From: a virus
Lineage: Duplodnaviria > Caudoviricetes
Reading direction: 5' to 3' (one strand)
IMG/VR virus record: IMGVR_UViG_3300028048_001801
Coordinates: 1 to 64,000 of that record
Length of the DNA: 64,000 bases
Shown here: piece after piece, positions 1-64,000 of the stretch
Position numbering within the stretch: the first letter of the stretch is position 1
Layout: each line of letters starts with the position of its first letter
Notes under the pieces: generated by a model
Told to the model about the DNA's origin: nothing
Databases searched by the model: none
What the model saw: the letters and a program-made list of their open reading frames with translations, nothing else
Made by a program: the position numbers and the translations under genes

Positions 1-1535
1 CGATCTCCGTGCATTATCATCTTGTCTATTACCGACAAAGTTTCATCTTCTACTTTAAAGAAGTAAGAGTTATAGCACTCTCTTGGAGAAAAATACCCGT
101 CTTCTTTATCCCACTTGGCGTTTTTAACACCTAAGTTTTCTGCCGGCACATATTCCGTATTCCACATTACTTCTTTGGTTTTGGCTTTCTTGTTTTCTTC
201 CATTATTGGAGCAAGTATCATTTCACAATATTTATAATACTCTTCATTGGGAGAAATATCAATTCCCAAAAACTCTGCTCCCTCAATAAGTCCGTTAATT
301 CCGGAGGTTAAATATTGTTTTTCAAGAGAAATATAACCCGCATCATAAATCGGTAACAATCCATCTCTGAGCTCTTCTTTTAGAAGCTCGTTGAAGGCCA
401 ACATGTACTTGTGGTTTTTGCGCGTTTGTTCTCTTACTTTTTCGGATATGTCCTCCCCGTTCTTGACCGCCTGCTGGACAAGCCGGTTTATATTTATTGT
501 TATTACCGCCTTGCTGCCCGTGGAAATACCACCTGCGCCAAGCGTATAACTAAATACATTGTCCGTAATCCCGTTTTTTAACCGGCAACAAGAGCTCAAA
601 GAATCTGCGGAATCACTATTATAACAGAAGAAACTATGCCCCTCCGACCACATTTCTGCGGTAAATTGAGCCCACTCTTCATCTTTATATTTTTTGGTTT
701 CTTTATCATAAACCAAATTAACAGTCTCGACTGGGAAGGTCAAAAAGTTCTTCCTTCTTTCGGCGTTGAACCATTTCATGTAAAGCTTTTGTAGCCAAGA
801 CACACTTTCCCATTGCGGTTCGTCTCCATCTGGGAAAACAAAATCATCAAAAATAGCATTAAAATATGTGTGATCATAATATGCCAAATTCCAGAAGACA
901 GACTGAAAACCCCTCGCAGCCGCTGGCTGATTTAAAGAATATGTTACCTGTTCAAAACAATCCGTAATGATTTTAGAAATCGTTAATGGTCTTCTAGACA
1001 CATTGTTGACAACAGTATCTGCTTTGAGATAGTAATCATCACCATATTCCAATCGTATAAAGTGATCTAGATACACGAGGAACTCAGGCGTCGCAACCGC
1101 CCCCGCAAATTGAGAGCTTACCGCGAAAACAAGATTGATAAAATTCCCGCAAAATGAATTTAAATTTTTTGGAGCTCCTGACGAACCACCTATGCTTTTC
1201 ATACCATCGCAAATAAAGGGGTACATTGTTATACTTACACAATATGGATACACAGGGTGTGTTTCATCGTGTCTATATATCTCGTGTTCGTCTAGTTGCC
1301 TTATATATTCTTTAGCAACATCCTCGCCATACATCTCTGTCAGCTTTTGAATCATTCTAAGTCTATTTATACCAATGTCCGCTTCTTTGTGAATCTCACC
1401 AGTAAGCGTTGTAACATTTTTATTTTCAACGTTGGCATTAGCATCAAATTTACTTCCTGTCGCAGCATTGCTCGCCTTTGAATATTGCTTAATGAAATCT
1501 ACTTCATGTTGATATTTTTTATATTTGTCAAACAT
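1..1535 (-). CDS. nrdD: Anaerobic ribonucleoside-triphosphate reductase (class III), 3' end outside the window
   Basis: Absent from the ORF track because it has no stop in the window. Manual translation from ATG 1535 gives MFDKYKKYQHEVDF...IYRHDETHPVYPYCVSITMYPF...LTFPVETVNL...SDSADSLSSCCRLKN, typical NrdD motifs. Confidence 0.9.
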   Translation of the reverse strand, partial: MFDKYKKYQHEVDFIKQYSKASNAATGSKFDANANVENKNVTTLTGEIHKEADIGINRLRMIQKLTEMYGEDVAKEYIRQLDEHEIYRHDETHPVYPYCVSITMYPFICDGMKSIGGSSGAPKNLNSFCGNFINLVFAVSSQFAGAVATPEFLVYLDHFIRLEYGDDYYLKADTVVNNVSRRPLTISKIITDCFEQVTYSLNQPAAARGFQSVFWNLAYYDHTYFNAIFDDFVFPDGDEPQWESVSWLQKLYMKWFNAERRKNFLTFPVETVNLVYDKETKKYKDEEWAQFTAEMWSEGHSFFCYNSDSADSLSSCCRLKNGITDNVFSYTLGAGGISTGSKAVITININRLVQQAVKNGEDISEKVREQTRKNHKYMLAFNELLKEELRDGLLPIYDAGYISLEKQYLTSGINGLIEGAEFLGIDISPNEEYYKYCEMILAPIMEENKKAKTKEVMWNTEYVPAENLGVKNAKWDKEDGYFSPRECYNSYFFKVEDETLSVIDKMIMHGD

Positions 1536-1539
1536 AGAA

Positions 1540-1797
1540 TTACGCCTCCGCAACCCATTTTAATGCGTTTTTGTAATTCAAATAAGACGACCCATTATTC
1601 AAGATCGGGGCGGAAGTAAAGCCCTTTTCCATCATATCGACAACTTCTTTTTCGCCCATTTCACAAAGGTCAAAGAGAATGCCTTTTTCTGTCAATTTTC
1701 CCTTTAAGTTTTTGCACTTAGGGCAATCAGGGATCGCGTATAAAACTACCCTTTTATTGTCTTGTTTTGTTTCTTTTTCTATATTTAAATTCTCCAT
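1540..1797 (-). CDS. Glutaredoxin-like (NrdH-type) redoxin
   Basis: CPKC motif and GFTSAP, directly upstream of nrdD. Confidence 0.8.
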   Translation of the reverse strand: MENLNIEKETKQDNKRVVLYAIPDCPKCKNLKGKLTEKGILFDLCEMGEKEVVDMMEKGFTSAPILNNGSSYLNYKNALKWVAEA

Positions 1798-1860
1798 ACA
1801 TCTCCTCCTTGTCTGCTATTTTTGTGTTTGAATATGTAGAATTATTGTTTAAAATTAAAT

Positions 1861-2589
1861 TTAACTTGGAATCGCCTGTATTCTGCTGGCTAAACTCACC
1901 CAATTACCAGTTGTTTGATATGTAGAGACGCTACCCGCCGGTACATAAATAGGACAATTATTCGTATTACTAAAAGCATTCGCACTTCCTAAGGTTGGGG
2001 GAGTGATTGCATTTATTGTTATGCTTGTTAAACTGCTGCAAAGGGAGAACGCATTACTTCCTATACTCGTGACGGAGCTCGGGATAGTTACTTCGCTCAA
2101 ACTGCTACAACCTGAGAACGCATTACTTCCTATAATCGTGACGGAGCTCGGGATAGTTACTTCGCTCAAACTGCTACAACCTGAGAACGTATACCCTCCT
2201 ATACTCGTGACGGAGTCAGGGATTGTTATTTCGCTCAAACTGCTACAACGATAAAATGCATATCCCCCTATACTCGTGACTGAGGCGGGGATAGTTGTGC
2301 TCGTTAAATTGCTACAATAATAGAACGCATAACCCCCGATACTCGTAACGCTATTACCTATAATTGCGCTCGTTAAGCTGCTGCAATTGGAGAACGCGCT
2401 AGATCCCACACTCGTGACAGAGTCAGGAATAGTTATGTTTGTTAAACTACTACAATATGCGAACGCATAACTCCCTATGCTTGTTATACCACTTAAATCA
2501 TCAAGGCCAACATGGGTTATACTCCTGTCGACAATTTTTTTAAACTGTTCACTATTACTGTAACCCATATCTGTCAAAAAAACTGGCAT
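1861..2589 (-). CDS. BspA/TpLRR-type leucine-rich repeat protein
   Basis: 23-aa repeats of the form IPxSVTSIGxxAFxxCSSL, with a C-terminal IYVPAGSVxxY cap. Confidence 0.9.
   Translation of the reverse strand: MPVFLTDMGYSNSEQFKKIVDRSITHVGLDDLSGITSIGSYAFAYCSSLTNITIPDSVTSVGSSAFSNCSSLTSAIIGNSVTSIGGYAFYYCSNLTSTTIPASVTSIGGYAFYRCSSLSEITIPDSVTSIGGYTFSGCSSLSEVTIPSSVTIIGSNAFSGCSSLSEVTIPSSVTSIGSNAFSLCSSLTSITINAITPPTLGSANAFSNTNNCPIYVPAGSVSTYQTTGNWVSLASRIQAIPS
2045..2189. repeat. Near-exact 69-bp tandem repeat (LRR unit)
   Basis: gagaacgcattacttcctata[c/a]tcgtgacggagctcgggatagttacttcgctcaaactgctacaacct starts at 2045 and 2114, with one mismatch. Confidence 0.9.
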
Positions 2590-2593
2590 TTCA

Positions 2594-4342
2594 TTATCCT
2601 CCTATCCATGTATACTCAAGCTCTATATCCTGTGTCGGTTTATTTATTGCATTGAAAGTCAAAGTGTCGCTTGTAACAATACAGAATAAGTCTGCGTTGC
2701 TAGCCAGTGTTTTATTAGCTCTGTCTTTTGGTTTAATAAAAATAGAATCTCCAGAGTTCACCCCTGGCATATTATAAAAATAATTATTACTTGAGTCCCA
2801 GGAGTTTACATTTAAAATTAAATCACCTGTGAATGATGTATACCAATCAAAATACTTTTTGGCACTTATAAATTTATCGTTGTTGGTTCCAGTTCCTTCT
2901 TTCAACAAACTATTAAATTGCGCTTGTGTACCATTATAATATACTGTTTTTAAACTGTCGCAACCGCTGAAAACATAATTTCCTATACTCGTGACAGAGT
3001 TCCCTATTGTTATGCTCTTTAAGCTGCTACATCTTTCGAACGCACCACCTCTTATGCTCGTGACGGAGTCGGGGATTGTTATGCTCTTTAAACTGCTACA
3101 ATTAGAGAACGCACCATCCTTTATACTCATTACAGTGTCAGGGATTGTTATTTCTGTTAATTTACTACAGAAATAGAACGCATAATATCCTATGTCTGTT
3201 ACGCTGTTGGATATCACGACATTCGTTAAATAACTTACAGCACCAGAGAACGAACTGTTAGTGCTACTTACCACATCACCATCACTTATTTTGGTGACGC
3301 CATAAAACTTCGCTTCATAAGTGCCCGCCGCTGTATAAGTATGACTATACGGCCCAGCACCACCATCTGAAATATCTACGATTGTTCCATCGCCCCAATC
3401 AATACGAATAAGCCCCGTAAGGTTTTTGACTGACAACTTGGTGCTAGATGCAGTTGTTGTAAATATAGCGGTGATGCTTGGAAGTCTATCTTGTTTCCAC
3501 TGTAGAGCATTTGTTATTACTTTATTCTGCACTGGATTCTCTGAAGATGAGTCTAAATGATCGTCGACGATTATCGCTCCCGAACCACCTATCTTATACT
3601 CAGTGTCACCTATTGTGATATAGTTAACCTCAACAGAAGAGGTCCCAGACGAATCAACAGAAATTTCAGCGCTTATGACATCGTTGTTTATGTTTATAAA
3701 ATTACCAGGTGTAAGCGTATTTTGTTTCCTTTGTAAGGCATTATAAACCGCTTTATTTTGTATGGCATTAGAAGAATCGGGACTCAGAGATGAATCTATA
3801 ACTATAGTGCCGCCTTCCCCAATTTTTATATTCCCACCCTGCAACAGAGAATTACCATTAATTGTAACAATGTTTACACCAGAAACTAATTCATCTTGTT
3901 TGCCCGGTACGCTGATAACATTTTCAGCATTAATTTTAACAGCATCTCCGGGCGTTAATTTATTTTGTTTTTTTTCTAACCCCTCATATATAACTTTGTT
4001 CTCAACTGGATTTTTTGATGTCGAAGATAAAACTGTGTCTATTGTTCTTTCTGGAGACATTAAAACTTTAGCTATAACAAAGCCGGACGCGGGGCGATTG
4101 TCTACACAATATAAAACGGCAACATCTCCGCTCTTAAAATTATATTTACATTGATTAACAACGTTGCTTATTACTGTTTTGTTATTGTCATTTGCCAAAT
4201 AAAGGTTTAGAGTACCATCTCCATTTACACTTGCGACTGGACAAAACATCGTATCGTCTCTTTTTTTTAATTCTTCTGCGCTTATGTTTCTTATAAGATC
4301 AACTAGTCCAGCTGAAGCTTGATTTATTTTTTCGTTTGACAT
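2594..4342 (-). CDS. Putative tail/baseplate spike-adhesin with PKD-like domain and BspA LRRs
   Basis: N-terminus resembles OB-fold baseplate proteins (VASVNGDGT...FKSGDVA). Contains KQNxLTPG and SxNPVQNKVI fibre repeats, an IDWGDGT PKD-like motif and LRR units. Confidence 0.65.
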   Translation of the reverse strand: MSNEKINQASAGLVDLIRNISAEELKKRDDTMFCPVASVNGDGTLNLYLANDNNKTVISNVVNQCKYNFKSGDVAVLYCVDNRPASGFVIAKVLMSPERTIDTVLSSTSKNPVENKVIYEGLEKKQNKLTPGDAVKINAENVISVPGKQDELVSGVNIVTINGNSLLQGGNIKIGEGGTIVIDSSLSPDSSNAIQNKAVYNALQRKQNTLTPGNFININNDVISAEISVDSSGTSSVEVNYITIGDTEYKIGGSGAIIVDDHLDSSSENPVQNKVITNALQWKQDRLPSITAIFTTTASSTKLSVKNLTGLIRIDWGDGTIVDISDGGAGPYSHTYTAAGTYEAKFYGVTKISDGDVVSSTNSSFSGAVSYLTNVVISNSVTDIGYYAFYFCSKLTEITIPDTVMSIKDGAFSNCSSLKSITIPDSVTSIRGGAFERCSSLKSITIGNSVTSIGNYVFSGCDSLKTVYYNGTQAQFNSLLKEGTGTNNDKFISAKKYFDWYTSFTGDLILNVNSWDSSNNYFYNMPGVNSGDSIFIKPKDRANKTLASNADLFCIVTSDTLTFNAINKPTQDIELEYTWIGG

Positions 4343-4369
4343 GATACCTCCCTTTTATTTTTTTATTAT

Positions 4370-4397
4370 ATTATATCATATTTTTTATTTTTGTCAA
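4370..4397 (-). promoter_or_regulatory. SigA-type promoter
   Basis: TTGACA-N16-TATAAT with extended -10 TG, upstream of an AGGAGG RBS and ATG 4342. Confidence 0.6.
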
Positions 4398-4420
4398 CTT
4401 TTTTAGACACCTTTTATAAA

Positions 4421-5692
4421 TTAATTTACAAAAGGTAAATTTTTTATATTGCAGGCTGTTATTGACATTAATCCGCTATAATCAAGCGAAAATGATAAGC
4501 TCTGCAACAACAAACGTTCTCTTTTTAATGAGAAAAAGCTGTCTGTGTATGTAATTAAATTATTCACAGACAAAGATGGATTGAAAAACGTATCACTATT
4601 CAAGGAGGCGGTTGCCAATATAGCTTTTCTTAACTCATAATCCGCTCTCTCTTGCGCTAAAGTATCTGTTGTTATATTTGTATCGTTAATCGGCGACGCT
4701 ATCCTGTATCCTATTTTTTGGAAACATATAGGCGAGGACGGATCATCATTTATTGCTTCTGCTGTCACAAGTCTGCTATTGATACTAGCGCCAACAACGA
4801 CAATCTTATTTATAAAAGATCCCATATCAAATGAGAAGTTTTCATTTTGAAAATCCCCATTTTTGTCTACGAAATCATATATTACGGGTTTCGAACTATC
4901 ATCAATGGTTTCCACAAGTGGAACAAAAACAAGTCTCCCCTCTGCGTTATAAAACATCTCGGCAGATAGCATTTCACATAACTGCATCAATATCTCGCCC
5001 CATGTTGAACCGGATGATCCAACTAATTTTGTTGGCGTTATTCTTCCTTTAAACGCGGGACTATAAACAATCGGCCTAGAATCGAATACATATCCATCAC
5101 CAGCGTCTGTGCCAAGTATATCGTTTATGATATCTTGGATGGATATCCCCTCAGGAATTTCCGTTGTTTCCGTCAGAGTTCCTCGCTTGCTTTCGAAAAT
5201 ACTAAACTTGTCCCCGCACTCTACATTTACGGTTGCGTTATCGCTTGATCTTGATGGGCTTACCTTCGTAACAATAAATATACCCTTCTTAAACCATAAA
5301 ACACCGTCAAAATCAGGTATTTTTAGGCCAGCCTCCAACGCGATCTTTGTGTTTGCCCATATCGAATTAACACCTGGCGTATATTTACCGTCATTATTCA
5401 ATAATGTAAACGATAAAGATCTTCGTTGCCCGTTTTGGTAATTTTCTGAATATGAACCACCCGAAACAATATCTCGGGATGGTATCTGATAAGCATAACT
5501 ATCATCTGGGTTACACATAAAGATTCTAAAACGTGGATAAATAGTATTGTTTTTTAACAACTTGTTTATATAAGACAAATTACAATATTTTTTATAATCA
5601 AATATTAAATCACCATCAACTTCCAGCGACCCATAAATTCCATCTCCGGCAACAGCTGTGTTTATCGAAAATGGATAAATAATATTCGCCAT
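4421..5692 (-). CDS. Tail hub/baseplate protein
   Basis: Position in the tail module, with hub-like motifs RRSLSFTL.N.DG.Y.P, FYNAEGRLVF and NKIVVVG. Confidence 0.6.
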   Translation of the reverse strand: MANIIYPFSINTAVAGDGIYGSLEVDGDLIFDYKKYCNLSYINKLLKNNTIYPRFRIFMCNPDDSYAYQIPSRDIVSGGSYSENYQNGQRRSLSFTLLNNDGKYTPGVNSIWANTKIALEAGLKIPDFDGVLWFKKGIFIVTKVSPSRSSDNATVNVECGDKFSIFESKRGTLTETTEIPEGISIQDIINDILGTDAGDGYVFDSRPIVYSPAFKGRITPTKLVGSSGSTWGEILMQLCEMLSAEMFYNAEGRLVFVPLVETIDDSSKPVIYDFVDKNGDFQNENFSFDMGSFINKIVVVGASINSRLVTAEAINDDPSSPICFQKIGYRIASPINDTNITTDTLAQERADYELRKAILATASLNSDTFFNPSLSVNNLITYTDSFFSLKRERLLLQSLSFSLDYSGLMSITACNIKNLPFVN

Positions 5693-5719
5693 ATCAGATA
5701 CCTCCTTTATATTTTTATG

Positions 5720-8700
5720 TTAAATATGTTGTATTATTTGATATTTTTCAATATCTTCTATTTCAGTCCAACTGAAATTAATTGTTATTGGCCTCTTATC
5801 CCATGTGTTTGCTGGCTGCATAGAATTGTCAAAAACCTGAACAATATACGAGTTGCCAATTTCATCTTTGAGCAATTTCGGATTGCCAGAGTAACAGAAT
5901 TGCTGCCACCTCTTTAACATGTCAATCTTCTTGTTGCTAGTACCGTAAGATTCGCTGCCTTCCCACCATGGTTTCTCTTTGTAACCACCGCCATTGATCG
6001 GGGGTGTAAAGAATAACTTATCTGCATAAGCATTTGAGGCTTTTTGAGCATCATTTCTAAATTGCCAACTCGATCCATCGTAGTATTTACTGTCTGTCAA
6101 CAAGTTGAAGAGTTCAATATCTCTTCCTATTAAACAGCTTACTTGCCCACTCATAGCGTTCTTTGGACCCTGAGAAAACCTTGGATAATTCGAAAGAGTG
6201 TCTTGTTGTTGCCTTGAAAGATTTTGTGTTATACTACCGCTATCAATATTGTACTTGAATCTCCAAACATCAGAATCGTTTTTGATTTGATATGTAAAAC
6301 CATTACTGTTTTTGACAGGTGTTAGCTCGACCAAACTATAGCCAACCCAAGCAGATCTGGTAGCGAGCGTCTTTATATAATAATTATGCTCATCGTCTTG
6401 TGAAGAATCGCTTCTAATAAGATATTTGTAATATCTATGATTACCAACATCAAAATCCTTTAATGAACCATTAACATTTTTTGCAACTAATTTGTATATT
6501 GGCTCTTCATACGAGCTAGATGTATCGGAAGAATCGTAAGGATACCATATTTCTTTTTTATAAATTGATACAGTTTTATCTTCTGATGGTTCTTCTGATG
6601 ATGTCCTGTTTATAACCGAACAACCATATTTACAATCAAATGTAATTGATGTCCCTGTTTCAAACACATTGTTTGAGCTTTCTTTAAAGCTTGTTTCAAA
6701 ATGTTTTTCAAACACTTTTTTGTACCCAGAATATGTTTCGACGACTAATTTTAAATTATAATGACTTTCAGGTTCCAACCCGTAAATATTATAACTCAAA
6801 ACTTTATCGAATAAAATATCGCTTTTATTGACCAATATTTCAAATTCAGATGAATGGTTTGCGTCAGTTTTATATAAAAACCACTGAGCGTCTTTCCATT
6901 GAATAAATTGATTTTGATTATAGGTCGCACTCGCAACTATATCTGGGTTATAAACATCGTCTGACGATAAAGAGCTTCCATCTAAAGTCTTTAAAGATAT
7001 ATCAATAGATGGTTTATCATATAACGAAAATAGTTCATCATTGCTTTCTCGGAAGAAAGTTTTGATTTGATATTTAGTCCCCGCATTCGTTCCTGCATCT
7101 GAGATCCAAGTTCCTTCGAGCTCTTCATCTGTAGAACTAGGATTTTTAGGATCAGAAGTTGAATAAGAGGAATTATAATCATAATCATAAGCTGTATCAT
7201 ATTCCACAAGCCCATAAATTGGGTTGTAATTTTGAATCTTTATATAATGTTGTTCGTTAGTTGTTGAGTCTTTTAACAACATCATACCATTAGATATATT
7301 ATCCGAACGGCGAATATAAAGAAGGCCTGTATCTGGAAGTAAATAATGTTTTGTAGCATTATTGAATGGCCCATTTCCTCCATCTATAGATATACTAACA
7401 AATTGCTTTTTTGTTCCGAGATAATAAACATTGCCATTGCCAAGAGCATTACAACCATAGAACGCGGAAACTTTTATATTTGTAATACTGTTGGGAATAG
7501 TTACGCTCGTTAAACTGCGACAATTATAGAACGTTTCACTTTTTATACTCGTTACGGAGTTGCCTATCATTACACTCTCTAAACTTCCACAATAAGAGAA
7601 CGCATAACCTCCGATACTCGTAACGCTATTACCTATAATTGCGCTCGTTAAGCTGCTGCAATTGGAGAACGCCCTACTCCCTATACTCGTGACGGAGTTT
7701 CCTATTGTTGCGCTCTTTAAATTGATACAGCCATTGAACGCATTTATTCCTATACTCGTGACGGAGTTTCCTATTGTTGCGCTCTTTAAATTGATACAGC
7801 CATTGAACGCATTTATTCCTATACTCGTGACGGAGTTCCCTATAGTTACGCTTGTTAAACAGTCTCTCGCACCATAGAAGGACCCAATGTCAAACAATGT
7901 AGTTGCGTGCTCTCCTATCTTAGTTACATTATAAAACTTAGCCGTATATGTTGTATCTACTGAATTATATGAGTGGCTGTAAGAACTACCACCACCGTCA
8001 TTGACGGGCACAACCGTTCCATCACCCCAATCAATTTGTGTTAATCCTGTGAGATCTTCAACTTCCACATTTCGTTGACTTTGTGTCGTGGTGAATGTGG
8101 CAAAGAGAATATCACTGGTCGTAGATTCCTGATTCTGATTTGGAAATCCATAAAATAACCACGGGCTACCTAATGTATTATTATAAAAAATTAAACCCGT
8201 GTCATTTAAATGCAAAACTGGCTCCCATTTATCGTTTAAAGCCCCATTCTTGTTTACGGGTGGGTTATTACTACTTATATTTTCTAGAGCTCTATATGCC
8301 ATCTTGGTGATATACTCATTCCAATAAACAGATAAATTTGTAGGAACTTGCCCAACATTTTGGCTGACACACATATAATAAGTTACTTGCGAACTATCAT
8401 CTGAACTGTCACCGCCCACATATACAATATCCCCAACGGAATAATTTTGTACACTGTTCCATGCAGTATAATTATCACTATCATTTATTGGGACATAAAG
8501 AACGACATCTCCGATGCTATAACTTACAGAATTGTCATAATTTTTATAATTATTGGTATATATTTCTTCTGGTTTTTCATTAATAAACCTCAAAGGCGTT
8601 TCATTAATATTCCCATATGTTTTTACATTTTCGTTCAAACCCTTAATCTGTAATCTTTTCCCATAATATAACGATGTTGGGGCTGTAACTAAAACCAACT

Positions 8701-10642
8701 TGTTAGACAATTCTCCCCACGTGTCTGAATCTGGAGCTCTAAGGAATTTTATAGTTGTTTCGTAGTTGCCTAAAACCTCCGCTTTTGTTTTTTCAACTCG
8801 ATAAGAATACCAGATCGTAGAGCTTGATGGGGTAATATTTGATATAGAACCCGTACATGTATAAATGAAAAAACGCCATAACCACATAATCGCTCCTGTT
8901 GGAGTAAAGCTTTGTTCTTTCCCAAGATAAACAAGACATTTTCTAGGAGAATAAGACCCCGTATTTGAAGTATACGTACGATCTTCTTTATATTCGTATA
9001 TTATTGCACCTTGATAATATAATCCATCGGTATTATCATAATTATCTGGTTCGGAATTCCCTTTTTCCATGTCATATACGACAAGCGACCAAGAAACGGA
9101 TGTTCTGGCGTTCAAGTTTGTTAATGTTGGTTTGTCCCCGACCCATGGTTGTATACCAATAATGTCAGAGCTCCTTGTATAACAAGTCGCGCTATATAAA
9201 TTTCCATCGAAATCTATACTTGAAACTCTTACTATGTCTCCTGGATCATATACTTCACTTGGATTATACATATTTGGGAACAACGTGGTTATATCGTGAT
9301 TTTTAATAGACCTTGACGTATAATATATACCATTATAAGGAGACCCAGCATAATCACTCCCTGTGACGAAATCATAATAATTTACACTTTGCGTTTGCTG
9401 TTTATTTAATATTAAACGTTCATTTTCTGGAACATCTATGTCTGCAAAAGGAATATATGACATAGCTTCAGTTGAACTATTTGTAAAATAAATCAACTCA
9501 CCGTATGACTCAGATTGATTTGCTAATGATGTATGCCAATTCCAAACCGGATTTGTTGCAGCGTCAAAAAGGTCCCAATCGTTCGAACTACTTGAATTTT
9601 CGCCAGGAACGCTAGTTGTATTTTTATTTGCTTTATAAAAAGAACTTATATATTCAACAATATCACCAGCATGATACTCAACTCCGCTTTCCCAATTTGT
9701 AAATACATTTTGATCTAACGGAACATCAATTACATACGATACTGTATTTTGAACAGATGTTGTATCTATATCGTTACCATATTTAAATATTTGAAATCCA
9801 TTTGCAACGTCTGGTTCGATAGTTCCATCTTGAAACCCAGTTTCGCCTGTCGGTAGATAAATATAGCCGTGTGACTGATCATATCCTTTAATTGGGGCTC
9901 TAATTCCCCTCTGCTCAATCTCTTTTGTTGTGTCATAAGTCCATTTTTCTGGTTCATTTGGATCGTATTGCAAGCCAGGAATCCAGACAGGTTGAACAAA
10001 ATAACCGTTATAAATCTCATCAGAGTAGACAGAATGAATTCTAGTAGAATTAGAACCTAAAACATTTCCACGGGTGACCTGCATATCATAAATACGCGGA
10101 TCATTTGGAAGAATGTATTTGTTAGCATTTGTATCCCATTCTAATTGATAGAAAGTCACAGACCACTTATATTCATGACCATTATAAACATCGGCGTCCA
10201 CGGAAGAATTTAACACATCCCCATTTGAATCAATCTCATATTTCTTTACGCCATTATCATACCACATTTGAGCGCGAGCCAATGTTGTGTCGTAGCTACT
10301 TTTCTTTTCTTGTGGCACAATCAACGGATGTTTGAAATATGTCCCATTATACCCACTGTTTAATAGCTGTGGATCATCATCAGAATCAACCCACCTATTA
10401 GAAGAGACATATCCCCTTAAATCTTTTATCAAACTTATATATTTTATATCTAAAGGCATATCTTCTGGCACAGAAGATAACACCAAATTATTTTCACTAT
10501 CATAAACTTTTATTGTATAACCATCAACTTTTGTATTCGCTGTATCTATTTTACATTCTAAAAAAATCGGCTCATCTGTACTAGACAACTTAACATCAAA
10601 AGTCTGAGCTGATGGTGACAAATCTGTAGGTTTATAAATCAT
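5720..10642 (-). CDS. Large tail protein with CBM5/12-like repeats and an inserted PKD+BspA-LRR cassette
   Basis: Likely start is ATG 10642, after AAGGAGG. Contains W/Y-x5-Y-x-x-GDIV repeats, IDWGDGT and LRR units; the C-terminus LLKDEIGNSYIV...INFSWTEI resembles tail proteins. Confidence 0.7.
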   Translation of the reverse strand: MIYKPTDLSPSAQTFDVKLSSTDEPIFLECKIDTANTKVDGYTIKVYDSENNLVLSSVPEDMPLDIKYISLIKDLRGYVSSNRWVDSDDDPQLLNSGYNGTYFKHPLIVPQEKKSSYDTTLARAQMWYDNGVKKYEIDSNGDVLNSSVDADVYNGHEYKWSVTFYQLEWDTNANKYILPNDPRIYDMQVTRGNVLGSNSTRIHSVYSDEIYNGYFVQPVWIPGLQYDPNEPEKWTYDTTKEIEQRGIRAPIKGYDQSHGYIYLPTGETGFQDGTIEPDVANGFQIFKYGNDIDTTSVQNTVSYVIDVPLDQNVFTNWESGVEYHAGDIVEYISSFYKANKNTTSVPGENSSSSNDWDLFDAATNPVWNWHTSLANQSESYGELIYFTNSSTEAMSYIPFADIDVPENERLILNKQQTQSVNYYDFVTGSDYAGSPYNGIYYTSRSIKNHDITTLFPNMYNPSEVYDPGDIVRVSSIDFDGNLYSATCYTRSSDIIGIQPWVGDKPTLTNLNARTSVSWSLVVYDMEKGNSEPDNYDNTDGLYYQGAIIYEYKEDRTYTSNTGSYSPRKCLVYLGKEQSFTPTGAIMWLWRFFIYTCTGSISNITPSSSTIWYSYRVEKTKAEVLGNYETTIKFLRAPDSDTWGELSNKLVLVTAPTSLYYGKRLQIKGLNENVKTYGNINETPLRFINEKPEEIYTNNYKNYDNSVSYSIGDVVLYVPINDSDNYTAWNSVQNYSVGDIVYVGGDSSDDSSQVTYYMCVSQNVGQVPTNLSVYWNEYITKMAYRALENISSNNPPVNKNGALNDKWEPVLHLNDTGLIFYNNTLGSPWLFYGFPNQNQESTTSDILFATFTTTQSQRNVEVEDLTGLTQIDWGDGTVVPVNDGGGSSYSHSYNSVDTTYTAKFYNVTKIGEHATTLFDIGSFYGARDCLTSVTIGNSVTSIGINAFNGCINLKSATIGNSVTSIGINAFNGCINLKSATIGNSVTSIGSRAFSNCSSLTSAIIGNSVTSIGGYAFSYCGSLESVMIGNSVTSIKSETFYNCRSLTSVTIPNSITNIKVSAFYGCNALGNGNVYYLGTKKQFVSISIDGGNGPFNNATKHYLLPDTGLLYIRRSDNISNGMMLLKDSTTNEQHYIKIQNYNPIYGLVEYDTAYDYDYNSSYSTSDPKNPSSTDEELEGTWISDAGTNAGTKYQIKTFFRESNDELFSLYDKPSIDISLKTLDGSSLSSDDVYNPDIVASATYNQNQFIQWKDAQWFLYKTDANHSSEFEILVNKSDILFDKVLSYNIYGLEPESHYNLKLVVETYSGYKKVFEKHFETSFKESSNNVFETGTSITFDCKYGCSVINRTSSEEPSEDKTVSIYKKEIWYPYDSSDTSSSYEEPIYKLVAKNVNGSLKDFDVGNHRYYKYLIRSDSSQDDEHNYYIKTLATRSAWVGYSLVELTPVKNSNGFTYQIKNDSDVWRFKYNIDSGSITQNLSRQQQDTLSNYPRFSQGPKNAMSGQVSCLIGRDIELFNLLTDSKYYDGSSWQFRNDAQKASNAYADKLFFTPPINGGGYKEKPWWEGSESYGTSNKKIDMLKRWQQFCYSGNPKLLKDEIGNSYIVQVFDNSMQPANTWDKRPITINFSWTEIEDIEKYQIIQHI
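7680..7837. repeat. Exact 69-bp tandem repeat, about 2.3 copies (LRR unit)
   Basis: cctatactcgtgacggagtt... recurs at 7680, 7749 and 7818. Confidence 0.9.
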
Positions 10643-10735
10643 AATATATTTAACCTCCTTTTCTTTTAATATAAATACAATCATAGGCGGGGCGGAGGTC
10701 GTCCCCCCGCCGTTATAATGATTGCTTAATTTTAA

Positions 10736-11422
10736 TTATTCATTACTGGATTCAGTATACTGAATCACATCTCCGTTTTTCTGATATACGTTACCGTTCA
10801 CGTAAACATTACCTGTAAGATATATTGTGCCGCCTTCAACAGTAACAGTCGTTTCTTCTGTAGAAGAATCAATGCTGAGCGTTATGGTTGCATTCCCAAG
10901 TTTGATCTTTTGGACCGTTATGTCTCCCTCTACGGCGATGTCGCCTGTAAAAGTTCCACCTGCTTTGGGCATAAACTTTTCGTCTGCTTGCGCCGCAGTG
11001 TAATATTCAGACAAGTCTATTTCAGTACTTCCAACTTCTTCCCATGAATCATTTATGTATAAATATTCTTTGTATCCCGTGCCTGAAGTTTGAGGTATTA
11101 AATAAATAATACCCTTTTTCCCCGTTTCGGGTAATTCTGAAACGATTTGAAGATCAAATTCTGTAATAGAGGCCACAGCGTCATTTGTATATTGTTTTGA
11201 GGCTTCCAATACATCATCGGCTATCTGATCTATTTCATCAGAATTATAGGTGCCCTTACCGTTAATTAATAAAGTGCCTTCCCCGTTATCTTTGATTATA
11301 ACCGTACCTATTTGTACCGATACCGTCTTTTCATCGTTTGTCCCAACTTGGAACTCCTGCGTATCGTCCCCCATAGAACCAATGACATTTAACGATAAAA
11401 CGGGTTTCTTAACATCTCCCAT
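10736..11422 (-). CDS. Minor tail / fibre-associated protein
   Basis: IVSELPETG..GIIYL and GGTFTGDI motifs, common in tail fibre proteins; follows the tape measure gene. Confidence 0.55.
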   Translation of the reverse strand: MGDVKKPVLSLNVIGSMGDDTQEFQVGTNDEKTVSVQIGTVIIKDNGEGTLLINGKGTYNSDEIDQIADDVLEASKQYTNDAVASITEFDLQIVSELPETGKKGIIYLIPQTSGTGYKEYLYINDSWEEVGSTEIDLSEYYTAAQADEKFMPKAGGTFTGDIAVEGDITVQKIKLGNATITLSIDSSTEETTVTVEGGTIYLTGNVYVNGNVYQKNGDVIQYTESSNE

Positions 11423-11446
11423 AATTTTCTCCTTATTTTATTTATT

Positions 11447-11478
11447 TCGTCGCGGATTCGTTTTTAAATCCGCGACGA
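11447..11478. terminator. Perfect 12-bp inverted repeat after the tape measure gene (terminator or processing hairpin)
   Basis: TCGTCGCGGATT...AATCCGCGACGA. No clear U-tract on the minus strand. Confidence 0.45.
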
Positions 11479-11499
11479 TTATGTTATAAAAGAACTCTT

Positions 11500-14400
11500 T
11501 TATTTGTTGTTATGACGAGTTATAGCCATATATTGCCTTGCTTCGGCCAAAAGTTTATTGAAATTAAAATCACTATCCGCATTTACAGTAATATTAAGGT
11601 CATTTACATGCATCGAATTGTCTTCAGTTGAATTGAAACGATTCGCTTCGGTTTTGATCGTAGACAAACCCTTAATGAGATTCGGAGATAATTCGCCAAG
11701 TTGATAAAGGTTCTTAGTAAGATCTGCTGGGACTATACCTGTATGTGCAGGGAGAGCTGTTATGGTGCCTTGCGGGGTTACAATGCCCTCGGTACCGAGC
11801 TCATTGATAAGAGATGTCTGATTAAAGTCCCCTATATCATAAGCACCGCCCATATAGCCAGTTTGAGCAACAAGCCTCTTCCACTCACCACTCCGTTTGA
11901 TCGCATAACTATCTTCTGCTTTTATTGACCCTCCTTTGGCGTCGGGAACCGCTCCAAAGAAAACCACCGTTCCATCTGGTAAAGATTGAAATTCGTCATA
12001 CGAAACCGACCTATATTTGGCACCAGGTTTTCCTGCACTATCAGTAAAAGACGTAACTTCCATTACTAGGTCACTTCCCGGGTTTTTGTCAAACCCTTCT
12101 ATAACGTTGTAAGCCGTTGAACTTTTTTCAGATTTTTCTATAAGTCTATAAATTTTGTCCGCATTCCAAATTCCAGTTGTGTTGTTCCTGAGTTTTAGTC
12201 CAACAAACTTCATTACGCTATCAGCTGTGTTTGTTTTGCCTTCTTTCATACTATCTAAGTTGGTCAAATCATCTTTTGAAAGTTTATTCATTGTGTTGCC
12301 CAAAACATCTTTTTCTATATTTTCTATTTCATCGCTCGAAACACCCATGGTTTGTAAGTCGTTTTTAATCTTTAAATAATTATTATAAGCCGTATTTTGA
12401 GCTTGTTGTTGTGCAATATATTTTGAAGTAGTTTCTTGTCCTGACATATTGCTCATATTAGAACCCGCATCTCGTATTTTAGTAAGCTCTTCTTTAAGTT
12501 CGGCTTTTTTATTATTTCTATCTTGTGTTGCGAAGGATTCCATTGTTGAAATATATTCTCCCCAATCTATTGTTTTTGATTCGCCGCCACCGAATAAATT
12601 TAAAATACTCCCGATACCATCAATACCGCCAACACTTGTTTCTATTGATTCTAGATAACTATCATATTTCTCAACAGCTTTTTTGATAGCTGCCAATTCC
12701 TCATTTTTAGAAATATTATCTAATATGCTATTTTGCTGTTCCAATAAATCAATTTGATATTGTAAATTTTCCTTCTGCGTTTCTCTTTCCAAATTTTCAA
12801 TATTTTCTTTCGCTTCTCGAATAGATTCTTCGTTAGCCTCATATGTCCAACCAACCCCAAATCGATATACGCGTCTTTTTTCTTTTTTTGCATTTTCCAA
12901 AGCCTCTTTAGCTTTGATTAATTCCAATTCTTTTTTTCGTTGTTCATTTATATCCGACAACGCATCAATTTGAGTTTTGAAATTTTCAATAGTGGCTTCA
13001 TTTTCGCGCTTTCTTGAATCAATAATAAGATCCTGCAATTCTTTATAATAATTATTCTCTATCTTTAAGTCATTTAAAAATTTTATTAAAATTTTCTGTA
13101 GATTTTCATTATTATTAAACAAAACCTCTACTTCGTTTAAGCTTTCAGCACCTATCAACGCACTAAAATCATCTTCGGTCAAACCAAGGTTATCTTTACC
13201 TTCTTGCTTTATATACTCCTGAAGAGTTTTATAAGTAGATTTATTCTCTTTTAAAGAATTAAATGTCGCTCTTTCATACAAAAATGCTTGAGTAGATTGT
13301 AAATTTTGCGACCCGAACAATTGGGCAAATAAATTTTCATATACGTTTTCTTTACTAGTCGAAACTAATTTGCCGTTTTCATCATATTTATTATACAAAT
13401 CGAAATATTGGTCGTTTATTTTTTCTAAAATTTCTCCGCTCAACTTGCCCTTGCTAGACAATTCATTAAATATTGAAATTAGTTCACTATAAGATTCTCT
13501 TAATTCTTTTGGAGATTTCATCAAATCGGATAGAGTTATTGATCCTATAACGTTCTTAAAAGACATTGCGCTTTCTGTTGACATCTTCATAGCATTGGTA
13601 AAGTTTTCTAATTCTTTATCATCTAACAAATAAATATCTTCTCTCAATTTTTCCAACGCGTTGTCTAAACTCTCATCTCCATAAAATGATTTGGCAAGTT
13701 TTTCAAGAGCCTCTCGTCCTCCTTCTGTAAGAGAACCAATGTGATCCATTGTAAAACGGATCTCATCATATGTTTTATATTGCCCTTCAGAAATATCGTT
13801 GATTTTTTTTGCAAAATCTTCTTGACGTGTTTGTAAATATATCAAATTATTAAAAGTTTTACTCGAACCAGTAAACAATTTATTAAATTCCCCATCTGCT
13901 CTTAAAAACGTTTCTATTTGTTGTCTGGCCGAATCCGTTAGTTCTCCTGACAAATCTCTAACGTTCATTCCTGTGAGCGTTAAGTTATCCGCAAATTTTT
14001 GTACTGCGAATTCCAATGTAGAATTTGATACATCAACAGCTGACCACATAGCTAACCCCGATTTCATAAAAGCAGATTTTAATTCATCTTGCCACAAATC
14101 TCTATTAAGCTTCGTTATTGCGGCTTGGCTACTCTTATATGTGTCTACGGCATTTTTCAATCCAGATAAAATATTTTCATTCCTTTTATTTTGTTCAATA
14201 ACCCCAGAAATAAATCCTTTTTCTATCCGTTCGATTGCCTCTACAGCTGATTCTATTTTTGCTTCAGTAGTATCACCTTTCAAAACCGCGAGACCATATG
14301 TATGCCCATTTCCCGCGTCTGTTATACTTGTTTTAAATGTATCTCCTAGTTGCTTATATATCTCACCTGTAAAGAAATCAACACCTCCATAACGGCCCTC

Positions 14401-16002
14401 TTCTGCTGAATAACGATTATTGGTGGCTTTTAACGCATCCTCTATCTTTTTTTCATAAGATTTTCTTTCTTCTTCTTGTGTTTTATACTTTTCAATAGCG
14501 GTTTCTTCGGCTGTATAGTTTTCAACAACATTTAAAATTTGTCGTTTTTGATCATCATTATCCCCTAAAAGAATTCTTTCTAATTCCTCTAAGTTATGAT
14601 TCATAATATTAGAAAAATTTTCTGCCGTAAGATCAGTGAAACCAGTGTCCTCTATTTTAATAAGTTCATTAAAGAGTTTTTGGAAGTCATCAAAATTTTC
14701 AGATAACGTTGAAATTAATTCATCAACATTTTTTTTGGCATCTGCAACCTTTTCTGCGGTCGTCAAATCATAAACCGCCGATTCTACTTCTTTGGTTGCG
14801 TTTTTAATTTTATTCAATGCCTCAAGTTGCTTCTTTGCATCCTCAACACGTTGTTTTATTGAAATTTCCTCAGAATGCCTTAGCCATTTAAATAAGCCAC
14901 CTATACCATCACCGATTATGGGGCCAAGCACTGGCCCTAAAATCGGACCAATGCCAGGTATTGCAGTTAGTAATCCTGTTGCCGCGCCTGTTGCAACACC
15001 GTTAATAAAGTTATCGGTCGTATCAGATTGGATATCGTTGATTTTAACATCTTTAGAGCCCATGAGGCCGCCAAAGTGAGAGTTGGTCCCAGACATGCCT
15101 GCCTGAATACCAGCGACAGCACCTGTTAACATACCTGTTTTTATTTGATTTTTAATAAGTTGTTTTCTTTGAGCGTTTAAACTTTCTAAAGCCGTAGGGT
15201 CTTCTATCGCTTTCCCTTCGTTATCTACCCATTTTCCCCAGCTTCGAGCGGCATATACCATATTACCATCTTTATCTTTTGCCGCATATCCAAGTCCCAT
15301 TCCCCACCGTCTATTAAAACGATTTTGGTTTGTAAGACGAGTAATTTCTTTTTGGTTGGCTTTTATCTTGCCATGAAAAGTTGTCTGTATATTATCTATG
15401 GTCGTAAGATGTTTTTCATTTTGGGCACCAAGAGCTTTAATTTGCGCTCTATTAGCTACGTTTTGAGCATGTCTGCTTCCAAGATTAAAAAATCCTGGGG
15501 TGGTGATTTTACCACCACTTTCTATTCCCGCTATTTTATTCGCTACTGCTATTAATCTTTCAATATTTGCATTAACTTTAGTAAATCCAGCGCTAATAAT
15601 AGATTTTTTGTCGCTCTCCTGCATGGCCGATCCAGCAAATTGCATATGTTTAATGTTTAAACTATTAGTTAACTTATTTATAGGATTCATAAAACCACCA
15701 AATCCTATCTTATAAGCATTCATCGCTGTCAGCATAGAAGTTAATGAAATGATTATTTTATCAAGATGTTTAACAATCCCTGCAACAACATTGAAAAATC
15801 CTTTGAGAACTTTATTAGAACCAAGTCGCTGTGTAAAGCCCTCCCATGCGTTTTGAACCTTGTTTATGCTAGCTTCAATAGATTCCATTTGAGCTTCATA
15901 TTTTTCCGCAGCAGTTCCCGCTGAGTTGGCTGAAATTTCTTGAGCTTCACGAACTCTATCCCAGTTTGAGAGCATAACAGTAAAGAAGTTTCTTTGACGT
16001 GT
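11500..16002 (-). CDS. Tape measure polyprotein, exon 2 (1500 aa)
   Basis: The reading frame extends upstream of ORF 15975 to TRQRNFFTVMLSNW. Joined to exon 1 it gives AFAG|TRQRNF. Helical/coiled-coil with a GA-rich hydrophobic segment and an INELGTEGIV C-terminus. Confidence 0.88.
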   Translation of the reverse strand, partial: TRQRNFFTVMLSNWDRVREAQEISANSAGTAAEKYEAQMESIEASINKVQNAWEGFTQRLGSNKVLKGFFNVVAGIVKHLDKIIISLTSMLTAMNAYKIGFGGFMNPINKLTNSLNIKHMQFAGSAMQESDKKSIISAGFTKVNANIERLIAVANKIAGIESGGKITTPGFFNLGSRHAQNVANRAQIKALGAQNEKHLTTIDNIQTTFHGKIKANQKEITRLTNQNRFNRRWGMGLGYAAKDKDGNMVYAARSWGKWVDNEGKAIEDPTALESLNAQRKQLIKNQIKTGMLTGAVAGIQAGMSGTNSHFGGLMGSKDVKINDIQSDTTDNFINGVATGAATGLLTAIPGIGPILGPVLGPIIGDGIGGLFKWLRHSEEISIKQRVEDAKKQLEALNKIKNATKEVESAVYDLTTAEKVADAKKNVDELISTLSENFDDFQKLFNELIKIEDTGFTDLTAENFSNIMNHNLEELERILLGDNDDQKRQILNVVENYTAEETAIEKYKTQEEERKSYEKKIEDALKATNNRYSAEEGRYGGVDFFTGEIYKQLGDTFKTSITDAGNGHTYGLAVLKGDTTEAKIESAVEAIERIEKGFISGVIEQNKRNENILSGLKNAVDTYKSSQAAITKLNRDLWQDELKSAFMKSGLAMWSAVDVSNSTLEFAVQKFADNLTLTGMNVRDLSGELTDSARQQIETFLRADGEFNKLFTGSSKTFNNLIYLQTRQEDFAKKINDISEGQYKTYDEIRFTMDHIGSLTEGGREALEKLAKSFYGDESLDNALEKLREDIYLLDDKELENFTNAMKMSTESAMSFKNVIGSITLSDLMKSPKELRESYSELISIFNELSSKGKLSGEILEKINDQYFDLYNKYDENGKLVSTSKENVYENLFAQLFGSQNLQSTQAFLYERATFNSLKENKSTYKTLQEYIKQEGKDNLGLTEDDFSALIGAESLNEVEVLFNNNENLQKILIKFLNDLKIENNYYKELQDLIIDSRKRENEATIENFKTQIDALSDINEQRKKELELIKAKEALENAKKEKRRVYRFGVGWTYEANEESIREAKENIENLERETQKENLQYQIDLLEQQNSILDNISKNEELAAIKKAVEKYDSYLESIETSVGGIDGIGSILNLFGGGESKTIDWGEYISTMESFATQDRNNKKAELKEELTKIRDAGSNMSNMSGQETTSKYIAQQQAQNTAYNNYLKIKNDLQTMGVSSDEIENIEKDVLGNTMNKLSKDDLTNLDSMKEGKTNTADSVMKFVGLKLRNNTTGIWNADKIYRLIEKSEKSSTAYNVIEGFDKNPGSDLVMEVTSFTDSAGKPGAKYRSVSYDEFQSLPDGTVVFFGAVPDAKGGSIKAEDSYAIKRSGEWKRLVAQTGYMGGAYDIGDFNQTSLINELGTEGIVTPQGTITALPAHTGIVPADLTKNLYQLGELSPNLIKGLSTIKTEANRFNSTEDNSMHVNDLNITVNADSDFNFNKLLAEARQYMAITRHNNK

Positions 16003-17768
16003 TTTTTGTATTGTACTGAGTCATAACTTCAGTATGAATTTTAATTATTATAATTTTGTTGTATATATTTTAATGTTTCATCGAGTTTGTTCGGGAAGAA
16101 ATTTGTTACAAATTCGATAAATTGTTGAGGGGTATTATTCCCAAAACCATATAAACTATGGAATTTAATGTGAATATCTTTAGATAAACAGATACCATAT
16201 GGGTGCATTCTTTCTTGTTTTCGATATGCGTTAATAATTTGATTTTTAAACGAGCCATTCTTTTTATTTACGTCTTCAATATCAATTTCTTTTAATCCCA
16301 GATCACGCAAGGTACTTGCTATTATTAAATTTCTAGAAAATAAATGATGAACATCATCAAATTTAGCACCAGTTAAAAAACATTTGTTCTCGCACATTTC
16401 TATCGACTTTTCCCTCCATTGATTGGAGTATTTGTCCAAAAATCTACTGAGATTATGATAATTAGTATCATCATCTGGATCTTGGCGATATAATTTTAAT
16501 TTTCTTCTTACTTCTTTGATGCTTTGAGGCTCTCGGTGTAGAACTTCTCCAATTTCGACGTCTGTCATTTTTTCATAATTCTCTCGAATAAAAGAATAGT
16601 CTTTTTCCGTATATTGATAACCTGGCCCATTCCCTATTAAACCCATTTTTTGTAATTGTAAATTAAGTTGCCTAATATTTCTATTGGGCAATAATTTTAA
16701 AAGCTCTATTCGTTTCATTTTATGATAATTTAATCGTATGACATTTTTTTCTTCCAAAGTCCAACTAAGTCGTTTTTTAACATTAAGTTTTTGTATAATT
16801 GTTAAAATAGAACTTTCGGTTCGATCAAGATTATATTTAAGTATTAACTCTCTAATTGTAGAACATTTTGTATAATTTTTTTGAATTATATCTCTTTCTT
16901 CATCTGTAAACTTTACAAACTTTCTTCTAATACCCAAAAATTTAGCTCGATTTGTAATCTGAATCTCATCATACCCTTCGAATCTAATAATCACTTTATA
17001 CCATGGGGTTACAACATAATTCTCAACAATCCACCTATCATCTTCTTCTGTAAAGTCTCCCCATTTACAAACTTCAGATTTTTTAGCACCTAACGATATA
17101 GCTCTGCCGATAATTTGTTTTTGAGTCAATCCACTAAAATGTGTTTTAATCTCTTCCCACGATGCAGTTAAATAATTATTTTTTAACCACTCATCATCTT
17201 CTTTTGCCGCAATCCTTCCCATTAGCGACAAATCGCGCGTTAAACCAAGCTCCCCCGCAACGCGAGACAACTGTTTTTGATCATACTCTGGGAACATTTT
17301 ATTTAAGGCTTCCCTATCAATTGTGGCACAATTTTCTTTTAACCATTCTATACGCTTTTCTTCCATAAAATATTCCCTCTTTTAAATTTTTAATATATTT
17401 AAGGTATATATCAACCCTTTACAACAAAATTATAAATTAATTCACTTATTCTTTCAAATAAGAATAGACCATTTTTTAACCCACACCATCATGTGTTTCG
17501 GGCTATACCTTTTCCATTTAAGGGATTCTCACCCACGCCATACATTTGCGCCGTACTCCTGTAGTCTCTCGACCCCTTCGGGGATGGTCGTTGAACGTTC
17601 CACATATTTTAAAAAACTTAGTGGCTTCGCTGCATGATCTGCCAATCCTTTTGTTTTAAAACCATCATAATCTGGTTTCCCGATTATTGTGGTAAAAGGC
17701 TCTAAGGCTTTACCTGCAATTAAATATATTCTTTAACATATATTTCTATATGTTCAGGCACACATTTT
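16003..17768 (-). mobile_element. Group I intron (1766 nt) in the tape measure gene, carrying an HNH homing endonuclease
   Basis: P1 CAGGU/GCCUG has a U-G pair at the 5' splice site. P10 AUGUGU pairs with exon ACACGU. Core elements: AAUUGCAGGUAAAGCC, GAUCAUGCAGCGAAGC, R GUUCAACGACCAU, S AAAAAAUGGUCU, P9 CUUAUU/AAUAAG. Removal restores the frame. Confidence 0.92.
16041..17366 (-). CDS. Intron-encoded HNH homing endonuclease with N-terminal Myb/SANT-like repeats
   Basis: C-terminal CFLTG...DVHHL...GICLSKDIHIKFHSLYG.GNNT, and repeated (W/F/Y)TxEExxxIxxNY units. Lies 3' of intron P7/P9. Confidence 0.8.
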   Translation of the reverse strand: MEEKRIEWLKENCATIDREALNKMFPEYDQKQLSRVAGELGLTRDLSLMGRIAAKEDDEWLKNNYLTASWEEIKTHFSGLTQKQIIGRAISLGAKKSEVCKWGDFTEEDDRWIVENYVVTPWYKVIIRFEGYDEIQITNRAKFLGIRRKFVKFTDEERDIIQKNYTKCSTIRELILKYNLDRTESSILTIIQKLNVKKRLSWTLEEKNVIRLNYHKMKRIELLKLLPNRNIRQLNLQLQKMGLIGNGPGYQYTEKDYSFIRENYEKMTDVEIGEVLHREPQSIKEVRRKLKLYRQDPDDDTNYHNLSRFLDKYSNQWREKSIEMCENKCFLTGAKFDDVHHLFSRNLIIASTLRDLGLKEIDIEDVNKKNGSFKNQIINAYRKQERMHPYGICLSKDIHIKFHSLYGFGNNTPQQFIEFVTNFFPNKLDETLKYIQQNYNN

Positions 17769-20700
17769 ACCTGCAAACGCGGTTGCGACTGCGCTTTGTT
17801 CAACGGAACTTAAAGTGTTCCACTTTTTCGCCAATTCATCAAGAACTTCTCCCATATCACGCATTTCCATTTTGGAATTACGAATGCTTATTCCCAATAC
17901 ACCTAAAACTTTTTCAATATCGTTTATCTTCTCAAGGTCTTCGCCTTCAGTCATCATAGACACGAACGAGCCAGCTTTAACATTGCCGTACCTAGACAAA
18001 ATACTTCTGACTGCGGTACCTGCCATTTCAGCAGATTGCTGAGTAACATCCATAATAGTGGTAACCATCGCTGCAGTTTCATCGAGGGATAATCCCATTT
18101 GAGAGGCAATCGCCGATGTCCTTGCCATAGCTTCACCGATTTCACCAGCGGAGGCCGCATAGTTCATATCAAGCTTCGTGAGTTTGTCGACAACCGTACT
18201 CGCTTCGCTAGCTTGCATTTTGAAACCTTTTAATGTTGATGTTAAAACTTTTGTCGCAGAGTTCATATCAAGCATACCGAGCTTGGATAATTGAGTCGTC
18301 GCAGTAATTAAATCCATAGACTCGCTTATAGAATAACCCTGTCTCAGCCATTCGTTTGCCGATTGCGCCAAAGCAGTGGTAGTGGTTCCTAACTCTTCTG
18401 CTAATTTATTATAGCTTAAAATTGCGTTATCAACTTCTTGCCTATTCATACCTGTAACAATACGAATATTCGTTGCTGCTTTATCGAGCTCTTTTGTTAT
18501 ATTGACAATTTTCTGGAATTCTTGTCTTAGTTTACCCAATACCCTATATAAACTAAAATATTGCGTAATCTGTCTAAGAATACTGTCCTTACTCCAACCC
18601 ATTTGATTCCAAACGGATTGTTTCTGTTGGCCACCGCCAGCACCACCGGCAGCTTTGCGAGCCATTTCATCAAGCTTGAGTTGATGCTCTGCTTTATAAT
18701 ATGATAAAAGATCGTTTTTATTACTTTCATTCTTTACATTTTTTTCGGCTTCTTCTCGTGCCTTTGTAGCAACTTCTAAGTTTTTGTTCTCTAAAGTGTT
18801 TAAATCGTCTAATGCTTTTAACGCGTCTGGATTATTGGCATATTTCGCCCTTTCTTTATCAAGTTCTAAAAGCTTAAGTTTTATAGCATATTCTTTTTTA
18901 AGAGCCTCTTCATATGCCTCTTCGGCCGCTTTTTCATCTTCTTCGGCTTGTTTTTCTTCTATTTTTTTTCTAGCGTTTGGGTCTATTCCGGTTTCTCCAG
19001 CAATGGTAGATTCCACGAATCTATCTGTAACAAAATGATGGTCTTCTTCATCAATTGCCGAGACGTTATATTTGCCAGAATCAATAGTTTCTAAGAGGAC
19101 GCGTTTGAAGTTCGGGTCGTTTAATAATTGTTCTATATCAGCTCTACGCGTTACGAATTGCCCCGTTTTTTGATTATAAGACTGGACAGCAGCGGTTATC
19201 GCAACGTTCTCTTGCGTAAGTTGTTTGAACAGACTTTCGTCGATGTCCATCCCTATATCTTTTAATGGATTTTGAGCCCCATTAAATTTAGCAAAGTCAT
19301 TTTCTGTGTACCCGTGTTCTTTTATATAATCTCTGGCTTGTTTCAAATAATAAGCATACAACACCGGTTGCATTGCTTCTTTTGCTGTGAGGTTGGTGTT
19401 ATTTTTGGTTTTTATATCTTGTACTTCAATAGTAGCCATATTTTCATCGTCTACAAATTGATGTAATTCAGAATCCCATCTTTTGCCACCATAACTGCCA
19501 ACTATAGTATCGGCCCTGCCGTGTTGCGCGTGCCCAATAACGCCTGCAAGATTCACTTCGGATTGAACGAATCCGCCCTTTTCGTTTTGACTAGCCCTAA
19601 TTCTAGAACCTCTATTAAGTGACTCTCCCGCATAAGTAGCATTAGTAATACTTGCTTCTTTAGCTGACAAGTACGCAGACTCGTCAACAGATTGTTTTTT
19701 AATATTGGCTTCCGCTTCGCTTATTAAATGGAAGATACCGTGCTCGTGAGTTTCTTTGTTTTCTTCTGCCCAAAATTTTTCCCAGAGTTGTTTTGCGGCA
19801 TCGTTAGTTTCTTTTTCTTTTTCTAACCACGCCTTCATTCCTTCATAAGTGTCTCCGGCGTATCCTATGTCTTGAGCTTCGCCTATGGCCGCTTTAACTC
19901 CGTGCGCTACATTACCAAAAATCATAGCGCCTTCAGAGTCTGCATAACGTTTATATGCTTCGTCACCATATAGAGACATTAAATATTTGCCAGCGTATTC
20001 ACCGCTAAACTCTTGACGTGCGTTTCTAAACCCCGTTAAATCAGGGAATTCACCACCGCCAAAAGCGTTTCTTATCATTGTTGTTACACTTGGGTTGTAA
20101 ACATTTTCGCCCTTAGCTTTTTGCTCCGCAAGCCAATGTGCTTTATCTAGTTGTTTTGTCGCATCTTTTAAATCTTTTAGCTTTTGAATATTTTCACTGT
20201 AAGCCTCGCCTTCTTTTTTTGCTACGCTAATCTTATATTTTTCTGCTTCAGCCTCGCTATAAATAGCATCCTCTAGTCTTTCGGTGGCGTCGGCAAGAGT
20301 GTTTACGGTCTCCGTGTTTTCGCCAATTTTTTTACCGTACTGAGATGTATATCTATCCCAATAATTTCCAGGATCAGTCTCTCCGCCATGCCCAGTTCTA
20401 CTCCACGTCCTCCATTGATATGTTTTGGGATCTGCTCCGCGGGCGACCATTTGTTCCTGGGTTGATTTTACAGCATTCGCTACAACGTCTGATGAAAAGC
20501 GGCCATAATCCTCGGCTTTGCCATGAACTATAGCCTCATAATTTGGTCCTAATAATTCTTTTAGTATTTTATCTCCGTGTGAAAAACCTTGTATAGCAGA
20601 CATTGTTACGGCCGAAATACGAGAATCTAAGACCTCATCTTGTCCAAAAATTTTAAGACGGGTCATTTCTTCAAAAAGTTTGTTTAAATCCCCTGTCTTT

Positions 20701-23700
20701 GCCAAAATATCAAAAGCATTGCCAGCCCCACTAAAAAGTTCCGCTATTTTTTTATTTCCCTCTTCTTCGGATATTTCTCCATTTTGAACCAATAATTTAA
20801 TAGCATGTTTTGCAGAAATCATGTTCTGCTCAATACCCTCAAGCATATTTCTGGTTATCATGGATTTGGCCGCTTGAAGTTGTCCTTCATATGAATTTCC
20901 CACAGAAATATTGCTTAAACCTGTGGCGTCTATCATATTACTAATGGCGGTACTCATGTTGGACGTCATACCAACCTGACTCTTAAAATGTTTAGCAAAT
21001 AAAGCTGTTACCTCTTGTAAGTCTTGTTTTTCGCGTAGGGAAAAAGCCTTTTCATCCAAACCAAGCTCGCCCATCTTTTTTACACGATCGGCGGCTAAAC
21101 GTGGCGCTGCTCTTAAATAAATCTCGTTTTGTTTGTCTGTGAAAGCTCTGCTTTCTTCTGGATCCGTAAAAATTAATGGATTTAAAAACGCCGAAATAGT
21201 ATCGCTATCGAAATCCATGTTTGAAGCAATACGCTGCGCAAAAATGCCTGTAAATTCAGTGTCGTTTAAATCTGCATCTTGATTGATGAACCATTGCATG
21301 CCACGCATATCCATTCGATTGGTAAGCGGCCAACGCAATATGTCTCCCGCAGCACCACGAACTCGCATTCTTTTTAACAACGAATTATATTTCGCTTGGT
21401 CTAAAACTCCATTTTTATCAGTGGCTTGTCGTCTAACTTCTTCGTCTATCCATTCTTGCAGTTTTATAAAACGTTCGCTTCGTAACGTGATATAATTTGC
21501 TATTCTGTTTTCAAGCTGTTGAACACCTTTAATCCCTTCGAGTGTTTTGTCATCTATAAGTTCATCTCGTCCAAAGGTTAACTCTTTTAAATAATTCTTA
21601 TAATATTGTATTTTAGAAGCATTATTGCCTAATTCTTTAGTTTTGTCTCTTAAATTTTTTAAAAAAGCATTTCTATTAGTTTGAAATCCAATTGTGTTTA
21701 TATCCCTATATACATTATCTTCGTCGTGCAAAATACCAAAAACATTGACGCCACGTCCGTGAAACTGTTGGGATCCGCTGACAGCGTTTTTATGCCCTAG
21801 CTCATAGTAGTAGCCTCGATCACGAGCGTTTTCTTGCCCAATTAAAAAATCCTCTGCATGTCTTCCAATACTTGCCCTTGCTTGTTCTCTGTCCTCTGGC
21901 TTATTCGGATTGTTAAAAGTTACAATAGCACTCATCAAAGCCGTTAAATCGCCAGAATTCTGAGGAAGAGTGTAAGTTCCATCTTTGTTCTGTCTGATAG
22001 GGATGTTGGGTACATATAATCTATTAACTTTATATTCGTTTCCCTCTCTATCTTTTCTAATTAATGGTGCATTAGAGAGATCAAAATACGCTCCAATATC
22101 GTCAACACTAATATTTGCATCTGGGTTATTATTCTTGATTTCTTTAAGCTTATTTTCTTTAGCAGTTTGTATTTGACCCCAAATTGTTTTGGCAACCAAA
22201 TCAATATTCCTAATTCTACCATCGGCGTCCCATAAACCCTCTACCCCAAGAACACTATCCCATGCTTTTTGTATATCAATATCGTATCCTGGGCCATAAC
22301 CTATCGAAACAGACTGATTTCTTATAATATCATTATCTGTCCCGCTTTGACCAGAAAGTAGAGCTGCGGTTGTTATAGCTTGTTCCGCCATTTCGTATTC
22401 AGCTTGGTTTTCTTCTGATGGCGAATATGCTCTAAATAATTTATTGCCATAATCAGACATACCAATGGCGCCCGCGACTTCTAAAACAGCCTTACGAGCT
22501 TGATCATTAACCTTTGCATTTTTACGCGGATTAATTGGTAATGTTTCCAAAACATTCATAGTTGCATAGCGCAATCTTGTGTTTATTTTAGTTTTATATT
22601 CATCAAGATCTGAAAAATCATTAAAATCTATTAGACTAAACATATTACCAAATGCCGATTTGATTTTTTCCACATCCGCTTTTTTTGCATTTTTAGATAA
22701 CTTGAAGCCGCCCTTTTTACCTAAAACTAATAAATCTGCTAAGTCTCCTGCTCCATTATCTCTTAAATACTGGATAAAACCCTCTCTCCATTTGCTAGTG
22801 TCTTCTCCGTTTAACTCTGCTGGAAGCACGTATGTTTTTTTATAATCTTCAATAAGAATTGGTAACTTCTCGTTGATCGCCATCGCCAAGTCATTATATC
22901 CAATAGTACTGCCGCCAATAAAAGCTCCAACATGGTATCTGTCTATGTCTTCATCTTTGACACTATCGGGTATACCAAACATACTTCTAATAATTTGTCT
23001 AGCATAAGCCCTGGAAATTCCAACAGCTTGAGTTCTTCTTGCGCCTATAGCAATCTTAGTGTTTTCATCCATAAAAGATAGGTAATCAAACTTAACGCTT
23101 GTCAATCCGCTTTGATTATCTCTTTTAACCATTAAGTTTCTACTGGTTTTTTTATCAAACAGATGAGAATATTCCTTCTCTAAAATTTCTTCAACAGCAC
23201 TCTTTCTTTTTTGGTCAGTGTTTTCATTCTCCCACTTTTCAATAAAAGCTTTTCTCGATTCTAATTGACGTTCAGCCGATTTAATTTCTTTGGCCATCTC
23301 ATCTCTTATGGTTGGATCCACCTGCTGTTCCATATCGTCTTTCAGATCTTGAAGTTCTTTTTCTTGTTGTGAAATATGATTTTTATACAAATTATATATT
23401 TGTTCTCTGCGCTTAACTCTTTCGTCAATTTGATCGTTGGAAATATCTACCGTTTTATTAATATAACTTGTCAACTCCTCGGACATTTCCTCTGTAACCA
23501 CGAGTGACTGGTCATCATCTACAGAAGCGGCAACATACCCAAACTCTTTATAAAAATCAGCTTCTATGCTTTCTAATTTTTTAATTTCTTCTCTAAGGAC
23601 TTGTTTATCTTTTTTGTTAGTTGTTTTTGCTAACTTTTCGCGTAATTCTTTTAATTTTGGTTCGGCCTTTTTTTTTGCCTCTTCCATTTTGGCTTTGCCC

Positions 23701-25298
23701 GCTCGCCATGCTTTTTGTAAAATTTGATCATCGGTTTCCATTACCGGATAACGTTGGTGTTCGGGGCCCGATTGAATAACTTTGTCACTTTGCCCCATTA
23801 GTTCGTTAACAAAACCTTTTTTGGGGGTATTTACCTTTTTAGCCGTTTTAGCAGTTTGAATTACTTTACGCAACATTGCGGAAAGCTCTGCGCCAAAAAA
23901 TGCTTGACTATTATCTATGAGCCCAACTACCTGCCTCGACAAAGCCTCTTCAGAATTTGCCTCAAAAGATAGATCAAAATCAGAAACAAGTTTATCTATT
24001 AAGGGTTCTATTTCTTCAAATACCCCGCTATGGACAAGTTCAGCCATGTCTGAGGACTTAAGTAATTCTTGTTTGAGCTCCGCACTTACGTTTAGAGCTT
24101 TTATATAAATAGCCCTCATTATTTGCATTTCTAACGTATTTTGATTTCTACCATTGTTTCCTTTTCCTTTTTTGGCCAATTTGTCAAATCGTGTAAAAAG
24201 CTGTTTAATCCATGTGTGGAGATTGACATTATTAGCCTTAAAAAAAGTTTGTATTGCAGAAGAAGTACCATATTCGTCTTTGTCAAGATTATATTTATTG
24301 GTGTTTAATACGGCAGCTTTATCCATTACGCCTGTCTTAAGATTGTCCGCCTTCCATTTGGCCAATCCTCTATCTTTTCCAAACTCCTCAAATAACCTAT
24401 CAGAGGCATCTGCAAAATCAGATAAATATTCCTGTGGTAATGTTATTAATTTGTTATTACCACTATTGTCCATATATGCAGAATAAGTAGCCGCCTTTTT
24501 ATTTCCGTGTTCTACAAAATAACCATTTTTAACAGGGAAATAATCTATTTCAATCAAGTCTTTTGTATATTCTTTTGGGATTCTTAATTCTCCCTTTTTA
24601 TTTGCAACCTTATGCGCTTCCAATTCTGCTTTGGGAACAAAGTAATATTTATTAGAGTCTCTCCCAGAACCCCTGACGATTACGCCACCGTGTTTGCGTG
24701 CATTGTCTTGTATTTTTTTAAAAGCAGCGTCAATACTTTTTTTATCTAAGCTATTTGGGTTTGTTGAAGGGCTAACTTTTTTTGCCGCCTTAGATGGTGT
24801 TGTTTTGTGACGTGTGGAACTTTTAGCGTATTTAACAGACGCTTCTATCTGTTTGGATGAAAAACTTTTATTCTGCACCTCTTCAATTGTTTGAATCGTC
24901 TTATTTCCTATATGTGCTATATTTGAAAAGGCTTCTTTAAATAAATGTTGTATTTCTCTTGGATTTCCTGAACTTTCTCTATCGTTTTTGAGACGTTTTA
25001 ATTTATCCTCTATCCCATCTCCAAAATCTTTCAAATAATCTCTAATTAACACATTAATAATTTCATTTACTTGTTTTGGGTCTTCAATTGGCGTCGTAGA
25101 ATTATTTACAGCTTGGGCTATTCCTGTTTTTATATCATTTAAGATTGGGATATATTCTTTAATGGAATCGCCTAAAGCCGCTATACCTTTATCATTGGTG
25201 TTACCTTTGTTATATTTCTCCAATCTTTCAATTTTATCTAATAAGTCTTTCTCCTTAACGAGGTCCATTAATGATTGCAATCTTTTATTATAAGCCAT
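17769..25298 (-). CDS. Tape measure polyprotein, exon 1 (2510 aa): RNAP-like region, PD-(D/E)XK nuclease and TP901-type tape-measure core
   Basis: R1322-W-P...N1360-M-DFDSD; GRADTI...EVQDIKT...QPVLYAYYL; ELDKAATNIRIVTG...WLRQG...VVDKLTKLD...AGTAVRSILSRY tape-measure core. Confidence 0.85.
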
Positions 25299-25303
25299 AA
25301 TAT

Positions 25304-25744
25304 TTATCTACCCTCCTTACTAAAATCCTTCCAAAACTCGCTCTTTCCGTCAGAGAAATAATCTTCTAATTTGTTATAGTTTCTCTCATCTAATTCCGTG
25401 AGTTTATTTATATATGAATCTTGTATAAACGGCTTCGTTTCCAAAATGCCGTCAAACAAGTTATTTTCAAATTCAGAATTTTTTATATCCTCGGTTTCTC
25501 TTAAATTCTCTTCGTCATAAAACCAATCGATTTCATCACCATCGTTCTTAGTAATGATAAAAGAATTTAAAAAACCATCAAAGGAGGCATAATTATTAAT
25601 ATCTGAATATACACTATGTGAATTTTCTGTGAATAAAAGTCTTATTTTATCTTCAATTTGTTTTAAAACTTTTGCTTTTTGATACGGTTTTAGCCCGCGT
25701 ATCGCGGCAGACGCCTTTTCTGGGATCTTAAATTTCACAAACAT
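25304..25744 (-). CDS. Hypothetical tail/neck component
   Basis: AAGGAGG precedes ATG 25744, so the track start at 25828 is probably too long. Lies immediately upstream of the tape measure gene. Confidence 0.5.
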   Translation of the reverse strand: MFVKFKIPEKASAAIRGLKPYQKAKVLKQIEDKIRLLFTENSHSVYSDINNYASFDGFLNSFIITKNDGDEIDWFYDEENLRETEDIKNSEFENNLFDGILETKPFIQDSYINKLTELDERNYNKLEDYFSDGKSEFWKDFSKEGR

Positions 25745-25772
25745 AACTATACCTCCTTGTTGTGATTTCAAT

Positions 25773-26420
25773 TTAATCGTTGGAGTCTTCCCCCACGATT
25801 TGCGAAGCCTTAAACGCTTCGTCTTCAATATTGTTTTTAATGGACATTAAAAGCGGATCATTAACCGCTGCTATATTCCCAAGCGCTTTCAGCAGTTCGG
25901 GATTGGTTTCCGTTGTAAACCTCTTAAATTCGTCTGTCAGTCTTTCGATCTGTTCGGGCGATGATATTTCAATATTTTTAGCAAGTTCTTTCAAGTTATC
26001 GAAAGAGATCATCTTTTCTGCCATATGATATAAAACATTATAATCCTTTTCACAGAAAGACATAATATAGTCTGTTAATCCTGACAATTTTAATACGTCA
26101 TAATAAGCTGCGTCTTTATAAAAAGAATCTATATTTGGATCTAGATTCACAACGTAAGCCAATAAACAGTCGAAAAGAATCGCTATTTCATACAGGATCG
26201 ACGCTGTATATGGCATTATTTCTTCATCGCTGCGCATATCTATAATCGTCTTCCTAAGTAAAAGCTCTTTTTGCCCAATTGGCATATAATCTTTTATTAT
26301 AAGCGCCGCTTTCAAATCTTCGAGCGCCTTGGTCTCTTCTTCTCCCTCGGGATTGTTTAACCAATTCACCGCTATAACCAAAAGCTCTTCTATTCTATAA
26401 GTTTTTTGTTCTTCGCCCAT
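25773..26420 (-). CDS. Putative tail assembly chaperone
   Basis: Helical 215-aa ORF with RBS, two genes upstream of the tape measure gene. Function inferred from position only. Confidence 0.4.
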   Translation of the reverse strand: MGEEQKTYRIEELLVIAVNWLNNPEGEEETKALEDLKAALIIKDYMPIGQKELLLRKTIIDMRSDEEIMPYTASILYEIAILFDCLLAYVVNLDPNIDSFYKDAAYYDVLKLSGLTDYIMSFCEKDYNVLYHMAEKMISFDNLKELAKNIEISSPEQIERLTDEFKRFTTETNPELLKALGNIAAVNDPLLMSIKNNIEDEAFKASQIVGEDSND

Positions 26421-26421
26421 T

Positions 26422-27480
26422 TTAATCTCCTTTTAAATCCTTGTTTTTTTCTTCACCATTTTCTTTTTGCTCAGCTCCGAAAACAGCTCTTAGTTGATCA
26501 AGCCCCTGTTCTAGTTGTTGTTCATTAGTGTGGTCATCGTAACGACGAACCATGTCTAAAGACGCCCAACCGACAAGGGTTTGTATATAAGAATCGGAAA
26601 ATCCGTGTTCTTTCATGTATGTAGTAAAGAAATGTCTCGAGCTATGATTATAATAATCGAGATTGGCTATTTTTCCGATTTTATTCGCCCAGCTGTTAAC
26701 CGTTGATACAGCAGCTGGCACGTAGTTTCCATCCTTATAGGTTACAAATAAATATTCACTTTGTATCCCTTTTTCTTTCCGCTCTTCTAACCATAAATTC
26801 AAATAGGGTTGGAATAATTGTACAGCAATATATTTCTTTAACAGTTTTCCCTTTTCACCCTTACCTTTCGTTCTGATTGCGGGCGTTAAGTAAAACATGC
26901 CGTCTAAAACCTTGTTTTTATCCTCAAAGAAAGATAATTTCATCTGAATTGCTTCCGATTTCCTCATACCGCTTGAAACTAATAAAGCAAAATAACAAGC
27001 GATTTGATATTTCTTTTGTTTGACAAGTTCGTCTAAGCATGCTTGCATTTCTTCTTGAGACATTATTGTCTTGTCTCTAACGGGCTCTCTATTAGAAATT
27101 TCTATAACCGATGAAATATTCCTGAATGTTGGATATTCATCATCGAGAACTTTTTCGATATAAGAAGATAAGCTTGATATGCAACTGCGCAGAGTGCTAA
27201 CCCTACTGCTGCTTACCTTCAAATCAGATTGTAACCACAGGCTAAACTTAATCAAGTCTCTTTTCTTAAGATCTACAAAAAATTTATTGTCACATTTTTC
27301 ATATAAATAACAAAAGAAAATTTTTAATTGCTGCTCGTATTGATAACGAGTAGCAGGAGACTTATCGGAAGCTTTGCAGTAATCCAAAAATTCCTTGAGG
27401 AGGTCTTTATTTTGTTTAGAAACCTGTTCCCACTTCGCCTCTGTTACAAGCCCGTCATTATAAACAGTTGATCTTCCCAT
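26422..27480 (-). CDS. Tyrosine recombinase / integrase family protein
   Basis: SGMRKSE (R), KGK, HSSRH, LVGW and RRY match the catalytic R-K-H-R-W/H-Y set. Confidence 0.9.
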   Translation of the reverse strand: MGRSTVYNDGLVTEAKWEQVSKQNKDLLKEFLDYCKASDKSPATRYQYEQQLKIFFCYLYEKCDNKFFVDLKKRDLIKFSLWLQSDLKVSSSRVSTLRSCISSLSSYIEKVLDDEYPTFRNISSVIEISNREPVRDKTIMSQEEMQACLDELVKQKKYQIACYFALLVSSGMRKSEAIQMKLSFFEDKNKVLDGMFYLTPAIRTKGKGEKGKLLKKYIAVQLFQPYLNLWLEERKEKGIQSEYLFVTYKDGNYVPAAVSTVNSWANKIGKIANLDYYNHSSRHFFTTYMKEHGFSDSYIQTLVGWASLDMVRRYDDHTNEQQLEQGLDQLRAVFGAEQKENGEEKNKDLKGD

Positions 27481-27580
27481 TTTCAGAATACCTCCGTTTT
27501 ATTTTATTTTTTTATTTTGTGTAATTGTGGTGAGAATGCTTTAACATCCTCACCACACAATAAACCGTGTGAAGTTATAT

Positions 27581-28252
27581 TTATTTTTTTAAACCTTCAA
27601 GAAATTTTATATTTTCTGATAGTTTGTTCACTTTGGTTTGAGACTTTGCGTCTTTTTGTTCTTTTTTGATTTCTTTTATTTTCTCAGTAATATCTGCATT
27701 CCACTTTTTATTTATTAATGTCAACGCCACGGCAACAGAGTCTGTGACGTCTAAAGAATAATCTTTAAAGTTGAAATCATTAAATTTATCTTGTATATAT
27801 TTGGCAATGTCTTCCTTCTGGGGTTTATCTATTCCTGTGAGAGTCTTAAAATATGCTTTAACTGACGTCGAATGCACGCCGTCGTAATCATATATATCTA
27901 TCCCAGAATGAGTGGCCGCCAAATCAAAAACGGCATGTGCCTGAGCCAACCCCTGCAATGTCAAAATTGTAGAAAATCTTCCATTTTGATTTGGCAGTCT
28001 CTCTTTTGTTATAAATACTGACCCAGCATTGTTTGCCCCTATTTTATTCAAACACTTTTCCATAACATTTATGACTTGATTATAAAAATAATCCCAAACA
28101 AATTCGCTGTGGGCCTTTTCTGTATCTATAACTCCTGCCAATAAAACTTTATTATTGTTAATATCTATTAAACTATAGCCAGAAAGATGTTTGGCTAAAT
28201 CGAAAGCCAAAACATAAGAATACTGAGAAAGTTTTTTGGAAAACTTAATCAT
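27581..28252 (-). CDS. RuvC-like Holliday junction resolvase
   Basis: LAFDLA..SGYS, ITKE, VKAYF...K..KEDI and DVTDSVAVAL. Confidence 0.75.
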   Translation of the reverse strand: MIKFSKKLSQYSYVLAFDLAKHLSGYSLIDINNNKVLLAGVIDTEKAHSEFVWDYFYNQVINVMEKCLNKIGANNAGSVFITKERLPNQNGRFSTILTLQGLAQAHAVFDLAATHSGIDIYDYDGVHSTSVKAYFKTLTGIDKPQKEDIAKYIQDKFNDFNFKDYSLDVTDSVAVALTLINKKWNADITEKIKEIKKEQKDAKSQTKVNKLSENIKFLEGLKK

Positions 28253-28343
28253 AAATATACATGTCTTAATTTGTACGACTAATAGGGTTTATGTCTGACA
28301 AAACGGTAACGAGACACGTTGCCATATTTCACCCTCCGTTATC

Positions 28344-28670
28344 TTATTTACCAAAGTTTGCTTTGACTTCTTTGAGAGCCTCTTCTATAAGGTCTTTAAG
28401 ATTTTCCTTGCCGAGAATTTTAAGCACGGCTTTATATAAAAACGGCGCCTTTTCATTAAACCACTTCTCGACCTGCTCTAATTTTTCTGCGCCGTGACCA
28501 GAGCCGATCGACTCTTCCGCCAAAGCAACAAGTCCTATGAGATACGTAATAAGCAGCTTTTTTCTGTCTTCTGGAGACATTTTAATGATTTGAATTATTT
28601 TGTATACAACAAAACCAATTATTGCCGCCGCTAATACTCCAATGATAATATATAAAATTACATTATTCAT
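28344..28670 (-). CDS. Holin (LL-H-like)
   Basis: N-terminal transmembrane helix, followed by VALAEE.IGSG.G.EK and LIEEA. Confidence 0.7.
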   Translation of the reverse strand: MNNVILYIIIGVLAAAIIGFVVYKIIQIIKMSPEDRKKLLITYLIGLVALAEESIGSGHGAEKLEQVEKWFNEKAPFLYKAVLKILGKENLKDLIEEALKEVKANFGK

Positions 28671-28720
28671 ATTAATACCTCGCTGTTTATATATGTTTTT
28701 ATATTTATAAAATAAGTTTT

Positions 28721-28969
28721 TTATTCTTCTATTTTTTCGATGTCTTCCGTTTTTTCGGCAATTTCCTCTATTTTAGGTTCTACGGTTTTCTTTTTATGTG
28801 TTTTGGTCGGCGTAGGTTTTATTACTTCTTCAATAGAGTTTTCTTCGGATTTTTCGTCAATTGAAACAGATTTGGTTTGAGCCATTATTTCAGCTTCTTT
28901 CCTTCTCTTTTTTTCTTCAAATAATTTATAAATACGCTTTAATTCGCAAGATTCACAACTCATAAACAA
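28721..28969 (-). CDS. Small hypothetical protein
   Basis: ORF with a GAGG RBS; highly charged and low complexity. Confidence 0.45.
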   Translation of the reverse strand: MFMSCESCELKRIYKLFEEKKRRKEAEIMAQTKSVSIDEKSEENSIEEVIKPTPTKTHKKKTVEPKIEEIAEKTEDIEKIEE

Positions 28970-29001
28970 CCTCTTTTTATATTCATTTTAAAAATTTTTA
29001 T

Positions 29002-29034
29002 AAAAGGACGGGAATATAAAATTCCCATCCTTTT
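29002..29034 (-). terminator. Intrinsic terminator after the major tail gene
   Basis: AAAAGGACGGGAAT...ATTCCCATCCTTTT hairpin with T/A tracts on both sides. Confidence 0.65.
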
Positions 29035-29054
29035 TAAACCTAATTTCCCAAACC

Positions 29055-30200
29055 TTAAGCGGTGATAGCATTAGGAGTTGCTTCGGCATAATAAGTACGA
29101 TCTGTACTCCAGCCATACTCGGGAGCCGCAGTCAACGTAGGTGCTGTTTTAGTGTTATCGTAAACGACAACGTAATTTATTCCCGCAACATATACACCAG
29201 TAGCGCTCTTTGTGAAAGTATCGGTTACTGTTCCATAAACATCATAATTAGAGGGATCTAATAAGGTAATACCATTCGTAGTTTTAGCATAAACTGCAGG
29301 TTTATCTCCAACTTCCGCACCATCTGTGTCTATAATTATATCTTGAAGTATGTCAAGGATATTTTGCCCATCAATTATCTCAACTATCTCGGCATAAATA
29401 CCGGTTCCGTCACATCCGCTATCGTCAACAGCCAAAGCAGTTCCATTCAGAGAAACTGTAGCTGCCGAATTCATTGCCATCGAAAGGTCAAATTGACCAT
29501 CAAGTTGGAATCTAGGAACCTTAACAGTTATAGAACCAACAGGTTTTCCAGTCTCTGGATGATTAGCGTCTCCAGCAAAAAGATTAGTGGTGAGAATGAG
29601 CACCAATTCAGCAGGGAAGAAATTTGATCTAACCTGAATCATTGTATTTGCACCATCTACAAAATATTGTATACACACATCGTCATTTTCCGCAAAAGTA
29701 ATACCATTAATACTTTGTGGAACCGTTAACACTTTTGTACTGGAGTCATAGTTGGTGCTATTGATTTCGAAAGCAACCCATTCACTTCCTTTTGTCCCGC
29801 ATCCGGTTTTACGTATCCATACTAATTTATGATCAAGATTGCATGCTTTACCAATTTTAGCGGGGTTTTGGCTTAAAGTTACAGTTCTTCCAGTTCCAAG
29901 CTTTTTGGACTCTTCAGAAAAAAGGCCAGATCCGGTTTCTAATTGATCGAGAGCCGCTCCAACTTGAAGACCAACATAATTTATATCAAACATAGCATCT
30001 GTTAATGTTATGGTCATACCACTGTCATGTGCAAAACGACCATAAAGTTGTGCCCCTTGTCCAGCTCTAACTTCTTCCATAGTAGTGGAAAAACTCAACG
30101 TAGATTCAGTTAAAGTTCTTATATCAGCAATATGTTGATAAGTATTGCCTACTTTTCCGAGTAATTTTGCATTACCAACAGAAGCAAGAAATTTTCTCAT
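29055..30200 (-). CDS. Major tail protein
   Basis: KFLASVGNA...TLTESTLSF...EEVRAGQGAQL...TLTDAMF, resembling SPbeta-like tail tube proteins; followed by a terminator. Confidence 0.75.
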   Translation of the reverse strand: MRKFLASVGNAKLLGKVGNTYQHIADIRTLTESTLSFSTTMEEVRAGQGAQLYGRFAHDSGMTITLTDAMFDINYVGLQVGAALDQLETGSGLFSEESKKLGTGRTVTLSQNPAKIGKACNLDHKLVWIRKTGCGTKGSEWVAFEINSTNYDSSTKVLTVPQSINGITFAENDDVCIQYFVDGANTMIQVRSNFFPAELVLILTTNLFAGDANHPETGKPVGSITVKVPRFQLDGQFDLSMAMNSAATVSLNGTALAVDDSGCDGTGIYAEIVEIIDGQNILDILQDIIIDTDGAEVGDKPAVYAKTTNGITLLDPSNYDVYGTVTDTFTKSATGVYVAGINYVVVYDNTKTAPTLTAAPEYGWSTDRTYYAEATPNAITA

Positions 30201-30242
30201 AATTTATTCTCCTTTATTTTTATAAATTTTATAATGCTCATT

Positions 30243-31172
30243 TTAAGCATTATTAATTTGTGATTTATAAGAATCGGCATCAACGGCACTGCCGTACATA
30301 CCTTCATCTTTCTTGTAAAGCCAATGTTCCAGTGTTTCTCCTTTCGGTAAACTTGCAAATCCGGACATTAGGCCAGTTCTGGTAATTGTGTAATTCATAA
30401 CGTCATCTATCATTGATAAAATCATAAGAAACTTTCTTATCGACAAAGAATATACTTTTTCGATCCCCCAATGAAGATTTGTACAAATACCAATTATTTT
30501 TCTTTCCAGCGTTGCTGTTCCACCGCCTCGCGATTTTAATTCTGCGCGCGCGGCCTGGTCGTCTCTTATGGCTTTGTCAACCCAACTATCATCTTTATAG
30601 TCGGGAAGATTTTGATACATAATATATTTTCTTAATTTATTAAAATCTTTAGAATCAAGTTCGACACCATCAAAAACAAAAATTGTTTTCTTTTTATCGT
30701 TTTCTTTATATCTAATTGTCTCAACAAATTGTTCCCCACATTCACAAAATAAAATTTGATTTTTATCTTGTATTGACGGGTCTTCGTATTTGGCATAAAA
30801 CTCTTCGAAACTCATAAATTTTCCACATTTTGGACATTTCAATCCAGACTTAATATGTAAACAAAGTTCAAGAATTTTAGTAAATTTCAAAGACCATATA
30901 GGACCCTCTTTTTCATCTTTCATTTTAGATAAAAGATAATCAATGTGAGACATCCTAATACCTTGTGGATCGTCGTTTTTATTGAGCGTTAAACAAGCGG
31001 ACGCGGAAAGAAACTCATTATAATCTTTAACCGTAACAGGATAAAGAGTCAATCCTTTATAAGGGATTGGCAAATCATATGTAAAATATCTATCTTGAAA
31101 ATACTCAACATCTTCATAAATTTGTCTGTCTGCCGCAGGCATTTTTTCTAGAACTTCTGGTTTTATACCCAT
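30243..31172 (-). CDS. Tail morphogenesis protein (chaperone-like, CxxC)
   Basis: Position in the neck/tail cluster; DFNKLRKYIMYQNL and VYSLSIRKF motifs. Confidence 0.45.
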   Translation of the reverse strand: MGIKPEVLEKMPAADRQIYEDVEYFQDRYFTYDLPIPYKGLTLYPVTVKDYNEFLSASACLTLNKNDDPQGIRMSHIDYLLSKMKDEKEGPIWSLKFTKILELCLHIKSGLKCPKCGKFMSFEEFYAKYEDPSIQDKNQILFCECGEQFVETIRYKENDKKKTIFVFDGVELDSKDFNKLRKYIMYQNLPDYKDDSWVDKAIRDDQAARAELKSRGGGTATLERKIIGICTNLHWGIEKVYSLSIRKFLMILSMIDDVMNYTITRTGLMSGFASLPKGETLEHWLYKKDEGMYGSAVDADSYKSQINNA

Positions 31173-31182
31173 TTATTCTACC

Positions 31183-31854
31183 TCAATACCCGCAATTATC
31201 ACATTCGGAAACACCGCTCATTAACGTTGACATTATAATGCGATGTCCAAAAAACCTTTTCCCATTCCACAGCGACGCTTTAGAAGCATCATATGGGCTC
31301 AAAGACTCATTAAACTGGAGTTCACCTACTGCATTAACCATTCTGCCATTAAGCGTAGCAATGACGTCTTTTAACATTTCTGTAGCCCTGCTTTTATATG
31401 GTATTACGGGCTCTCCATTTTCATCTAATTCAACGGGATTTGTTTGATCATTATATTCAGATGCGTCACCATAAATATTAGAAATTTTATTGTGCACTAT
31501 GCACTCAAAACAAATATGAACCTTACCAGTTATATGGCTCATAGGATTGATGCCGTAGACATATATGTGTAACAAAGAACATTGTTCTTCGTATGCATCG
31601 TCTACGAACGGTCCCATGAAAACCCTATAACCAGCAGCATCCCCATTATTTTTATAGATTAATTCTCTCTTCTGAGCCTCTGTTAAATCTGGTTTAGACA
31701 AACAATCTTCTGTATTGTATTTTAAAATCTTCCACAAATAATTTGCATATTTAGACTTGCTCTTGACCAAATATTCAATGATTTTCCATTCAATATTATC
31801 AAGGTTTGTAAATCTGTTAAAAGCAGATCCCGACACAAAACCATTATCCACCAT
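31183..31854 (-). CDS. Putative tail terminator / neck protein
   Basis: Position between head-completion genes and the major tail gene. Confidence 0.45.
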   Translation of the reverse strand: MVDNGFVSGSAFNRFTNLDNIEWKIIEYLVKSKSKYANYLWKILKYNTEDCLSKPDLTEAQKRELIYKNNGDAAGYRVFMGPFVDDAYEEQCSLLHIYVYGINPMSHITGKVHICFECIVHNKISNIYGDASEYNDQTNPVELDENGEPVIPYKSRATEMLKDVIATLNGRMVNAVGELQFNESLSPYDASKASLWNGKRFFGHRIIMSTLMSGVSECDNCGY

Positions 31855-31866
31855 TATATCCTCCTT

Positions 31867-33042
31867 TTAATCAAACAATCTCATTGAAAAACTTATTTGG
31901 TAAACGCCGCCATTTGGTGTGGTCGCTTCGCATGTAGTAATCAACGTCATTGTCAAATCTTTTTTAACCCTTGTCAATGTATATGTTCCATCGGAATTCA
32001 TCTCGATTGTTACGAAATTTTCAATCGGAACGGTATCCGCATAAGATGTACCCGACAGCTTACAAGAAACCCCAATATTCGCATTTTCAACAACAGATCC
32101 ATTCTTTTGTAATTCTGGCTTAAACACAAGGGTGGTTAAAACTTTTGGTATAATTTCTGGATCAACAATACTAAAAGTATAATCATCAGAAGAATCTTCT
32201 CCTCCCGAAATTGGTTCGTCGGTTTTTGGTGCAATGTTATCGTTAACAATTCCATTAAAAGCAATTCTGTTTTCGACATCATCTTGCGCACCAATTTGAT
32301 CTACTTCATAATATATTCTAACGAGCCCAACGTCAGTTGGATCGTAAGTAGTTAGAGTATTTGAGCGTACAATATTTGTAATTTTATAAACAGGTTGATG
32401 TTCTCTATCTGCCGCATTCGCGTCGATAAAGAATCTTTGATTTATATAATATTGTTTTGTATATTTATTGAATTGTGCCAACAATACTTTATTACCGTTT
32501 AAATCAACAGCAACTTCGCTTTGTTTTATACCAGCCCCGCTCAATTTGTCTGGCTGCACAACTGGTTCATAATGCCTTGTAATATTACCATTGTCATCTT
32601 TATATAAGCTTCCAATCGTTCCGTTACATCTACATACGGTTTGAGACGCCGTAGGTGTTAACTGTGTTTGGTTAACAGCTAACCAAATATTTTTTTGCAT
32701 ATCTGGAACTAAAATGTTTGGATCATAAGCAAAACGGTATCTTCTACCTATTTTAACCGCTTTTTGACAATCTCTAAAAACAAGTCGATACCAATCATCA
32801 GAAATGGTTTCACCTTTATCGTTTTTAACAGTTTGAATAACAACCTCTAACGGTTTATAAACTTCACTTCCTGCTTCTAATTCTTCCTCTACCCATTTAC
32901 GATTTGGTCTATATGGCCAATCTGCGTCGATTTTCATCTGTAGAGTATTGAGATAATAATTATGCTTGCTAAAATCAGGCGGAGTTTGAGAATAAAGTTC
33001 TCTCGTATCTCTTATATTAGTAGAATCAATTATCATAATCAA
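31867..33042 (-). CDS. Putative head-closure protein
   Basis: Position; beta-rich with RCNGTI and INQRF motifs seen in SPbeta-like neck proteins. Confidence 0.45.
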   Translation of the reverse strand: MIMIIDSTNIRDTRELYSQTPPDFSKHNYYLNTLQMKIDADWPYRPNRKWVEEELEAGSEVYKPLEVVIQTVKNDKGETISDDWYRLVFRDCQKAVKIGRRYRFAYDPNILVPDMQKNIWLAVNQTQLTPTASQTVCRCNGTIGSLYKDDNGNITRHYEPVVQPDKLSGAGIKQSEVAVDLNGNKVLLAQFNKYTKQYYINQRFFIDANAADREHQPVYKITNIVRSNTLTTYDPTDVGLVRIYYEVDQIGAQDDVENRIAFNGIVNDNIAPKTDEPISGGEDSSDDYTFSIVDPEIIPKVLTTLVFKPELQKNGSVVENANIGVSCKLSGTSYADTVPIENFVTIEMNSDGTYTLTRVKKDLTMTLITTCEATTPNGGVYQISFSMRLFD

Positions 33043-33371
33043 TCCTCCAATTCTTTAAGTAGATGATTTGCCATTTTTTTGATTTCAAAAATTTGCTTTT
33101 TTATTTCAGCAAATGGCAAATTATTATACCCCTCACGAATCCCCTTAAGCTTAATAATTATCGAAACAAGTTTGCCGTCATATAAATCGTTAGCTGCGTT
33201 TAATTCAAATAAAAATCCTGTTATAAATGGTTTTGGTGAAAAACCAGTTTCTTTTTCTTCTTCAATTAAATGAAGAATTTTATATGTTTTACCGATCGCC
33301 GTGTTTAAATATTCTCTCTTTGCAGAATTCGACAAAGAAAATGTAGTTTGACTTTCAAAATTTTTATCCAT
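33039..33371 (-). CDS. Hypothetical head-completion protein
   Basis: GGAGG RBS before ATG 33371, just after the upstream stop. The track start at 33449 overlaps the previous gene. Confidence 0.5.
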   Translation of the reverse strand: MDKNFESQTTFSLSNSAKREYLNTAIGKTYKILHLIEEEKETGFSPKPFITGFLFELNAANDLYDGKLVSIIIKLKGIREGYNNLPFAEIKKQIFEIKKMANHLLKELED

Positions 33372-33372
33372 A

Positions 33373-34065
33373 TTAATAGTAATTACCTCCGTGATATTTA
33401 CGCGAATATAATTCCCATCCAAGGTTGTTTTTAAGAGTATCAAACTCATATTCTATTGTTTTTTTCCATTCGACTTTTGCCCTCACTGAGTTAGCAGGTG
33501 AATAGAGTTTAAAATCAGTATCGGTTAAAACATTTTTTATATCTAAAAGAAAGTTTTGTTCGTCAGTTGCCCAATTTAAGACCAACGCCCTTGACAAAAT
33601 CTCTTTGACTCTGTAGGCAATTACAGCTGCAGAAACGCTAGGAGATGCCGCCTTAGAAAAATCGGTATTAAAACATCCTGGGTAGTACCATTCTACAGAG
33701 CATTTACTACCTGCGGGCACCTCTTTTGAAAAAGTAACGCTATTATCAGAAGGATTATAGGTGGCACCATAATCATTTATACCATTAATTAAAAACGAAA
33801 AATCGCTTTTATCTACTGGAGTCGAATGTAATGCATATTGCGCACCTCCGTTACCTTCAAATAGTTCAAACTCGCCAGTTGGCTGCGTTTGGTCTACAAG
33901 AAGATAACTAACACGAGTGGGGTTTACAAACAAAGGTATCCCGTTCTCAAGATACGGGTACATCATTTTTTCCCATCGAACCGTGTCTTCAAAATACGCC
34001 TTCTGAATAATTGGGTCGTCGAACAGATTAATTGCTTTATCGTAAATAGTTTTGAATTCGAGCAC
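33373..34065 (-). CDS. Putative head-tail adaptor
   Basis: EILSRALVLNW...DFKLYSPAN motif; position after the capsid cluster. Confidence 0.55.
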   Translation of the reverse strand: MLEFKTIYDKAINLFDDPIIQKAYFEDTVRWEKMMYPYLENGIPLFVNPTRVSYLLVDQTQPTGEFELFEGNGGAQYALHSTPVDKSDFSFLINGINDYGATYNPSDNSVTFSKEVPAGSKCSVEWYYPGCFNTDFSKAASPSVSAAVIAYRVKEILSRALVLNWATDEQNFLLDIKNVLTDTDFKLYSPANSVRAKVEWKKTIEYEFDTLKNNLGWELYSRKYHGGNYY

Positions 34066-34088
34066 TATCGAGACCCCCTTTAAATATT

Positions 34089-34769
34089 TTAGTTCTTTTT
34101 AGCAGCTTCCTCTGCTTCACGTTTAAAGTCAAGAGTTGTTCCAGACATGGCACCTCCAGACAATCTGTTTAAAAGTTCTACTTTGTGAATATCTTTGAAA
34201 GCGGGATCTCCTTCCACCACCTTTCTCTTAAAATATTCAATAATAAACTTTTTATGGCCCTCGGCCAATTTATTCCAAAGGTTTTCTAGCTCAATAAGCG
34301 AAAGGCCTCCGAGTTGCTTTATGAAATCCTTACCTATGTAAGAATAATCTTTGAGGCTTTTAAGACCAAACCTGCTAGCTAACTCTTCGCCATCGGCTCC
34401 AAATGCTATAATACCCTTTTCGAAAAACTTTCTGTATTTTCCAGAAATTTCTTCCGCTTGACTTAATGTAAGTAAGCGCTCCTCCCCAAAAACACTCATA
34501 TCAATAGTTGTATTAGACAGTTCTATATGCGTATTTAAGCCCGGGGCTCGTTCAACAAGGTGAACAATTGTTACTTCTTGTAAAAGGCCTTTCGGCATTT
34601 GATAATTTGCCACTCCAGAACCCTTTTCCATAATCATTTTCATAAGAAGCTCATTTTGAGCTTTTAAGGCCGCAAATTCAGCTTTCATGGTTTCAATTTC
34701 ACTATTGTCTTTTTTGGGTGTGTTTTGAACGGTTTTTGTACCGCTATCTTTTTTTGTGTACGATGCCAT
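34089..34769 (-). CDS. Conserved post-capsid protein (226 aa), in frame with the upstream endonuclease
   Basis: Has its own AAAGGAG RBS before ATG 34769 (M478 of the 703-aa ORF). Confidence 0.6.
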   Translation of the reverse strand: MASYTKKDSGTKTVQNTPKKDNSEIETMKAEFAALKAQNELLMKMIMEKGSGVANYQMPKGLLQEVTIVHLVERAPGLNTHIELSNTTIDMSVFGEERLLTLSQAEEISGKYRKFFEKGIIAFGADGEELASRFGLKSLKDYSYIGKDFIKQLGGLSLIELENLWNKLAEGHKKFIIEYFKRKVVEGDPAFKDIHKVELLNRLSGGAMSGTTLDFKREAEEAAKKN

Positions 34770-36200
34770 ATCTTTTATAACTCCTTTTAAATCCTTTTTA
34801 ATTTTAAAAATTCTATAACCACATCCATAAATTATATTTGATTTTTCAAAACAATCTACTTCATTATGGTTTAAAATTTTTATTCTTTTATGATCGGCTA
34901 TAAGATAACCAATCGGTTCACTAATAAAAGTGTTTATAATATTATTATTTAAGAAAAACAGTTCGTCTCCATTAAATTTATCCAATTCGACAGAACAATA
35001 TAACAAGTCAAAATTATAATTAATATAAAAATAACTGAGTAAAAATCGGAAAGCATTCTTAACAGAGATATTAAAACCAGCAAAGCATAAAACACAATAA
35101 TAATTATTGTGATATTTGTTAAATATAATAGAACATATGCGAACGCCACAATTATCAAATAATGACAAAATAACGCCATCTTCAAATGGCGTTTCTTCTA
35201 TATTATTGATATCAAAAAAACTATCGCAAAAATTACCGCAGTGGTATTTAATCAATTCTCGTATTTTTATATTCGTCTTATCATCGCACCACTCGTCTTC
35301 ATATATTTGTATTAGTTTTATATTTTTATATTCGCATTTTTTAAATTTTTGATAATGAAAATCTATTTCTTTTCTCTCCGCTGTATGGAAATACATTCCA
35401 TTGTATTCAATAGCAAGTTTTACTTCTGGTATATAAATATCTAACTCATAAGGATAAATTACAGATTTAGTAGAAAAAGCGTCAAAACCCATACTCCGGA
35501 CAAAATTTAAGACCATTAATTCTCCAACTGAATGACTAGATCTTTTAAGCCAATCTTGTTTTGTTATATTAAACCTTTGAATCGTTCTATCATATGTAGA
35601 TCTACTAATTTTTAAATCTTTTATGATATCACATATTTTAAACAACCCTCTTGTCTTAACATAATTAACAAAATTATCATAAGAACTTAAAATCTCTTTT
35701 GTTCTTTTTTCTACATTAATAGTTGCGTAGTTTTCTACATCGTATCTCTCAAGGGTTGTCTGTTTCCTTTTGGTTAATATATCATTAACGAATTCTGGGT
35801 CTTCTTCTTTGTGTTTGTAATAAGTATCCCATATTTTTCTTTTCACATCGGGATCTTGCGCGCTATATTCATACCCTGTTTTCAACAACGTGGTCTGTTT
35901 AGATTTCTCATTTCTCTCAACCCAATAATTTGGATTTTCTTTCGCATTCTTCGCCACCGTTGTTTTTGCTTTTTCTTTTGCGCCTGGTATCAGTATCGCA
36001 TTGGTTACACCATATTTATCCATAAGTGCTTGTTTTTTATTTTTTAAAACTTGCTCAGGAGATCTTTTAACGCCATATCTCTTCTTGATTGTATATAACA
36101 AAGTTTTGCCAATTTGTAACATTTCACAAATTTTTTTATCAGGATATGTTTCAACTAATTCCGTTAAATATTCTTTGGTTACACCATCTGCCTTCCCCAT
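34089..36200 (-). CDS. Mobile PD-(D/E)XK (Vsr-like) homing endonuclease reading through into the post-capsid gene
   Basis: KYGVTN and ERYDVEN repeats; SVGE...ELDIYIPEVKLAIEYNGMYFH...K...C..K.IKLIQIYEDEW. Confidence 0.75.
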   Translation of the reverse strand: MGKADGVTKEYLTELVETYPDKKICEMLQIGKTLLYTIKKRYGVKRSPEQVLKNKKQALMDKYGVTNAILIPGAKEKAKTTVAKNAKENPNYWVERNEKSKQTTLLKTGYEYSAQDPDVKRKIWDTYYKHKEEDPEFVNDILTKRKQTTLERYDVENYATINVEKRTKEILSSYDNFVNYVKTRGLFKICDIIKDLKISRSTYDRTIQRFNITKQDWLKRSSHSVGELMVLNFVRSMGFDAFSTKSVIYPYELDIYIPEVKLAIEYNGMYFHTAERKEIDFHYQKFKKCEYKNIKLIQIYEDEWCDDKTNIKIRELIKYHCGNFCDSFFDINNIEETPFEDGVILSLFDNCGVRICSIIFNKYHNNYYCVLCFAGFNISVKNAFRFLLSYFYINYNFDLLYCSVELDKFNGDELFFLNNNIINTFISEPIGYLIADHKRIKILNHNEVDCFEKSNIIYGCGYRIFKIKKDLKGVIKDMASYTKKDSGTKTVQNTPKKDNSEIETMKAEFAALKAQNELLMKMIMEKGSGVANYQMPKGLLQEVTIVHLVERAPGLNTHIELSNTTIDMSVFGEERLLTLSQAEEISGKYRKFFEKGIIAFGADGEELASRFGLKSLKDYSYIGKDFIKQLGGLSLIELENLWNKLAEGHKKFIIEYFKRKVVEGDPAFKDIHKVELLNRLSGGAMSGTTLDFKREAEEAAKKN

Positions 36201-36236
36201 TTTACAACTTCTCCTTCACAGATTTTAAATAATAAA

Positions 36237-36291
36237 GCGGGTAATCTAACCAGTGAAGGTGGTTAGAAAGGTAGCTACTCCCTGTCCCCGC
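36237..36291 (-). ncRNA. Structured 5' leader RNA of the endonuclease
   Basis: A GCGGG/CCCGC stem encloses AGGG-AGUAGCUA-CCUU and CUAACCA-CCUUCAC-UGGUUAG hairpins. The loop is complementary to the downstream SD region. Confidence 0.6.
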
Positions 36292-36297
36292 ATTATT

Positions 36298-36326
36298 ACT
36301 ATATCACATGTTTATAGCTTTGTCAA
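36298..36326 (-). promoter_or_regulatory. SigA-type promoter for the endonuclease
   Basis: TTGACA-N17-TATAGT with extended TG. Confidence 0.75.
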
Positions 36327-36359
36327 GCTTTTTGTACTCTTTTTAAAAATCTTTTAAGA

Positions 36360-37451
36360 TTACGCAAGATTTAAGAGACCGAACTTGCTGCCAAGTACCG
36401 CACCGACACCGACTCTCATACCAATCTTAATACGATAAGTCTTATCGGGAGTATGAGTGTAATCTCTTTCTACGACTAACGTATCCCCTTCGTACACAAT
36501 TCCGATCGGTTTATAGGCACCTACAGCAATGAAGTAAATTTCATCATCAGCAAATGCAAGGTCGCCGTTGGTGTTTACACCATAAGGAGTAGCAAACGCA
36601 GGATCTAAGCAGACGAGCCTTACGCCCATGAACTTCTCTAAGAATCCCTCGTCAGCAAGCCTCTGGCCGAGACCCATCTGGAGACCGGTTTCAGAAGGAA
36701 CAACGTTGTTCAACGCACCCAACGAACCGATAGCCCAAACAGGGGAACCACCATTAGCAGCGGAAACTTTCTGCGCGATCGTCGACCAGTTAGCTTTCGA
36801 GAAACCAGAAGCCGAGAATACCGCACCGTTAACACTGGTAGTAGAAGCAAGAGCAGCGATAACTTTTAAGAAGATGTACTGTTCAAACGAACGAGCCGCT
36901 CTAAGACCAAAATCACCGAAATCGAAGTTAAGAGAAGCAACTTGATAGAAGTCCACTTCCGCAACGATTTCAACGTTCTTGGTGTTAATCGTAACTTCGT
37001 TGTCGTGTATAATCTGCATCGTTCCACGAAGAACGCCTTCAGCAACATCGTTTACTTTGTATAATTCATTGCTCTTAACGATGAAGCGAGCAGTATCGCC
37101 CCAGCCGATCTGTCTAACATCAGCGAAGAATCTTATGAAATCTTCGTTAGACACCATCGGTAAAATAGGATTAATAATTTCAGCGATTATCGCATTGAAA
37201 TTTTCAAGAACGTCGGAGTTCTTTTGAACTCTAGGATCCTTAAATACTTCAGCGCCTTTCGCTTCATAAAGAGACTCATATCTCGTACCAGTTACGCAGT
37301 ATTTAATTATACTTTCGTTAAGGTTAGCGAGGCGTTCATCTCTGTTTTCAATAGTCTTGTTCTGCATCTGAGCCGCAGCGAACTGAACAGCTTCGTCTAC
37401 GATCGCGTTGAACTCATCAGATTTCTTATTATAATTGAACATTTTCAACAT
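36360..37451 (-). CDS. Major capsid protein
   Basis: 363 aa, after the protease and decoration genes; FADVRQIGWGDTARF; strong AGAGGAGG RBS and biased codon use. Confidence 0.8.
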   Translation of the reverse strand: MLKMFNYNKKSDEFNAIVDEAVQFAAAQMQNKTIENRDERLANLNESIIKYCVTGTRYESLYEAKGAEVFKDPRVQKNSDVLENFNAIIAEIINPILPMVSNEDFIRFFADVRQIGWGDTARFIVKSNELYKVNDVAEGVLRGTMQIIHDNEVTINTKNVEIVAEVDFYQVASLNFDFGDFGLRAARSFEQYIFLKVIAALASTTSVNGAVFSASGFSKANWSTIAQKVSAANGGSPVWAIGSLGALNNVVPSETGLQMGLGQRLADEGFLEKFMGVRLVCLDPAFATPYGVNTNGDLAFADDEIYFIAVGAYKPIGIVYEGDTLVVERDYTHTPDKTYRIKIGMRVGVGAVLGSKFGLLNLA

Positions 37452-37471
37452 GATTATTTTCCTCCTCTAAA

Positions 37472-38053
37472 TTAAAGAACCTCAACGAGGTAAGCCTGAA
37501 CATACGCGCCGTCTTTAAAAGAAGCGAGGGTGCCCTGGGTGAGCGGTTTGCTTGCTCTGATAACAACACCAAATCCATTCGCAGGAGCTGTTGCAGCAGG
37601 AGTAAGAATCGTATCGTTAGCGGTTAAACCAGCATATTCCCCAATAACGGGAGTAGAAGCAAAACATCCAGCGCCGAGCCAGAATTTGTCGCCCTTTTTG
37701 GGTTTACGATAACGGATAGGAAGATTCGCTTCCGCCGTGAGGTCAACGGTTTTTACACCGAGTTTATAATAGTTTCCACCGATAACACCACCGGAAACTT
37801 CCGCGAGGTCTATAATAGCTATATCCTCAGCACCATAGGTAGTAGCATCGGGAGCATACGCATGATACGTATTCCAATCTTTTTCGCCAGCATAAACGCT
37901 GTCATCAGCGAGACCGCCGAGGATTACAAAAGCGCCGTCGGTAGCTTCAGCCGGTTCAAACGAACTGTCATTGCCAGTTCCGAATTTGCAGGTACCAACC
38001 CAAGCCTGAACATCTTCACAAGCCATGATACCCATGTCAAATACTTTGTACAT
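37472..38053 (-). CDS. Capsid decoration / minor head protein
   Basis: Small, G/A-rich beta protein between the protease and major capsid genes. Confidence 0.6.
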   Translation of the reverse strand: MYKVFDMGIMACEDVQAWVGTCKFGTGNDSSFEPAEATDGAFVILGGLADDSVYAGEKDWNTYHAYAPDATTYGAEDIAIIDLAEVSGGVIGGNYYKLGVKTVDLTAEANLPIRYRKPKKGDKFWLGAGCFASTPVIGEYAGLTANDTILTPAATAPANGFGVVIRASKPLTQGTLASFKDGAYVQAYLVEVL

Positions 38054-38114
38054 AAGTTTTCTCCTTTTATATTTTTGTTTTTATAAAATGCTGGTCGGAG
38101 ATCCGACCGCGCCT

Positions 38115-40274
38115 TTATTCTTTATTAAGATACCCTTTAAGCTTAGATGCGGGTGTATTGTTTTTCTTTTCTTTCTTTATCTCGACATCTTCAGCAACGG
38201 GGATAGCAACAGAATATCTTTGTTTCTGAGCGGGACGAGAAGAATAGATAGCAATTGCAATATCTTTTTTGATATCTTCTTCGCAACCGTATTTACCGTT
38301 TACACATTTATTCAGTATATCATTATAATATTCTGTTTTAATGTTCTCGCCAGACATAAGATTTATCGCATTAGTTTTTAACTCTTCGCAATGATATGCA
38401 AAAAGTTTCTTTTCAGCATCTTCAAGACGAGACTTGATCTCTTCATAATCCGCGTATGTTTCAATCTTTGTAACATAACCAGCTATGATATCATCTTTGT
38501 CTTTGACGTCTTGTTCTAAAGCCTGACAATGAATTTTTAGGTCTTCCAATTCTTTTGCGAAATCGTGACAATCGACCTTGAGGTCTGCTTTACCTTCTCC
38601 ATTTTCACCAGGAACAACATTGATAGTAGTGGAACCTTCATCATTCGCAACGGTGACACCAATGCCTCCTTCAGGCATTAAAGCATCGGGCGCTTCAGCA
38701 TCAACTACAACCTTTTCTCCGTCGTGGATTTCAGCATTCGAAGGACCTTCTTCACACTGGGGAATTCCTAAATCGACGTCGATGTCTTCCATTGTTAAAG
38801 TGGGTTTGTTTTCGTTTATTTCTTCGCCCTCTTCAACTATAACAGCAACATCAGGGGTCAATGGAGCAACGACAACTTCTTCGTGTTCTACCACAGGTTC
38901 ATTACAAAGTTTCTTCTCCTGACATTCAGGGCAATCACAATCAGGGCCGTGTTCGCCATCTCCATCAGAATATCCTTCTTTGTTCGCATCTGAGTTATCA
39001 TCGCTGTCATCCGAATCTTTATCGCGATCATCTTTGGCATCATCGTCTTTATCTTCGATCTTATTGTCGGCGTTCTCACCATCATCAGAATCAAATTTGA
39101 TGTCGCAATAATCGCCGCAATATTCCGCAGCCATCTTGCACGCTTTTTCTTTATCTTCTTCAGAATCTTCGAGATCTAAATCTTCATATATCTTTCCGAT
39201 TTTATCTAAAACTTCTTTTTCGTCATGTTGTTCTGCATATGCTTTAGCAGACGCCAAACCGTCTCTGTTATATACGGCAGTATTGCCACTGAGCTCCATG
39301 ACGGGGTATTTGAGTTTAGAAACTTCACCATCTTCCCAGCCTTCGCGAAGATCAAGGAAAATATCACTAGCGACAGCCTTAAAGTTATCCGCTTCAACAA
39401 CCTTGTGTCTTAATTCGGTCTTATCGACTTCGCCCCAGGGTTTATCAGACATAGCTTCTTTAGATTTATCAACCTTAATAGAGTAACCAAAGGTTTCAGT
39501 ATTACCGTTTTCTTTTTCTATATTGCTCATATCCGCTTGATTTACCTCCTTTTTAGTATTTTCTTCGCCAAGACAAGCGTTGTCTTCGACGGTTTTATCT
39601 TTATCATTCGTCTCACCATCAACCCCGTCGAGTTGATTATAAGCAAATGTTAAGATCCTTTTCTGTTCGGCCATTACGTCTTCATCTAAATTTTCAAGAA
39701 TAGATAAATGAGCCCCTGGAATACCTTCCAGAACAGCCTTTCCATTTTTAGAACCAAGTATAGTAACTCCATTTAAGACAAACTTTTTAATTTCCTCAAT
39801 TCCGTTAATGAACTCGTGTTCTTTAACAGTGATTTCAACGGATACTTTTTTCCGTTTGTCTTTTAAAAGTCTTCTAACTTGTCTATAACAATATGTAGTA
39901 CAGAGGACACACCTGAATTTTAACCAGTGCAATCCATTTTGTTCTACTATCTCCACGGGGTCGGATTCTCTAATCCATCCAAGAATCCTTTCTCCTCTCT
40001 CAGTGTTCCAAAACTCTTTACCGAGTTCGGGATCATAATCAGTCTTCCCTTCATGCGTTGTAAAATCGTTGTTTTCGAAGAATCCAACGATTGGTTTGTT
40101 CTTGCAGTTGGGGAGCGCGTCTTGTAAAGACTCTAATGTAAAATGAGAATTGTTTCTGTTAGGATTAATCGTCGAAATCGCCCATATCTCAAGCTCTATA
40201 AACTCTTTATTTAAAATGTCTTTAAACCTGATTTGTTTAGGAGATAAGTCGAATTTTAAAATATCTTTTTCCAT
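38115..40274 (-). CDS. Prohead protease / scaffold protein
   Basis: NRNNSHF...NKPIVG...HEG...KKVSVEI...GVTILG N-terminal domain, then a long acidic linker and C-terminal coiled coil. Confidence 0.75.
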   Translation of the reverse strand: MEKDILKFDLSPKQIRFKDILNKEFIELEIWAISTINPNRNNSHFTLESLQDALPNCKNKPIVGFFENNDFTTHEGKTDYDPELGKEFWNTERGERILGWIRESDPVEIVEQNGLHWLKFRCVLCTTYCYRQVRRLLKDKRKKVSVEITVKEHEFINGIEEIKKFVLNGVTILGSKNGKAVLEGIPGAHLSILENLDEDVMAEQKRILTFAYNQLDGVDGETNDKDKTVEDNACLGEENTKKEVNQADMSNIEKENGNTETFGYSIKVDKSKEAMSDKPWGEVDKTELRHKVVEADNFKAVASDIFLDLREGWEDGEVSKLKYPVMELSGNTAVYNRDGLASAKAYAEQHDEKEVLDKIGKIYEDLDLEDSEEDKEKACKMAAEYCGDYCDIKFDSDDGENADNKIEDKDDDAKDDRDKDSDDSDDNSDANKEGYSDGDGEHGPDCDCPECQEKKLCNEPVVEHEEVVVAPLTPDVAVIVEEGEEINENKPTLTMEDIDVDLGIPQCEEGPSNAEIHDGEKVVVDAEAPDALMPEGGIGVTVANDEGSTTINVVPGENGEGKADLKVDCHDFAKELEDLKIHCQALEQDVKDKDDIIAGYVTKIETYADYEEIKSRLEDAEKKLFAYHCEELKTNAINLMSGENIKTEYYNDILNKCVNGKYGCEEDIKKDIAIAIYSSRPAQKQRYSVAIPVAEDVEIKKEKKNNTPASKLKGYLNKE

Positions 40275-40285
40275 CTACAACCCCC

Positions 40286-41035
40286 TTAATTACCTTGGCC
40301 CAGTAAGGCGCCTGTAATTCTATTTGTTTTTTTGTCTATGTTCTTTCCCGCTTTTTTAACATCTTCACATGTTTTATGAATATATTCCATACCAACAAAT
40401 CCAACGATCAACCCATCGTCTCTTTTTATCGCTCTAAACATAGCCATATTCACACCATGTTCATGTAAAAATTGATACGTAAAGGGATCTGTCTTTTTTA
40501 TATCTTCTATATTGTCTATATTATAATAATCATGTTTATTAAGTTCGGAATACAAAATCGGGAATAGAGTGCGAGGAACATTTAAATATCTATTCATAAT
40601 AGGCATTATATTATCGCCAATTGCCTCTTGGGTTATTGAGATTTTTAGTAACCCTCTCCCAAGAACATCTTGACCGCCATTATGACAAGTAAACATATAA
40701 GCACGATCACATCCTTCTGCCACTAAACAATTTAATTGTTTAATAATGAAGCTATTAGTTTGTAAATCATTATTCTGTTCCTCCACAGTGTGTTTAGGAC
40801 GAATAAGGTCTTTTAATTGCTCCAAAATACGCAAATCGCGTTCCATTTCTTGTTTACGTCTTTCAATTTCTTTTTCACTCTCTTGTTTTTCTGCTTCTAA
40901 TTTTTGAGCAGCTTCTTCGTTTTTTCTTTTACGATCTTCACGTTTTCTTTGCCATAGAACAAGCAAATAGAGCACAACGCCAACAACTACTGGGAAAATA
41001 CCGTACTGCGCTATCGCAGAAAATATATCACCCAT
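40286..41035 (-). CDS. Membrane protein with C-terminal GAF-like domain (possible T4 gpT-type holin)
   Basis: N-terminal transmembrane helix and coiled coil, then CDRAYMFTCHNGG...AIKRDDGLIVGFVGMEY. Confidence 0.5.
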   Translation of the reverse strand: MGDIFSAIAQYGIFPVVVGVVLYLLVLWQRKREDRKRKNEEAAQKLEAEKQESEKEIERRKQEMERDLRILEQLKDLIRPKHTVEEQNNDLQTNSFIIKQLNCLVAEGCDRAYMFTCHNGGQDVLGRGLLKISITQEAIGDNIMPIMNRYLNVPRTLFPILYSELNKHDYYNIDNIEDIKKTDPFTYQFLHEHGVNMAMFRAIKRDDGLIVGFVGMEYIHKTCEDVKKAGKNIDKKTNRITGALLGQGN

Positions 41036-41102
41036 TTGATTGTCGTTTCTCCTTTATTTGTTTTTTGCCTTTTATATCCTGTTTAAAATCAACGTCAACC
41101 TA

Positions 41103-41609
41103 TTATTCTATGTCAATCAAAACGGTAAAATCTTTAAAATGAACGTCAAAAGACTTATAGTCGTCTTGATATCTTTCTGCATATTTAAACCATATATCAG
41201 CCTGTTTACGATAAGGTTCAAACATGATTAAAAATTCCTCTAATTTGATTTTTACTTCATAATCCTCATTAAGTTCCGCTACTTCAATCGCGGTGATGAT
41301 TGAACGCCTGTAATCATTGCACAGACCAAGAACGCCCTCGAAAATTTTATATAAATTCCCTTCGAAGTCTTCCTCGTGCGAGATAATCCCTTTTCTTACG
41401 GGTCTTGCATCTAATTCAATCATCATATCCGTTATGACATCTGCGAATACAGGAAACTTATGTGCAAAAGATTTATGAACAATCGATTCAATATTCGGGA
41501 AATGATAATATGCTAAATTATATGCATAATTATCAACAACCGCATTTGCATCGAAAGAGAATTTTACAAGTTCATTAAGTTGAGATCTCGTCTCTTCGGT
41601 AATTAACAT
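41103..41609 (-). CDS. Ferritin-like four-helix protein
   Basis: 168 aa, helical, with H/D/E spacing (ESIVHKSFAH..FAD...AELNEDYEV...LEEF) reminiscent of ferritin/Dps. Confidence 0.45.
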   Translation of the reverse strand: MLITEETRSQLNELVKFSFDANAVVDNYAYNLAYYHFPNIESIVHKSFAHKFPVFADVITDMMIELDARPVRKGIISHEEDFEGNLYKIFEGVLGLCNDYRRSIITAIEVAELNEDYEVKIKLEEFLIMFEPYRKQADIWFKYAERYQDDYKSFDVHFKDFTVLIDIE

Positions 41610-41610
41610 A

Positions 41611-41850
41611 TTAATCTCCCTCTTTTTTATTTTTATATGTTTTTAGAACTCCCTTTTCGTCTCTTATATAATGAAAAGGCTTTCCACAACATTTACATAT
41701 TCCATACACATGCTCTGGCACGGTAAAAGTTCTTCTAGCATCCAACAATACGATCGTCGTACCCTTTGATTTAATATGATGATTGCATTTTTCATATTGC
41801 GGATCGATTATACCATATTCGTTCGGAACTTTTTTAATTTCTTCACCCAT
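41611..41850 (-). CDS. Small Zn-ribbon protein
   Basis: CxH...CKCCG; GAGGAG RBS before the ATG at 41850, overlapping the portal stop. Confidence 0.5.
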   Translation of the reverse strand: MGEEIKKVPNEYGIIDPQYEKCNHHIKSKGTTIVLLDARRTFTVPEHVYGICKCCGKPFHYIRDEKGVLKTYKNKKEGD

Positions 41851-43888
41851 CAATGTACTCCTCCACATATCTTTCTTTGCAGTCATCGCAAAGCGGTTCG
41901 TTTGACTCCGCTCCACATATTATACAATGTCCATCAAAAGAACTAAAATCTCTCATATCAGCCGTGTCCAAACCACTTTCTTTAGAAGCCGCAGTATTGT
42001 CGTTCTCGACCTCCGATATATCTATCTCGGGTCTGCCAGCGCCAGTTCTTTGTTCTGTTACAGTAACACTTCCGCCATCATCGGTGGTATTTTTTGTTTT
42101 ATTTTGCTGGGCTTGCGTTACAGTCTGAAAATTACTATATAAATCCAGCGAATTGATGTAAAGCTGAGTAGCTTTAACATCTCTGAGGTTCATATTGTAA
42201 GCGGACGCAAGTTTCGGTAATGCAAAAGTGGCACCAGAAATAAACAACTCTTTAGCTGTCTTCATTTCATTATCATAAGTAAATATATTTCCCCATAAAT
42301 AAACACGCCATTTATGATCACACCCAATGAGATTATTGATAATAAAGTTTAAAATCGATTCGAGCTGTCTTGTGACAAAATCACAAGCCGCCTCTTCTAT
42401 CAATTGAGAACCTTTTATTTGTGCGACAGATGGCTTATCTGTAACGGGGATTAAGCCTGATAGTCCCGCCCTGGAAACAAAGTTTTTAGTTGCATTAGAC
42501 GTAATGTCTGAGGAATTTGGGACATTTGGCAATGATAACAACTTAAAGTTTTTAAGGGGCGCAAAGAAAGCCTCTAAGTTCGTCGAGGTAGAAGTATTAA
42601 ACTTCTCCTGGAAACCAGCGACAGTCTCGGCCGCCAATACAGTTTGGTTCTGCCCTGGATTCGGGTTAGCTACTGTTTCAGCTTCCGCTGTTAACAAAGC
42701 GGTCAAGGGCGTACTTTGAATTAATCCTGCAAGTGTATCATAATCTGTTAATTCTCTCAATCCGAGGAACAAACCGACAGTATCAGGAATAGCCCACGCC
42801 GTAGAAGAATCCGTGCAAATGGTAAAACATACGTCTTGTGGTAATTGCACCCAATACATATAGTTTACTGCCTTGAGGCCTTTCTTATTATTAATCCTAT
42901 TTATGGTAATATTACCGCGTAAGGTTTCTGTTATTCCAGTAAACCCATCTGTATAATTATATTCAAAATTTTTTAACGCATTTATGTCAACCTTATATTT
43001 GTCTACACCAGGCTTCCCGCTTAAATAATCCGGGTTTTCATATATGGCACCCGTATCCATAAGCGCGTCCCATATTTCCCTAATATAACTAGGATATTGA
43101 TCTAGGCTAAACGAGGGATTTAAGAACATCATCATGTTCAAGCTGGCCATATAACCATGCTCGCCAATGCCTGTTAATTTGACCCAATCGCTAGGAAGTT
43201 TTTGAAAGGCGACATAATTAACCTCTCTCTTACCGTTCGTGTTCTTAGAAACACTATTTCTTAAAAGATAGGTAGGCTTGCCTTCTCTTTTTGTTTCTAA
43301 AGACATACGCTTAAATGTGTTAACAACGTCTAAATGTTGCAACCATTCATCCACATATATATCTTCATTAACAAACGAATCTTTAGTATAATCATCATCC
43401 TTCAGTAATTCAGGTATTTTATAATACTTGAACATCGGAATGTCCGCTGCAAGTCTTAAAATTTTATAATACAAAAATTGACTGGAAGATAAAGACCAAC
43501 CCTCACCGCGAAGGGTAATTTCGGATCCGCCTGGATTTCCAACTATTTTAGTTAAGGTTTCCGTATCCATCTCATTTGGATACGTATTTAACATTTTTAA
43601 TCTTTGATTTTGCAAAAATGGGTTATACATATTAAAATTAAATATGCCACCCTCCCATCCTGTACCAAGCCCAGTTATGCCAAGCAACGAATTATAAAAT
43701 TTCGTTAAACTGGTTTGCACTTGATCAACAGTAATGGGCTTTTGTTCTTTGTTAATATCTGTTTTAACAGACATCTCTAAGCGAGTAGCCTCTTCATTTA
43801 TTTGTTTAGGAGGCTCTTTGCGCGGTCTACCGCGTTGGCGCTTTTGATTCTCTTGGATAACTAAATCCTGTTTTTCTTTTTCAGTCAC
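41843..43888 (-). CDS. Portal protein
   Basis: 681 aa between terminase and protease; QKLPSDWVKLTG, ATFALPKLASA and GAGRP motifs like SPbeta-type portals. Confidence 0.75.
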   Translation of the reverse strand: MTEKEKQDLVIQENQKRQRGRPRKEPPKQINEEATRLEMSVKTDINKEQKPITVDQVQTSLTKFYNSLLGITGLGTGWEGGIFNFNMYNPFLQNQRLKMLNTYPNEMDTETLTKIVGNPGGSEITLRGEGWSLSSSQFLYYKILRLAADIPMFKYYKIPELLKDDDYTKDSFVNEDIYVDEWLQHLDVVNTFKRMSLETKREGKPTYLLRNSVSKNTNGKREVNYVAFQKLPSDWVKLTGIGEHGYMASLNMMMFLNPSFSLDQYPSYIREIWDALMDTGAIYENPDYLSGKPGVDKYKVDINALKNFEYNYTDGFTGITETLRGNITINRINNKKGLKAVNYMYWVQLPQDVCFTICTDSSTAWAIPDTVGLFLGLRELTDYDTLAGLIQSTPLTALLTAEAETVANPNPGQNQTVLAAETVAGFQEKFNTSTSTNLEAFFAPLKNFKLLSLPNVPNSSDITSNATKNFVSRAGLSGLIPVTDKPSVAQIKGSQLIEEAACDFVTRQLESILNFIINNLIGCDHKWRVYLWGNIFTYDNEMKTAKELFISGATFALPKLASAYNMNLRDVKATQLYINSLDLYSNFQTVTQAQQNKTKNTTDDGGSVTVTEQRTGAGRPEIDISEVENDNTAASKESGLDTADMRDFSSFDGHCIICGAESNEPLCDDCKERYVEEYIDG

Positions 43889-44324
43889 CTTCGTGAGCCT
43901 CCTTCAAATTTGTTTGTTTGTCATCGAGACTATTCCCGCCCCTGTTTGTTTTATTTTCAAGGTCACGCTGCGCTCTTTGTATGTTGTCATACATTTCGCG
44001 TAGCTGACTTTGATTTTGTTTTTCAGCTTCGCGGTTTGCATAAGCACGATAATTATCCATAAACCAAGCAGAGATAAAATTAAACTCTCTATCCTTACCT
44101 ATGGAATCATATTCTATTGGCTCGCAAAAATATTCATTCAACCCACTCTTTTTTAAACAACGAGTCAAATCTTTTTTATCTTTGTCATCATCTAACCAAA
44201 CATAAACATTACTATTGTCTAATGTGAGATCCGCGATTTTTGCAATATTGTTAATAAACACATCTAGGTCGCCAACCAAGGAAAGATCTAAATGTATTTT
44301 AAAACACCTGTTTAGAATTGCCAT
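43881..44324 (-). CDS. Hypothetical protein
   Basis: ORF with RBS between terminase and portal. Confidence 0.55.
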   Translation of the reverse strand: MAILNRCFKIHLDLSLVGDLDVFINNIAKIADLTLDNSNVYVWLDDDKDKKDLTRCLKKSGLNEYFCEPIEYDSIGKDREFNFISAWFMDNYRAYANREAEKQNQSQLREMYDNIQRAQRDLENKTNRGGNSLDDKQTNLKEAHEGD

Positions 44325-44354
44325 TTTAATTGGCCCCCTTTTAATCCGTTTACT

Positions 44355-44554
44355 TTATCTCCTCCTTGCGAAAGGATTAACTCTTCCCGCAAATGGATTA
44401 CGATTTTGTTTTTGATGCGCTTGATATCCAACCCCCGCAGAAGCGGTTCTACCAGCGTTAAGCAAAGCGCTCATGTCTTGCTTCGGCACCTCTATGTCGA
44501 ATTGTTCCGACCTTCTTAATTTTTGTAAAAAATGAGCTGCCATCGCTAAAGTAT
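44355..44554 (-). CDS. Terminase large subunit, exon 2
   Basis: After splicing, T|AT gives HDDRA-Y-TLAMAAHF. Confidence 0.85.
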
Positions 44555-44812
44555 CAATTTTGTTAATTAAATAAAAGAATACTTTTATTTATAATACGGT
44601 TCTTCTTTAGCTGGTCTGGATACCAGCGACCATATTTCACAAATTTCATTTTGTTATGTTTTGTGTTCAGACTTTTGCACCCGTGTCTTATATTATGAAG
44701 ACACGGCCTCTTCGTTAAGTCGTTCAGCGCCAGACATTGTCTGTTCGCCCTCGTCACCCACTGCTGGGCCTCCGAGTCAATTAGAAGAAGTTTAAAGAGC
44801 GCTACTTCTGTG
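44555..44812 (-). mobile_element. Group I intron (258 nt, no ORF) in the terminase large subunit gene
   Basis: P1 AGAGCGU/GCGCUCU has a U-G at the splice site. P7 is GACUU/AAGUC and the intron ends in G at 44555. Excision restores the frame and removes an in-frame TAG. Confidence 0.9.
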
Positions 44813-46508
44813 ACGCTCTGTCATCATGAGCTGATCTTTGCTTATCTGCCTGTAAGGCATATCTTACATTACCTGCTTCGGTTTTTGTCTTACGCATCAT
44901 GGTTATTTCTTCTCTTAATAAGTCCATTTCGAGAAGAGCTCTTGTTTCCTCTAATGTCAGAGTAACAACTCGACCGTCTATCTCCATCTTCCCGTTTGTA
45001 GGAAGTTGTTTAGGCCAAATTATCAAATCCTCTTGTGACATCTCAGAAAGAGCTGCAAACATTTCATTTTTATATTTTTGAGCGGATGGTAAACTCAATA
45101 CACCTGGCAAAGCCTTGGGAAACTTAACGGCCTCATTTTTCGACGTTTCGTCTTCTTCATCGTAAACGCCGTGATGCCACATTCCAAGTTGATCTTGCCA
45201 TTCCTGTATCAAAAAGTCGGCATATATACGCCCACCTCCACCAGAGCCAGGGTCTATCGCCAAATGTATCTTTTTATATTCTTCGTTTTCTTTACCATTA
45301 TAATCCAACATAAGTGAATGTATCTGTTCTAATTGTTCAGTAGAACGCATTGGTCTTTTATCTCCGTTCGGCAATGTTTGTAAAAGGTTTATACCATTTA
45401 CCAATCTCATCATCCACCCTTTGTCTGGGTCTTTAAAATATTCTGGTATTAAAACAAAGGCGTTATCTGCTTGCAACGCTGGATCAAAGAATATTCCGTA
45501 AATAGATTCTGCGTTTCTGTTTGAAAAAACAGGCAAATACGACTGTTCGTTTCTTAATATCGCTTCTCTGGTGACGACAAGGTCCGTTCCCCCCATCTGG
45601 TCAAAAAGGTTATAATACTCTCTTAAACCACGATAAGGATTGGATCTCATCATTCTATCTACTTCCGCTCTGTTAAACAATGGTTTGTACGGCTTCCCAT
45701 CTATTGTTGGGTTAAGCGGTATCTCACAACTTATATCCGCAACAAAAGAATCGTCAAAACCCATAGCCATTCTCTTGGCACACTCTTTGTATACCTTAAA
45801 CAAATGATCATTGGTGCTTCCTGCTGACGAGAGATATAAGTTTTGGTTCGGCAAATTGTGTGGATAAATCTCCAAATCAATACCGTCACCCGTTGCGAAG
45901 TCTGCGCTTTGCGTAGTAAACGGCTCGGTTCTTGCAAAGAACTCGTCTGTTATGATAGCCGCTTCATCGAACACCGATAAATTAGAACGTTTACCTATAA
46001 CAGATTCTGCTTTACCAACCAATGTCTCTATTGTTGAACCATTAAAAAGTTCTGCACTGTATCCTTGCTTATCATGCAAGAATCCATCCGTATTAGCATT
46101 GTTTCTAACAACTTCATTTGCAAAGATACATTGTCCACCCTTGACAGAAGTGATATTGTGTTTCGCCAAGTCTTCAAGTTTGGTAAATGTATCTTGTGCT
46201 TGAGCCGCTGTACCAGACATTATCCATATTTTGCAACCAGGAATTAATATGGCACGCGCCATAATATACAACGCCGCTATGAACGATTTTCCCGTGTTTC
46301 TAGAACACACTAAACAAACCGTCTGTTTCGTCCATGCTGAGCTAATAATCCATTTTTGGAAATCGGTTAGCTTAACCCCGAGAAAGTTCTGTATAAACCA
46401 CACGGGGTCTTTTCTTCCACGATTAACTATTGTTGAATATTTGTCAAGCAGCTCTATTTTACGTGGACCAAGGTTTATTTCTGTTTCTCTATTATAAACG
46501 CTTATCAT
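44813..46508 (-). CDS. Terminase large subunit, exon 1 (spliced product 631 aa)
   Basis: Walker A CSRNTGKS, Walker B SVFDEAA, YLSSA, and nuclease motifs FFDPA and HDDRA. Confidence 0.9.
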
Positions 46509-47833
46509 AAGGGAGGAATAACCCTGTTTTTATTGTATTCTCGGGATAATATACCGTCCACGTTTTCAGTAGGTATCCTTTTTTCTTTAAGTTCTTCTCT
46601 TAATTCTTCCATAAGCTCTTGTTTGAGTTCTTTTTCTTTAAACAATCTTAACTCTTCTTCTTTCATATTTAACAATTCTCTGAGCCTTTTTAGCTCTTCT
46701 GCTTGTTCACGAACCATATCCGCATATTCGGCAGAAGAAAATCCAACTTGTTTAAAGATTGATTCAGCGCTTATATCCGACACCTGTTTTATAGCAGCAG
46801 ATGTTTCTATATCATATTTATTAATTGTGCCAAAATCATAATGGGCGTCTTTCATGTCCCTAATAACAGCACTCAATGTTCCAGACCCCTTTGATTTTGC
46901 AAGTGCATACTTGGCGGCAAAACCATGGTCTTTTGAGAAGTTTGTGACCATTGTTGTTTCCTGTGTCTTCGCAGCCGTTAATTGCTTAATCGCATTTGAA
47001 TTTTGGACCGTATCATTCGCAGTCATCTGCAATTGATTTAAGGTTTCACCAATTTTCTCAATACGATAATATGCTCTAACTATTTCAAGCGCCGCATTCA
47101 TACGAACGAGGTCGTCTTTCATGGCGTCGTCTATCATCGTAACAAGATTAGCCATCAATCTAGGTCTATCTTTAGGATCATCTTGAGCGAAAGGGTCATA
47201 GTGATATGTCGCCCAAATAATATTATAATTATCTTTATCTTCGTCCGACATCCCCTCTGTGCTACCCACATTAGCTGCAGCGGCTATGGTTTTGTAGAAA
47301 CTCACATTGTCGCTTCCCCAAAAGCTCTGACCTTTAAAGTCGCTATCTTCAAGCATTCTAAAATATCTATCTATCCAGCTGGTATCTGGGGCCATTGGAA
47401 CGCCGTCTACAAACTGTAAATCATGATCATTAAATACTGCTTGAGCTAAGCTGTGATCGTAATACACGTCAATCAAAGCACAAATTGCATATAACGCCTC
47501 AAAATCATCTAACCCATATTTACTCTTATATTCCTCGTGGAGTTTAGTTAAACAATGTATGCAAATAAAGGAAGTATAATATTTTGGTGTTAATTTATCA
47601 ATATTGTCCCATTCAAGACATCTGCCTTTACGATGAACGTTTACGAACTCAGTATAGTGACGTGTTGTGTTGCAACTCTTGCAGTTACAATGTTTAATAC
47701 CGTCACCTGCGTTTGATGGTCTGAAATTTAAGCCTGGATTTTTGCTGAATTTTACTTCTGGAGCTACCGTACGAGCATTATCGTCTGCTTGAAGATAATA
47801 GTCGTCAAGCTTCTTAATTCTTCTATACTTCAT
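46505..47833 (-). CDS. Putative terminase small subunit
   Basis: Overlaps the terL start; N-terminal CxxC pairs and a C-terminal coiled coil. Confidence 0.5.
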   Translation of the reverse strand: MKYRRIKKLDDYYLQADDNARTVAPEVKFSKNPGLNFRPSNAGDGIKHCNCKSCNTTRHYTEFVNVHRKGRCLEWDNIDKLTPKYYTSFICIHCLTKLHEEYKSKYGLDDFEALYAICALIDVYYDHSLAQAVFNDHDLQFVDGVPMAPDTSWIDRYFRMLEDSDFKGQSFWGSDNVSFYKTIAAAANVGSTEGMSDEDKDNYNIIWATYHYDPFAQDDPKDRPRLMANLVTMIDDAMKDDLVRMNAALEIVRAYYRIEKIGETLNQLQMTANDTVQNSNAIKQLTAAKTQETTMVTNFSKDHGFAAKYALAKSKGSGTLSAVIRDMKDAHYDFGTINKYDIETSAAIKQVSDISAESIFKQVGFSSAEYADMVREQAEELKRLRELLNMKEEELRLFKEKELKQELMEELREELKEKRIPTENVDGILSREYNKNRVIPPL

Positions 47834-47854
47834 TTCACACCCCTCTCAAATCCA

Positions 47855-47886
47855 AAAAGCCACGGTCGAACAACGACGTGGCTTTT
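47855..47886 (-). terminator. Intrinsic terminator (possibly bidirectional)
   Basis: AAAAGCCACG-GTCG...CGAC-GTGGCTTTT hairpin. Confidence 0.6.
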
Positions 47887-47912
47887 ATCTTATTATTATA
47901 TTGTTATATAAA

Positions 47913-49163
47913 TTATTCTAAAACAATTCTATATAAGCACTCCATAACATTATTGTCAGATACTATTATTAAGTTCTGTGCTGATTTGCTACTAAGTCTT
48001 AAATTCTTAGAATAATCGTCTGTAGAAAGAATACTTGGATTAGAAATTACTAAAATTTGATTTTTTTCATCCGCAGAGAAATGATGGAGATGAGCCGTAA
48101 GTATCATATCAAAGTTTTCTCTTGTCATCATTGATAAACTATCAACAACTTTTATTGGAGAATCTTTGTCGCCATGACAACCAGCAATATTAAATCCTTT
48201 ACATTTAAAGGTTATAATATCTTCTCCATATTTATTATCGTTTATCTCTATAAAGCCACCAACCCTTTCTTTTAAATACCAAGGAATTATTCTGGCCAAA
48301 CTTTCTAAATCAAGAGCGGCCTTTTTATTGGGTTCTAATCTAGAATGATTATCCAAACAACAATAATAATGTATGTTGAAATATTTAGACAGATCTGTGA
48401 TCATTTCGGCAATAATTTCAGAAATTTGCATTATCTGAGTAATTACGTCAAACCTGCTTTGATATCTTATCGTCTCATGAATTCTACCTGCTATAGCATC
48501 ACCAAGTTCGGTTATATACAGGTCTGAAACATCATTGAGTTTACAATATTTTATAACCTTGTCTCTTAATTGCGCTATTTTTTCTTTCGCAATATCGGGA
48601 TTATATTTATTCCAATAATTATCAACTACAAGACCATAGTGAATATCGCTTAATTGTAGTATCGCTGCGTTATCTCCAGACACGGATAACTCTCTAATTG
48701 GAGTTAATATTTTTTTAGAATTCATTTCGCGAGCATATTCTAAAGCTATTTCTTTAATAGTTTCCTCTCTCGCTAATGCGCGAATATATGCGTTAGCCTG
48801 AATTCTTTCATCCGAAATTTTTACGCGCTCTTTTTGCAATTCAATTTTCTGCTGTATATATTCAGAAACATTTGCGGTATTTTCCTCATCAATCTCTGCA
48901 TCAGTATACGTTAAATATTCGCCCTCTCGTTTATTGCGGGGGCGTTTTTGTATCGCGGTGTTGCTAACGCCCAAACAATACGCCTTCCACATTTTTCTGT
49001 AGCGGCTTTCAGTATAATTCTGACCAAGTTCAGTGTTTATTATGGCCGCAATATCATCCCAGGATAAATCATATTCATCATGCAAAGAACAGATTCGGAT
49101 TTCATACTCGTCATCTGTTTCGGTTTTTTTCAATCTAATTTCGTTTTTTAATTCTTCTGTCAT
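47913..49163 (-). CDS. Calcineurin-like metallophosphoesterase
   Basis: SDIHYG, LGDAIAG, DNHSR, HGD and AHLHH. Start is ATG 49163 after AAGGAG; the track start TTG lies in the promoter -35 box. Confidence 0.85.
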   Translation of the reverse strand: MTEELKNEIRLKKTETDDEYEIRICSLHDEYDLSWDDIAAIINTELGQNYTESRYRKMWKAYCLGVSNTAIQKRPRNKREGEYLTYTDAEIDEENTANVSEYIQQKIELQKERVKISDERIQANAYIRALAREETIKEIALEYAREMNSKKILTPIRELSVSGDNAAILQLSDIHYGLVVDNYWNKYNPDIAKEKIAQLRDKVIKYCKLNDVSDLYITELGDAIAGRIHETIRYQSRFDVITQIMQISEIIAEMITDLSKYFNIHYYCCLDNHSRLEPNKKAALDLESLARIIPWYLKERVGGFIEINDNKYGEDIITFKCKGFNIAGCHGDKDSPIKVVDSLSMMTRENFDMILTAHLHHFSADEKNQILVISNPSILSTDDYSKNLRLSSKSAQNLIIVSDNNVMECLYRIVLE

Positions 49164-49200
49164 TTCGACGCTACTCCTTTTATATCCTGCGCTCAGTATT

Positions 49201-49229
49201 ATTATACTGCCTTGTAATCTTTTTGTCAA
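49201..49229 (-). promoter_or_regulatory. SigA-type promoter
   Basis: TTGACA-N17-TATAAT, perfect consensus. Confidence 0.8.
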
Positions 49230-49329
49230 GCGTTTCCGCTATATTTTCAAAATTTTATTAGAAAATGAAAAATCTAATTTATTTCCTTTCTCTATTAATA
49301 AAATTTACAATGGTGGTGGAATTCATCTT

Positions 49330-50133
49330 TTATTTAACATGTCGATCTTTTTTTCTATTATTTTTATAACAAGCATCACAAACGGTTCTTTGCGTTCTAT
49401 TGTTGATTTCAAATTCTCTACCACAAATATCACACCTATATCGATTGTGAATAATGTCAAGATTTTTTATCAAATCTATTTGTCTGTCGAATTGATAAGC
49501 GATATCTCCACCCTGTTTTACTGGCAAGGAAAATCTAAATTTTATATCAGAATCTTCTTCTTCTTCAAAATATTTACTACTCGTTTTTGTTATAACAGTT
49601 ATTTCTTCCCATAAACCAAGCGTTTTTAGTTTATCATATATTGTCATTGTTATAGCATCGCGATTTTTGGTGTGCAACGACAAGTATCCCATGTAATCTT
49701 TCGTTGGGGCATAATCGTAAATATAATTTTTAGTTGTTTTGCAATGACCAAGAAAAAGAAGTATAAATTCTCTAAACCACTTTGGAGCGGGGAGAGAGTT
49801 TATATAATCCAATTCGTTTTGATATATTATAATTTTAGAAAGAGTTTTATCCAACGAAACGTTTTTCCCGCGATTATATACCATGTCAAAATGTTTATTG
49901 ATATAATAATTATAATCGCCAATATCTTCTTTATTATAACGAGTATTGTATATTGGCTCCCACTGTTTTTTAATTAATTCCTTAAATTCCTTGGGGGACA
50001 AACCTTCTTTTTCATATTTGAGTTTCAAATATTTGACAAGCCACCAGTCTTCTTTGTTCTGATATCTTTGTGTTTGATATTGCCCTGTAGCGAGCATCCT
50101 CTCACAGTTATCCTTTTTATCTATTGGTATCAA
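49330..50133 (-). CDS. Hypothetical protein with C-terminal Zn ribbon
   Basis: CDICG...CDAC; shares a motif with the upstream neighbour. Confidence 0.6.
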   Translation of the reverse strand: MIPIDKKDNCERMLATGQYQTQRYQNKEDWWLVKYLKLKYEKEGLSPKEFKELIKKQWEPIYNTRYNKEDIGDYNYYINKHFDMVYNRGKNVSLDKTLSKIIIYQNELDYINSLPAPKWFREFILLFLGHCKTTKNYIYDYAPTKDYMGYLSLHTKNRDAITMTIYDKLKTLGLWEEITVITKTSSKYFEEEEDSDIKFRFSLPVKQGGDIAYQFDRQIDLIKNLDIIHNRYRCDICGREFEINNRTQRTVCDACYKNNRKKDRHVK

Positions 50134-50692
50134 ACTTAATTACCTCTTCGAACATTTCTCTCGCTTTGCCATCAGCAAACTCGAACACAACTTTGCCTTC
50201 GCCCATATCTGGTAGTTTAAAGCAAAGAACTGGTTTTGTGCTACCACGCACAAGGGTTTCAAATCCATATTCTGTACATTGTGAATAAATTTCGATTTTA
50301 GCCTTTCTGGCTTCCTTATTATTAAGGGCGTAAAAAATTGTATTCTCAAAGTCAAGTGAAATCCATCCCGAGACATGTGGCTTTACTTTTGCCCTAACTA
50401 ATAGCGAATAAAAAAGTCTTTTTATTAACTCGTTTGGCAATGACTGAAGAAAAGCAATTTCGGTATCTGTTATAGAAACATGATGGTTACCCTTGTCAAC
50501 GTCTCGATTAAGATATTGTTTATAAATCTGGTTAAGTAGTCTAATTTTATATTCACCCTGTGGCATCGTCGGGAAAAAGTTGTTATAATTTTCTTTTATA
50601 AAATTTCTTACGACGTCAGGATCGTCTATAATATTTTTAATTTGATCTAAGAACTCTTGCTCTTGTTTTTCAAATTTCAAATCTTTTCTCAT
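50117..50692 (-). CDS. Hypothetical protein, apparent paralogue of 49330-50133
   Basis: ITDTEIAFLQSLP...LFYSLLVRAK versus IYQNELDYINSLP...FILLFLGHCK. Confidence 0.55.
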   Translation of the reverse strand: MRKDLKFEKQEQEFLDQIKNIIDDPDVVRNFIKENYNNFFPTMPQGEYKIRLLNQIYKQYLNRDVDKGNHHVSITDTEIAFLQSLPNELIKRLFYSLLVRAKVKPHVSGWISLDFENTIFYALNNKEARKAKIEIYSQCTEYGFETLVRGSTKPVLCFKLPDMGEGKVVFEFADGKAREMFEEVIKFDTNR

Positions 50693-51192
50693 TCTTTAAT
50701 CTCTTGGACCCAGCTTGGCTTCTTGAAATTTTGTTTATCAATATTCGCCACATTTGTTTCAAATTCGACCCAACAAATTTCAGGCTGATCTTCTGGAATA
50801 TCAACGGTTATAATATATTTATCATAAAAGCTAGAATTGATCTTATCAACCACATAATACCGCTCTTTAACCTGGAGTTTTTCATCTTTATAAAGATTGT
50901 CAAGTAAATCATAATCATGTTTTTCGATATCAGTTGTTATCTCATAATCAACACCCTTCTTTACATGATGTTTGACAGTATGTTCATAAAGCGGTTTGTC
51001 TTTTTGTTTGTTTGCTGGCATTATGTATGTAGTTTCCCTAATCCTACCTGTGTACTTATCACCGTTCATAATCCAGCGCTGTTTGATTTTTAGTATTTTA
51101 TATATTTTAATCTGTCCACCCTGCAGAGCATTTTTGAAAGCGGCTACTTTCATAGTAAACCGCTTTTCGCTCTCAGGAGTAACATCAAACAT
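50689..51192 (-). CDS. CYTH-like triphosphatase domain protein
   Basis: ExExRF (ESEKRF), KERY, VEFE and FKKPSWV. Likely start is ATG 51192, overlapping the RNAP stop. Confidence 0.6.
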   Translation of the reverse strand: MFDVTPESEKRFTMKVAAFKNALQGGQIKIYKILKIKQRWIMNGDKYTGRIRETTYIMPANKQKDKPLYEHTVKHHVKKGVDYEITTDIEKHDYDLLDNLYKDEKLQVKERYYVVDKINSSFYDKYIITVDIPEDQPEICWVEFETNVANIDKQNFKKPSWVQEIKE

Positions 51193-54112
51193 TAAACGTG
51201 TCGTCGTATTCATCTAAAGAATCGTCCTCCCCAAATAAGTCTTTTAAATCTTCAAAATTAAGATCCAAATCTAAATCAAACGCCGAATCCAAATCTTCGC
51301 TTGTATCAAAATGAATTTCGCCCGTCTCAGCGTCTATTGTGTATTTTTTAATATTTTTAGGAATGCTTTTTAATATATACTTTCTCCCAAGATACTCTTC
51401 TCCATCTTCGCGTTGAACAGGGGCGAGAGCATCGTTATCATCAATACAATCTAAAATATCCGCATCAATTAATTCCCAGGCGAAACCCCAGTTGAATTTT
51501 GCATATGACTGAGATAAAGCTTTAATATAGGTTAATCCTTCCATTGGAGAAAGATTAAGGGCTTTATATTCATTTTGAAGTTCCATTCTAACAGCGTCTA
51601 AAATACCAAATCTACATTCTTTATAATCAAAATCGTCCTCATTGTTAAAAACATTGTCTATGTAAGATAGTGATTTTTTATTGTTCCACTTTTGATACAT
51701 AGTCCTAAATTGCTTTAAGATCTTCGGATCAAATTGATATTCATCCAAGTTGTAATAAGGTAATTTGGATTCTTCTGTTTTCCCCCACTGTATATCAAAA
51801 TCAATTGATTCAATGTCTCTACATAGTAAATTCATTGTGCAATTCGTATTGATTACAGGTGAAAATTTATGATACCTTCTTAAAAGCGTTTTCTCTGCAT
51901 CTGTTTTGTTCTCTTTTGCGAATAACTTTTTTAATTTAATTCCGTGCGCCGCTTTTGCTTTTTCGTTATATTGATTTTCATACTGTTTATATTTTTTGTT
52001 TAACTCTGGGTAGAGATATCTGAAGAAGTATGGTTTCTTAGAAATTACAAGAGAGTTATGATAATATTTCTCTGCCTTTGTCGCGTCGTCATCGTCTTCG
52101 TCTATTGTAACGAATTTTGTAAAGTACCACGGCTCCTTTGGTTTTGCCAACCCTTTAGCGGAGTCAATTTCAGCGCCAACAACTTCTCTTAATAATTTCT
52201 TCCTTCTTTCTAATTCATCTCTTTGTCTCTGTTTATCCTCGCCTACATATAAAGCTTTAAGCGCTTCTATTATTGTAGCGTGGTTGCTATATACACCAAC
52301 CTTACTACCGAAGCCGTTTATATACCCCTCTACAAGATTTCTATGATTGATCTTATGAGAGGGGGCAGCGGGTTTGTCATACATGATTATGTTGGTTGTT
52401 TCCTTGTGAGCTCCGTTTACAAACAACGGGTTATCTAAGCTAGCTACGATATCGCCATCAAAATCACTATCAGAGTGCCTACACACAGCCGTATCGTATA
52501 TGCTATAGATAATTCCTGATTTAAGATGTTTATACCAATAATCAGTATTCTCATCCCGATAGAGTGTGCACGGATTTAATTCGTGCTCATCTATACAGGG
52601 ATTTCTTCCTAACATAATCTTGCCAGAGACGCCCAAATTATTCCAGAATGTAGAATAAACATGATCTGCTGGGATCGCACCTTTAACGGGCAACCCAAGA
52701 GCGCTCTGGCATTGCGCAATCGGGTCGGAAACCATAAACTGATAATTACCTCGAGCCCAGATCTTACCAATCTTAGCTCTGTTTATTGCTTCCACGATAT
52801 TTCTATATATCTTCCTTTGGACATATGTGTCTTCAAGGAATTTTAGATCTTTTACAACTGCCTTCATTGCGAGATTTTGTGCTCTCGTGTAGACATCACT
52901 GTAAACAATCTCATCATCTTCGTTAAATCCGCCAAAACAATACAAGAGAGAATATAATAAATCTCCGCTGCAAATCTTTTGTATCCAGTCAATTGTAGGC
53001 TGTAACAACTCTTTTATTCCATCTTGATCAATGTCGAGCAGTTGAATGAATTGATAGTTGATTTGCGACCATATCGGATCTTCTTTTTTATTATATCTTG
53101 CAACGCCCCATTTAATACCACCAGCTTCAGTATATGATAAATATTCTTGCCAACTCTTATAATATTTGTGCATCTTAAACTGTGATTCGCTAACCAGACA
53201 GTCTATTTCGTCAATATTATAAGTTACACCATATTTGTCTGTGATCGTATTAATGCCATGAGCGTGTGCATATTCTCTAAAATCAAAAACAGGGAAATCG
53301 CCTTTAATATAAGCGCTCCTCACAACAAACTCACTGGGTGTATAATCTAAACCCATATTCTGAGCCCATCTTTCAGCCATTTCGGGACAAATAAGCCCTT
53401 GACCATCGGCGCTATTTAAAGGTACATCTAAGATTCTCTCTTCAATATACCCTTCTCCGCTTTCTTTTTTGCAAATCCAGTCAACTTTTTGCTGCGGTAT
53501 AATTGTTTCGAAATCTTTAATTACACAACAACGAGGTGTGTCAACCCACATTATCGAAGAAGATGTTAATGCGAAATAAGCAGAGAATTTTGCAATATTT
53601 ATTTCTTTTACCTTTTCATCGATGCCACAACATAAAAGTTTAAACATCGGTTGATATAAATCTTCTTTGATGAACGTTACCGTATTTCTTCTGAGTTGGC
53701 CAGCACCAGCTGTGAACGTAACGTATCTGTTACCGTTTAAGTAGAAACCAGCTTTTGCAACTTTTCTGAATTCGGTTTTGGTTGTTGCTTCGACGTTTAC
53801 TATATCAGAAACGAAAAGTGTTTTAAGAAGAAATTGGTTTATGACCTTCGCCTTCTTCACATCTCCGTCTGCTTTCGCGCGTTTCATTGCGCCACGCATG
53901 TTTTCAACGTCACTAAAAATTTCTTTGTAGGATCTTTTATCGCCGCGATAATTTCTTATACGATCTAATAAAATATTGTCTCCTACACTAACCAAACAAC
54001 CGTCGATACCAGCTTGTTTTAGAGAATATTTCTCAATATTTAGATTGTTTTGACAAATAAATGAAGTGGTGAGCTTGTAAATTGTATAAAGGACTTGCTC
54101 ACGTGCTGCCAT
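51185..54112 (-). CDS. YonO-like single-subunit (double-psi beta-barrel) RNA polymerase
   Basis: SADGQGLI, VRSAYIKG, GRNPCID, SDSDFDGD, VGVYSN and EIDSAKG. Confidence 0.9.
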   Translation of the reverse strand: MAAREQVLYTIYKLTTSFICQNNLNIEKYSLKQAGIDGCLVSVGDNILLDRIRNYRGDKRSYKEIFSDVENMRGAMKRAKADGDVKKAKVINQFLLKTLFVSDIVNVEATTKTEFRKVAKAGFYLNGNRYVTFTAGAGQLRRNTVTFIKEDLYQPMFKLLCCGIDEKVKEINIAKFSAYFALTSSSIMWVDTPRCCVIKDFETIIPQQKVDWICKKESGEGYIEERILDVPLNSADGQGLICPEMAERWAQNMGLDYTPSEFVVRSAYIKGDFPVFDFREYAHAHGINTITDKYGVTYNIDEIDCLVSESQFKMHKYYKSWQEYLSYTEAGGIKWGVARYNKKEDPIWSQINYQFIQLLDIDQDGIKELLQPTIDWIQKICSGDLLYSLLYCFGGFNEDDEIVYSDVYTRAQNLAMKAVVKDLKFLEDTYVQRKIYRNIVEAINRAKIGKIWARGNYQFMVSDPIAQCQSALGLPVKGAIPADHVYSTFWNNLGVSGKIMLGRNPCIDEHELNPCTLYRDENTDYWYKHLKSGIIYSIYDTAVCRHSDSDFDGDIVASLDNPLFVNGAHKETTNIIMYDKPAAPSHKINHRNLVEGYINGFGSKVGVYSNHATIIEALKALYVGEDKQRQRDELERRKKLLREVVGAEIDSAKGLAKPKEPWYFTKFVTIDEDDDDATKAEKYYHNSLVISKKPYFFRYLYPELNKKYKQYENQYNEKAKAAHGIKLKKLFAKENKTDAEKTLLRRYHKFSPVINTNCTMNLLCRDIESIDFDIQWGKTEESKLPYYNLDEYQFDPKILKQFRTMYQKWNNKKSLSYIDNVFNNEDDFDYKECRFGILDAVRMELQNEYKALNLSPMEGLTYIKALSQSYAKFNWGFAWELIDADILDCIDDNDALAPVQREDGEEYLGRKYILKSIPKNIKKYTIDAETGEIHFDTSEDLDSAFDLDLDLNFEDLKDLFGEDDSLDEYDDTFNV

Positions 54113-54236
54113 TTATTACTCCCTTCTAAATATTTACTTATTTATTTTATCTTGTTTATCTTTGTATTTAAAAGTATAATCCATTGTGTGTTTTCTTTTT
54201 ACTTTTAATACAGCAGCAATATTTCCAGTGCTACTT

Positions 54237-54536
54237 TTAATTGCTTTTTTTATAATCTGGAGTGCTTTCTACATCCACTTCCGTATCAAGTTCTGTGATA
54301 CAAGCACCATATCCGATTAAATCTAAACTTGAATCAACCTTTCCTGATGTTTTAAGTCTTGCTATTTTTAAAAGCGCCATCATAATGCCAGCATCTCTTG
54401 CTTTTAAATCAATCCCTAAGTAAGCAGACCATAATTTCGCAATAAGCTCAAAAGAACCTTTTGGTGAACCATAATCTCTATCCCTATCACCACATATAAA
54501 AGTCTTTGCTTTATCTAATGCCTCGTCTCTCTTCAT
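54237..54536 (-). CDS. DUF6378-like small phage protein
   Basis: GDRDRDYGSP..SF..IAKLWSAYL...MMALLKIAR...DS..DLIGY. Confidence 0.7.
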   Translation of the reverse strand: MKRDEALDKAKTFICGDRDRDYGSPKGSFELIAKLWSAYLGIDLKARDAGIMMALLKIARLKTSGKVDSSLDLIGYGACITELDTEVDVESTPDYKKSN

Positions 54537-54547
54537 ACTTAATTCCC

Positions 54548-55189
54548 TCACGATTTCTTAAATATACAATGTTCATTATAAGCAAAATCAATGATTTGAA
54601 TCGCTTCATCCCAATTTGTCACAACATACAGATTCTGAATTCCAGCATAATCTTCAGGAAGATTCCAGTAGTGGTCACCATACATTTTTATAAGGATTTT
54701 AATAGGTGCATTGGTACTTTCCAAACAATCGATCCTGTCATCTACTTGAATACCATGACGCATATTAACAGAAGCTTTGCTGAATTTTTTTTGTTTATCT
54801 TCATTTTCTTGATAAGTAATTGGTAATCCGATATACTCGAATGTTTTTCCAAGGTGTTTCTGAAGATATTCTTTTTTCTTGTTAATATTTTCGGTTGCTC
54901 CCTTTGTTACAAACACAAAGTTTACTTTTTCTAAACTTTTTTTGTAGAAGTCAAGAAATGAGGGTGCGAATTTAACAGCATCAAAGAACTCGTCTGAAGA
55001 ATACATGTTTTCAACATCTTTGATCGTAACGTGACCGTAAATAGATCTGTATCCCCAATCATTCAAGTCGTCAATTGTTTTTTGTGGGTTTATGCTGTGT
55101 TTTTTGTTTAAGATTTCAATTATTGCTTTAGACGATTCGAGAACCGTGTCATCGACGTCTAAATAAAGTGTTATTTTAGTATTTTCCAT
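54548..55189 (-). CDS. HAD-family 5'(3')-deoxyribonucleotidase-like protein
   Basis: YLDVDDTV, FVTKG, IQVDDR and VTNWDE. Confidence 0.75.
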   Translation of the reverse strand: MENTKITLYLDVDDTVLESSKAIIEILNKKHSINPQKTIDDLNDWGYRSIYGHVTIKDVENMYSSDEFFDAVKFAPSFLDFYKKSLEKVNFVFVTKGATENINKKKEYLQKHLGKTFEYIGLPITYQENEDKQKKFSKASVNMRHGIQVDDRIDCLESTNAPIKILIKMYGDHYWNLPEDYAGIQNLYVVTNWDEAIQIIDFAYNEHCIFKKS

Positions 55190-55257
55190 GTTCGCCCAGT
55201 AATTAATTGCTGATTTTTAATTCATACAATCTCCTTATCTTTTTTAATTACACCAAG

Positions 55258-55286
55258 ATTATATCACAAGATATAGCGTGTGTCAA
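55258..55286 (-). promoter_or_regulatory. SigA-type promoter for the leftward (RNAP) operon
   Basis: TTGACA-N17-TATAAT with extended TG. Confidence 0.8.
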
Positions 55287-56002
55287 GTAAAACAACCATA
55301 TTTTTTAAAAAAAGTTTAAATATTTTATATATTTATATATAAAAGGGAAATTTTGCATAAAATCAACTGTCATATAGCAATCGGCTGCCAACACGATCAC
55401 AAAGAATGTAATTTACATTTGGCCAACCTTAAAACAGGGTCAATATTGGGTCTCCATTGGGTCCGCGCGGTTAAAAATGGGGCGCCTTGTTGCATTTTTA
55501 TTATTTAGGTGGATTTTTATTTATACTGCTGGCTTATTTTATAAAATAGGTCTTTTATTATGTTTTGGCTCTTTAAGATTGGATAAGAGTATACAAACCC
55601 CGCCCTGTTTTTGTTTTTTAAAAAAATAATTTCCTCTTTTTAATTTTTGCTGTTCTTGTTTTAGTTCAACGAGCGAAGCGAAGTTGCTACAATAGGGTTA
55701 TAAAAACAATTTTGATGTCTTTAAAAAGCCCTCAGCTTATCTTTCAATTATGAACAAGATAAAACGTAATAATGGCCCCGCAGCGGAGCGGGGTAGGGGG
55801 ATACACACTCATACTCAAAGAGGGAGGGGGATAAACCCCCTTTCTTTTCTTTATATATTTCTTTTCTTTAGGGAATTGGGGGAGAGTGAATTGAGTTGCT
55901 GTGTGTCGGAGGCCCTTGGGCCGTAGCCAACGCGGGGAAAACTAGTAATTATTAAAAAGAAAAATAATATTAAAAGTAGAAAGTAATTGTTAAGAGTAAT
56001 AA

Positions 56003-56100
56003 ACGCGTGTGTGCGGGCGCGGGCGCGCGCGTATGTATGTGTGCGCGTATGTATATGCGTACGTATGCGTGTGTGTATGCGTATAGGTGTATAGGCGCGT
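56003..56100. repeat. Alternating purine-pyrimidine tract
   Basis: 63 nt of perfect RY alternation at 56023-56085, within a GC/GT-rich tract. Confidence 0.85.
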
Positions 56101-56142
56101 TTAAAAATATTTTATTTTTTTATAAAAATATGGAAGTTTTCC

Positions 56143-56171
56143 TTGACAAGAATGGAAAAGTGTGATATAGT
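56143..56171 (+). promoter_or_regulatory. SigA-type promoter for the rightward operon
   Basis: TTGACA-N17-TATAGT with extended TG. Confidence 0.75.
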
Positions 56172-56205
56172 ATGTGTGTATAAAAAATAAAATGGAGCAA
56201 AGTAG

Positions 56206-56706
56206 ATGGAAAAGCATCTGGAATATTTTACCTTTGTTGAGAACAACGGCGAGATTAAAAGTTATAATATCTTCAATAACTTAAAGTTCAGACGTGGATT
56301 GTTAGAAATATACGAAGACTATAAGAAAGAGTATATGAAGTATTTGAAGAGCGCCGAAGTCGTAAAAGGTGAAGGTTTAATAAACGAAGAGTTGATCACG
56401 ACTTTCAAAGAGGCTTATAAGAAAAATATTTTCAAGCAGAAACTGGTAAATGAATTGAGATATTGTTTCTGGGGTAAATGTGAATATGAAACCATAATCG
56501 CAGACTGGCCTACAATGGTTGCGAAAAAAGAGGTTGTAAGATTGTCTGAAGAGTTGTCTAACAACAAAATCATTTATCGCACAACCGTTGATCTCGATAT
56601 TAAAAGAAAGGTTAGCGTATATGACTATATAGCTTTGAATCTCGATATCTTCGTTGATTATGTATGGAACAACATCGATTTAGTAAAGGAGTTTGATAAT
56701 GATTAA
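56206..56706 (+). CDS. Hypothetical protein
   Basis: ORF with GGAG RBS just after the promoter. Confidence 0.6.
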   Translation: MEKHLEYFTFVENNGEIKSYNIFNNLKFRRGLLEIYEDYKKEYMKYLKSAEVVKGEGLINEELITTFKEAYKKNIFKQKLVNELRYCFWGKCEYETIIADWPTMVAKKEVVRLSEELSNNKIIYRTTVDLDIKRKVSVYDYIALNLDIFVDYVWNNIDLVKEFDND

Positions 56707-57316
56707 AAAAACAATTGAGAATAAGAAAGACGTTGAGAGGTTGAAGAAAGAAGCTGAGAATCTACATAAAGAGACAAATGCTTCAGTAGATTTTGTTGTG
56801 GGAACAAGTGACACGGCCACTACGACCTCAGGTGGTGCTTCTACGGCAACAACCATCACACAATATGGTTGGGTGTGTCCAAAATGCGGTAGGGTTAATG
56901 CTCCGTGGAAAGGTACTTGTGACTGTTCCAAGGGTGTAGCGGCGCCTAATATTCAGCCAAACAAACCATTCCCGCTAGCGCCATATTATGAGCCTTATAT
57001 TCCGCATATACCTTATTATGAGCCGCCGATAAAAACACCTAATCCGTATGACCCTTATGATCCGTATAAATGGGGTGATGCTCCAGGCTGGTGGAATAAA
57101 GGACCGACGTGTGAGGGTGAGAAAAAGTTTGTGTGGGGAATTGAATACCCCGATGGTCATATAGAAAAGTGCCCTTCAAATTATTTTGCGGGATTAGGTG
57201 ATCCCATCCCTTGTACTCTAACGCCAGGTGATCCAAATTTTGGAAGGTCAACTACTATAAGCACAAAAATAGATACACAAGCTGGTGGAGATTCAAATAT
57301 CAAAGCATATAATTAA
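56699..57316 (+). CDS. Hypothetical Pro/Tyr-rich protein with Zn-finger
   Basis: GWVCPKCGRVNAPW...C.C; AAGGAG before ATG 56699. Confidence 0.6.
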   Translation: MIKKTIENKKDVERLKKEAENLHKETNASVDFVVGTSDTATTTSGGASTATTITQYGWVCPKCGRVNAPWKGTCDCSKGVAAPNIQPNKPFPLAPYYEPYIPHIPYYEPPIKTPNPYDPYDPYKWGDAPGWWNKGPTCEGEKKFVWGIEYPDGHIEKCPSNYFAGLGDPIPCTLTPGDPNFGRSTTISTKIDTQAGGDSNIKAYN

Positions 57317-57339
57317 AACAAAATCAAAAAGAGGTAATA

Positions 57340-57987
57340 ATGAAATACAGCGAAATTATAAAAAACGTGAACATATACGGGCTTGAAGAATCGATCCGCG
57401 GAGCAAAATTTCCATTTGCGACCGATGTGGATAAATTAAATTGCGAACTCACGCCTGGAATTAGATCTTTGGCATCGAGCGAACGCGGAGCAGGACACGA
57501 TAATTGGTTGAACGGTGTTGTTGTGCAGTTTGATTTAACATTTACAATCAAAGCTTGGACTGAAATGGAACGATATCATTTTATGGATTTTGTTTCTAGT
57601 CAATCAACAATGCACAGGATTACAAAGTTTGATTTAGGCAGGTCATATATAAAATATGTGGATCCTAGAATTATTTCGATAATTAAAGAAGAGGTTGAAG
57701 AATATAATGCCGTTGAAGATGCTCTTAAGAACCACGCGACTGGATTTGCTCAATCAGAAATAGACGAGATGACTAAAGAAAATAAAGAGCGTTACTTAAG
57801 AATTCTTTATTCAAACCCATGTGGTATGAAATTAGCAGCTCGTATGACGACAAATTATCGTCAACTCAAAACTATTTATGCGCAGCGCCGCAATCATAGA
57901 CTTCCCGAATGGCAAATGTTTTGCGATTGGATTGAGACGCTTCCGCATAGTGATTTTATAATAGGTAAGAGCGAATCTAATGCGTAG
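57340..57987 (+). CDS. ThyX-like flavin-dependent thymidylate synthase family protein
   Basis: GHDNWL, EMERYHF..VSSQSTMH and TTNYRQL...QRRNHRLPEW; a divergent phage ThyX type. Confidence 0.65.
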   Translation: MKYSEIIKNVNIYGLEESIRGAKFPFATDVDKLNCELTPGIRSLASSERGAGHDNWLNGVVVQFDLTFTIKAWTEMERYHFMDFVSSQSTMHRITKFDLGRSYIKYVDPRIISIIKEEVEEYNAVEDALKNHATGFAQSEIDEMTKENKERYLRILYSNPCGMKLAARMTTNYRQLKTIYAQRRNHRLPEWQMFCDWIETLPHSDFIIGKSESNA

Positions 57988-58537
57988 ACAGGTTTTGTAT
58001 TTTGATGGGGAATATCACCCTTGTTATTTTTTCTGGAAAGAAGACCAGCAAGACGGATATTTGTCCAACTGGTATAAAAGTGATTTTTTTATAACAAACT
58101 TAGACACGCGCAAACAAATTTGGTTTGATTGTTCCGAGCAGTACTTTATGTGGCAGAAAGCGAGATTATTTCACGATGACGAGATAGCTGATTTAATTTT
58201 AAAGGCTGCAGGCCCAGCTCAATATAAATCCCTGGGGCAGCGAGTTAAGAATTTTGATCAGGCGCTGTGGGACGAAAATAAGTATCTGATCATGTATGAT
58301 GCGAATTATTATAAATTCACTCAGAATGCCGATATCAAAGAAGAGCTTTTACAAACAGGGGATGCAATACTTGCCGAAGCAAGCCCTTATGATAAAATAT
58401 GGGGAATAGGATTGTCAACACAAGGATTGACATCCGTACAAGACTCTAGCAATTGGATAGGAGAAAACCTTCTTGGAAAGGTTTTAATGCATTTAAGAAC
58501 AACCTTAAAAGAAGAAGGGTTAAATCAAGGGGTATAA
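57980..58537 (+). CDS. NADAR (YbiA-like) family protein
   Basis: LSNWY, SEQYFMWQKA, KFTQN, LAEASPYDKIWGIG and GENLLGKVLM. Confidence 0.92.
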   Translation: MRRQVLYFDGEYHPCYFFWKEDQQDGYLSNWYKSDFFITNLDTRKQIWFDCSEQYFMWQKARLFHDDEIADLILKAAGPAQYKSLGQRVKNFDQALWDENKYLIMYDANYYKFTQNADIKEELLQTGDAILAEASPYDKIWGIGLSTQGLTSVQDSSNWIGENLLGKVLMHLRTTLKEEGLNQGV

Positions 58538-58551
58538 TATAGGGGTATAAT

Positions 58552-58911
58552 ATGATTATTAAATACAGAGTGAATCCGAAAGATAAACAACTTGAAGAAG
58601 CGTCGTTGCTTGGTTATGGTAGTCTTTATTATTTGAAAACTATTGAAAAACACGCGCATGGAATCGAGTACGTGCATTCCGAGTGCGTTGGAACTTATAT
58701 TTATGACGAAAAAAAGAATGAAATAATTTTATATTCAGTCGTAGATTTCGGCCCCGAAATTAAATGTGAGTATATGATTAAGGATGCCAGCGATGTTTAT
58801 TATTTGTCTGGGTATTTAAAATCTAAGGTAATAGATGAAATACGCATATATCGTGTAGACGATAAGGCCGTAGATAAAGAATTTGATTCTGCTTTTATAA
58901 TCAACGACTAA
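58552..58911 (+). CDS. Hypothetical protein
   Basis: ORF in operon context. Confidence 0.5.
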   Translation: MIIKYRVNPKDKQLEEASLLGYGSLYYLKTIEKHAHGIEYVHSECVGTYIYDEKKNEIILYSVVDFGPEIKCEYMIKDASDVYYLSGYLKSKVIDEIRIYRVDDKAVDKEFDSAFIIND

Positions 58912-58976
58912 AATAAAATCAAAAAAATCAAATAAATCGAATAAAAAAAAACAAATTAAACGAAAGGGAATATAAA

Positions 58977-59288
58977 ATGGGTAAAAGAAATCAGCTTTAT
59001 GATGAAATAGTGCTCTGCACCGCAACATGGGGTGAAGATAAAATTAACGAAAAGCTCGGCTCGATAATCACGACTCTCACGAGAGAGGGTGAGTGGTGCA
59101 AGGTGTATGATGATGATAATGGCATTTATATTATTCAGCATGGACACAATGAGGGTTTAGAATATTGTGGAGGCTCTGTTCTTACGTGGCTTACAGATGA
59201 AGAATATGAACAACTTGAATCTTTAAGAGAAGCAAGCGACGGCGGGAGTTCCGACCCCGATAAAAAAGAGGGTAACGAAAATGATTAA
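58977..59288 (+). CDS. Hypothetical protein
   Basis: ORF with RBS, overlapping the dut start. Confidence 0.5.
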   Translation: MGKRNQLYDEIVLCTATWGEDKINEKLGSIITTLTREGEWCKVYDDDNGIYIIQHGHNEGLEYCGGSVLTWLTDEEYEQLESLREASDGGSSDPDKKEGNEND

Positions 59289-59811
59289 GTTTGAAAAAGT
59301 TTCTTTTGAACAATTTGAAAAAGATGTCATAAGTCTATATCCTCTCTTCACAAAGGAGTATATAGAAGAAATTTATAATAATATAAAATTACCTAGACGC
59401 TCTACGTCTGGTAGCGCGGGCTATGACTTTTTCGCCCCGTTCGACACCGTGTTGTTGTTCGAAGATAGTGACTTGGCAAAGAGTTATCGGGTAATTCCAA
59501 CAGGTATACGCTTTATTGTGGATAATAATGAAAATGTCTTCTTGAACATCTTGCCTCGAAGCGGTATGGGTTTTAAGTACGGAACTAATTTAGCTAATAC
59601 ATGCGGCATCATAGATAGCGATTACTTTTTATCCGAAAACGAAGGCCACATTATGGTTAAACTTGGAACGAAATTTGCCGCAGCTCCGATAATACGCGGG
59701 AAAGCTTTCGTTCAAGGGATTATTTTGCCGTATTACACGGTAGACAACGAGGAAAATGTAAAAGAGACTCGTAACGGTGGGTTCGGCTCCACAGATGCGA
59801 ATAAAGTTTAG
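59281..59811 (+). CDS. dut: Trimeric dUTPase
   Basis: SAGYDF, PRSG, GIIDSDY, QGI and RNGGFGST motifs. Confidence 0.93.
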   Translation: MIKFEKVSFEQFEKDVISLYPLFTKEYIEEIYNNIKLPRRSTSGSAGYDFFAPFDTVLLFEDSDLAKSYRVIPTGIRFIVDNNENVFLNILPRSGMGFKYGTNLANTCGIIDSDYFLSENEGHIMVKLGTKFAAAPIIRGKAFVQGIILPYYTVDNEENVKETRNGGFGSTDANKV

Positions 59812-59827
59812 ATTGGAGACAGGTGAA

Positions 59828-60022
59828 ATGGGATATTGTAAAAGAATACAAATGGACTGTATGTACACAGACAGGGACAATAATGACAATTGTTCTCTCG
59901 CCACTTGTAAATATATGAGAGAATTAATATATAACCCTGATGGGACTCAAACATTAAAAGAGATTAAAACAACATCAAGGAAGAAAACAAATAAAAAGGT
60001 GGATATAACAGATGGGCAATAA
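59828..60022 (+). CDS. Small Cys-containing hypothetical protein
   Basis: AGGTG before ATG 59828; four Cys residues. Confidence 0.4.
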   Translation: MGYCKRIQMDCMYTDRDNNDNCSLATCKYMRELIYNPDGTQTLKEIKTTSRKKTNKKVDITDGQ

Positions 60023-60764
60023 CAATAAGGGTAAAATGATCGTATATGGAAACAGAAATACTACGGGCGCCATGGCGGCAGCTATGGGGCTCATAGATAA
60101 TAACAGACAGAATAAACCCAAACAACCGAAGCAGAAAGAAGGTGGTTTTTATAATGGGGGGAAAAATAACCCAACAACGCAAAATAAAAAAATCCCCTAT
60201 ACCACTTCGAACAGACCGAATGTAAAATGCGATTCTAAAAACAATTCAAACTATACAGAGAGAAAGGGTAAGCCTTTTAAAAAACAACCCTCTCCAGAAG
60301 AAATAAAAGAAAAAGAGATTAAAAAGACACTTGGTGAATTAGAAGAACATTTACGCCTCGCAGATGAAGATTATAAAAAGGTGTATGGATCTATTTTCTA
60401 TCTTTTAACGGACAGGGTTGCTCCTTCTGGCGAGTTGATCTCACTTTCCGTATATCACGACCCTGACGACGCCGCTGATGTATTAACGATCTCTGATGAG
60501 GGCGACTCCTTATCTGAGTTTATATACTCCGCAGACGATATCGCTTCAATTAGACGAGAAATAATGGGTCTTATGTCAAAGAGCAAATGGAGAAACAACC
60601 TTCGTTTTACGGTAGGACAATATAACAACACAACCACTTTGAAATATGGATTATCTGCAAAAGGTAATGTAAAAGATATAATTTACTTAAAATGGGCGCT
60701 TATCAATATGTTGGAGAGTTTATATGATACCGATGAAGAGTTAAAGGAGGCTTTTGGCTTATGA
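60012..60764 (+). CDS. Hypothetical protein with basic disordered N-terminus
   Basis: ORF overlapping both neighbours. Confidence 0.55.
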   Translation: MGNNNKGKMIVYGNRNTTGAMAAAMGLIDNNRQNKPKQPKQKEGGFYNGGKNNPTTQNKKIPYTTSNRPNVKCDSKNNSNYTERKGKPFKKQPSPEEIKEKEIKKTLGELEEHLRLADEDYKKVYGSIFYLLTDRVAPSGELISLSVYHDPDDAADVLTISDEGDSLSEFIYSADDIASIRREIMGLMSKSKWRNNLRFTVGQYNNTTTLKYGLSAKGNVKDIIYLKWALINMLESLYDTDEELKEAFGL

Positions 60765-61342
60765 GCGCGGGGTTGTCAAACGGAGATAAGAAGACTTTAA
60801 TTGTGAATTTGTTTGGGGCCGCAGGTTCAGGCAAGAGTACAGGTGCCGCTTATATTTTTACAAAACTTAAAATGGACTACATAGACGCGGAGCTTGTTAC
60901 CGAATTCGCCAAGGATAAAACATGGGAACGTAATTCGATGGTTCTTTCTAATCAATTCTATGTGTTTGGCAAACAGGCCTTCCGCTTAGCTCGTGTGGCA
61001 GGACAGGTTGATGTGGTAATTACAGATTCGCCCCTTCTTCTTTCGAATTATTATGCTGGCAACGATCCTGTGATGGAAAATTTTAAAAAAGCCTGTGTTG
61101 ATGTGTTTAATACTTATGATAACGTTAATTTCTTTTTAAACAGAGTTAAACCTTATAATCCGAATGGCAGAAGTCAAACCGAGAACGAAGCGAACAAGAT
61201 TAGCGCTGAACTCAAACAGATGTTAAATGGGTATAATGTGCCTTACGAAGAGGTTAATGGTGACGAAACAGGGTATGAATCGATATATCAACACATTAAG
61301 ACGTTATTGACTCAGCGTGGGGTTGAAGGCAAAGCAAATTAA
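60761..61342 (+). CDS. P-loop kinase/ATPase (NadR/AAA_28-like)
   Basis: GAAGSGKST, EFAKD, ITDSPLL and GRSQ. Confidence 0.8.
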   Translation: MSAGLSNGDKKTLIVNLFGAAGSGKSTGAAYIFTKLKMDYIDAELVTEFAKDKTWERNSMVLSNQFYVFGKQAFRLARVAGQVDVVITDSPLLLSNYYAGNDPVMENFKKACVDVFNTYDNVNFFLNRVKPYNPNGRSQTENEANKISAELKQMLNGYNVPYEEVNGDETGYESIYQHIKTLLTQRGVEGKAN

Positions 61343-61379
61343 AAATTTTAAAAAAATTTAAAAAACATAGAACTTTTAC

Positions 61380-61408
61380 TTGACACGGTAAGAATTTTAT
61401 GATATAAT
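61380..61408 (+). promoter_or_regulatory. SigA-type promoter for the DUF2828 gene
   Basis: TTGACA-N17-TATAAT with extended TG. Confidence 0.85.
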
Positions 61409-61465
61409 ACTCCACGTAAATAAGAAACAGGAAAGGAAAGAAAACAAGATATTAGGAGGCAGATT

Positions 61466-63052
61466 ATGGACAATAATGCTCACACAAACTTTATAGATCA
61501 GATGAAAGAAACGGCTAACGGAAGCGTGGAATTTAACGGCACGTTCACCGAGAACGGCGCCGTCGGTTATAAGACTACAGGCACCAAGCTCCTTGATGTC
61601 AATTTTAAGGTTGCTTCATATCGCAATATGAGCGATGGTGAAATTGCTAATGATTTTATAGCTGCCTTCAAAGAGGATCCTGCTCTTGCTTTTACTTGGC
61701 TTTTCTTTGCACGCGACATTCGTGGCGGGCTTGGAGAGAGAAGACTTTTCCGTGTCTGTTTGAAAAGCCTTCTAAAATGCGGGGCTTTGGATAGTGCGGA
61801 TATTTATTCGCTCTGTGATCTTATCATGGAGTACGGCAGAGCAGACGATATTTATACTATCTTTGATTGTGATGATAAATCTTTTGAAAAACTCGCCGCT
61901 ATGTGGATGCAGAAAAAACTTTCAAAAGATCTCCAGGATATGGCGTATGGTAAACCTGTCTCACTTCTCGCAAAGTGGCTAAAGAGTGAAAGAGCTTCTT
62001 CGATTGAAAGTATGGCGTTGGCGAAGAGAACTGCCAAGGCGCTCGGTATGACATCGAAACAATACCGTTTGGCGCTTTCGTCGCTCCGTCGTTATATCGA
62101 TGTAACTGAGTGTAAAATGTCTGCTAATAAATGGGGCAAAATAGATTATTCTAAGGTTCCCTCTAAAGCAGCATTAAATTATTCTAATGCTTTTAGAAAA
62201 CATGACGAAGAGAGGTATAATCAATTCCTTGCCGCCGTTGAAAACGGCGAAGCAAAGATCAATGCTGGCGCGCTTTGTCCTTATGAGATAGTAAATAAAT
62301 ACGGCGATTTTTATGCGGAAGATATTAATCCGTTTGACCCGACGCTTGAAGAATTGTGGAAAGCGCTGCCGAACACTGTAAACGGCAAGATGGCAGGATC
62401 CACTCTTGTTGTGGCCGATGGTTCTGGTTCGATGACAGTCAATGTAAGTGGCAGGACCACCGCACTCGACGTAGCAAATTCTCTTGCAATTTATTTTGCG
62501 GAGAGAGCAACTGGCGCATTTAAGAATAAATATATCACTTTCTCGGAGCATCCTGCTTTTGTAGATTTTGATGCCGCTGGATGTCAGACTCTTAGGGATA
62601 AGATCGTTGAGGCGTTGCAACACGACGAAATAGCGAATACGAATATTGAAGCGGTATTTAATTTGATATTGAATACTGCCGTAAAGAAAAAACTTCCTCA
62701 GGAAGAGACACCCGCTAACATTTTAATGATTTCTGATATGGAGTTTGATCGCGCGACCCGCGGGCGCGTTGACAGATCTTTATTTGATGGAATTAAAGAA
62801 GGGTTTGAGGCTGCGGGTTATAAACTTCCGCGCTTGGTGTTCTGGAATGTGAATTCGAGGACTTGTACGATACCTGTTCGAGAAAACGATTGCGGCGTTA
62901 TGTTGGTATCTGGTTTCTCGCAGAACGTGGCCGAGATGGTAATGAGTGGCGAGTTAGACCCAATGAAATGCTTGGTTGACACGCTTATGAAGGATAGGTA
63001 TAAGGAAGTTAGAAAGTTTTTCGATATGTATATAAAACAAAGAGTTATTTAA
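61466..63052 (+). CDS. DUF2828 family TROVE/Ro60-like protein with C-terminal vWA domain
   Basis: TENGA, RDIRGGLGERRLF, SLLAKWL, MIDAS DGSGSM, NTN, ISDMEFD, VFWNV and VSGFS. Confidence 0.85.
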   Translation: MDNNAHTNFIDQMKETANGSVEFNGTFTENGAVGYKTTGTKLLDVNFKVASYRNMSDGEIANDFIAAFKEDPALAFTWLFFARDIRGGLGERRLFRVCLKSLLKCGALDSADIYSLCDLIMEYGRADDIYTIFDCDDKSFEKLAAMWMQKKLSKDLQDMAYGKPVSLLAKWLKSERASSIESMALAKRTAKALGMTSKQYRLALSSLRRYIDVTECKMSANKWGKIDYSKVPSKAALNYSNAFRKHDEERYNQFLAAVENGEAKINAGALCPYEIVNKYGDFYAEDINPFDPTLEELWKALPNTVNGKMAGSTLVVADGSGSMTVNVSGRTTALDVANSLAIYFAERATGAFKNKYITFSEHPAFVDFDAAGCQTLRDKIVEALQHDEIANTNIEAVFNLILNTAVKKKLPQEETPANILMISDMEFDRATRGRVDRSLFDGIKEGFEAAGYKLPRLVFWNVNSRTCTIPVRENDCGVMLVSGFSQNVAEMVMSGELDPMKCLVDTLMKDRYKEVRKFFDMYIKQRVI

Positions 63053-63067
63053 ACAAGTTAAATAGTA

Positions 63068-63295
63068 AGGGCGCTTTGCAGCAAGTTGTTTACTTATGGC
63101 GAATATAATAGGCGCTCTGTGAATAAGAGGTCAGTTACAGCAAAATTGATGAGAGATTTGGTCATGGTGTGGTCCGCCTAGAGACTTTGACCTCTGTATT
63201 TAGAGCACATCACAGCAATTTTTAAAAATAAGAATTTACATCTTACAAAATTTTTGGAAAATAAGACTTTTGGTTTAATTTATTAATTGTGCTCT
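63068..63295 (+). ncRNA. Tandem array of three stem-closed RNA-like units with a CAGCAA motif
   Basis: Units are 63068-63118, 63126-63195 and 63202-63295. Each has an 8-bp terminal stem with covarying sequence, CAGCAA 3-4 nt inside the 5' arm, and ends in CTCT-GT. Confidence 0.7.
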
Positions 63296-63302
63296 GTGAG
63301 TT

Positions 63303-63333
63303 GAGGCCCCGCTCGCGAGGGGCCTCTTTTTTT
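63303..63333 (+). terminator. Intrinsic terminator closing the DUF2828 + array transcript
   Basis: GAGGCCCC...GGGGCCTC followed by TTTTTTT. Confidence 0.85.
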
Positions 63334-63390
63334 GTTGTTTATTTTATTGTTTTTATTTTTTGTGTGAAGAATGGTGATGGGGAGGGAAAT

Positions 63391-63425
63391 GCGGTCCGAC
63401 CGTTAGGTCGGGCCGTTTTGTTTTG
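63391..63425 (+). terminator. Second intrinsic terminator-like hairpin
   Basis: GCGGTCCGACC-GTTA-GGTCGGGCCGT followed by TTTGTTTT. Confidence 0.6.
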
Positions 63426-63587
63426 GGGTGATTTTGGGGTGTAGGTTGGAAATGTATAGTAATATATAAATTTAAAATAAAATGAAGACGTAATAATGTA
63501 AATTACGTTTTCATGAGGTTCCATTAGCCTCAAATGGGTTTCATTGGCCCAAACGATAAAGGAAAAGCCAAAAAGGAGGATAAAAAA

Positions 63588-63953
63588 ATGGCGCTTTATA
63601 AGTTTAGTAAAAATTTCACCCCCGTACTCAGCGATGGCTGGGGAGTACTTGACATAAGAGAAATCACGGTAGAAATACCTGATTCTTATGGGCAAAGTTC
63701 TTTTGAAGAATTAATTTCTTCGAAGAATTTTCAAGCCATAAGATTTATGTCGGCGGCCGAAGAAGGCAGGGATTTACCTGAACTTCTTCAAATTTGGGAA
63801 ACCAGAGACAGGCGAAATGCCGAAACCTGGGGTTGTTACCACAGGCTTGGCTGGGAAAAAAGAAGTCTCGAAGAATATCTTTGGGACTTGTATATCGCTG
63901 ATGGCGAAATCAGAAGAGCAAAAGCTCTTTATGAAAAAGTCTTTAGCAAATAA
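63588..63953 (+). CDS. Hypothetical protein
   Basis: AAGGAGG precedes ATG 63588, so the track start at 63534 is probably too long. Confidence 0.6.
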   Translation: MALYKFSKNFTPVLSDGWGVLDIREITVEIPDSYGQSSFEELISSKNFQAIRFMSAAEEGRDLPELLQIWETRDRRNAETWGCYHRLGWEKRSLEEYLWDLYIADGEIRRAKALYEKVFSK

Positions 63954-64000
63954 TTCCGCAAGGCCCGCCCAAAAGGGTGATCGGTGCAAGTCCGATGCGT

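Follow-up and report, generated by a model that had tools for sequence, protein, structure and literature searches.

A group I intron in a phage tape-measure gene is predicted to end in A rather than G, as are most introns found at the same codon

The last nucleotide of a group I intron is taught to be a G (omega-G) that is universal and essential for exon ligation. Exon ligation by the model ribozymes of Tetrahymena and phages is strongly reduced when omega-G is replaced by A, and an A is unable to form the normal base triple with an unchanged G-C pocket. An exception has reportedly been described by Raghavan et al. in 2007 (J Bacteriol 189:6572); going by its title, that paper concerns two self-splicing introns of the Coxiella burnetii 23S rRNA, one of which lacks omega-G. 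The intron without omega-G is said to be named Cbu.L1917. A distant 3' splice site is exemplified by the nrdD intron of phage T4, in which, as Michel et al. reportedly described in 1992 in Genes Dev, a 3' splice site about 1 kb from the core is returned by long-range pairing.

The Coxiella 23S rRNA intron has been assigned to subgroup IB2 or IA3 (PMC10136302). In hexacorals, the mitochondrial intron ND5-717 carries omega-A (PMC8146996), and its ligated exons have been found in vivo (PMC6545197). Group I introns are also found in the tape-measure genes of Bacillus cereus-group prophages, where TMP-IVS1, TMP-IVS2, and TMP-IVS3 are of the IA1/IA2 type (Tourasse and Kolsto 2008, PMC2504315); the portion of that paper drawn on here describes how different introns fit their P1/P10 to one conserved site. 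The T4 nrdD (sunY) intron is 1,033 nt long and contains an ORF (PMC1995217).

The split tape-measure gene and its intron boundaries

The locus studied here lies on the minus strand of the window, i.e., the whole stretch of DNA analyzed, which is the opening 64 kb of an IMG/VR virus record of 160,179 bp. Two minus-strand reading frames, an ORF at 25298-17754 (2,514 codons) and an open frame that runs down to 11500, lie 1.77 kb apart. The first ORF contains a PF10145 (PhageMin_Tail) match with an E value of 2.3e-34, the profile of which ends at the last residue before 17769, and the homolog alignment terminates at 17769 as well. As delimited by the ORF, the PF10145 match, and this alignment, tape-measure exon 1 spans positions 17769..25298 (2,510 codons) and ends in ...GCA GGU (AFAG). 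Without splicing, its frame stops five codons farther on, at the UGA at 17756-17754. Tape-measure exon 2 spans positions 11500..16002 (1,500 codons plus a stop) and begins with ACA CGU CAA (TRQ). At its start, it has neither a start codon nor a ribosome site, and its first ATG is found nine codons in, at 15975, so that splicing would be required for its expression.

The first-pass annotation had proposed that a group I intron splits this tape-measure gene, and the proposal holds. RF00028 matches the minus strand at 17778-17445 over the full model (1-253), with 56.2 bits, above the gathering score of 50, and an E value of 4.4e-13, and the spliced gene would comprise 2,510 + 1,500 codons (about 4,010 aa). 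The match was seen in a 2-kb search; an Rfam-filtered, gathering-threshold scan of the whole 64-kb window returned none. When exon 1 was used as a single-protein query, no relatives were retrieved from viral contigs.

The position of the junction is defined by uninterrupted tape-measure homologs, at least seven of which, taken from IMG/VR, show no gap when aligned across AFAG^TRQ (the caret marks the exon junction). Six intron-less homologs match the window's join, ...VATAFAG^TRQRNFF, gap-free: ...VASAFAG^VRQRESF, ...ISTAMAG^TRQKEIF, ...VATALGG^TRQRNLL, ...IATAFGG^TRMRENF, ...IATQMAG^NRQQSRF, and ...LTEALAG^TRQQAIF. The DNA at the homologs' junctions reads GGN^ACN AGA or GGC^GTT CGC. The join AFAG^TRQRNF had been described as in frame and in keeping with the tape-measure consensus, and the homologs bear this out. 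Since they run gap-free across it, exon 1 should end at 17769, exon 2 should start at 16002, and the intron should end in A. The Arg of (T/V)RQ is invariant and is encoded by CGU, CGA, AGA, or AGG among the relatives; this variety of codons for an invariant residue indicates that the Arg is translated. An exact search of viral contigs for the window's 3' junction gave no match.

The resulting intron extends from 17768 to 16003 (1,766 nt). Its first base is A17768, and its last base, the omega position at 16003..16003, is an A (T on the plus strand). The predicted splicing event joins ...GCAGGU to ACACGUCAA. Sliding both junctions by +1 gives an identical mRNA and again a terminal A (16002), and every other slide is impossible. 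No in-frame, G-ending alternative is found, and the earlier reading of the last intron base as A stands.

The 5' splice site is marked by the P1 hairpin (17755..17773), in which CAGGU (17773-17769) pairs with GCCUG (17759-17755) according to the Rfam alignment and covariation. The pair U17769.G17759 falls at the 5' cleavage site and places the 5' splice site after 17769, in agreement with the first-pass annotation. One P1 pair covaries among the relatives (AU, GC, CG, UA). The P10 guide AUGUGU (17765-17760) is located in the P1 loop, directly 5' of the P1 strand GCCUG, and forms six contiguous pairs with ACACGU (16002-15997), so that the 6-bp P10 adjoins P1. The same pairing had been proposed before, and it is specific to this register: offsets of -4 to +4 give only zero to four pairs. 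In nearly all relatives, P10 is likewise longest at the proposed register, and the guide varies in concert with exon 2 (AUGUGU/ACACGU, UUAGU/ACUAG, ACGUAU/GUACGU, UGGGU/ACCCG, and CUUGU/ACAAG, with CUAGC/GUUAG in the intron of the L071 type). In addition, P9.0, the contact just before omega, shows covariation between base 3 of J7/9 and omega-1, which are U:A in 13 relatives and A:U in three (L008, L085, and L103).

Intron-less homologs, P10, and P9.0 all set the junction at A16003. Two nearby alternatives were considered and rejected: with a splice-site pair one base over, U and G were never obtained consistently across the family, and a proximal 3' site at G17445 is base paired inside P9 and would join the exons to an immediate stop. 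On the sequence evidence, a group I intron that ends at A16003 and has a canonical G-binding pair is confirmed as real.

The ribozyme core, its 3' extension, and the intron ORF

The intron (16003..17768) is identified as a group I intron on the basis of the Rfam match, the homolog alignment, and P1/P10. Its core, P2 to P9 (17445..17754), includes a P7.1/P7.2 insertion of the kind that characterizes subgroup IA2 and closes with P9 at 17462-17445, which has a GAAA loop. The 5' strand of P7, GACCA (17585..17589), provides G17589, which forms part of the G-C pair that binds guanosine. The 3' strand, UGGUC (17467..17471), is followed by J7/9, UAUU (17466-17463), the partner in P9.0. The P7 pair had been called canonical, correctly: the guanosine-site pairs, G-C and then A-U, are intact in the window and invariant in 11 aligned relatives. 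The insertion after P7 measures 72 nt and holds two conserved hairpins, P7.1 and P7.2, and the nearest DNA relatives of the intron are phage IA2 introns; we infer the subgroup label IA2.

Downstream of P9, a 3' extension leads to the splice site. The 5' strand of P9.1 (17420..17444) pairs with its 3' strand (16035..16063), into which the final codons of the intron ORF and its stop extend. This stem folds with -22 kcal/mol in a construct in which a loop was substituted for the ORF. Because the ORF occupies the P9.1 loop, 1.4 kb separate the core from the 3' splice site. P9.2, the terminal hairpin (16015..16033), is formed by ACUGA and UCAGU around the loop AGUUAUGAC, the motif GUUAUGA of which is kept in relatives. 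In L071, a relative without an ORF, both P9.1 and P9.2 close directly. The intron terminates in a single-stranded, A-rich tail of 11 nt (16004..16014), ACAAUACAAAA, whose last bases pair with J7/9 to form P9.0.

The intron ORF (16041..17366, minus strand) encodes 441 aa, with Myb/SANT-like helix-turn-helix repeats and a C-terminal, HNH-like HH...H..FH motif. It is preceded by the Shine-Dalgarno sequence AGAGGGA, and its stop is separated from the resumed tape-measure frame by 38 nt. A promoter-like site, TTGAAA-17-TATAAT (17429..17457, minus strand), is found upstream of the ORF, within P9/P9.1; it is a pattern match only, with 11 of 12 positions in a consensus scan. PF00249 is present in 14 of 15 relatives of the ORF product, and PDB Myb structures match as well. 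The C-terminal domain of 130 aa contains an HH, an H, and an H that are invariant in 19 relatives. A Pfam search of the intron ORF gave no HNH match. The model of this domain has a pLDDT of 89.8, and its best PDB folds are all HNH nucleases, with weak scores (T5 SciA, E value of 0.07 and TM score of 0.45). The product is probably an HNH homing endonuclease, a putative assignment that draws on both the motif and the modeled fold. In diverged phages, related ORFs are carried by introns at this codon, free-standing relatives occur as well, and one relative, P0003, is 61% identical to the intron endonuclease. As a single-protein query, the endonuclease retrieved no relatives from viral contigs; these were found with an alignment as the query.

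Terminal bases among introns at the same codon

Loci were gathered from viral, metagenome, and genome collections by means of the endonuclease alignment, exon 2, and a 25-base core motif. All relatives are metagenomic. A survey of terminal bases in homologous introns had been put forward in the first-pass annotation; among 14 distinct introns at exactly this codon, omega is an A in 11 and a G in three. The A-ending introns are those of the window, L069 (identical to L006), L071/L089, L007, L049, L075 (identical to L017), L085, L081, L102, L103, and the L009-L016 group, which consists of eight contigs from three samples. Two of them lack an ORF, L071/L089 (396 nt, at 4102-4497 of L071) and L103 (405 nt). 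The G-ending introns are L008, L067/68/70, and L061 (identical to L001), which has a different core. Rfam gave no match to the L001/L061 intron, the ORF of which lies within its core. The trait occurs in genomes rated complete.

For L069, the A is unambiguous, as neither of its junctions can slide. L071, which scores 55.9 bits with RF00028, is the only one that can be read as G-ending, provided that its 5' cut follows a G rather than the U.G pair. Two database entries were set aside: MT835469.1 (L059) has a 79% match to the 5' core but is inserted about nine codons upstream, and MT835481.1 (L060) contains a different, G-ending intron 6 nt upstream.

A consensus fold of 11 cores comprises 71 pairs, 24 of which show double compensatory changes. 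In the eight A-ending rows alone, 93% of the cells are paired and 24 pairs are compensatory. By this covariation, the ribozyme of the A-ending introns is under selection. A maximum-likelihood tree of 15 cores has A on all of its deep branches, with G at two or three points; omega-A is the commonest state in the clade and, as far as this tree can tell, probably the ancestral one. L069 (A) and L067 (G) differ at eight of 345 core positions, six of them in the guide and P1 and none in P3-P8. A specificity switch in the P7 pocket was considered and discarded, the G-C and then A-U pairs being the same whatever the omega base.

The pair at the -1 position varies across the family too. It is U.G in nine introns, C-G in L075, L085, L081, and L088, and U-A in L008, L087, and L103. 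As judged by these alignments, the family places no constraint on the last base of the 5' exon (-1). The relatives without the U.G wobble could represent parts of the family that are decaying rather than tolerant.

Readings of the terminal A and comparison with known systems

We consider it likely that this is a functional, mobile IA2 group I intron that is removed at GGU^ACA despite its terminal A. In the proposed mechanism, the P9.1 stem, the conserved P9.2 hairpin, a 2-bp P9.0, and the 6-bp P10 stacked on P1 would return the 3' splice site to the core. Step 1 would proceed with free guanosine in the usual way. For step 2, P9.0 and P10 would do most of the positioning of the scissile phosphate, and a weakly bound omega-A would then be enough, although splicing would probably be slower than with omega-G. 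Slow splicing may be tolerable, as few tape-measure molecules are needed per virion. A16003 is most likely inherited and compatible with a working intron. Its persistence over this divergence, together with the kept P10, P9.0, and core, makes an error or a freshly dead intron unlikely.

The pattern would fit relaxed constraint at least as well as protein assistance or a throttle on splicing, the two possibilities raised in the first-pass annotation. Given the free -1 base, a throttle built for the purpose appears less favored than either relaxed constraint or a helper protein. A more far-reaching version, which we regard as possible but doubtful, is that the clade has been freed both from guanosine recognition in step 2 and from the U.G pair in step 1, with its splice sites chosen solely by a P1-P10-P9.0 ruler and P9.1/P9.2 docking. 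If true, this would make the clade a naturally occurring ribozyme variant in which the chemistry of the splice sites is relaxed, for which near-isogenic A/G pairs and ORF-less members of 400 nt are at hand.

Splicing at omega-A might instead need a protein, either the endonuclease in a maturase role or an RNA chaperone, of phage or host origin, that holds the 3' site. A helper would make it easier to account for the looseness of both splice-site rules in the family (omega A or G; -1 pair U.G, C-G, or U-A), and the ND5-717 omega-A intron is spliced in vivo without omega-G (PMC6545197). Still, we think such a dependence unlikely. L071 and L103 have kept omega-A while lacking an ORF, so that a cis-encoded maturase would be unnecessary, and the ORF itself combines DNA-binding and HNH-like parts with no known RNA-binding module. 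Moreover, the Coxiella precedent is self-splicing, going by the title of the paper.

A loss of exon ligation would leave the phage defective or split its tape measure into two polypeptides, one of 2,514 aa and one of about 1,491 aa. In model ribozymes, omega-A is expected to cripple step 2, and the ATG at 15975 is in the exon 2 frame. However, no ribosome-binding site precedes this ATG, and compensatory changes keep P10, P9.0, and the core across the A-ending lineages, which matters only if the 3' site is used. Omega-A also sits on deep branches and in genomes rated complete, and a loss of ligation seems to us very unlikely.

Canonical splice sites elsewhere are a highly improbable explanation. 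The pair U17764/G15998 (AFAG-KI-QRNF) and the site G16016, the latter combined with a frameshift on A AAA AAC, would both have a U before the intron and a G at its end. U17764/G15998, shifted by 5 nt, is in frame and gives the same length, but it lacks a P1, the cleavage site falls at U17769.G17759 both in the Rfam alignment and by covariation, and the invariant Arg of (T/V)RQ would be replaced. For G16016, AAAAAAC is a slippery heptamer, yet it supports a -1 shift where a +1/-2 shift is needed, and five residues absent from all homologs would be added. The distances of such a G among the relatives are inconsistent as well (6, 10, 13, 14, and 19 nt). Finally, although 16003 ends an A6 run in a metagenome assembly, a base-call or assembly error that hides a G on the minus strand is scarcely credible in view of A-endings in 11 of 14 introns, on about 19 contigs from independent assemblies and collections (IMG/VR, ENA, JGI, and a MAG); at the family level, the sequences compared exclude chance or error behind the terminal A.

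The reading as a working intron with omega-A has practical and experimental consequences. Annotation tools and curators that require an intron to follow a U and to end in G would misplace or miss such an intron and split the tape measure into two "genes." G-ending sisters only a few bases apart and ORF-less members of about 400 nt make a tractable natural system, in which one could test how much of 3' site choice and step 2 chemistry comes from guanosine recognition and how much from P10/P9.0 geometry.

Literature searches for omega-A in phage introns found no report. The T4 nrdD/sunY intron resembles the window intron in its layout, with its ORF in a 3' extension beyond P9 and its 3' splice site far from the core; it differs in ending in G, in encoding a GIY-YIG endonuclease, and in its host gene. 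IA2 introns also occur in other genes of K/Twort-like Staphylococcus phages (lysK and pol), Bacillus phage PBS1, phiKZ-like phages, and Vibrio phages; the window intron is 72 to 89% identical to them over 55 to 116 nt in its P7-P9 and P6-P7.2 regions. Their termini are described as canonical. The tape-measure introns TMP-IVS1/2/3 also differ from the window intron, in that no terminus other than G is mentioned for them in the portion of the source drawn on here (PMC2504315).

Set beside introns of the ND5-717 and Coxiella kind, the window intron has a terminal A and an otherwise canonical core, and accurate exon ligation would complete the resemblance. ND5-717 likewise has an A where G counts as universal. 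It is organellar and strictly vertically inherited, carries genes in P8, and undergoes back-splicing in some species; unlike the clade of the window intron, it has neither endonuclease-driven mobility nor G-ending sisters. The first-pass annotation was right to call omega-A rare, though it left out the closest precedent, the Coxiella burnetii 23S rRNA intron. Both that intron and the present one are group I introns of the bacterial world without a terminal G. The Coxiella intron is an rRNA intron at one locus in one species, whereas the window intron interrupts a protein gene and belongs to a diverged phage IA2 clade with G-ending sisters. Group I introns without omega-G are a known kind with very few published exceptions to the rule, and here the kind is represented by a whole clade of phage introns, in which omega-A is the majority state of a diverged, endonuclease-mobilized lineage in an essential phage gene.

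Insertion sites in the tape-measure gene and beyond

The conserved tape-measure motif that the window intron interrupts is an intron hot spot. Different introns occupy adjacent positions of this motif in two relative loci, L060 (MT835481.1, about 41050-42340) and L095. One neighboring intron lies 6 nt upstream of the window-intron site (YVV|AGVRQ) and one lies 7 nt downstream (TR C|AG), and both end in G. Further group I introns are located upstream of the window-intron site in related tape-measure genes. In locus L001, a single gene holds two introns (about 807-1971 and 2560-3997), and L003 carries one at 3080-3369, which scores 47.2 bits with the Rfam group I intron model RF00028 (gathering score, 50) and has G as its last base. 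In L002, the open frame starts abruptly at 3410. In the terminase gene of the window, a stretch (44200-45000) proposed as a candidate ORF-less group I intron gave no Rfam match at an E value of ≤0.01.

Variation and conservation within the intron family

In the window intron's family, the last base of the 5' exon (-1), which is the Gly codon's third position, often departs from the near-universal U.G wobble of P1; it forms a C-G pair in four members (L075, L085, L081, and L088) and a U-A pair in three others (L008, L087, and L103). C is likewise found at -1 in related cores inserted elsewhere (L047/L079 type, L078/L101, L099/L100, and L095). At the other end of the intron, GUUAUGA in the loop of the terminal hairpin P9.2 (window 16015-16033, minus strand) is kept across the family. 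This loop motif is similar to the UUAUGA(U/C)GG segment of P5 and may possibly have a tertiary docking role.

Coding and promoter-like sequences

A conserved ORF of ~60 amino acids, with the pattern M.EYYNVSQ.R..R.LY.LGF.KES.FDKNG.E.WRF.KTDDL..., follows P9 and precedes the endonuclease gene in several relatives: L006 (about 2770-2960) and, at equivalent positions, L007, L008, L017, and L102. It is missing from the window intron. Inside P9/P9.1 of the window intron (17429-17457, minus strand) lies a near-consensus sigma-70-type pattern, TTGAAA-17-TATAAT. As judged from its sequence, this predicted promoter could allow the endonuclease to be expressed separately from the late tape-measure transcript.

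Exon 2 of the tape-measure gene contains in-frame TAG codons in L007 (IMGVR_UViG_3300001528_000490) and L049/L054 (IMGVR_UViG_3300045988_168342). TAG is apparently a sense codon in these phages, and its positions (TR*RN and EGFT*KL) correspond to Gln in homologues.

Follow-up and report, generated by a model that had tools for sequence, protein, structure and literature searches.

A putative, highly divergent RNA polymerase module in the tape measure protein of an SPbeta-like phage

To our knowledge, as of 2024, virion RNA polymerases fused to a tape measure protein (TMP) were known from a single group of Thermus phages. The case in point is gp96 of phage P23-45 (Chaban et al. 2024, PMC10770324). 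Here we ask whether the giant TMP of an SPbeta-like phage, encoded in a window of 64,000 nt (the whole stretch of DNA that was analysed), carries another such enzyme, as an earlier note had proposed from short motifs in its first exon. The proposal was partly supported. We put at about 0.6 the probability that the N-terminal half of this TMP, whose core spans aa ~700-1700, represents a very divergent RNA polymerase of the single-chain two-barrel type, distantly akin to the YonO/QDE-1-like enzymes, in which D1362, D1364 and D1366 would form the Mg triad.

The TMP gene is split by an intron, and its two exons together encode a protein of ~4010 aa:

17769-25298, minus strand: exon 1, codons 1-2510, ending ...AFAG, with PF10145 at aa 2297-2510 and a match to phrog_4211 profile positions 346-840
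11500-16002, minus strand: exon 2, 1500 aa, beginning TRQRNFF..., the remainder of the TMP, with glycine-rich hydrophobic segments
17769-18410, minus strand: tape measure core (PF10145, PhageMin_Tail), aa 2297-2510, broken at its end by the intron
16003-17768, minus strand: group I intron of 1766 nt, catalytic core at 17445-17778 (Rfam RF00028, 56.2 bits, E 4e-13)
16041-17366, minus strand: intron-borne ORF of 441 aa, with HTH-like repeats and a C-terminal H-N-H-like motif

Identification as a TMP rests on a PF10145 match of 116 bits, against a Pfam gathering cut-off of 33, and on matches to TMP PHROGs. As in other SPbeta-type TMPs (PF10145, phrog_4211), the similarity to the TMP core takes up the C-terminal ~2000 aa and continues into exon 2, and genes of the YomU, YomW and XepA types, recognized by Pfam in homologous loci, lie beside the TMP gene; these neighbors, together with a YonO homologue, bear out the earlier assignment of the phage to the SPbeta-like group. 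Here, however, ~1650 extra N-terminal residues precede the start of the TMP profile. Pfam and PHROG searches with the window TMP returned TMP families only, and no polymerase family. The view that its N-terminal ~2000 aa are an extension with RNA-polymerase-like catalytic motifs is supported by the comparisons given below.

The open reading frame of exon 1 (17754-25298, minus strand, 2514 aa) extends four codons past the splice site and stops at a TGA (17754), and homologues of 4135-4328 aa that lack the split are known. The intron, found by a narrow Rfam scan (RF00028 gathering score, 50 bits), has a P1 helix (CAGGU/GCCUG) with a U.G pair at the 5' splice site and a P10 (AUGUGU/ACACGU) of 6 bp. 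A homologous, ORF-less intron occupies the same site in L005, where P1 has undergone a compensatory change to CGGGU/GCCCG. The insert lacks domain V/VI and fits the group I model, and a group II reading was rejected on these grounds. With its HTH-like repeats and C-terminal H-N-H-like motif, the intron ORF is likely to be a homing endonuclease. A terminal guanosine (omega-G) is universal in group I introns; the L005 intron ends in G, and the last base of the intron described here (16003) is an A. No exon-exon joint was found in metatranscriptome contigs. Of the earlier claim that full-length synthesis depends on splicing, the interruption of the gene by a genuine group I intron stands; we consider the dependence itself plausible, with the terminal A and the lack of ligated exons in RNA as reservations.

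The features of the polymerase-like extension, and the separate YonO-like gene with which it was compared, are as follows:

20199-23201, minus strand: RNA-polymerase-like module, aa ~700-1700, where motifs M1-M5 lie and two putative barrels flank a large insert; supported by invariant residues and hhalign matches to the YonO family
23004-23066, minus strand: M1, candidate motif of the first (beta-like) barrel, aa 745-765 (ENTKIAIGARRTQ...); K748 and R754 are invariant, and the segment aligns to YonO G-Q-x-R-x(4)-F-I
21288-21356, minus strand: M2, R-x-P strand of the candidate catalytic barrel, aa 1315-1337 (G..GDILRWPLTNRMD...F)
21192-21221, minus strand: M3, candidate Mg-binding DxDxD, aa 1360-1369 (NMDFDSDTIS)
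20949-20993, minus strand: M4, G-x-x-S-N, aa 1436-1450 (KHFKSQVGMTSNMST), shared with YonO G-x-x-[ST]-N
20802-20852, minus strand: M5, aa 1483-1499 (R..LEGIEQNMISAKHA), within a long helix predicted with confidence; the weakest correspondence, to YonO [IL]-D-x-x-K
19329-19931, minus strand: PD-(D/E)XK nuclease-like segment, aa ~1790-1990, after the polymerase-like module and before the tape measure core
51185-54112, minus strand: YonO-like single-chain RNA polymerase, 975 aa, DFDGD at 549; phrog_8308

All of the strings quoted in the earlier note were recovered from the ORF translation: R1322-W-P lies 38-40 aa before N-M-D1362-F-D1364-S-D1366 (aa 1360-1366, nt 21201-21221), and KSQVGMTSNMST (1439-1450), EQNMISAKH (1490-1498), DDQSLVVTEEM (595-605) and ENTKIAIG (745-752) are also present. 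The same motif order recurs in the YonO-like ORF, where DFDGD at 549 is accompanied by GSKVGVYSNHAT and GAEIDSAKG. Homologues of this second protein, which we presume to be the non-virion polymerase of the phage, carry PF05183, and it shares 28% identity with the YonO of the SPbeta group. The composite pattern R-x-P-x(25-60)-x-D-x-D-[GSA]-D, sought in every frame of 80 aa or more across the 160-kb genome, has exactly two matches, the TMP ORF and the YonO-like gene. It arose in 11 of 2000 shuffles of the TMP protein (0.55%) and 0.06 times per shuffled proteome. The Ser at position 4 of the DFDSD motif is unusual; known polymerase families have DNDKD, DSDFD and DTDFD variants. An EF-hand-like reading of the DxDxD was rejected, since positions 6, 8 and 12 are unsuitable.

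The conservation of these motifs was assessed in 13 homologues, found among billions of proteins and every one of them fused to a TMP. The family is small: phmmer with aa 560-1700 retrieved 3 representatives out of 1.84 billion, and no further relatives emerged from pattern scans of IMG/VR, GTDB genomes and JGI metagenomes, or from tblastn and blastn against GenBank phages. With 13 members, covariation is uninformative. Only 45 of 2300 positions in the family alignment are invariant. They include all three Asp of the DxDxD triad, the conservation on which the earlier note had staked its reading, and R1322 and P1324, with identity over the region falling to ~17-20%; also invariant are K748, R754, G1315, D1330, F1337, K1439, G1443, S1446, I1494, S1495 and K1497, and with them the G-x-x-S-N and I-S-x-K motifs. 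Across the family the triad motif takes the forms DFDSD, DNDGD (the form of the SPbeta-group YonO) and DFDGD, the window's subfamily showing a G-to-S change. The suggestion that DDQSLVVTEEM marks a second barrel was not supported: the string is conserved in the close subfamily only, in a region with 40-50% gaps family-wide, and therefore falls outside the conserved core. In the nuclease-like segment D1961, K1963 and Q1977 are invariant, and PF12705 matches the aligned region of homologue P0011 (E 0.0025).

Sequence searches against polymerase families gave faint signals placed on the motif itself. PF00623 matches homologue P0016 at aa 1320-1354 (E 0.053) and LEF-9 matches P0011 at aa 1201-1251 (E 0.024), each exactly on the motif, and the language-model neighbors of the P0016 segment are phage PF00623 clusters (scores 0.77-0.83); a protein-atlas feature search started from the corresponding segment of the window TMP gave no usable match. 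No polymerase match reached significance in Pfam, PHROG or PDB sequence searches: PF05183 matched none of the 13 members at E up to 10, phrog_8308 did not match the window TMP, phmmer and family-profile searches of the PDB returned nothing relevant, and a YonO HMM run with HMMER did not separate family members from reversed decoys.

Profile-profile comparison was more informative. Using hhalign, the best match of the family profile to the YonO family joined aa 616-800 to YonO 60-187 (E 9e-4), with other and reversed windows scoring at most ~23. A more diverse YonO profile gave three collinear weak matches, at M1 (E 0.004-0.03), M2-M3 (E 0.005-0.017) and M4 (E 0.014-0.04), against E 0.1-0.9 for windows without a motif. 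As a calibration, the proven polymerase P23-45 gp96 reached only E 0.22 against the same profile, poorer than any of the three. Additionally, the single window sequence aligned to the YonO profile with E 0.045 over 159 columns spanning M2-M4. Each of the hhalign matches is weak when taken alone (probability 1-23%), the DxDxD region scored at the null level with a less diverse YonO profile, and M5 aligns to YonO through a Lys only. The proposal that ENTKIAIG (K748/R754) is a candidate second-barrel motif gains from these comparisons, as it lies in the best YonO profile match (E 9e-4); over the profiles used, matches to this N-terminal barrel motif of YonO ranged from E 9e-4 to 0.03.

Structure prediction did not yield the double-psi beta-barrel that the earlier note had anticipated. 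AlphaFold2 applied to aa 700-1720 with the 13-row alignment gave a mean pLDDT of 53, with the motif region below 50; for the compact homologue P0009 (aa 1146-1552, cropped alignment) the pLDDT was 62.5, with a helical motif region below 52. In both runs the motif region consists of low-confidence helices (pLDDT ~30-52) and the models are uninformative there, so the fold is unproven. Foldseek searches of the models against the PDB returned nothing at E up to 0.001, an ESM-atlas shape search gave a TM of at most 0.28, and VIA-wide, run on the large model, listed mostly matches to single helices. For the helical part that follows the motif and was predicted with confidence, VIA gave alignments to the bridge-helix/trigger-loop part of the largest subunits of plant Pol V (Z 4.9, 147 aa) and Pol IV (Z 4.5, 115 aa), at ranks 3 and 9 of 48,161 chains, with Z scores below VIA's stated noise level.

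These results leave room for explanations other than a polymerase. The TMP extension might carry some other metal-dependent enzyme, or a module that binds metal, to which the acidic cluster belongs, with the likeness to polymerases confined to short motifs; a nucleotidyl-transferase or primase-like enzyme, a phosphoesterase and a Ca/Mg-binding structural loop are examples, and even taken jointly we regard them as unlikely, though as the most serious competitor. DxDxD-type motifs are also found in unrelated enzymes, the adjoining nuclease-like domain indicates that the extension carries other enzymes, and no database profile is significant. The AlphaFold models have only helices around the motif, but these were predicted at pLDDT below 50. 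Against a different module, the R-x-P stands at the right spacing, G-x-x-S-N follows downstream and G/K...R...F-I lies ~600 aa upstream, all invariant and collinear with YonO, and the sole weak Pfam and language-model neighbors are polymerase families.

It is less probable still that the domain derives from a polymerase and has lost catalysis, its present function being structural or in DNA binding, within the tail or during DNA ejection. Such a loss would fit the extreme divergence, the G-to-S change seen in the window's subfamily, the ~500-aa inserts between the barrels and the poor model, but the invariance of the three Asp and of flanking R, P, G, S and K over deep divergence is what selection for catalysis would be expected to leave. 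Least credible, by a wide distance, is a chance resemblance within an ordinary ruler region. A long helical form is usual for TMPs, and helices dominate the models too; yet shuffling seldom reproduces the pattern, invariance in 13 homologues is unexpected for ruler segments, and the typical TMP profile starts ~1650 aa later in the window protein. A divergent polymerase is the reading that we prefer.

The closest parallel in layout is P23-45 gp96, likewise a giant ORF with an N-terminal two-barrel-type catalytic motif and a C-terminal tape measure (PMC10770324). In both proteins R-x-P (FRNP in gp96), the counterpart of NRAPTLH in beta-prime, precedes D-F-D-x-D-T by ~40 aa, and both phages also encode a separate non-virion single-chain polymerase. 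The two proteins differ in that gp96 is a proven polymerase and the module described here a putative one; there is no detectable sequence similarity between them (hhalign E 0.16, not at the motif). Furthermore, the motif lies at aa 779 in gp96 and at aa 1362 here, where ~500 aa separate the putative barrels and the gene also includes a group I intron and a domain resembling a nuclease. P23-45 infects Thermus, whereas the present phage, of an SPbeta-like lineage, has a Bacillota-type bacterium of the cattle gut as its host.

With the YonO/RdRP clade (PF05183, QDE-1-like) the module shares the order G-Q-x-R...F-I, (D)ILR-x-P, D-N/F-D-G/S-D, G-x-x-[ST]-N and a final K; SPbeta YonO has DILRSP, at the same distance from its acidic motif, where the window protein has DILRWP, and one subfamily of homologues has the exact YonO DNDGDK. 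Members of that clade are free enzymes of ~840-975 aa, unlike the module described here, which lies within a 4010-aa structural protein and has much longer spacers. YonO transcribes the late genes of SPbeta and is not a known component of virions (PMC5467207). Delivery of a polymerase from the virion within a very large protein has been described for crAss-like phi14:2 gp66 and the N4 vRNAP (PMC10770324, Discussion); the candidate presented here resembles these in its setting, but their carriers are not TMPs, and the N4 vRNAP is T7-like rather than two-barrel.

Because conserved motifs in the TMP resemble those at the active site of the YonO-type polymerase that the phage itself encodes, the phage may inject a polymerase with its DNA. 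As part of the TMP, the module would be assembled into the tail and would exit the virion with the TMP during infection. It would come to lie at a membrane pore that the hydrophobic C-terminal half would form, where it would read the leading genes of the incoming DNA with no need of the host polymerase, and it might also help to draw the DNA in. The YonO-like enzyme (51185-54112) would transcribe the late structural operon, including the TMP gene, as YonO does in SPbeta, and the full-length protein would need removal of the intron at 16003-17768. The broadest form of this scheme, which we offer tentatively at slightly short of even odds, is that cattle-gut SPbeta-like phages have a second TMP-fused virion polymerase, evolutionarily separate from the first and either derived from the phage's YonO-type enzyme or co-ancestral with it; the pair would serve a host-independent two-polymerase programme, and the virion polymerase would be coupled to a PD-(D/E)XK nuclease in one injected polypeptide whose synthesis would depend on a group I intron with a non-canonical terminal A.

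If the polymerase reading is true, this would be the second family of TMP-fused virion polymerases after that of Thermus phage P23-45, in an unrelated lineage of temperate-type, SPbeta-like phages, and tape-measure coupling of DNA ejection to transcription would be a recurring strategy. The family would also add a new and very divergent branch beside YonO to the tree of two-barrel polymerases, with a bearing on early polymerase evolution, and its compact enzyme, which possibly lacks a clamp, would lend itself to structural work. The model for SPbeta, in which the host enzyme reads the early genes, would then have to be revised.

The tail tape measure protein (TMP) of this SPbeta-like phage carries, N-terminal to a normal tape measure, a conserved module with polymerase-type catalytic motifs that is fused to a TMP wherever it is found. 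Four relatives came from a word-indexed search across 5.8 billion proteins, two more, both distant, from an exhaustive phmmer search with aa 560-1700 against 1.84 billion representatives, and another six from a search started with one of the distant pair. All 13 proteins of the resulting family are TMP fusions, with the PF10145 tape measure core detectable in most; searches of IMG/VR, GTDB genomes, JGI metagenomes and GenBank phages yielded no member. Identity to the window protein over aa 700-1720 drops to 17-21%, and invariance is limited to 45 of the 2300 alignment positions, among them K748, R754, G1315, R1322, P1324, D1330, F1337, D1362, D1364, D1366, K1439, G1443, S1446, R1483, Q1491, I1494, S1495 and K1497. 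The Asp triad reads DNDGD in seven proteins, DFDSD in five and DFDGD in one.

An earlier note had proposed that this segment is a virion RNA polymerase, on the strength of motif strings that were all recovered where it had placed them in the translated TMP ORF and in the YonO-like ORF, the phage's separate single-chain RNA polymerase (51185-54112, minus strand, 975 aa). The three Asp of its DxDxD motif proved to be kept in 13/13 homologues; the upstream DDQS motif, offered there as a possible second barrel, is restricted to the close subfamily. The composite pattern R-x-P-x(25-60)-x-D-x-D-[GSA]-D occurs in the whole 160-kb genome only in the TMP ORF and the YonO-like gene, and 11 of 2000 shuffled versions of the TMP ORF protein contained it.

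Sequence searches of the PDB gave no match, and Pfam and PHROG no significant polymerase match. Weak Pfam matches coincide precisely with the motif, to PF00623 in the homologue P0016 (E 0.053) and to LEF-9 in the homologue P0011 (E 0.024), and language-model neighbours of the P0016 segment are phage Rpb1-domain-2 clusters (scores 0.77-0.83), which we treat as a lead only. Profile-profile comparison was made with 115 relatives of the YonO-like protein, most of which carry PF05183. Residues 616-800 matched YonO 60-187 (E 9e-4, score 36.5), pairing the invariant K748/R754 segment with the YonO G-Q-x-R...F-I, while all other 400-aa windows and the reversed profile scored at most ~23-28. With a more diverse profile, to which SPbeta-group, BUCT082 and Enterocloster PMBT24 sequences were added, three collinear regions emerged, namely the K748/R754 segment (E 0.004-0.03), R-x-P...DxDxD (E 0.005-0.017) and G-x-x-S-N (E 0.014-0.04), against E 0.1-0.9 for windows lacking motifs; with fixed 120-aa segments these regions took the lowest three of the 18 P values, and they lie in order. 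SPbeta-group YonO has DILRSP...DNDGDK where the window TMP has DILRWP...DFDSDT, and a sister subfamily of the TMP family has DNDGDK, as in SPbeta-group YonO.

For calibration we used the TMP-fused gp96 of Thermus phage P23-45, which biochemistry and crystallography have shown to be a polymerase (PMC10770324). With this same profile of YonO, gp96 itself reached only E 0.22-0.33, so weak scores are normal between true two-barrel families, a point also made in that paper (PMC10770324). The single window sequence scored E 0.045 over 159 columns spanning R-x-P to G-x-x-S-N; the TMP family looks nearer to YonO than gp96 is.

Structure prediction with AlphaFold2 failed at the motifs in both runs. The AlphaFold2 model of aa 700-1720 had a mean pLDDT of 53, with 1313-1447 below 50; for the compact homologue P0009, cropped to a segment of 407 aa, the value was 62.5, its putative barrel modelled as helices at pLDDT 32-52 and the next helical domain, bearing the I-S-x-K motif, at 75-91. 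Foldseek, VIA on the aa 700-1720 model and an atlas search returned nothing informative. VIA on the P0009 model ranked Pol V third (Z 4.9 over 147 aa) and Pol IV ninth (Z 4.5 over 115 aa) among 48,161 chains, the alignments covering the bridge-helix/trigger-loop part of the largest subunits at Z values below the tool's noise mark. The two-barrel fold is therefore unproven, since both runs were of low confidence at the motifs: neither model contains a barrel, which would speak against the polymerase, but both are too poor in the motif region for this to count. The motifs described in the earlier note are confirmed and its polymerase interpretation is supported in part. Weighing the conserved motifs and collinear YonO matches against these barrel-less models, we favor a divergent two-barrel polymerase carried on the tape measure, as a candidate with a probability of roughly 60%.

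The TMP gene is divided between two large ORFs:

17754-25298, minus strand: 2514-aa ORF containing the polymerase-like module
11500-15975, minus strand: next large ORF, with phrog_4211 profile positions 849-956 at its start

The first ORF carries phrog_4211 positions 346-840; PF10145 occupies its final ~215 aa (116 bits), and matches to TMP PHROGs start at aa ~1994, with none before. In unsplit homologues (4135-4328 aa) the peptide ...AFAG-[TV]RQR-N-x-F... runs through the gap, and the window encodes it in two pieces, ...AFAG up to 17769 and TRQRNFF from 16002. The ~4010-aa length that the earlier note gave for the predicted spliced product is borne out, as 2510 + 1500 aa with a junction peptide matching these homologues. 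Exon 2 has hydrophobic glycine-rich segments. Near-identical DNA is present in cattle-gut metagenomes from several studies.

Other parts of the protein and its surroundings deserve mention. The N-terminal aa 150-500 (about 23799-24851) are well conserved (invariant G204, P222, G265, G344, G469, K478 and Q481) and have no family match. A PD-(D/E)XK nuclease-like segment (19329-19931, aa ~1790-1990) with invariant D1961/K1963/Q1977 separates the polymerase-like module from the TMP core, and P0011 matches PF12705 (E 0.0025) in the aligned region. A tyrosine-recombinase (Phage_integrase) gene at 26422-27480 (minus strand) sits 2-3 genes upstream of the TMP within the tail-gene block, an odd site for an integrase, and is kept there in most homologous loci (L001, L005-L009, L011). 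A 703-aa ORF among the structural genes (34089-36200, minus strand) has PHROG matches to homing/HNH endonucleases, so mobile endonucleases are a common feature of the genome.

By its sequence, the 1766-nt insert in the TMP gene is a group I intron. A wide Rfam scan gave no intron match; a narrow scan detected RF00028 at 17445-17778 (56.2 bits, E 4e-13; gathering score 50). Both splice sites are fixed by the presence of P1 (CAGGU/GCCUG, with a U.G pair at the splice site) and the adjoining P10 (AUGUGU/ACACGU). The intron encodes a 441-aa HNH-like ORF. The closest homologous locus, L005 (78% identity), has a 412-nt, ORF-less intron at the same site (Rfam match 55 bits), whose P1, CGGGU/GCCCG, shows a compensatory change; the last intron base is A in the window (16003, minus strand) versus the canonical G in L005 (L005:17944). 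Further family members have introns at three additional sites of the same core, which seems to be a homing-intron hotspot. In L005, L009, L010, L011, L013 and L014 the PF10145 core is interrupted at no fewer than four sites (at least after AFAG/AVAG, EKN, EWL and K-x-LT), with Rfam group I intron matches in three of the interrupted members. In Clostridium phage c-st (AP008983), the N-terminal and C-terminal parts of the YonO homologue are annotated as two genes that flank an ORF, a hint that this polymerase gene, too, is interrupted by an intron or another insertion.

One contig of a cattle-gut metatranscriptome covers 16065-17756, nearly exactly the intron, at a k-mer depth of 10 versus 2.6-4.1 for exon contigs (~2.5-4x), and another run on that sample gave contigs solely within the intron; no ligated-exon contig was seen among the metatranscriptome contigs. 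The excess hints weakly that excised intron accumulates; DNA carry-over may also account for it.

By analogy with P23-45 and SPbeta, the module would be built into the tail, leave the virion together with the TMP and transcribe the first genes of the incoming genome, and the YonO-like enzyme, whose gene is separate from the TMP and upstream of the structural genes, would transcribe the late operon, TMP gene included. A full-text literature search found no TMP-fused polymerase outside the P23-45 group; if the polymerase reading is true, the tape-measure polymerase described here would be a further example of the kind discovered in P23-45.
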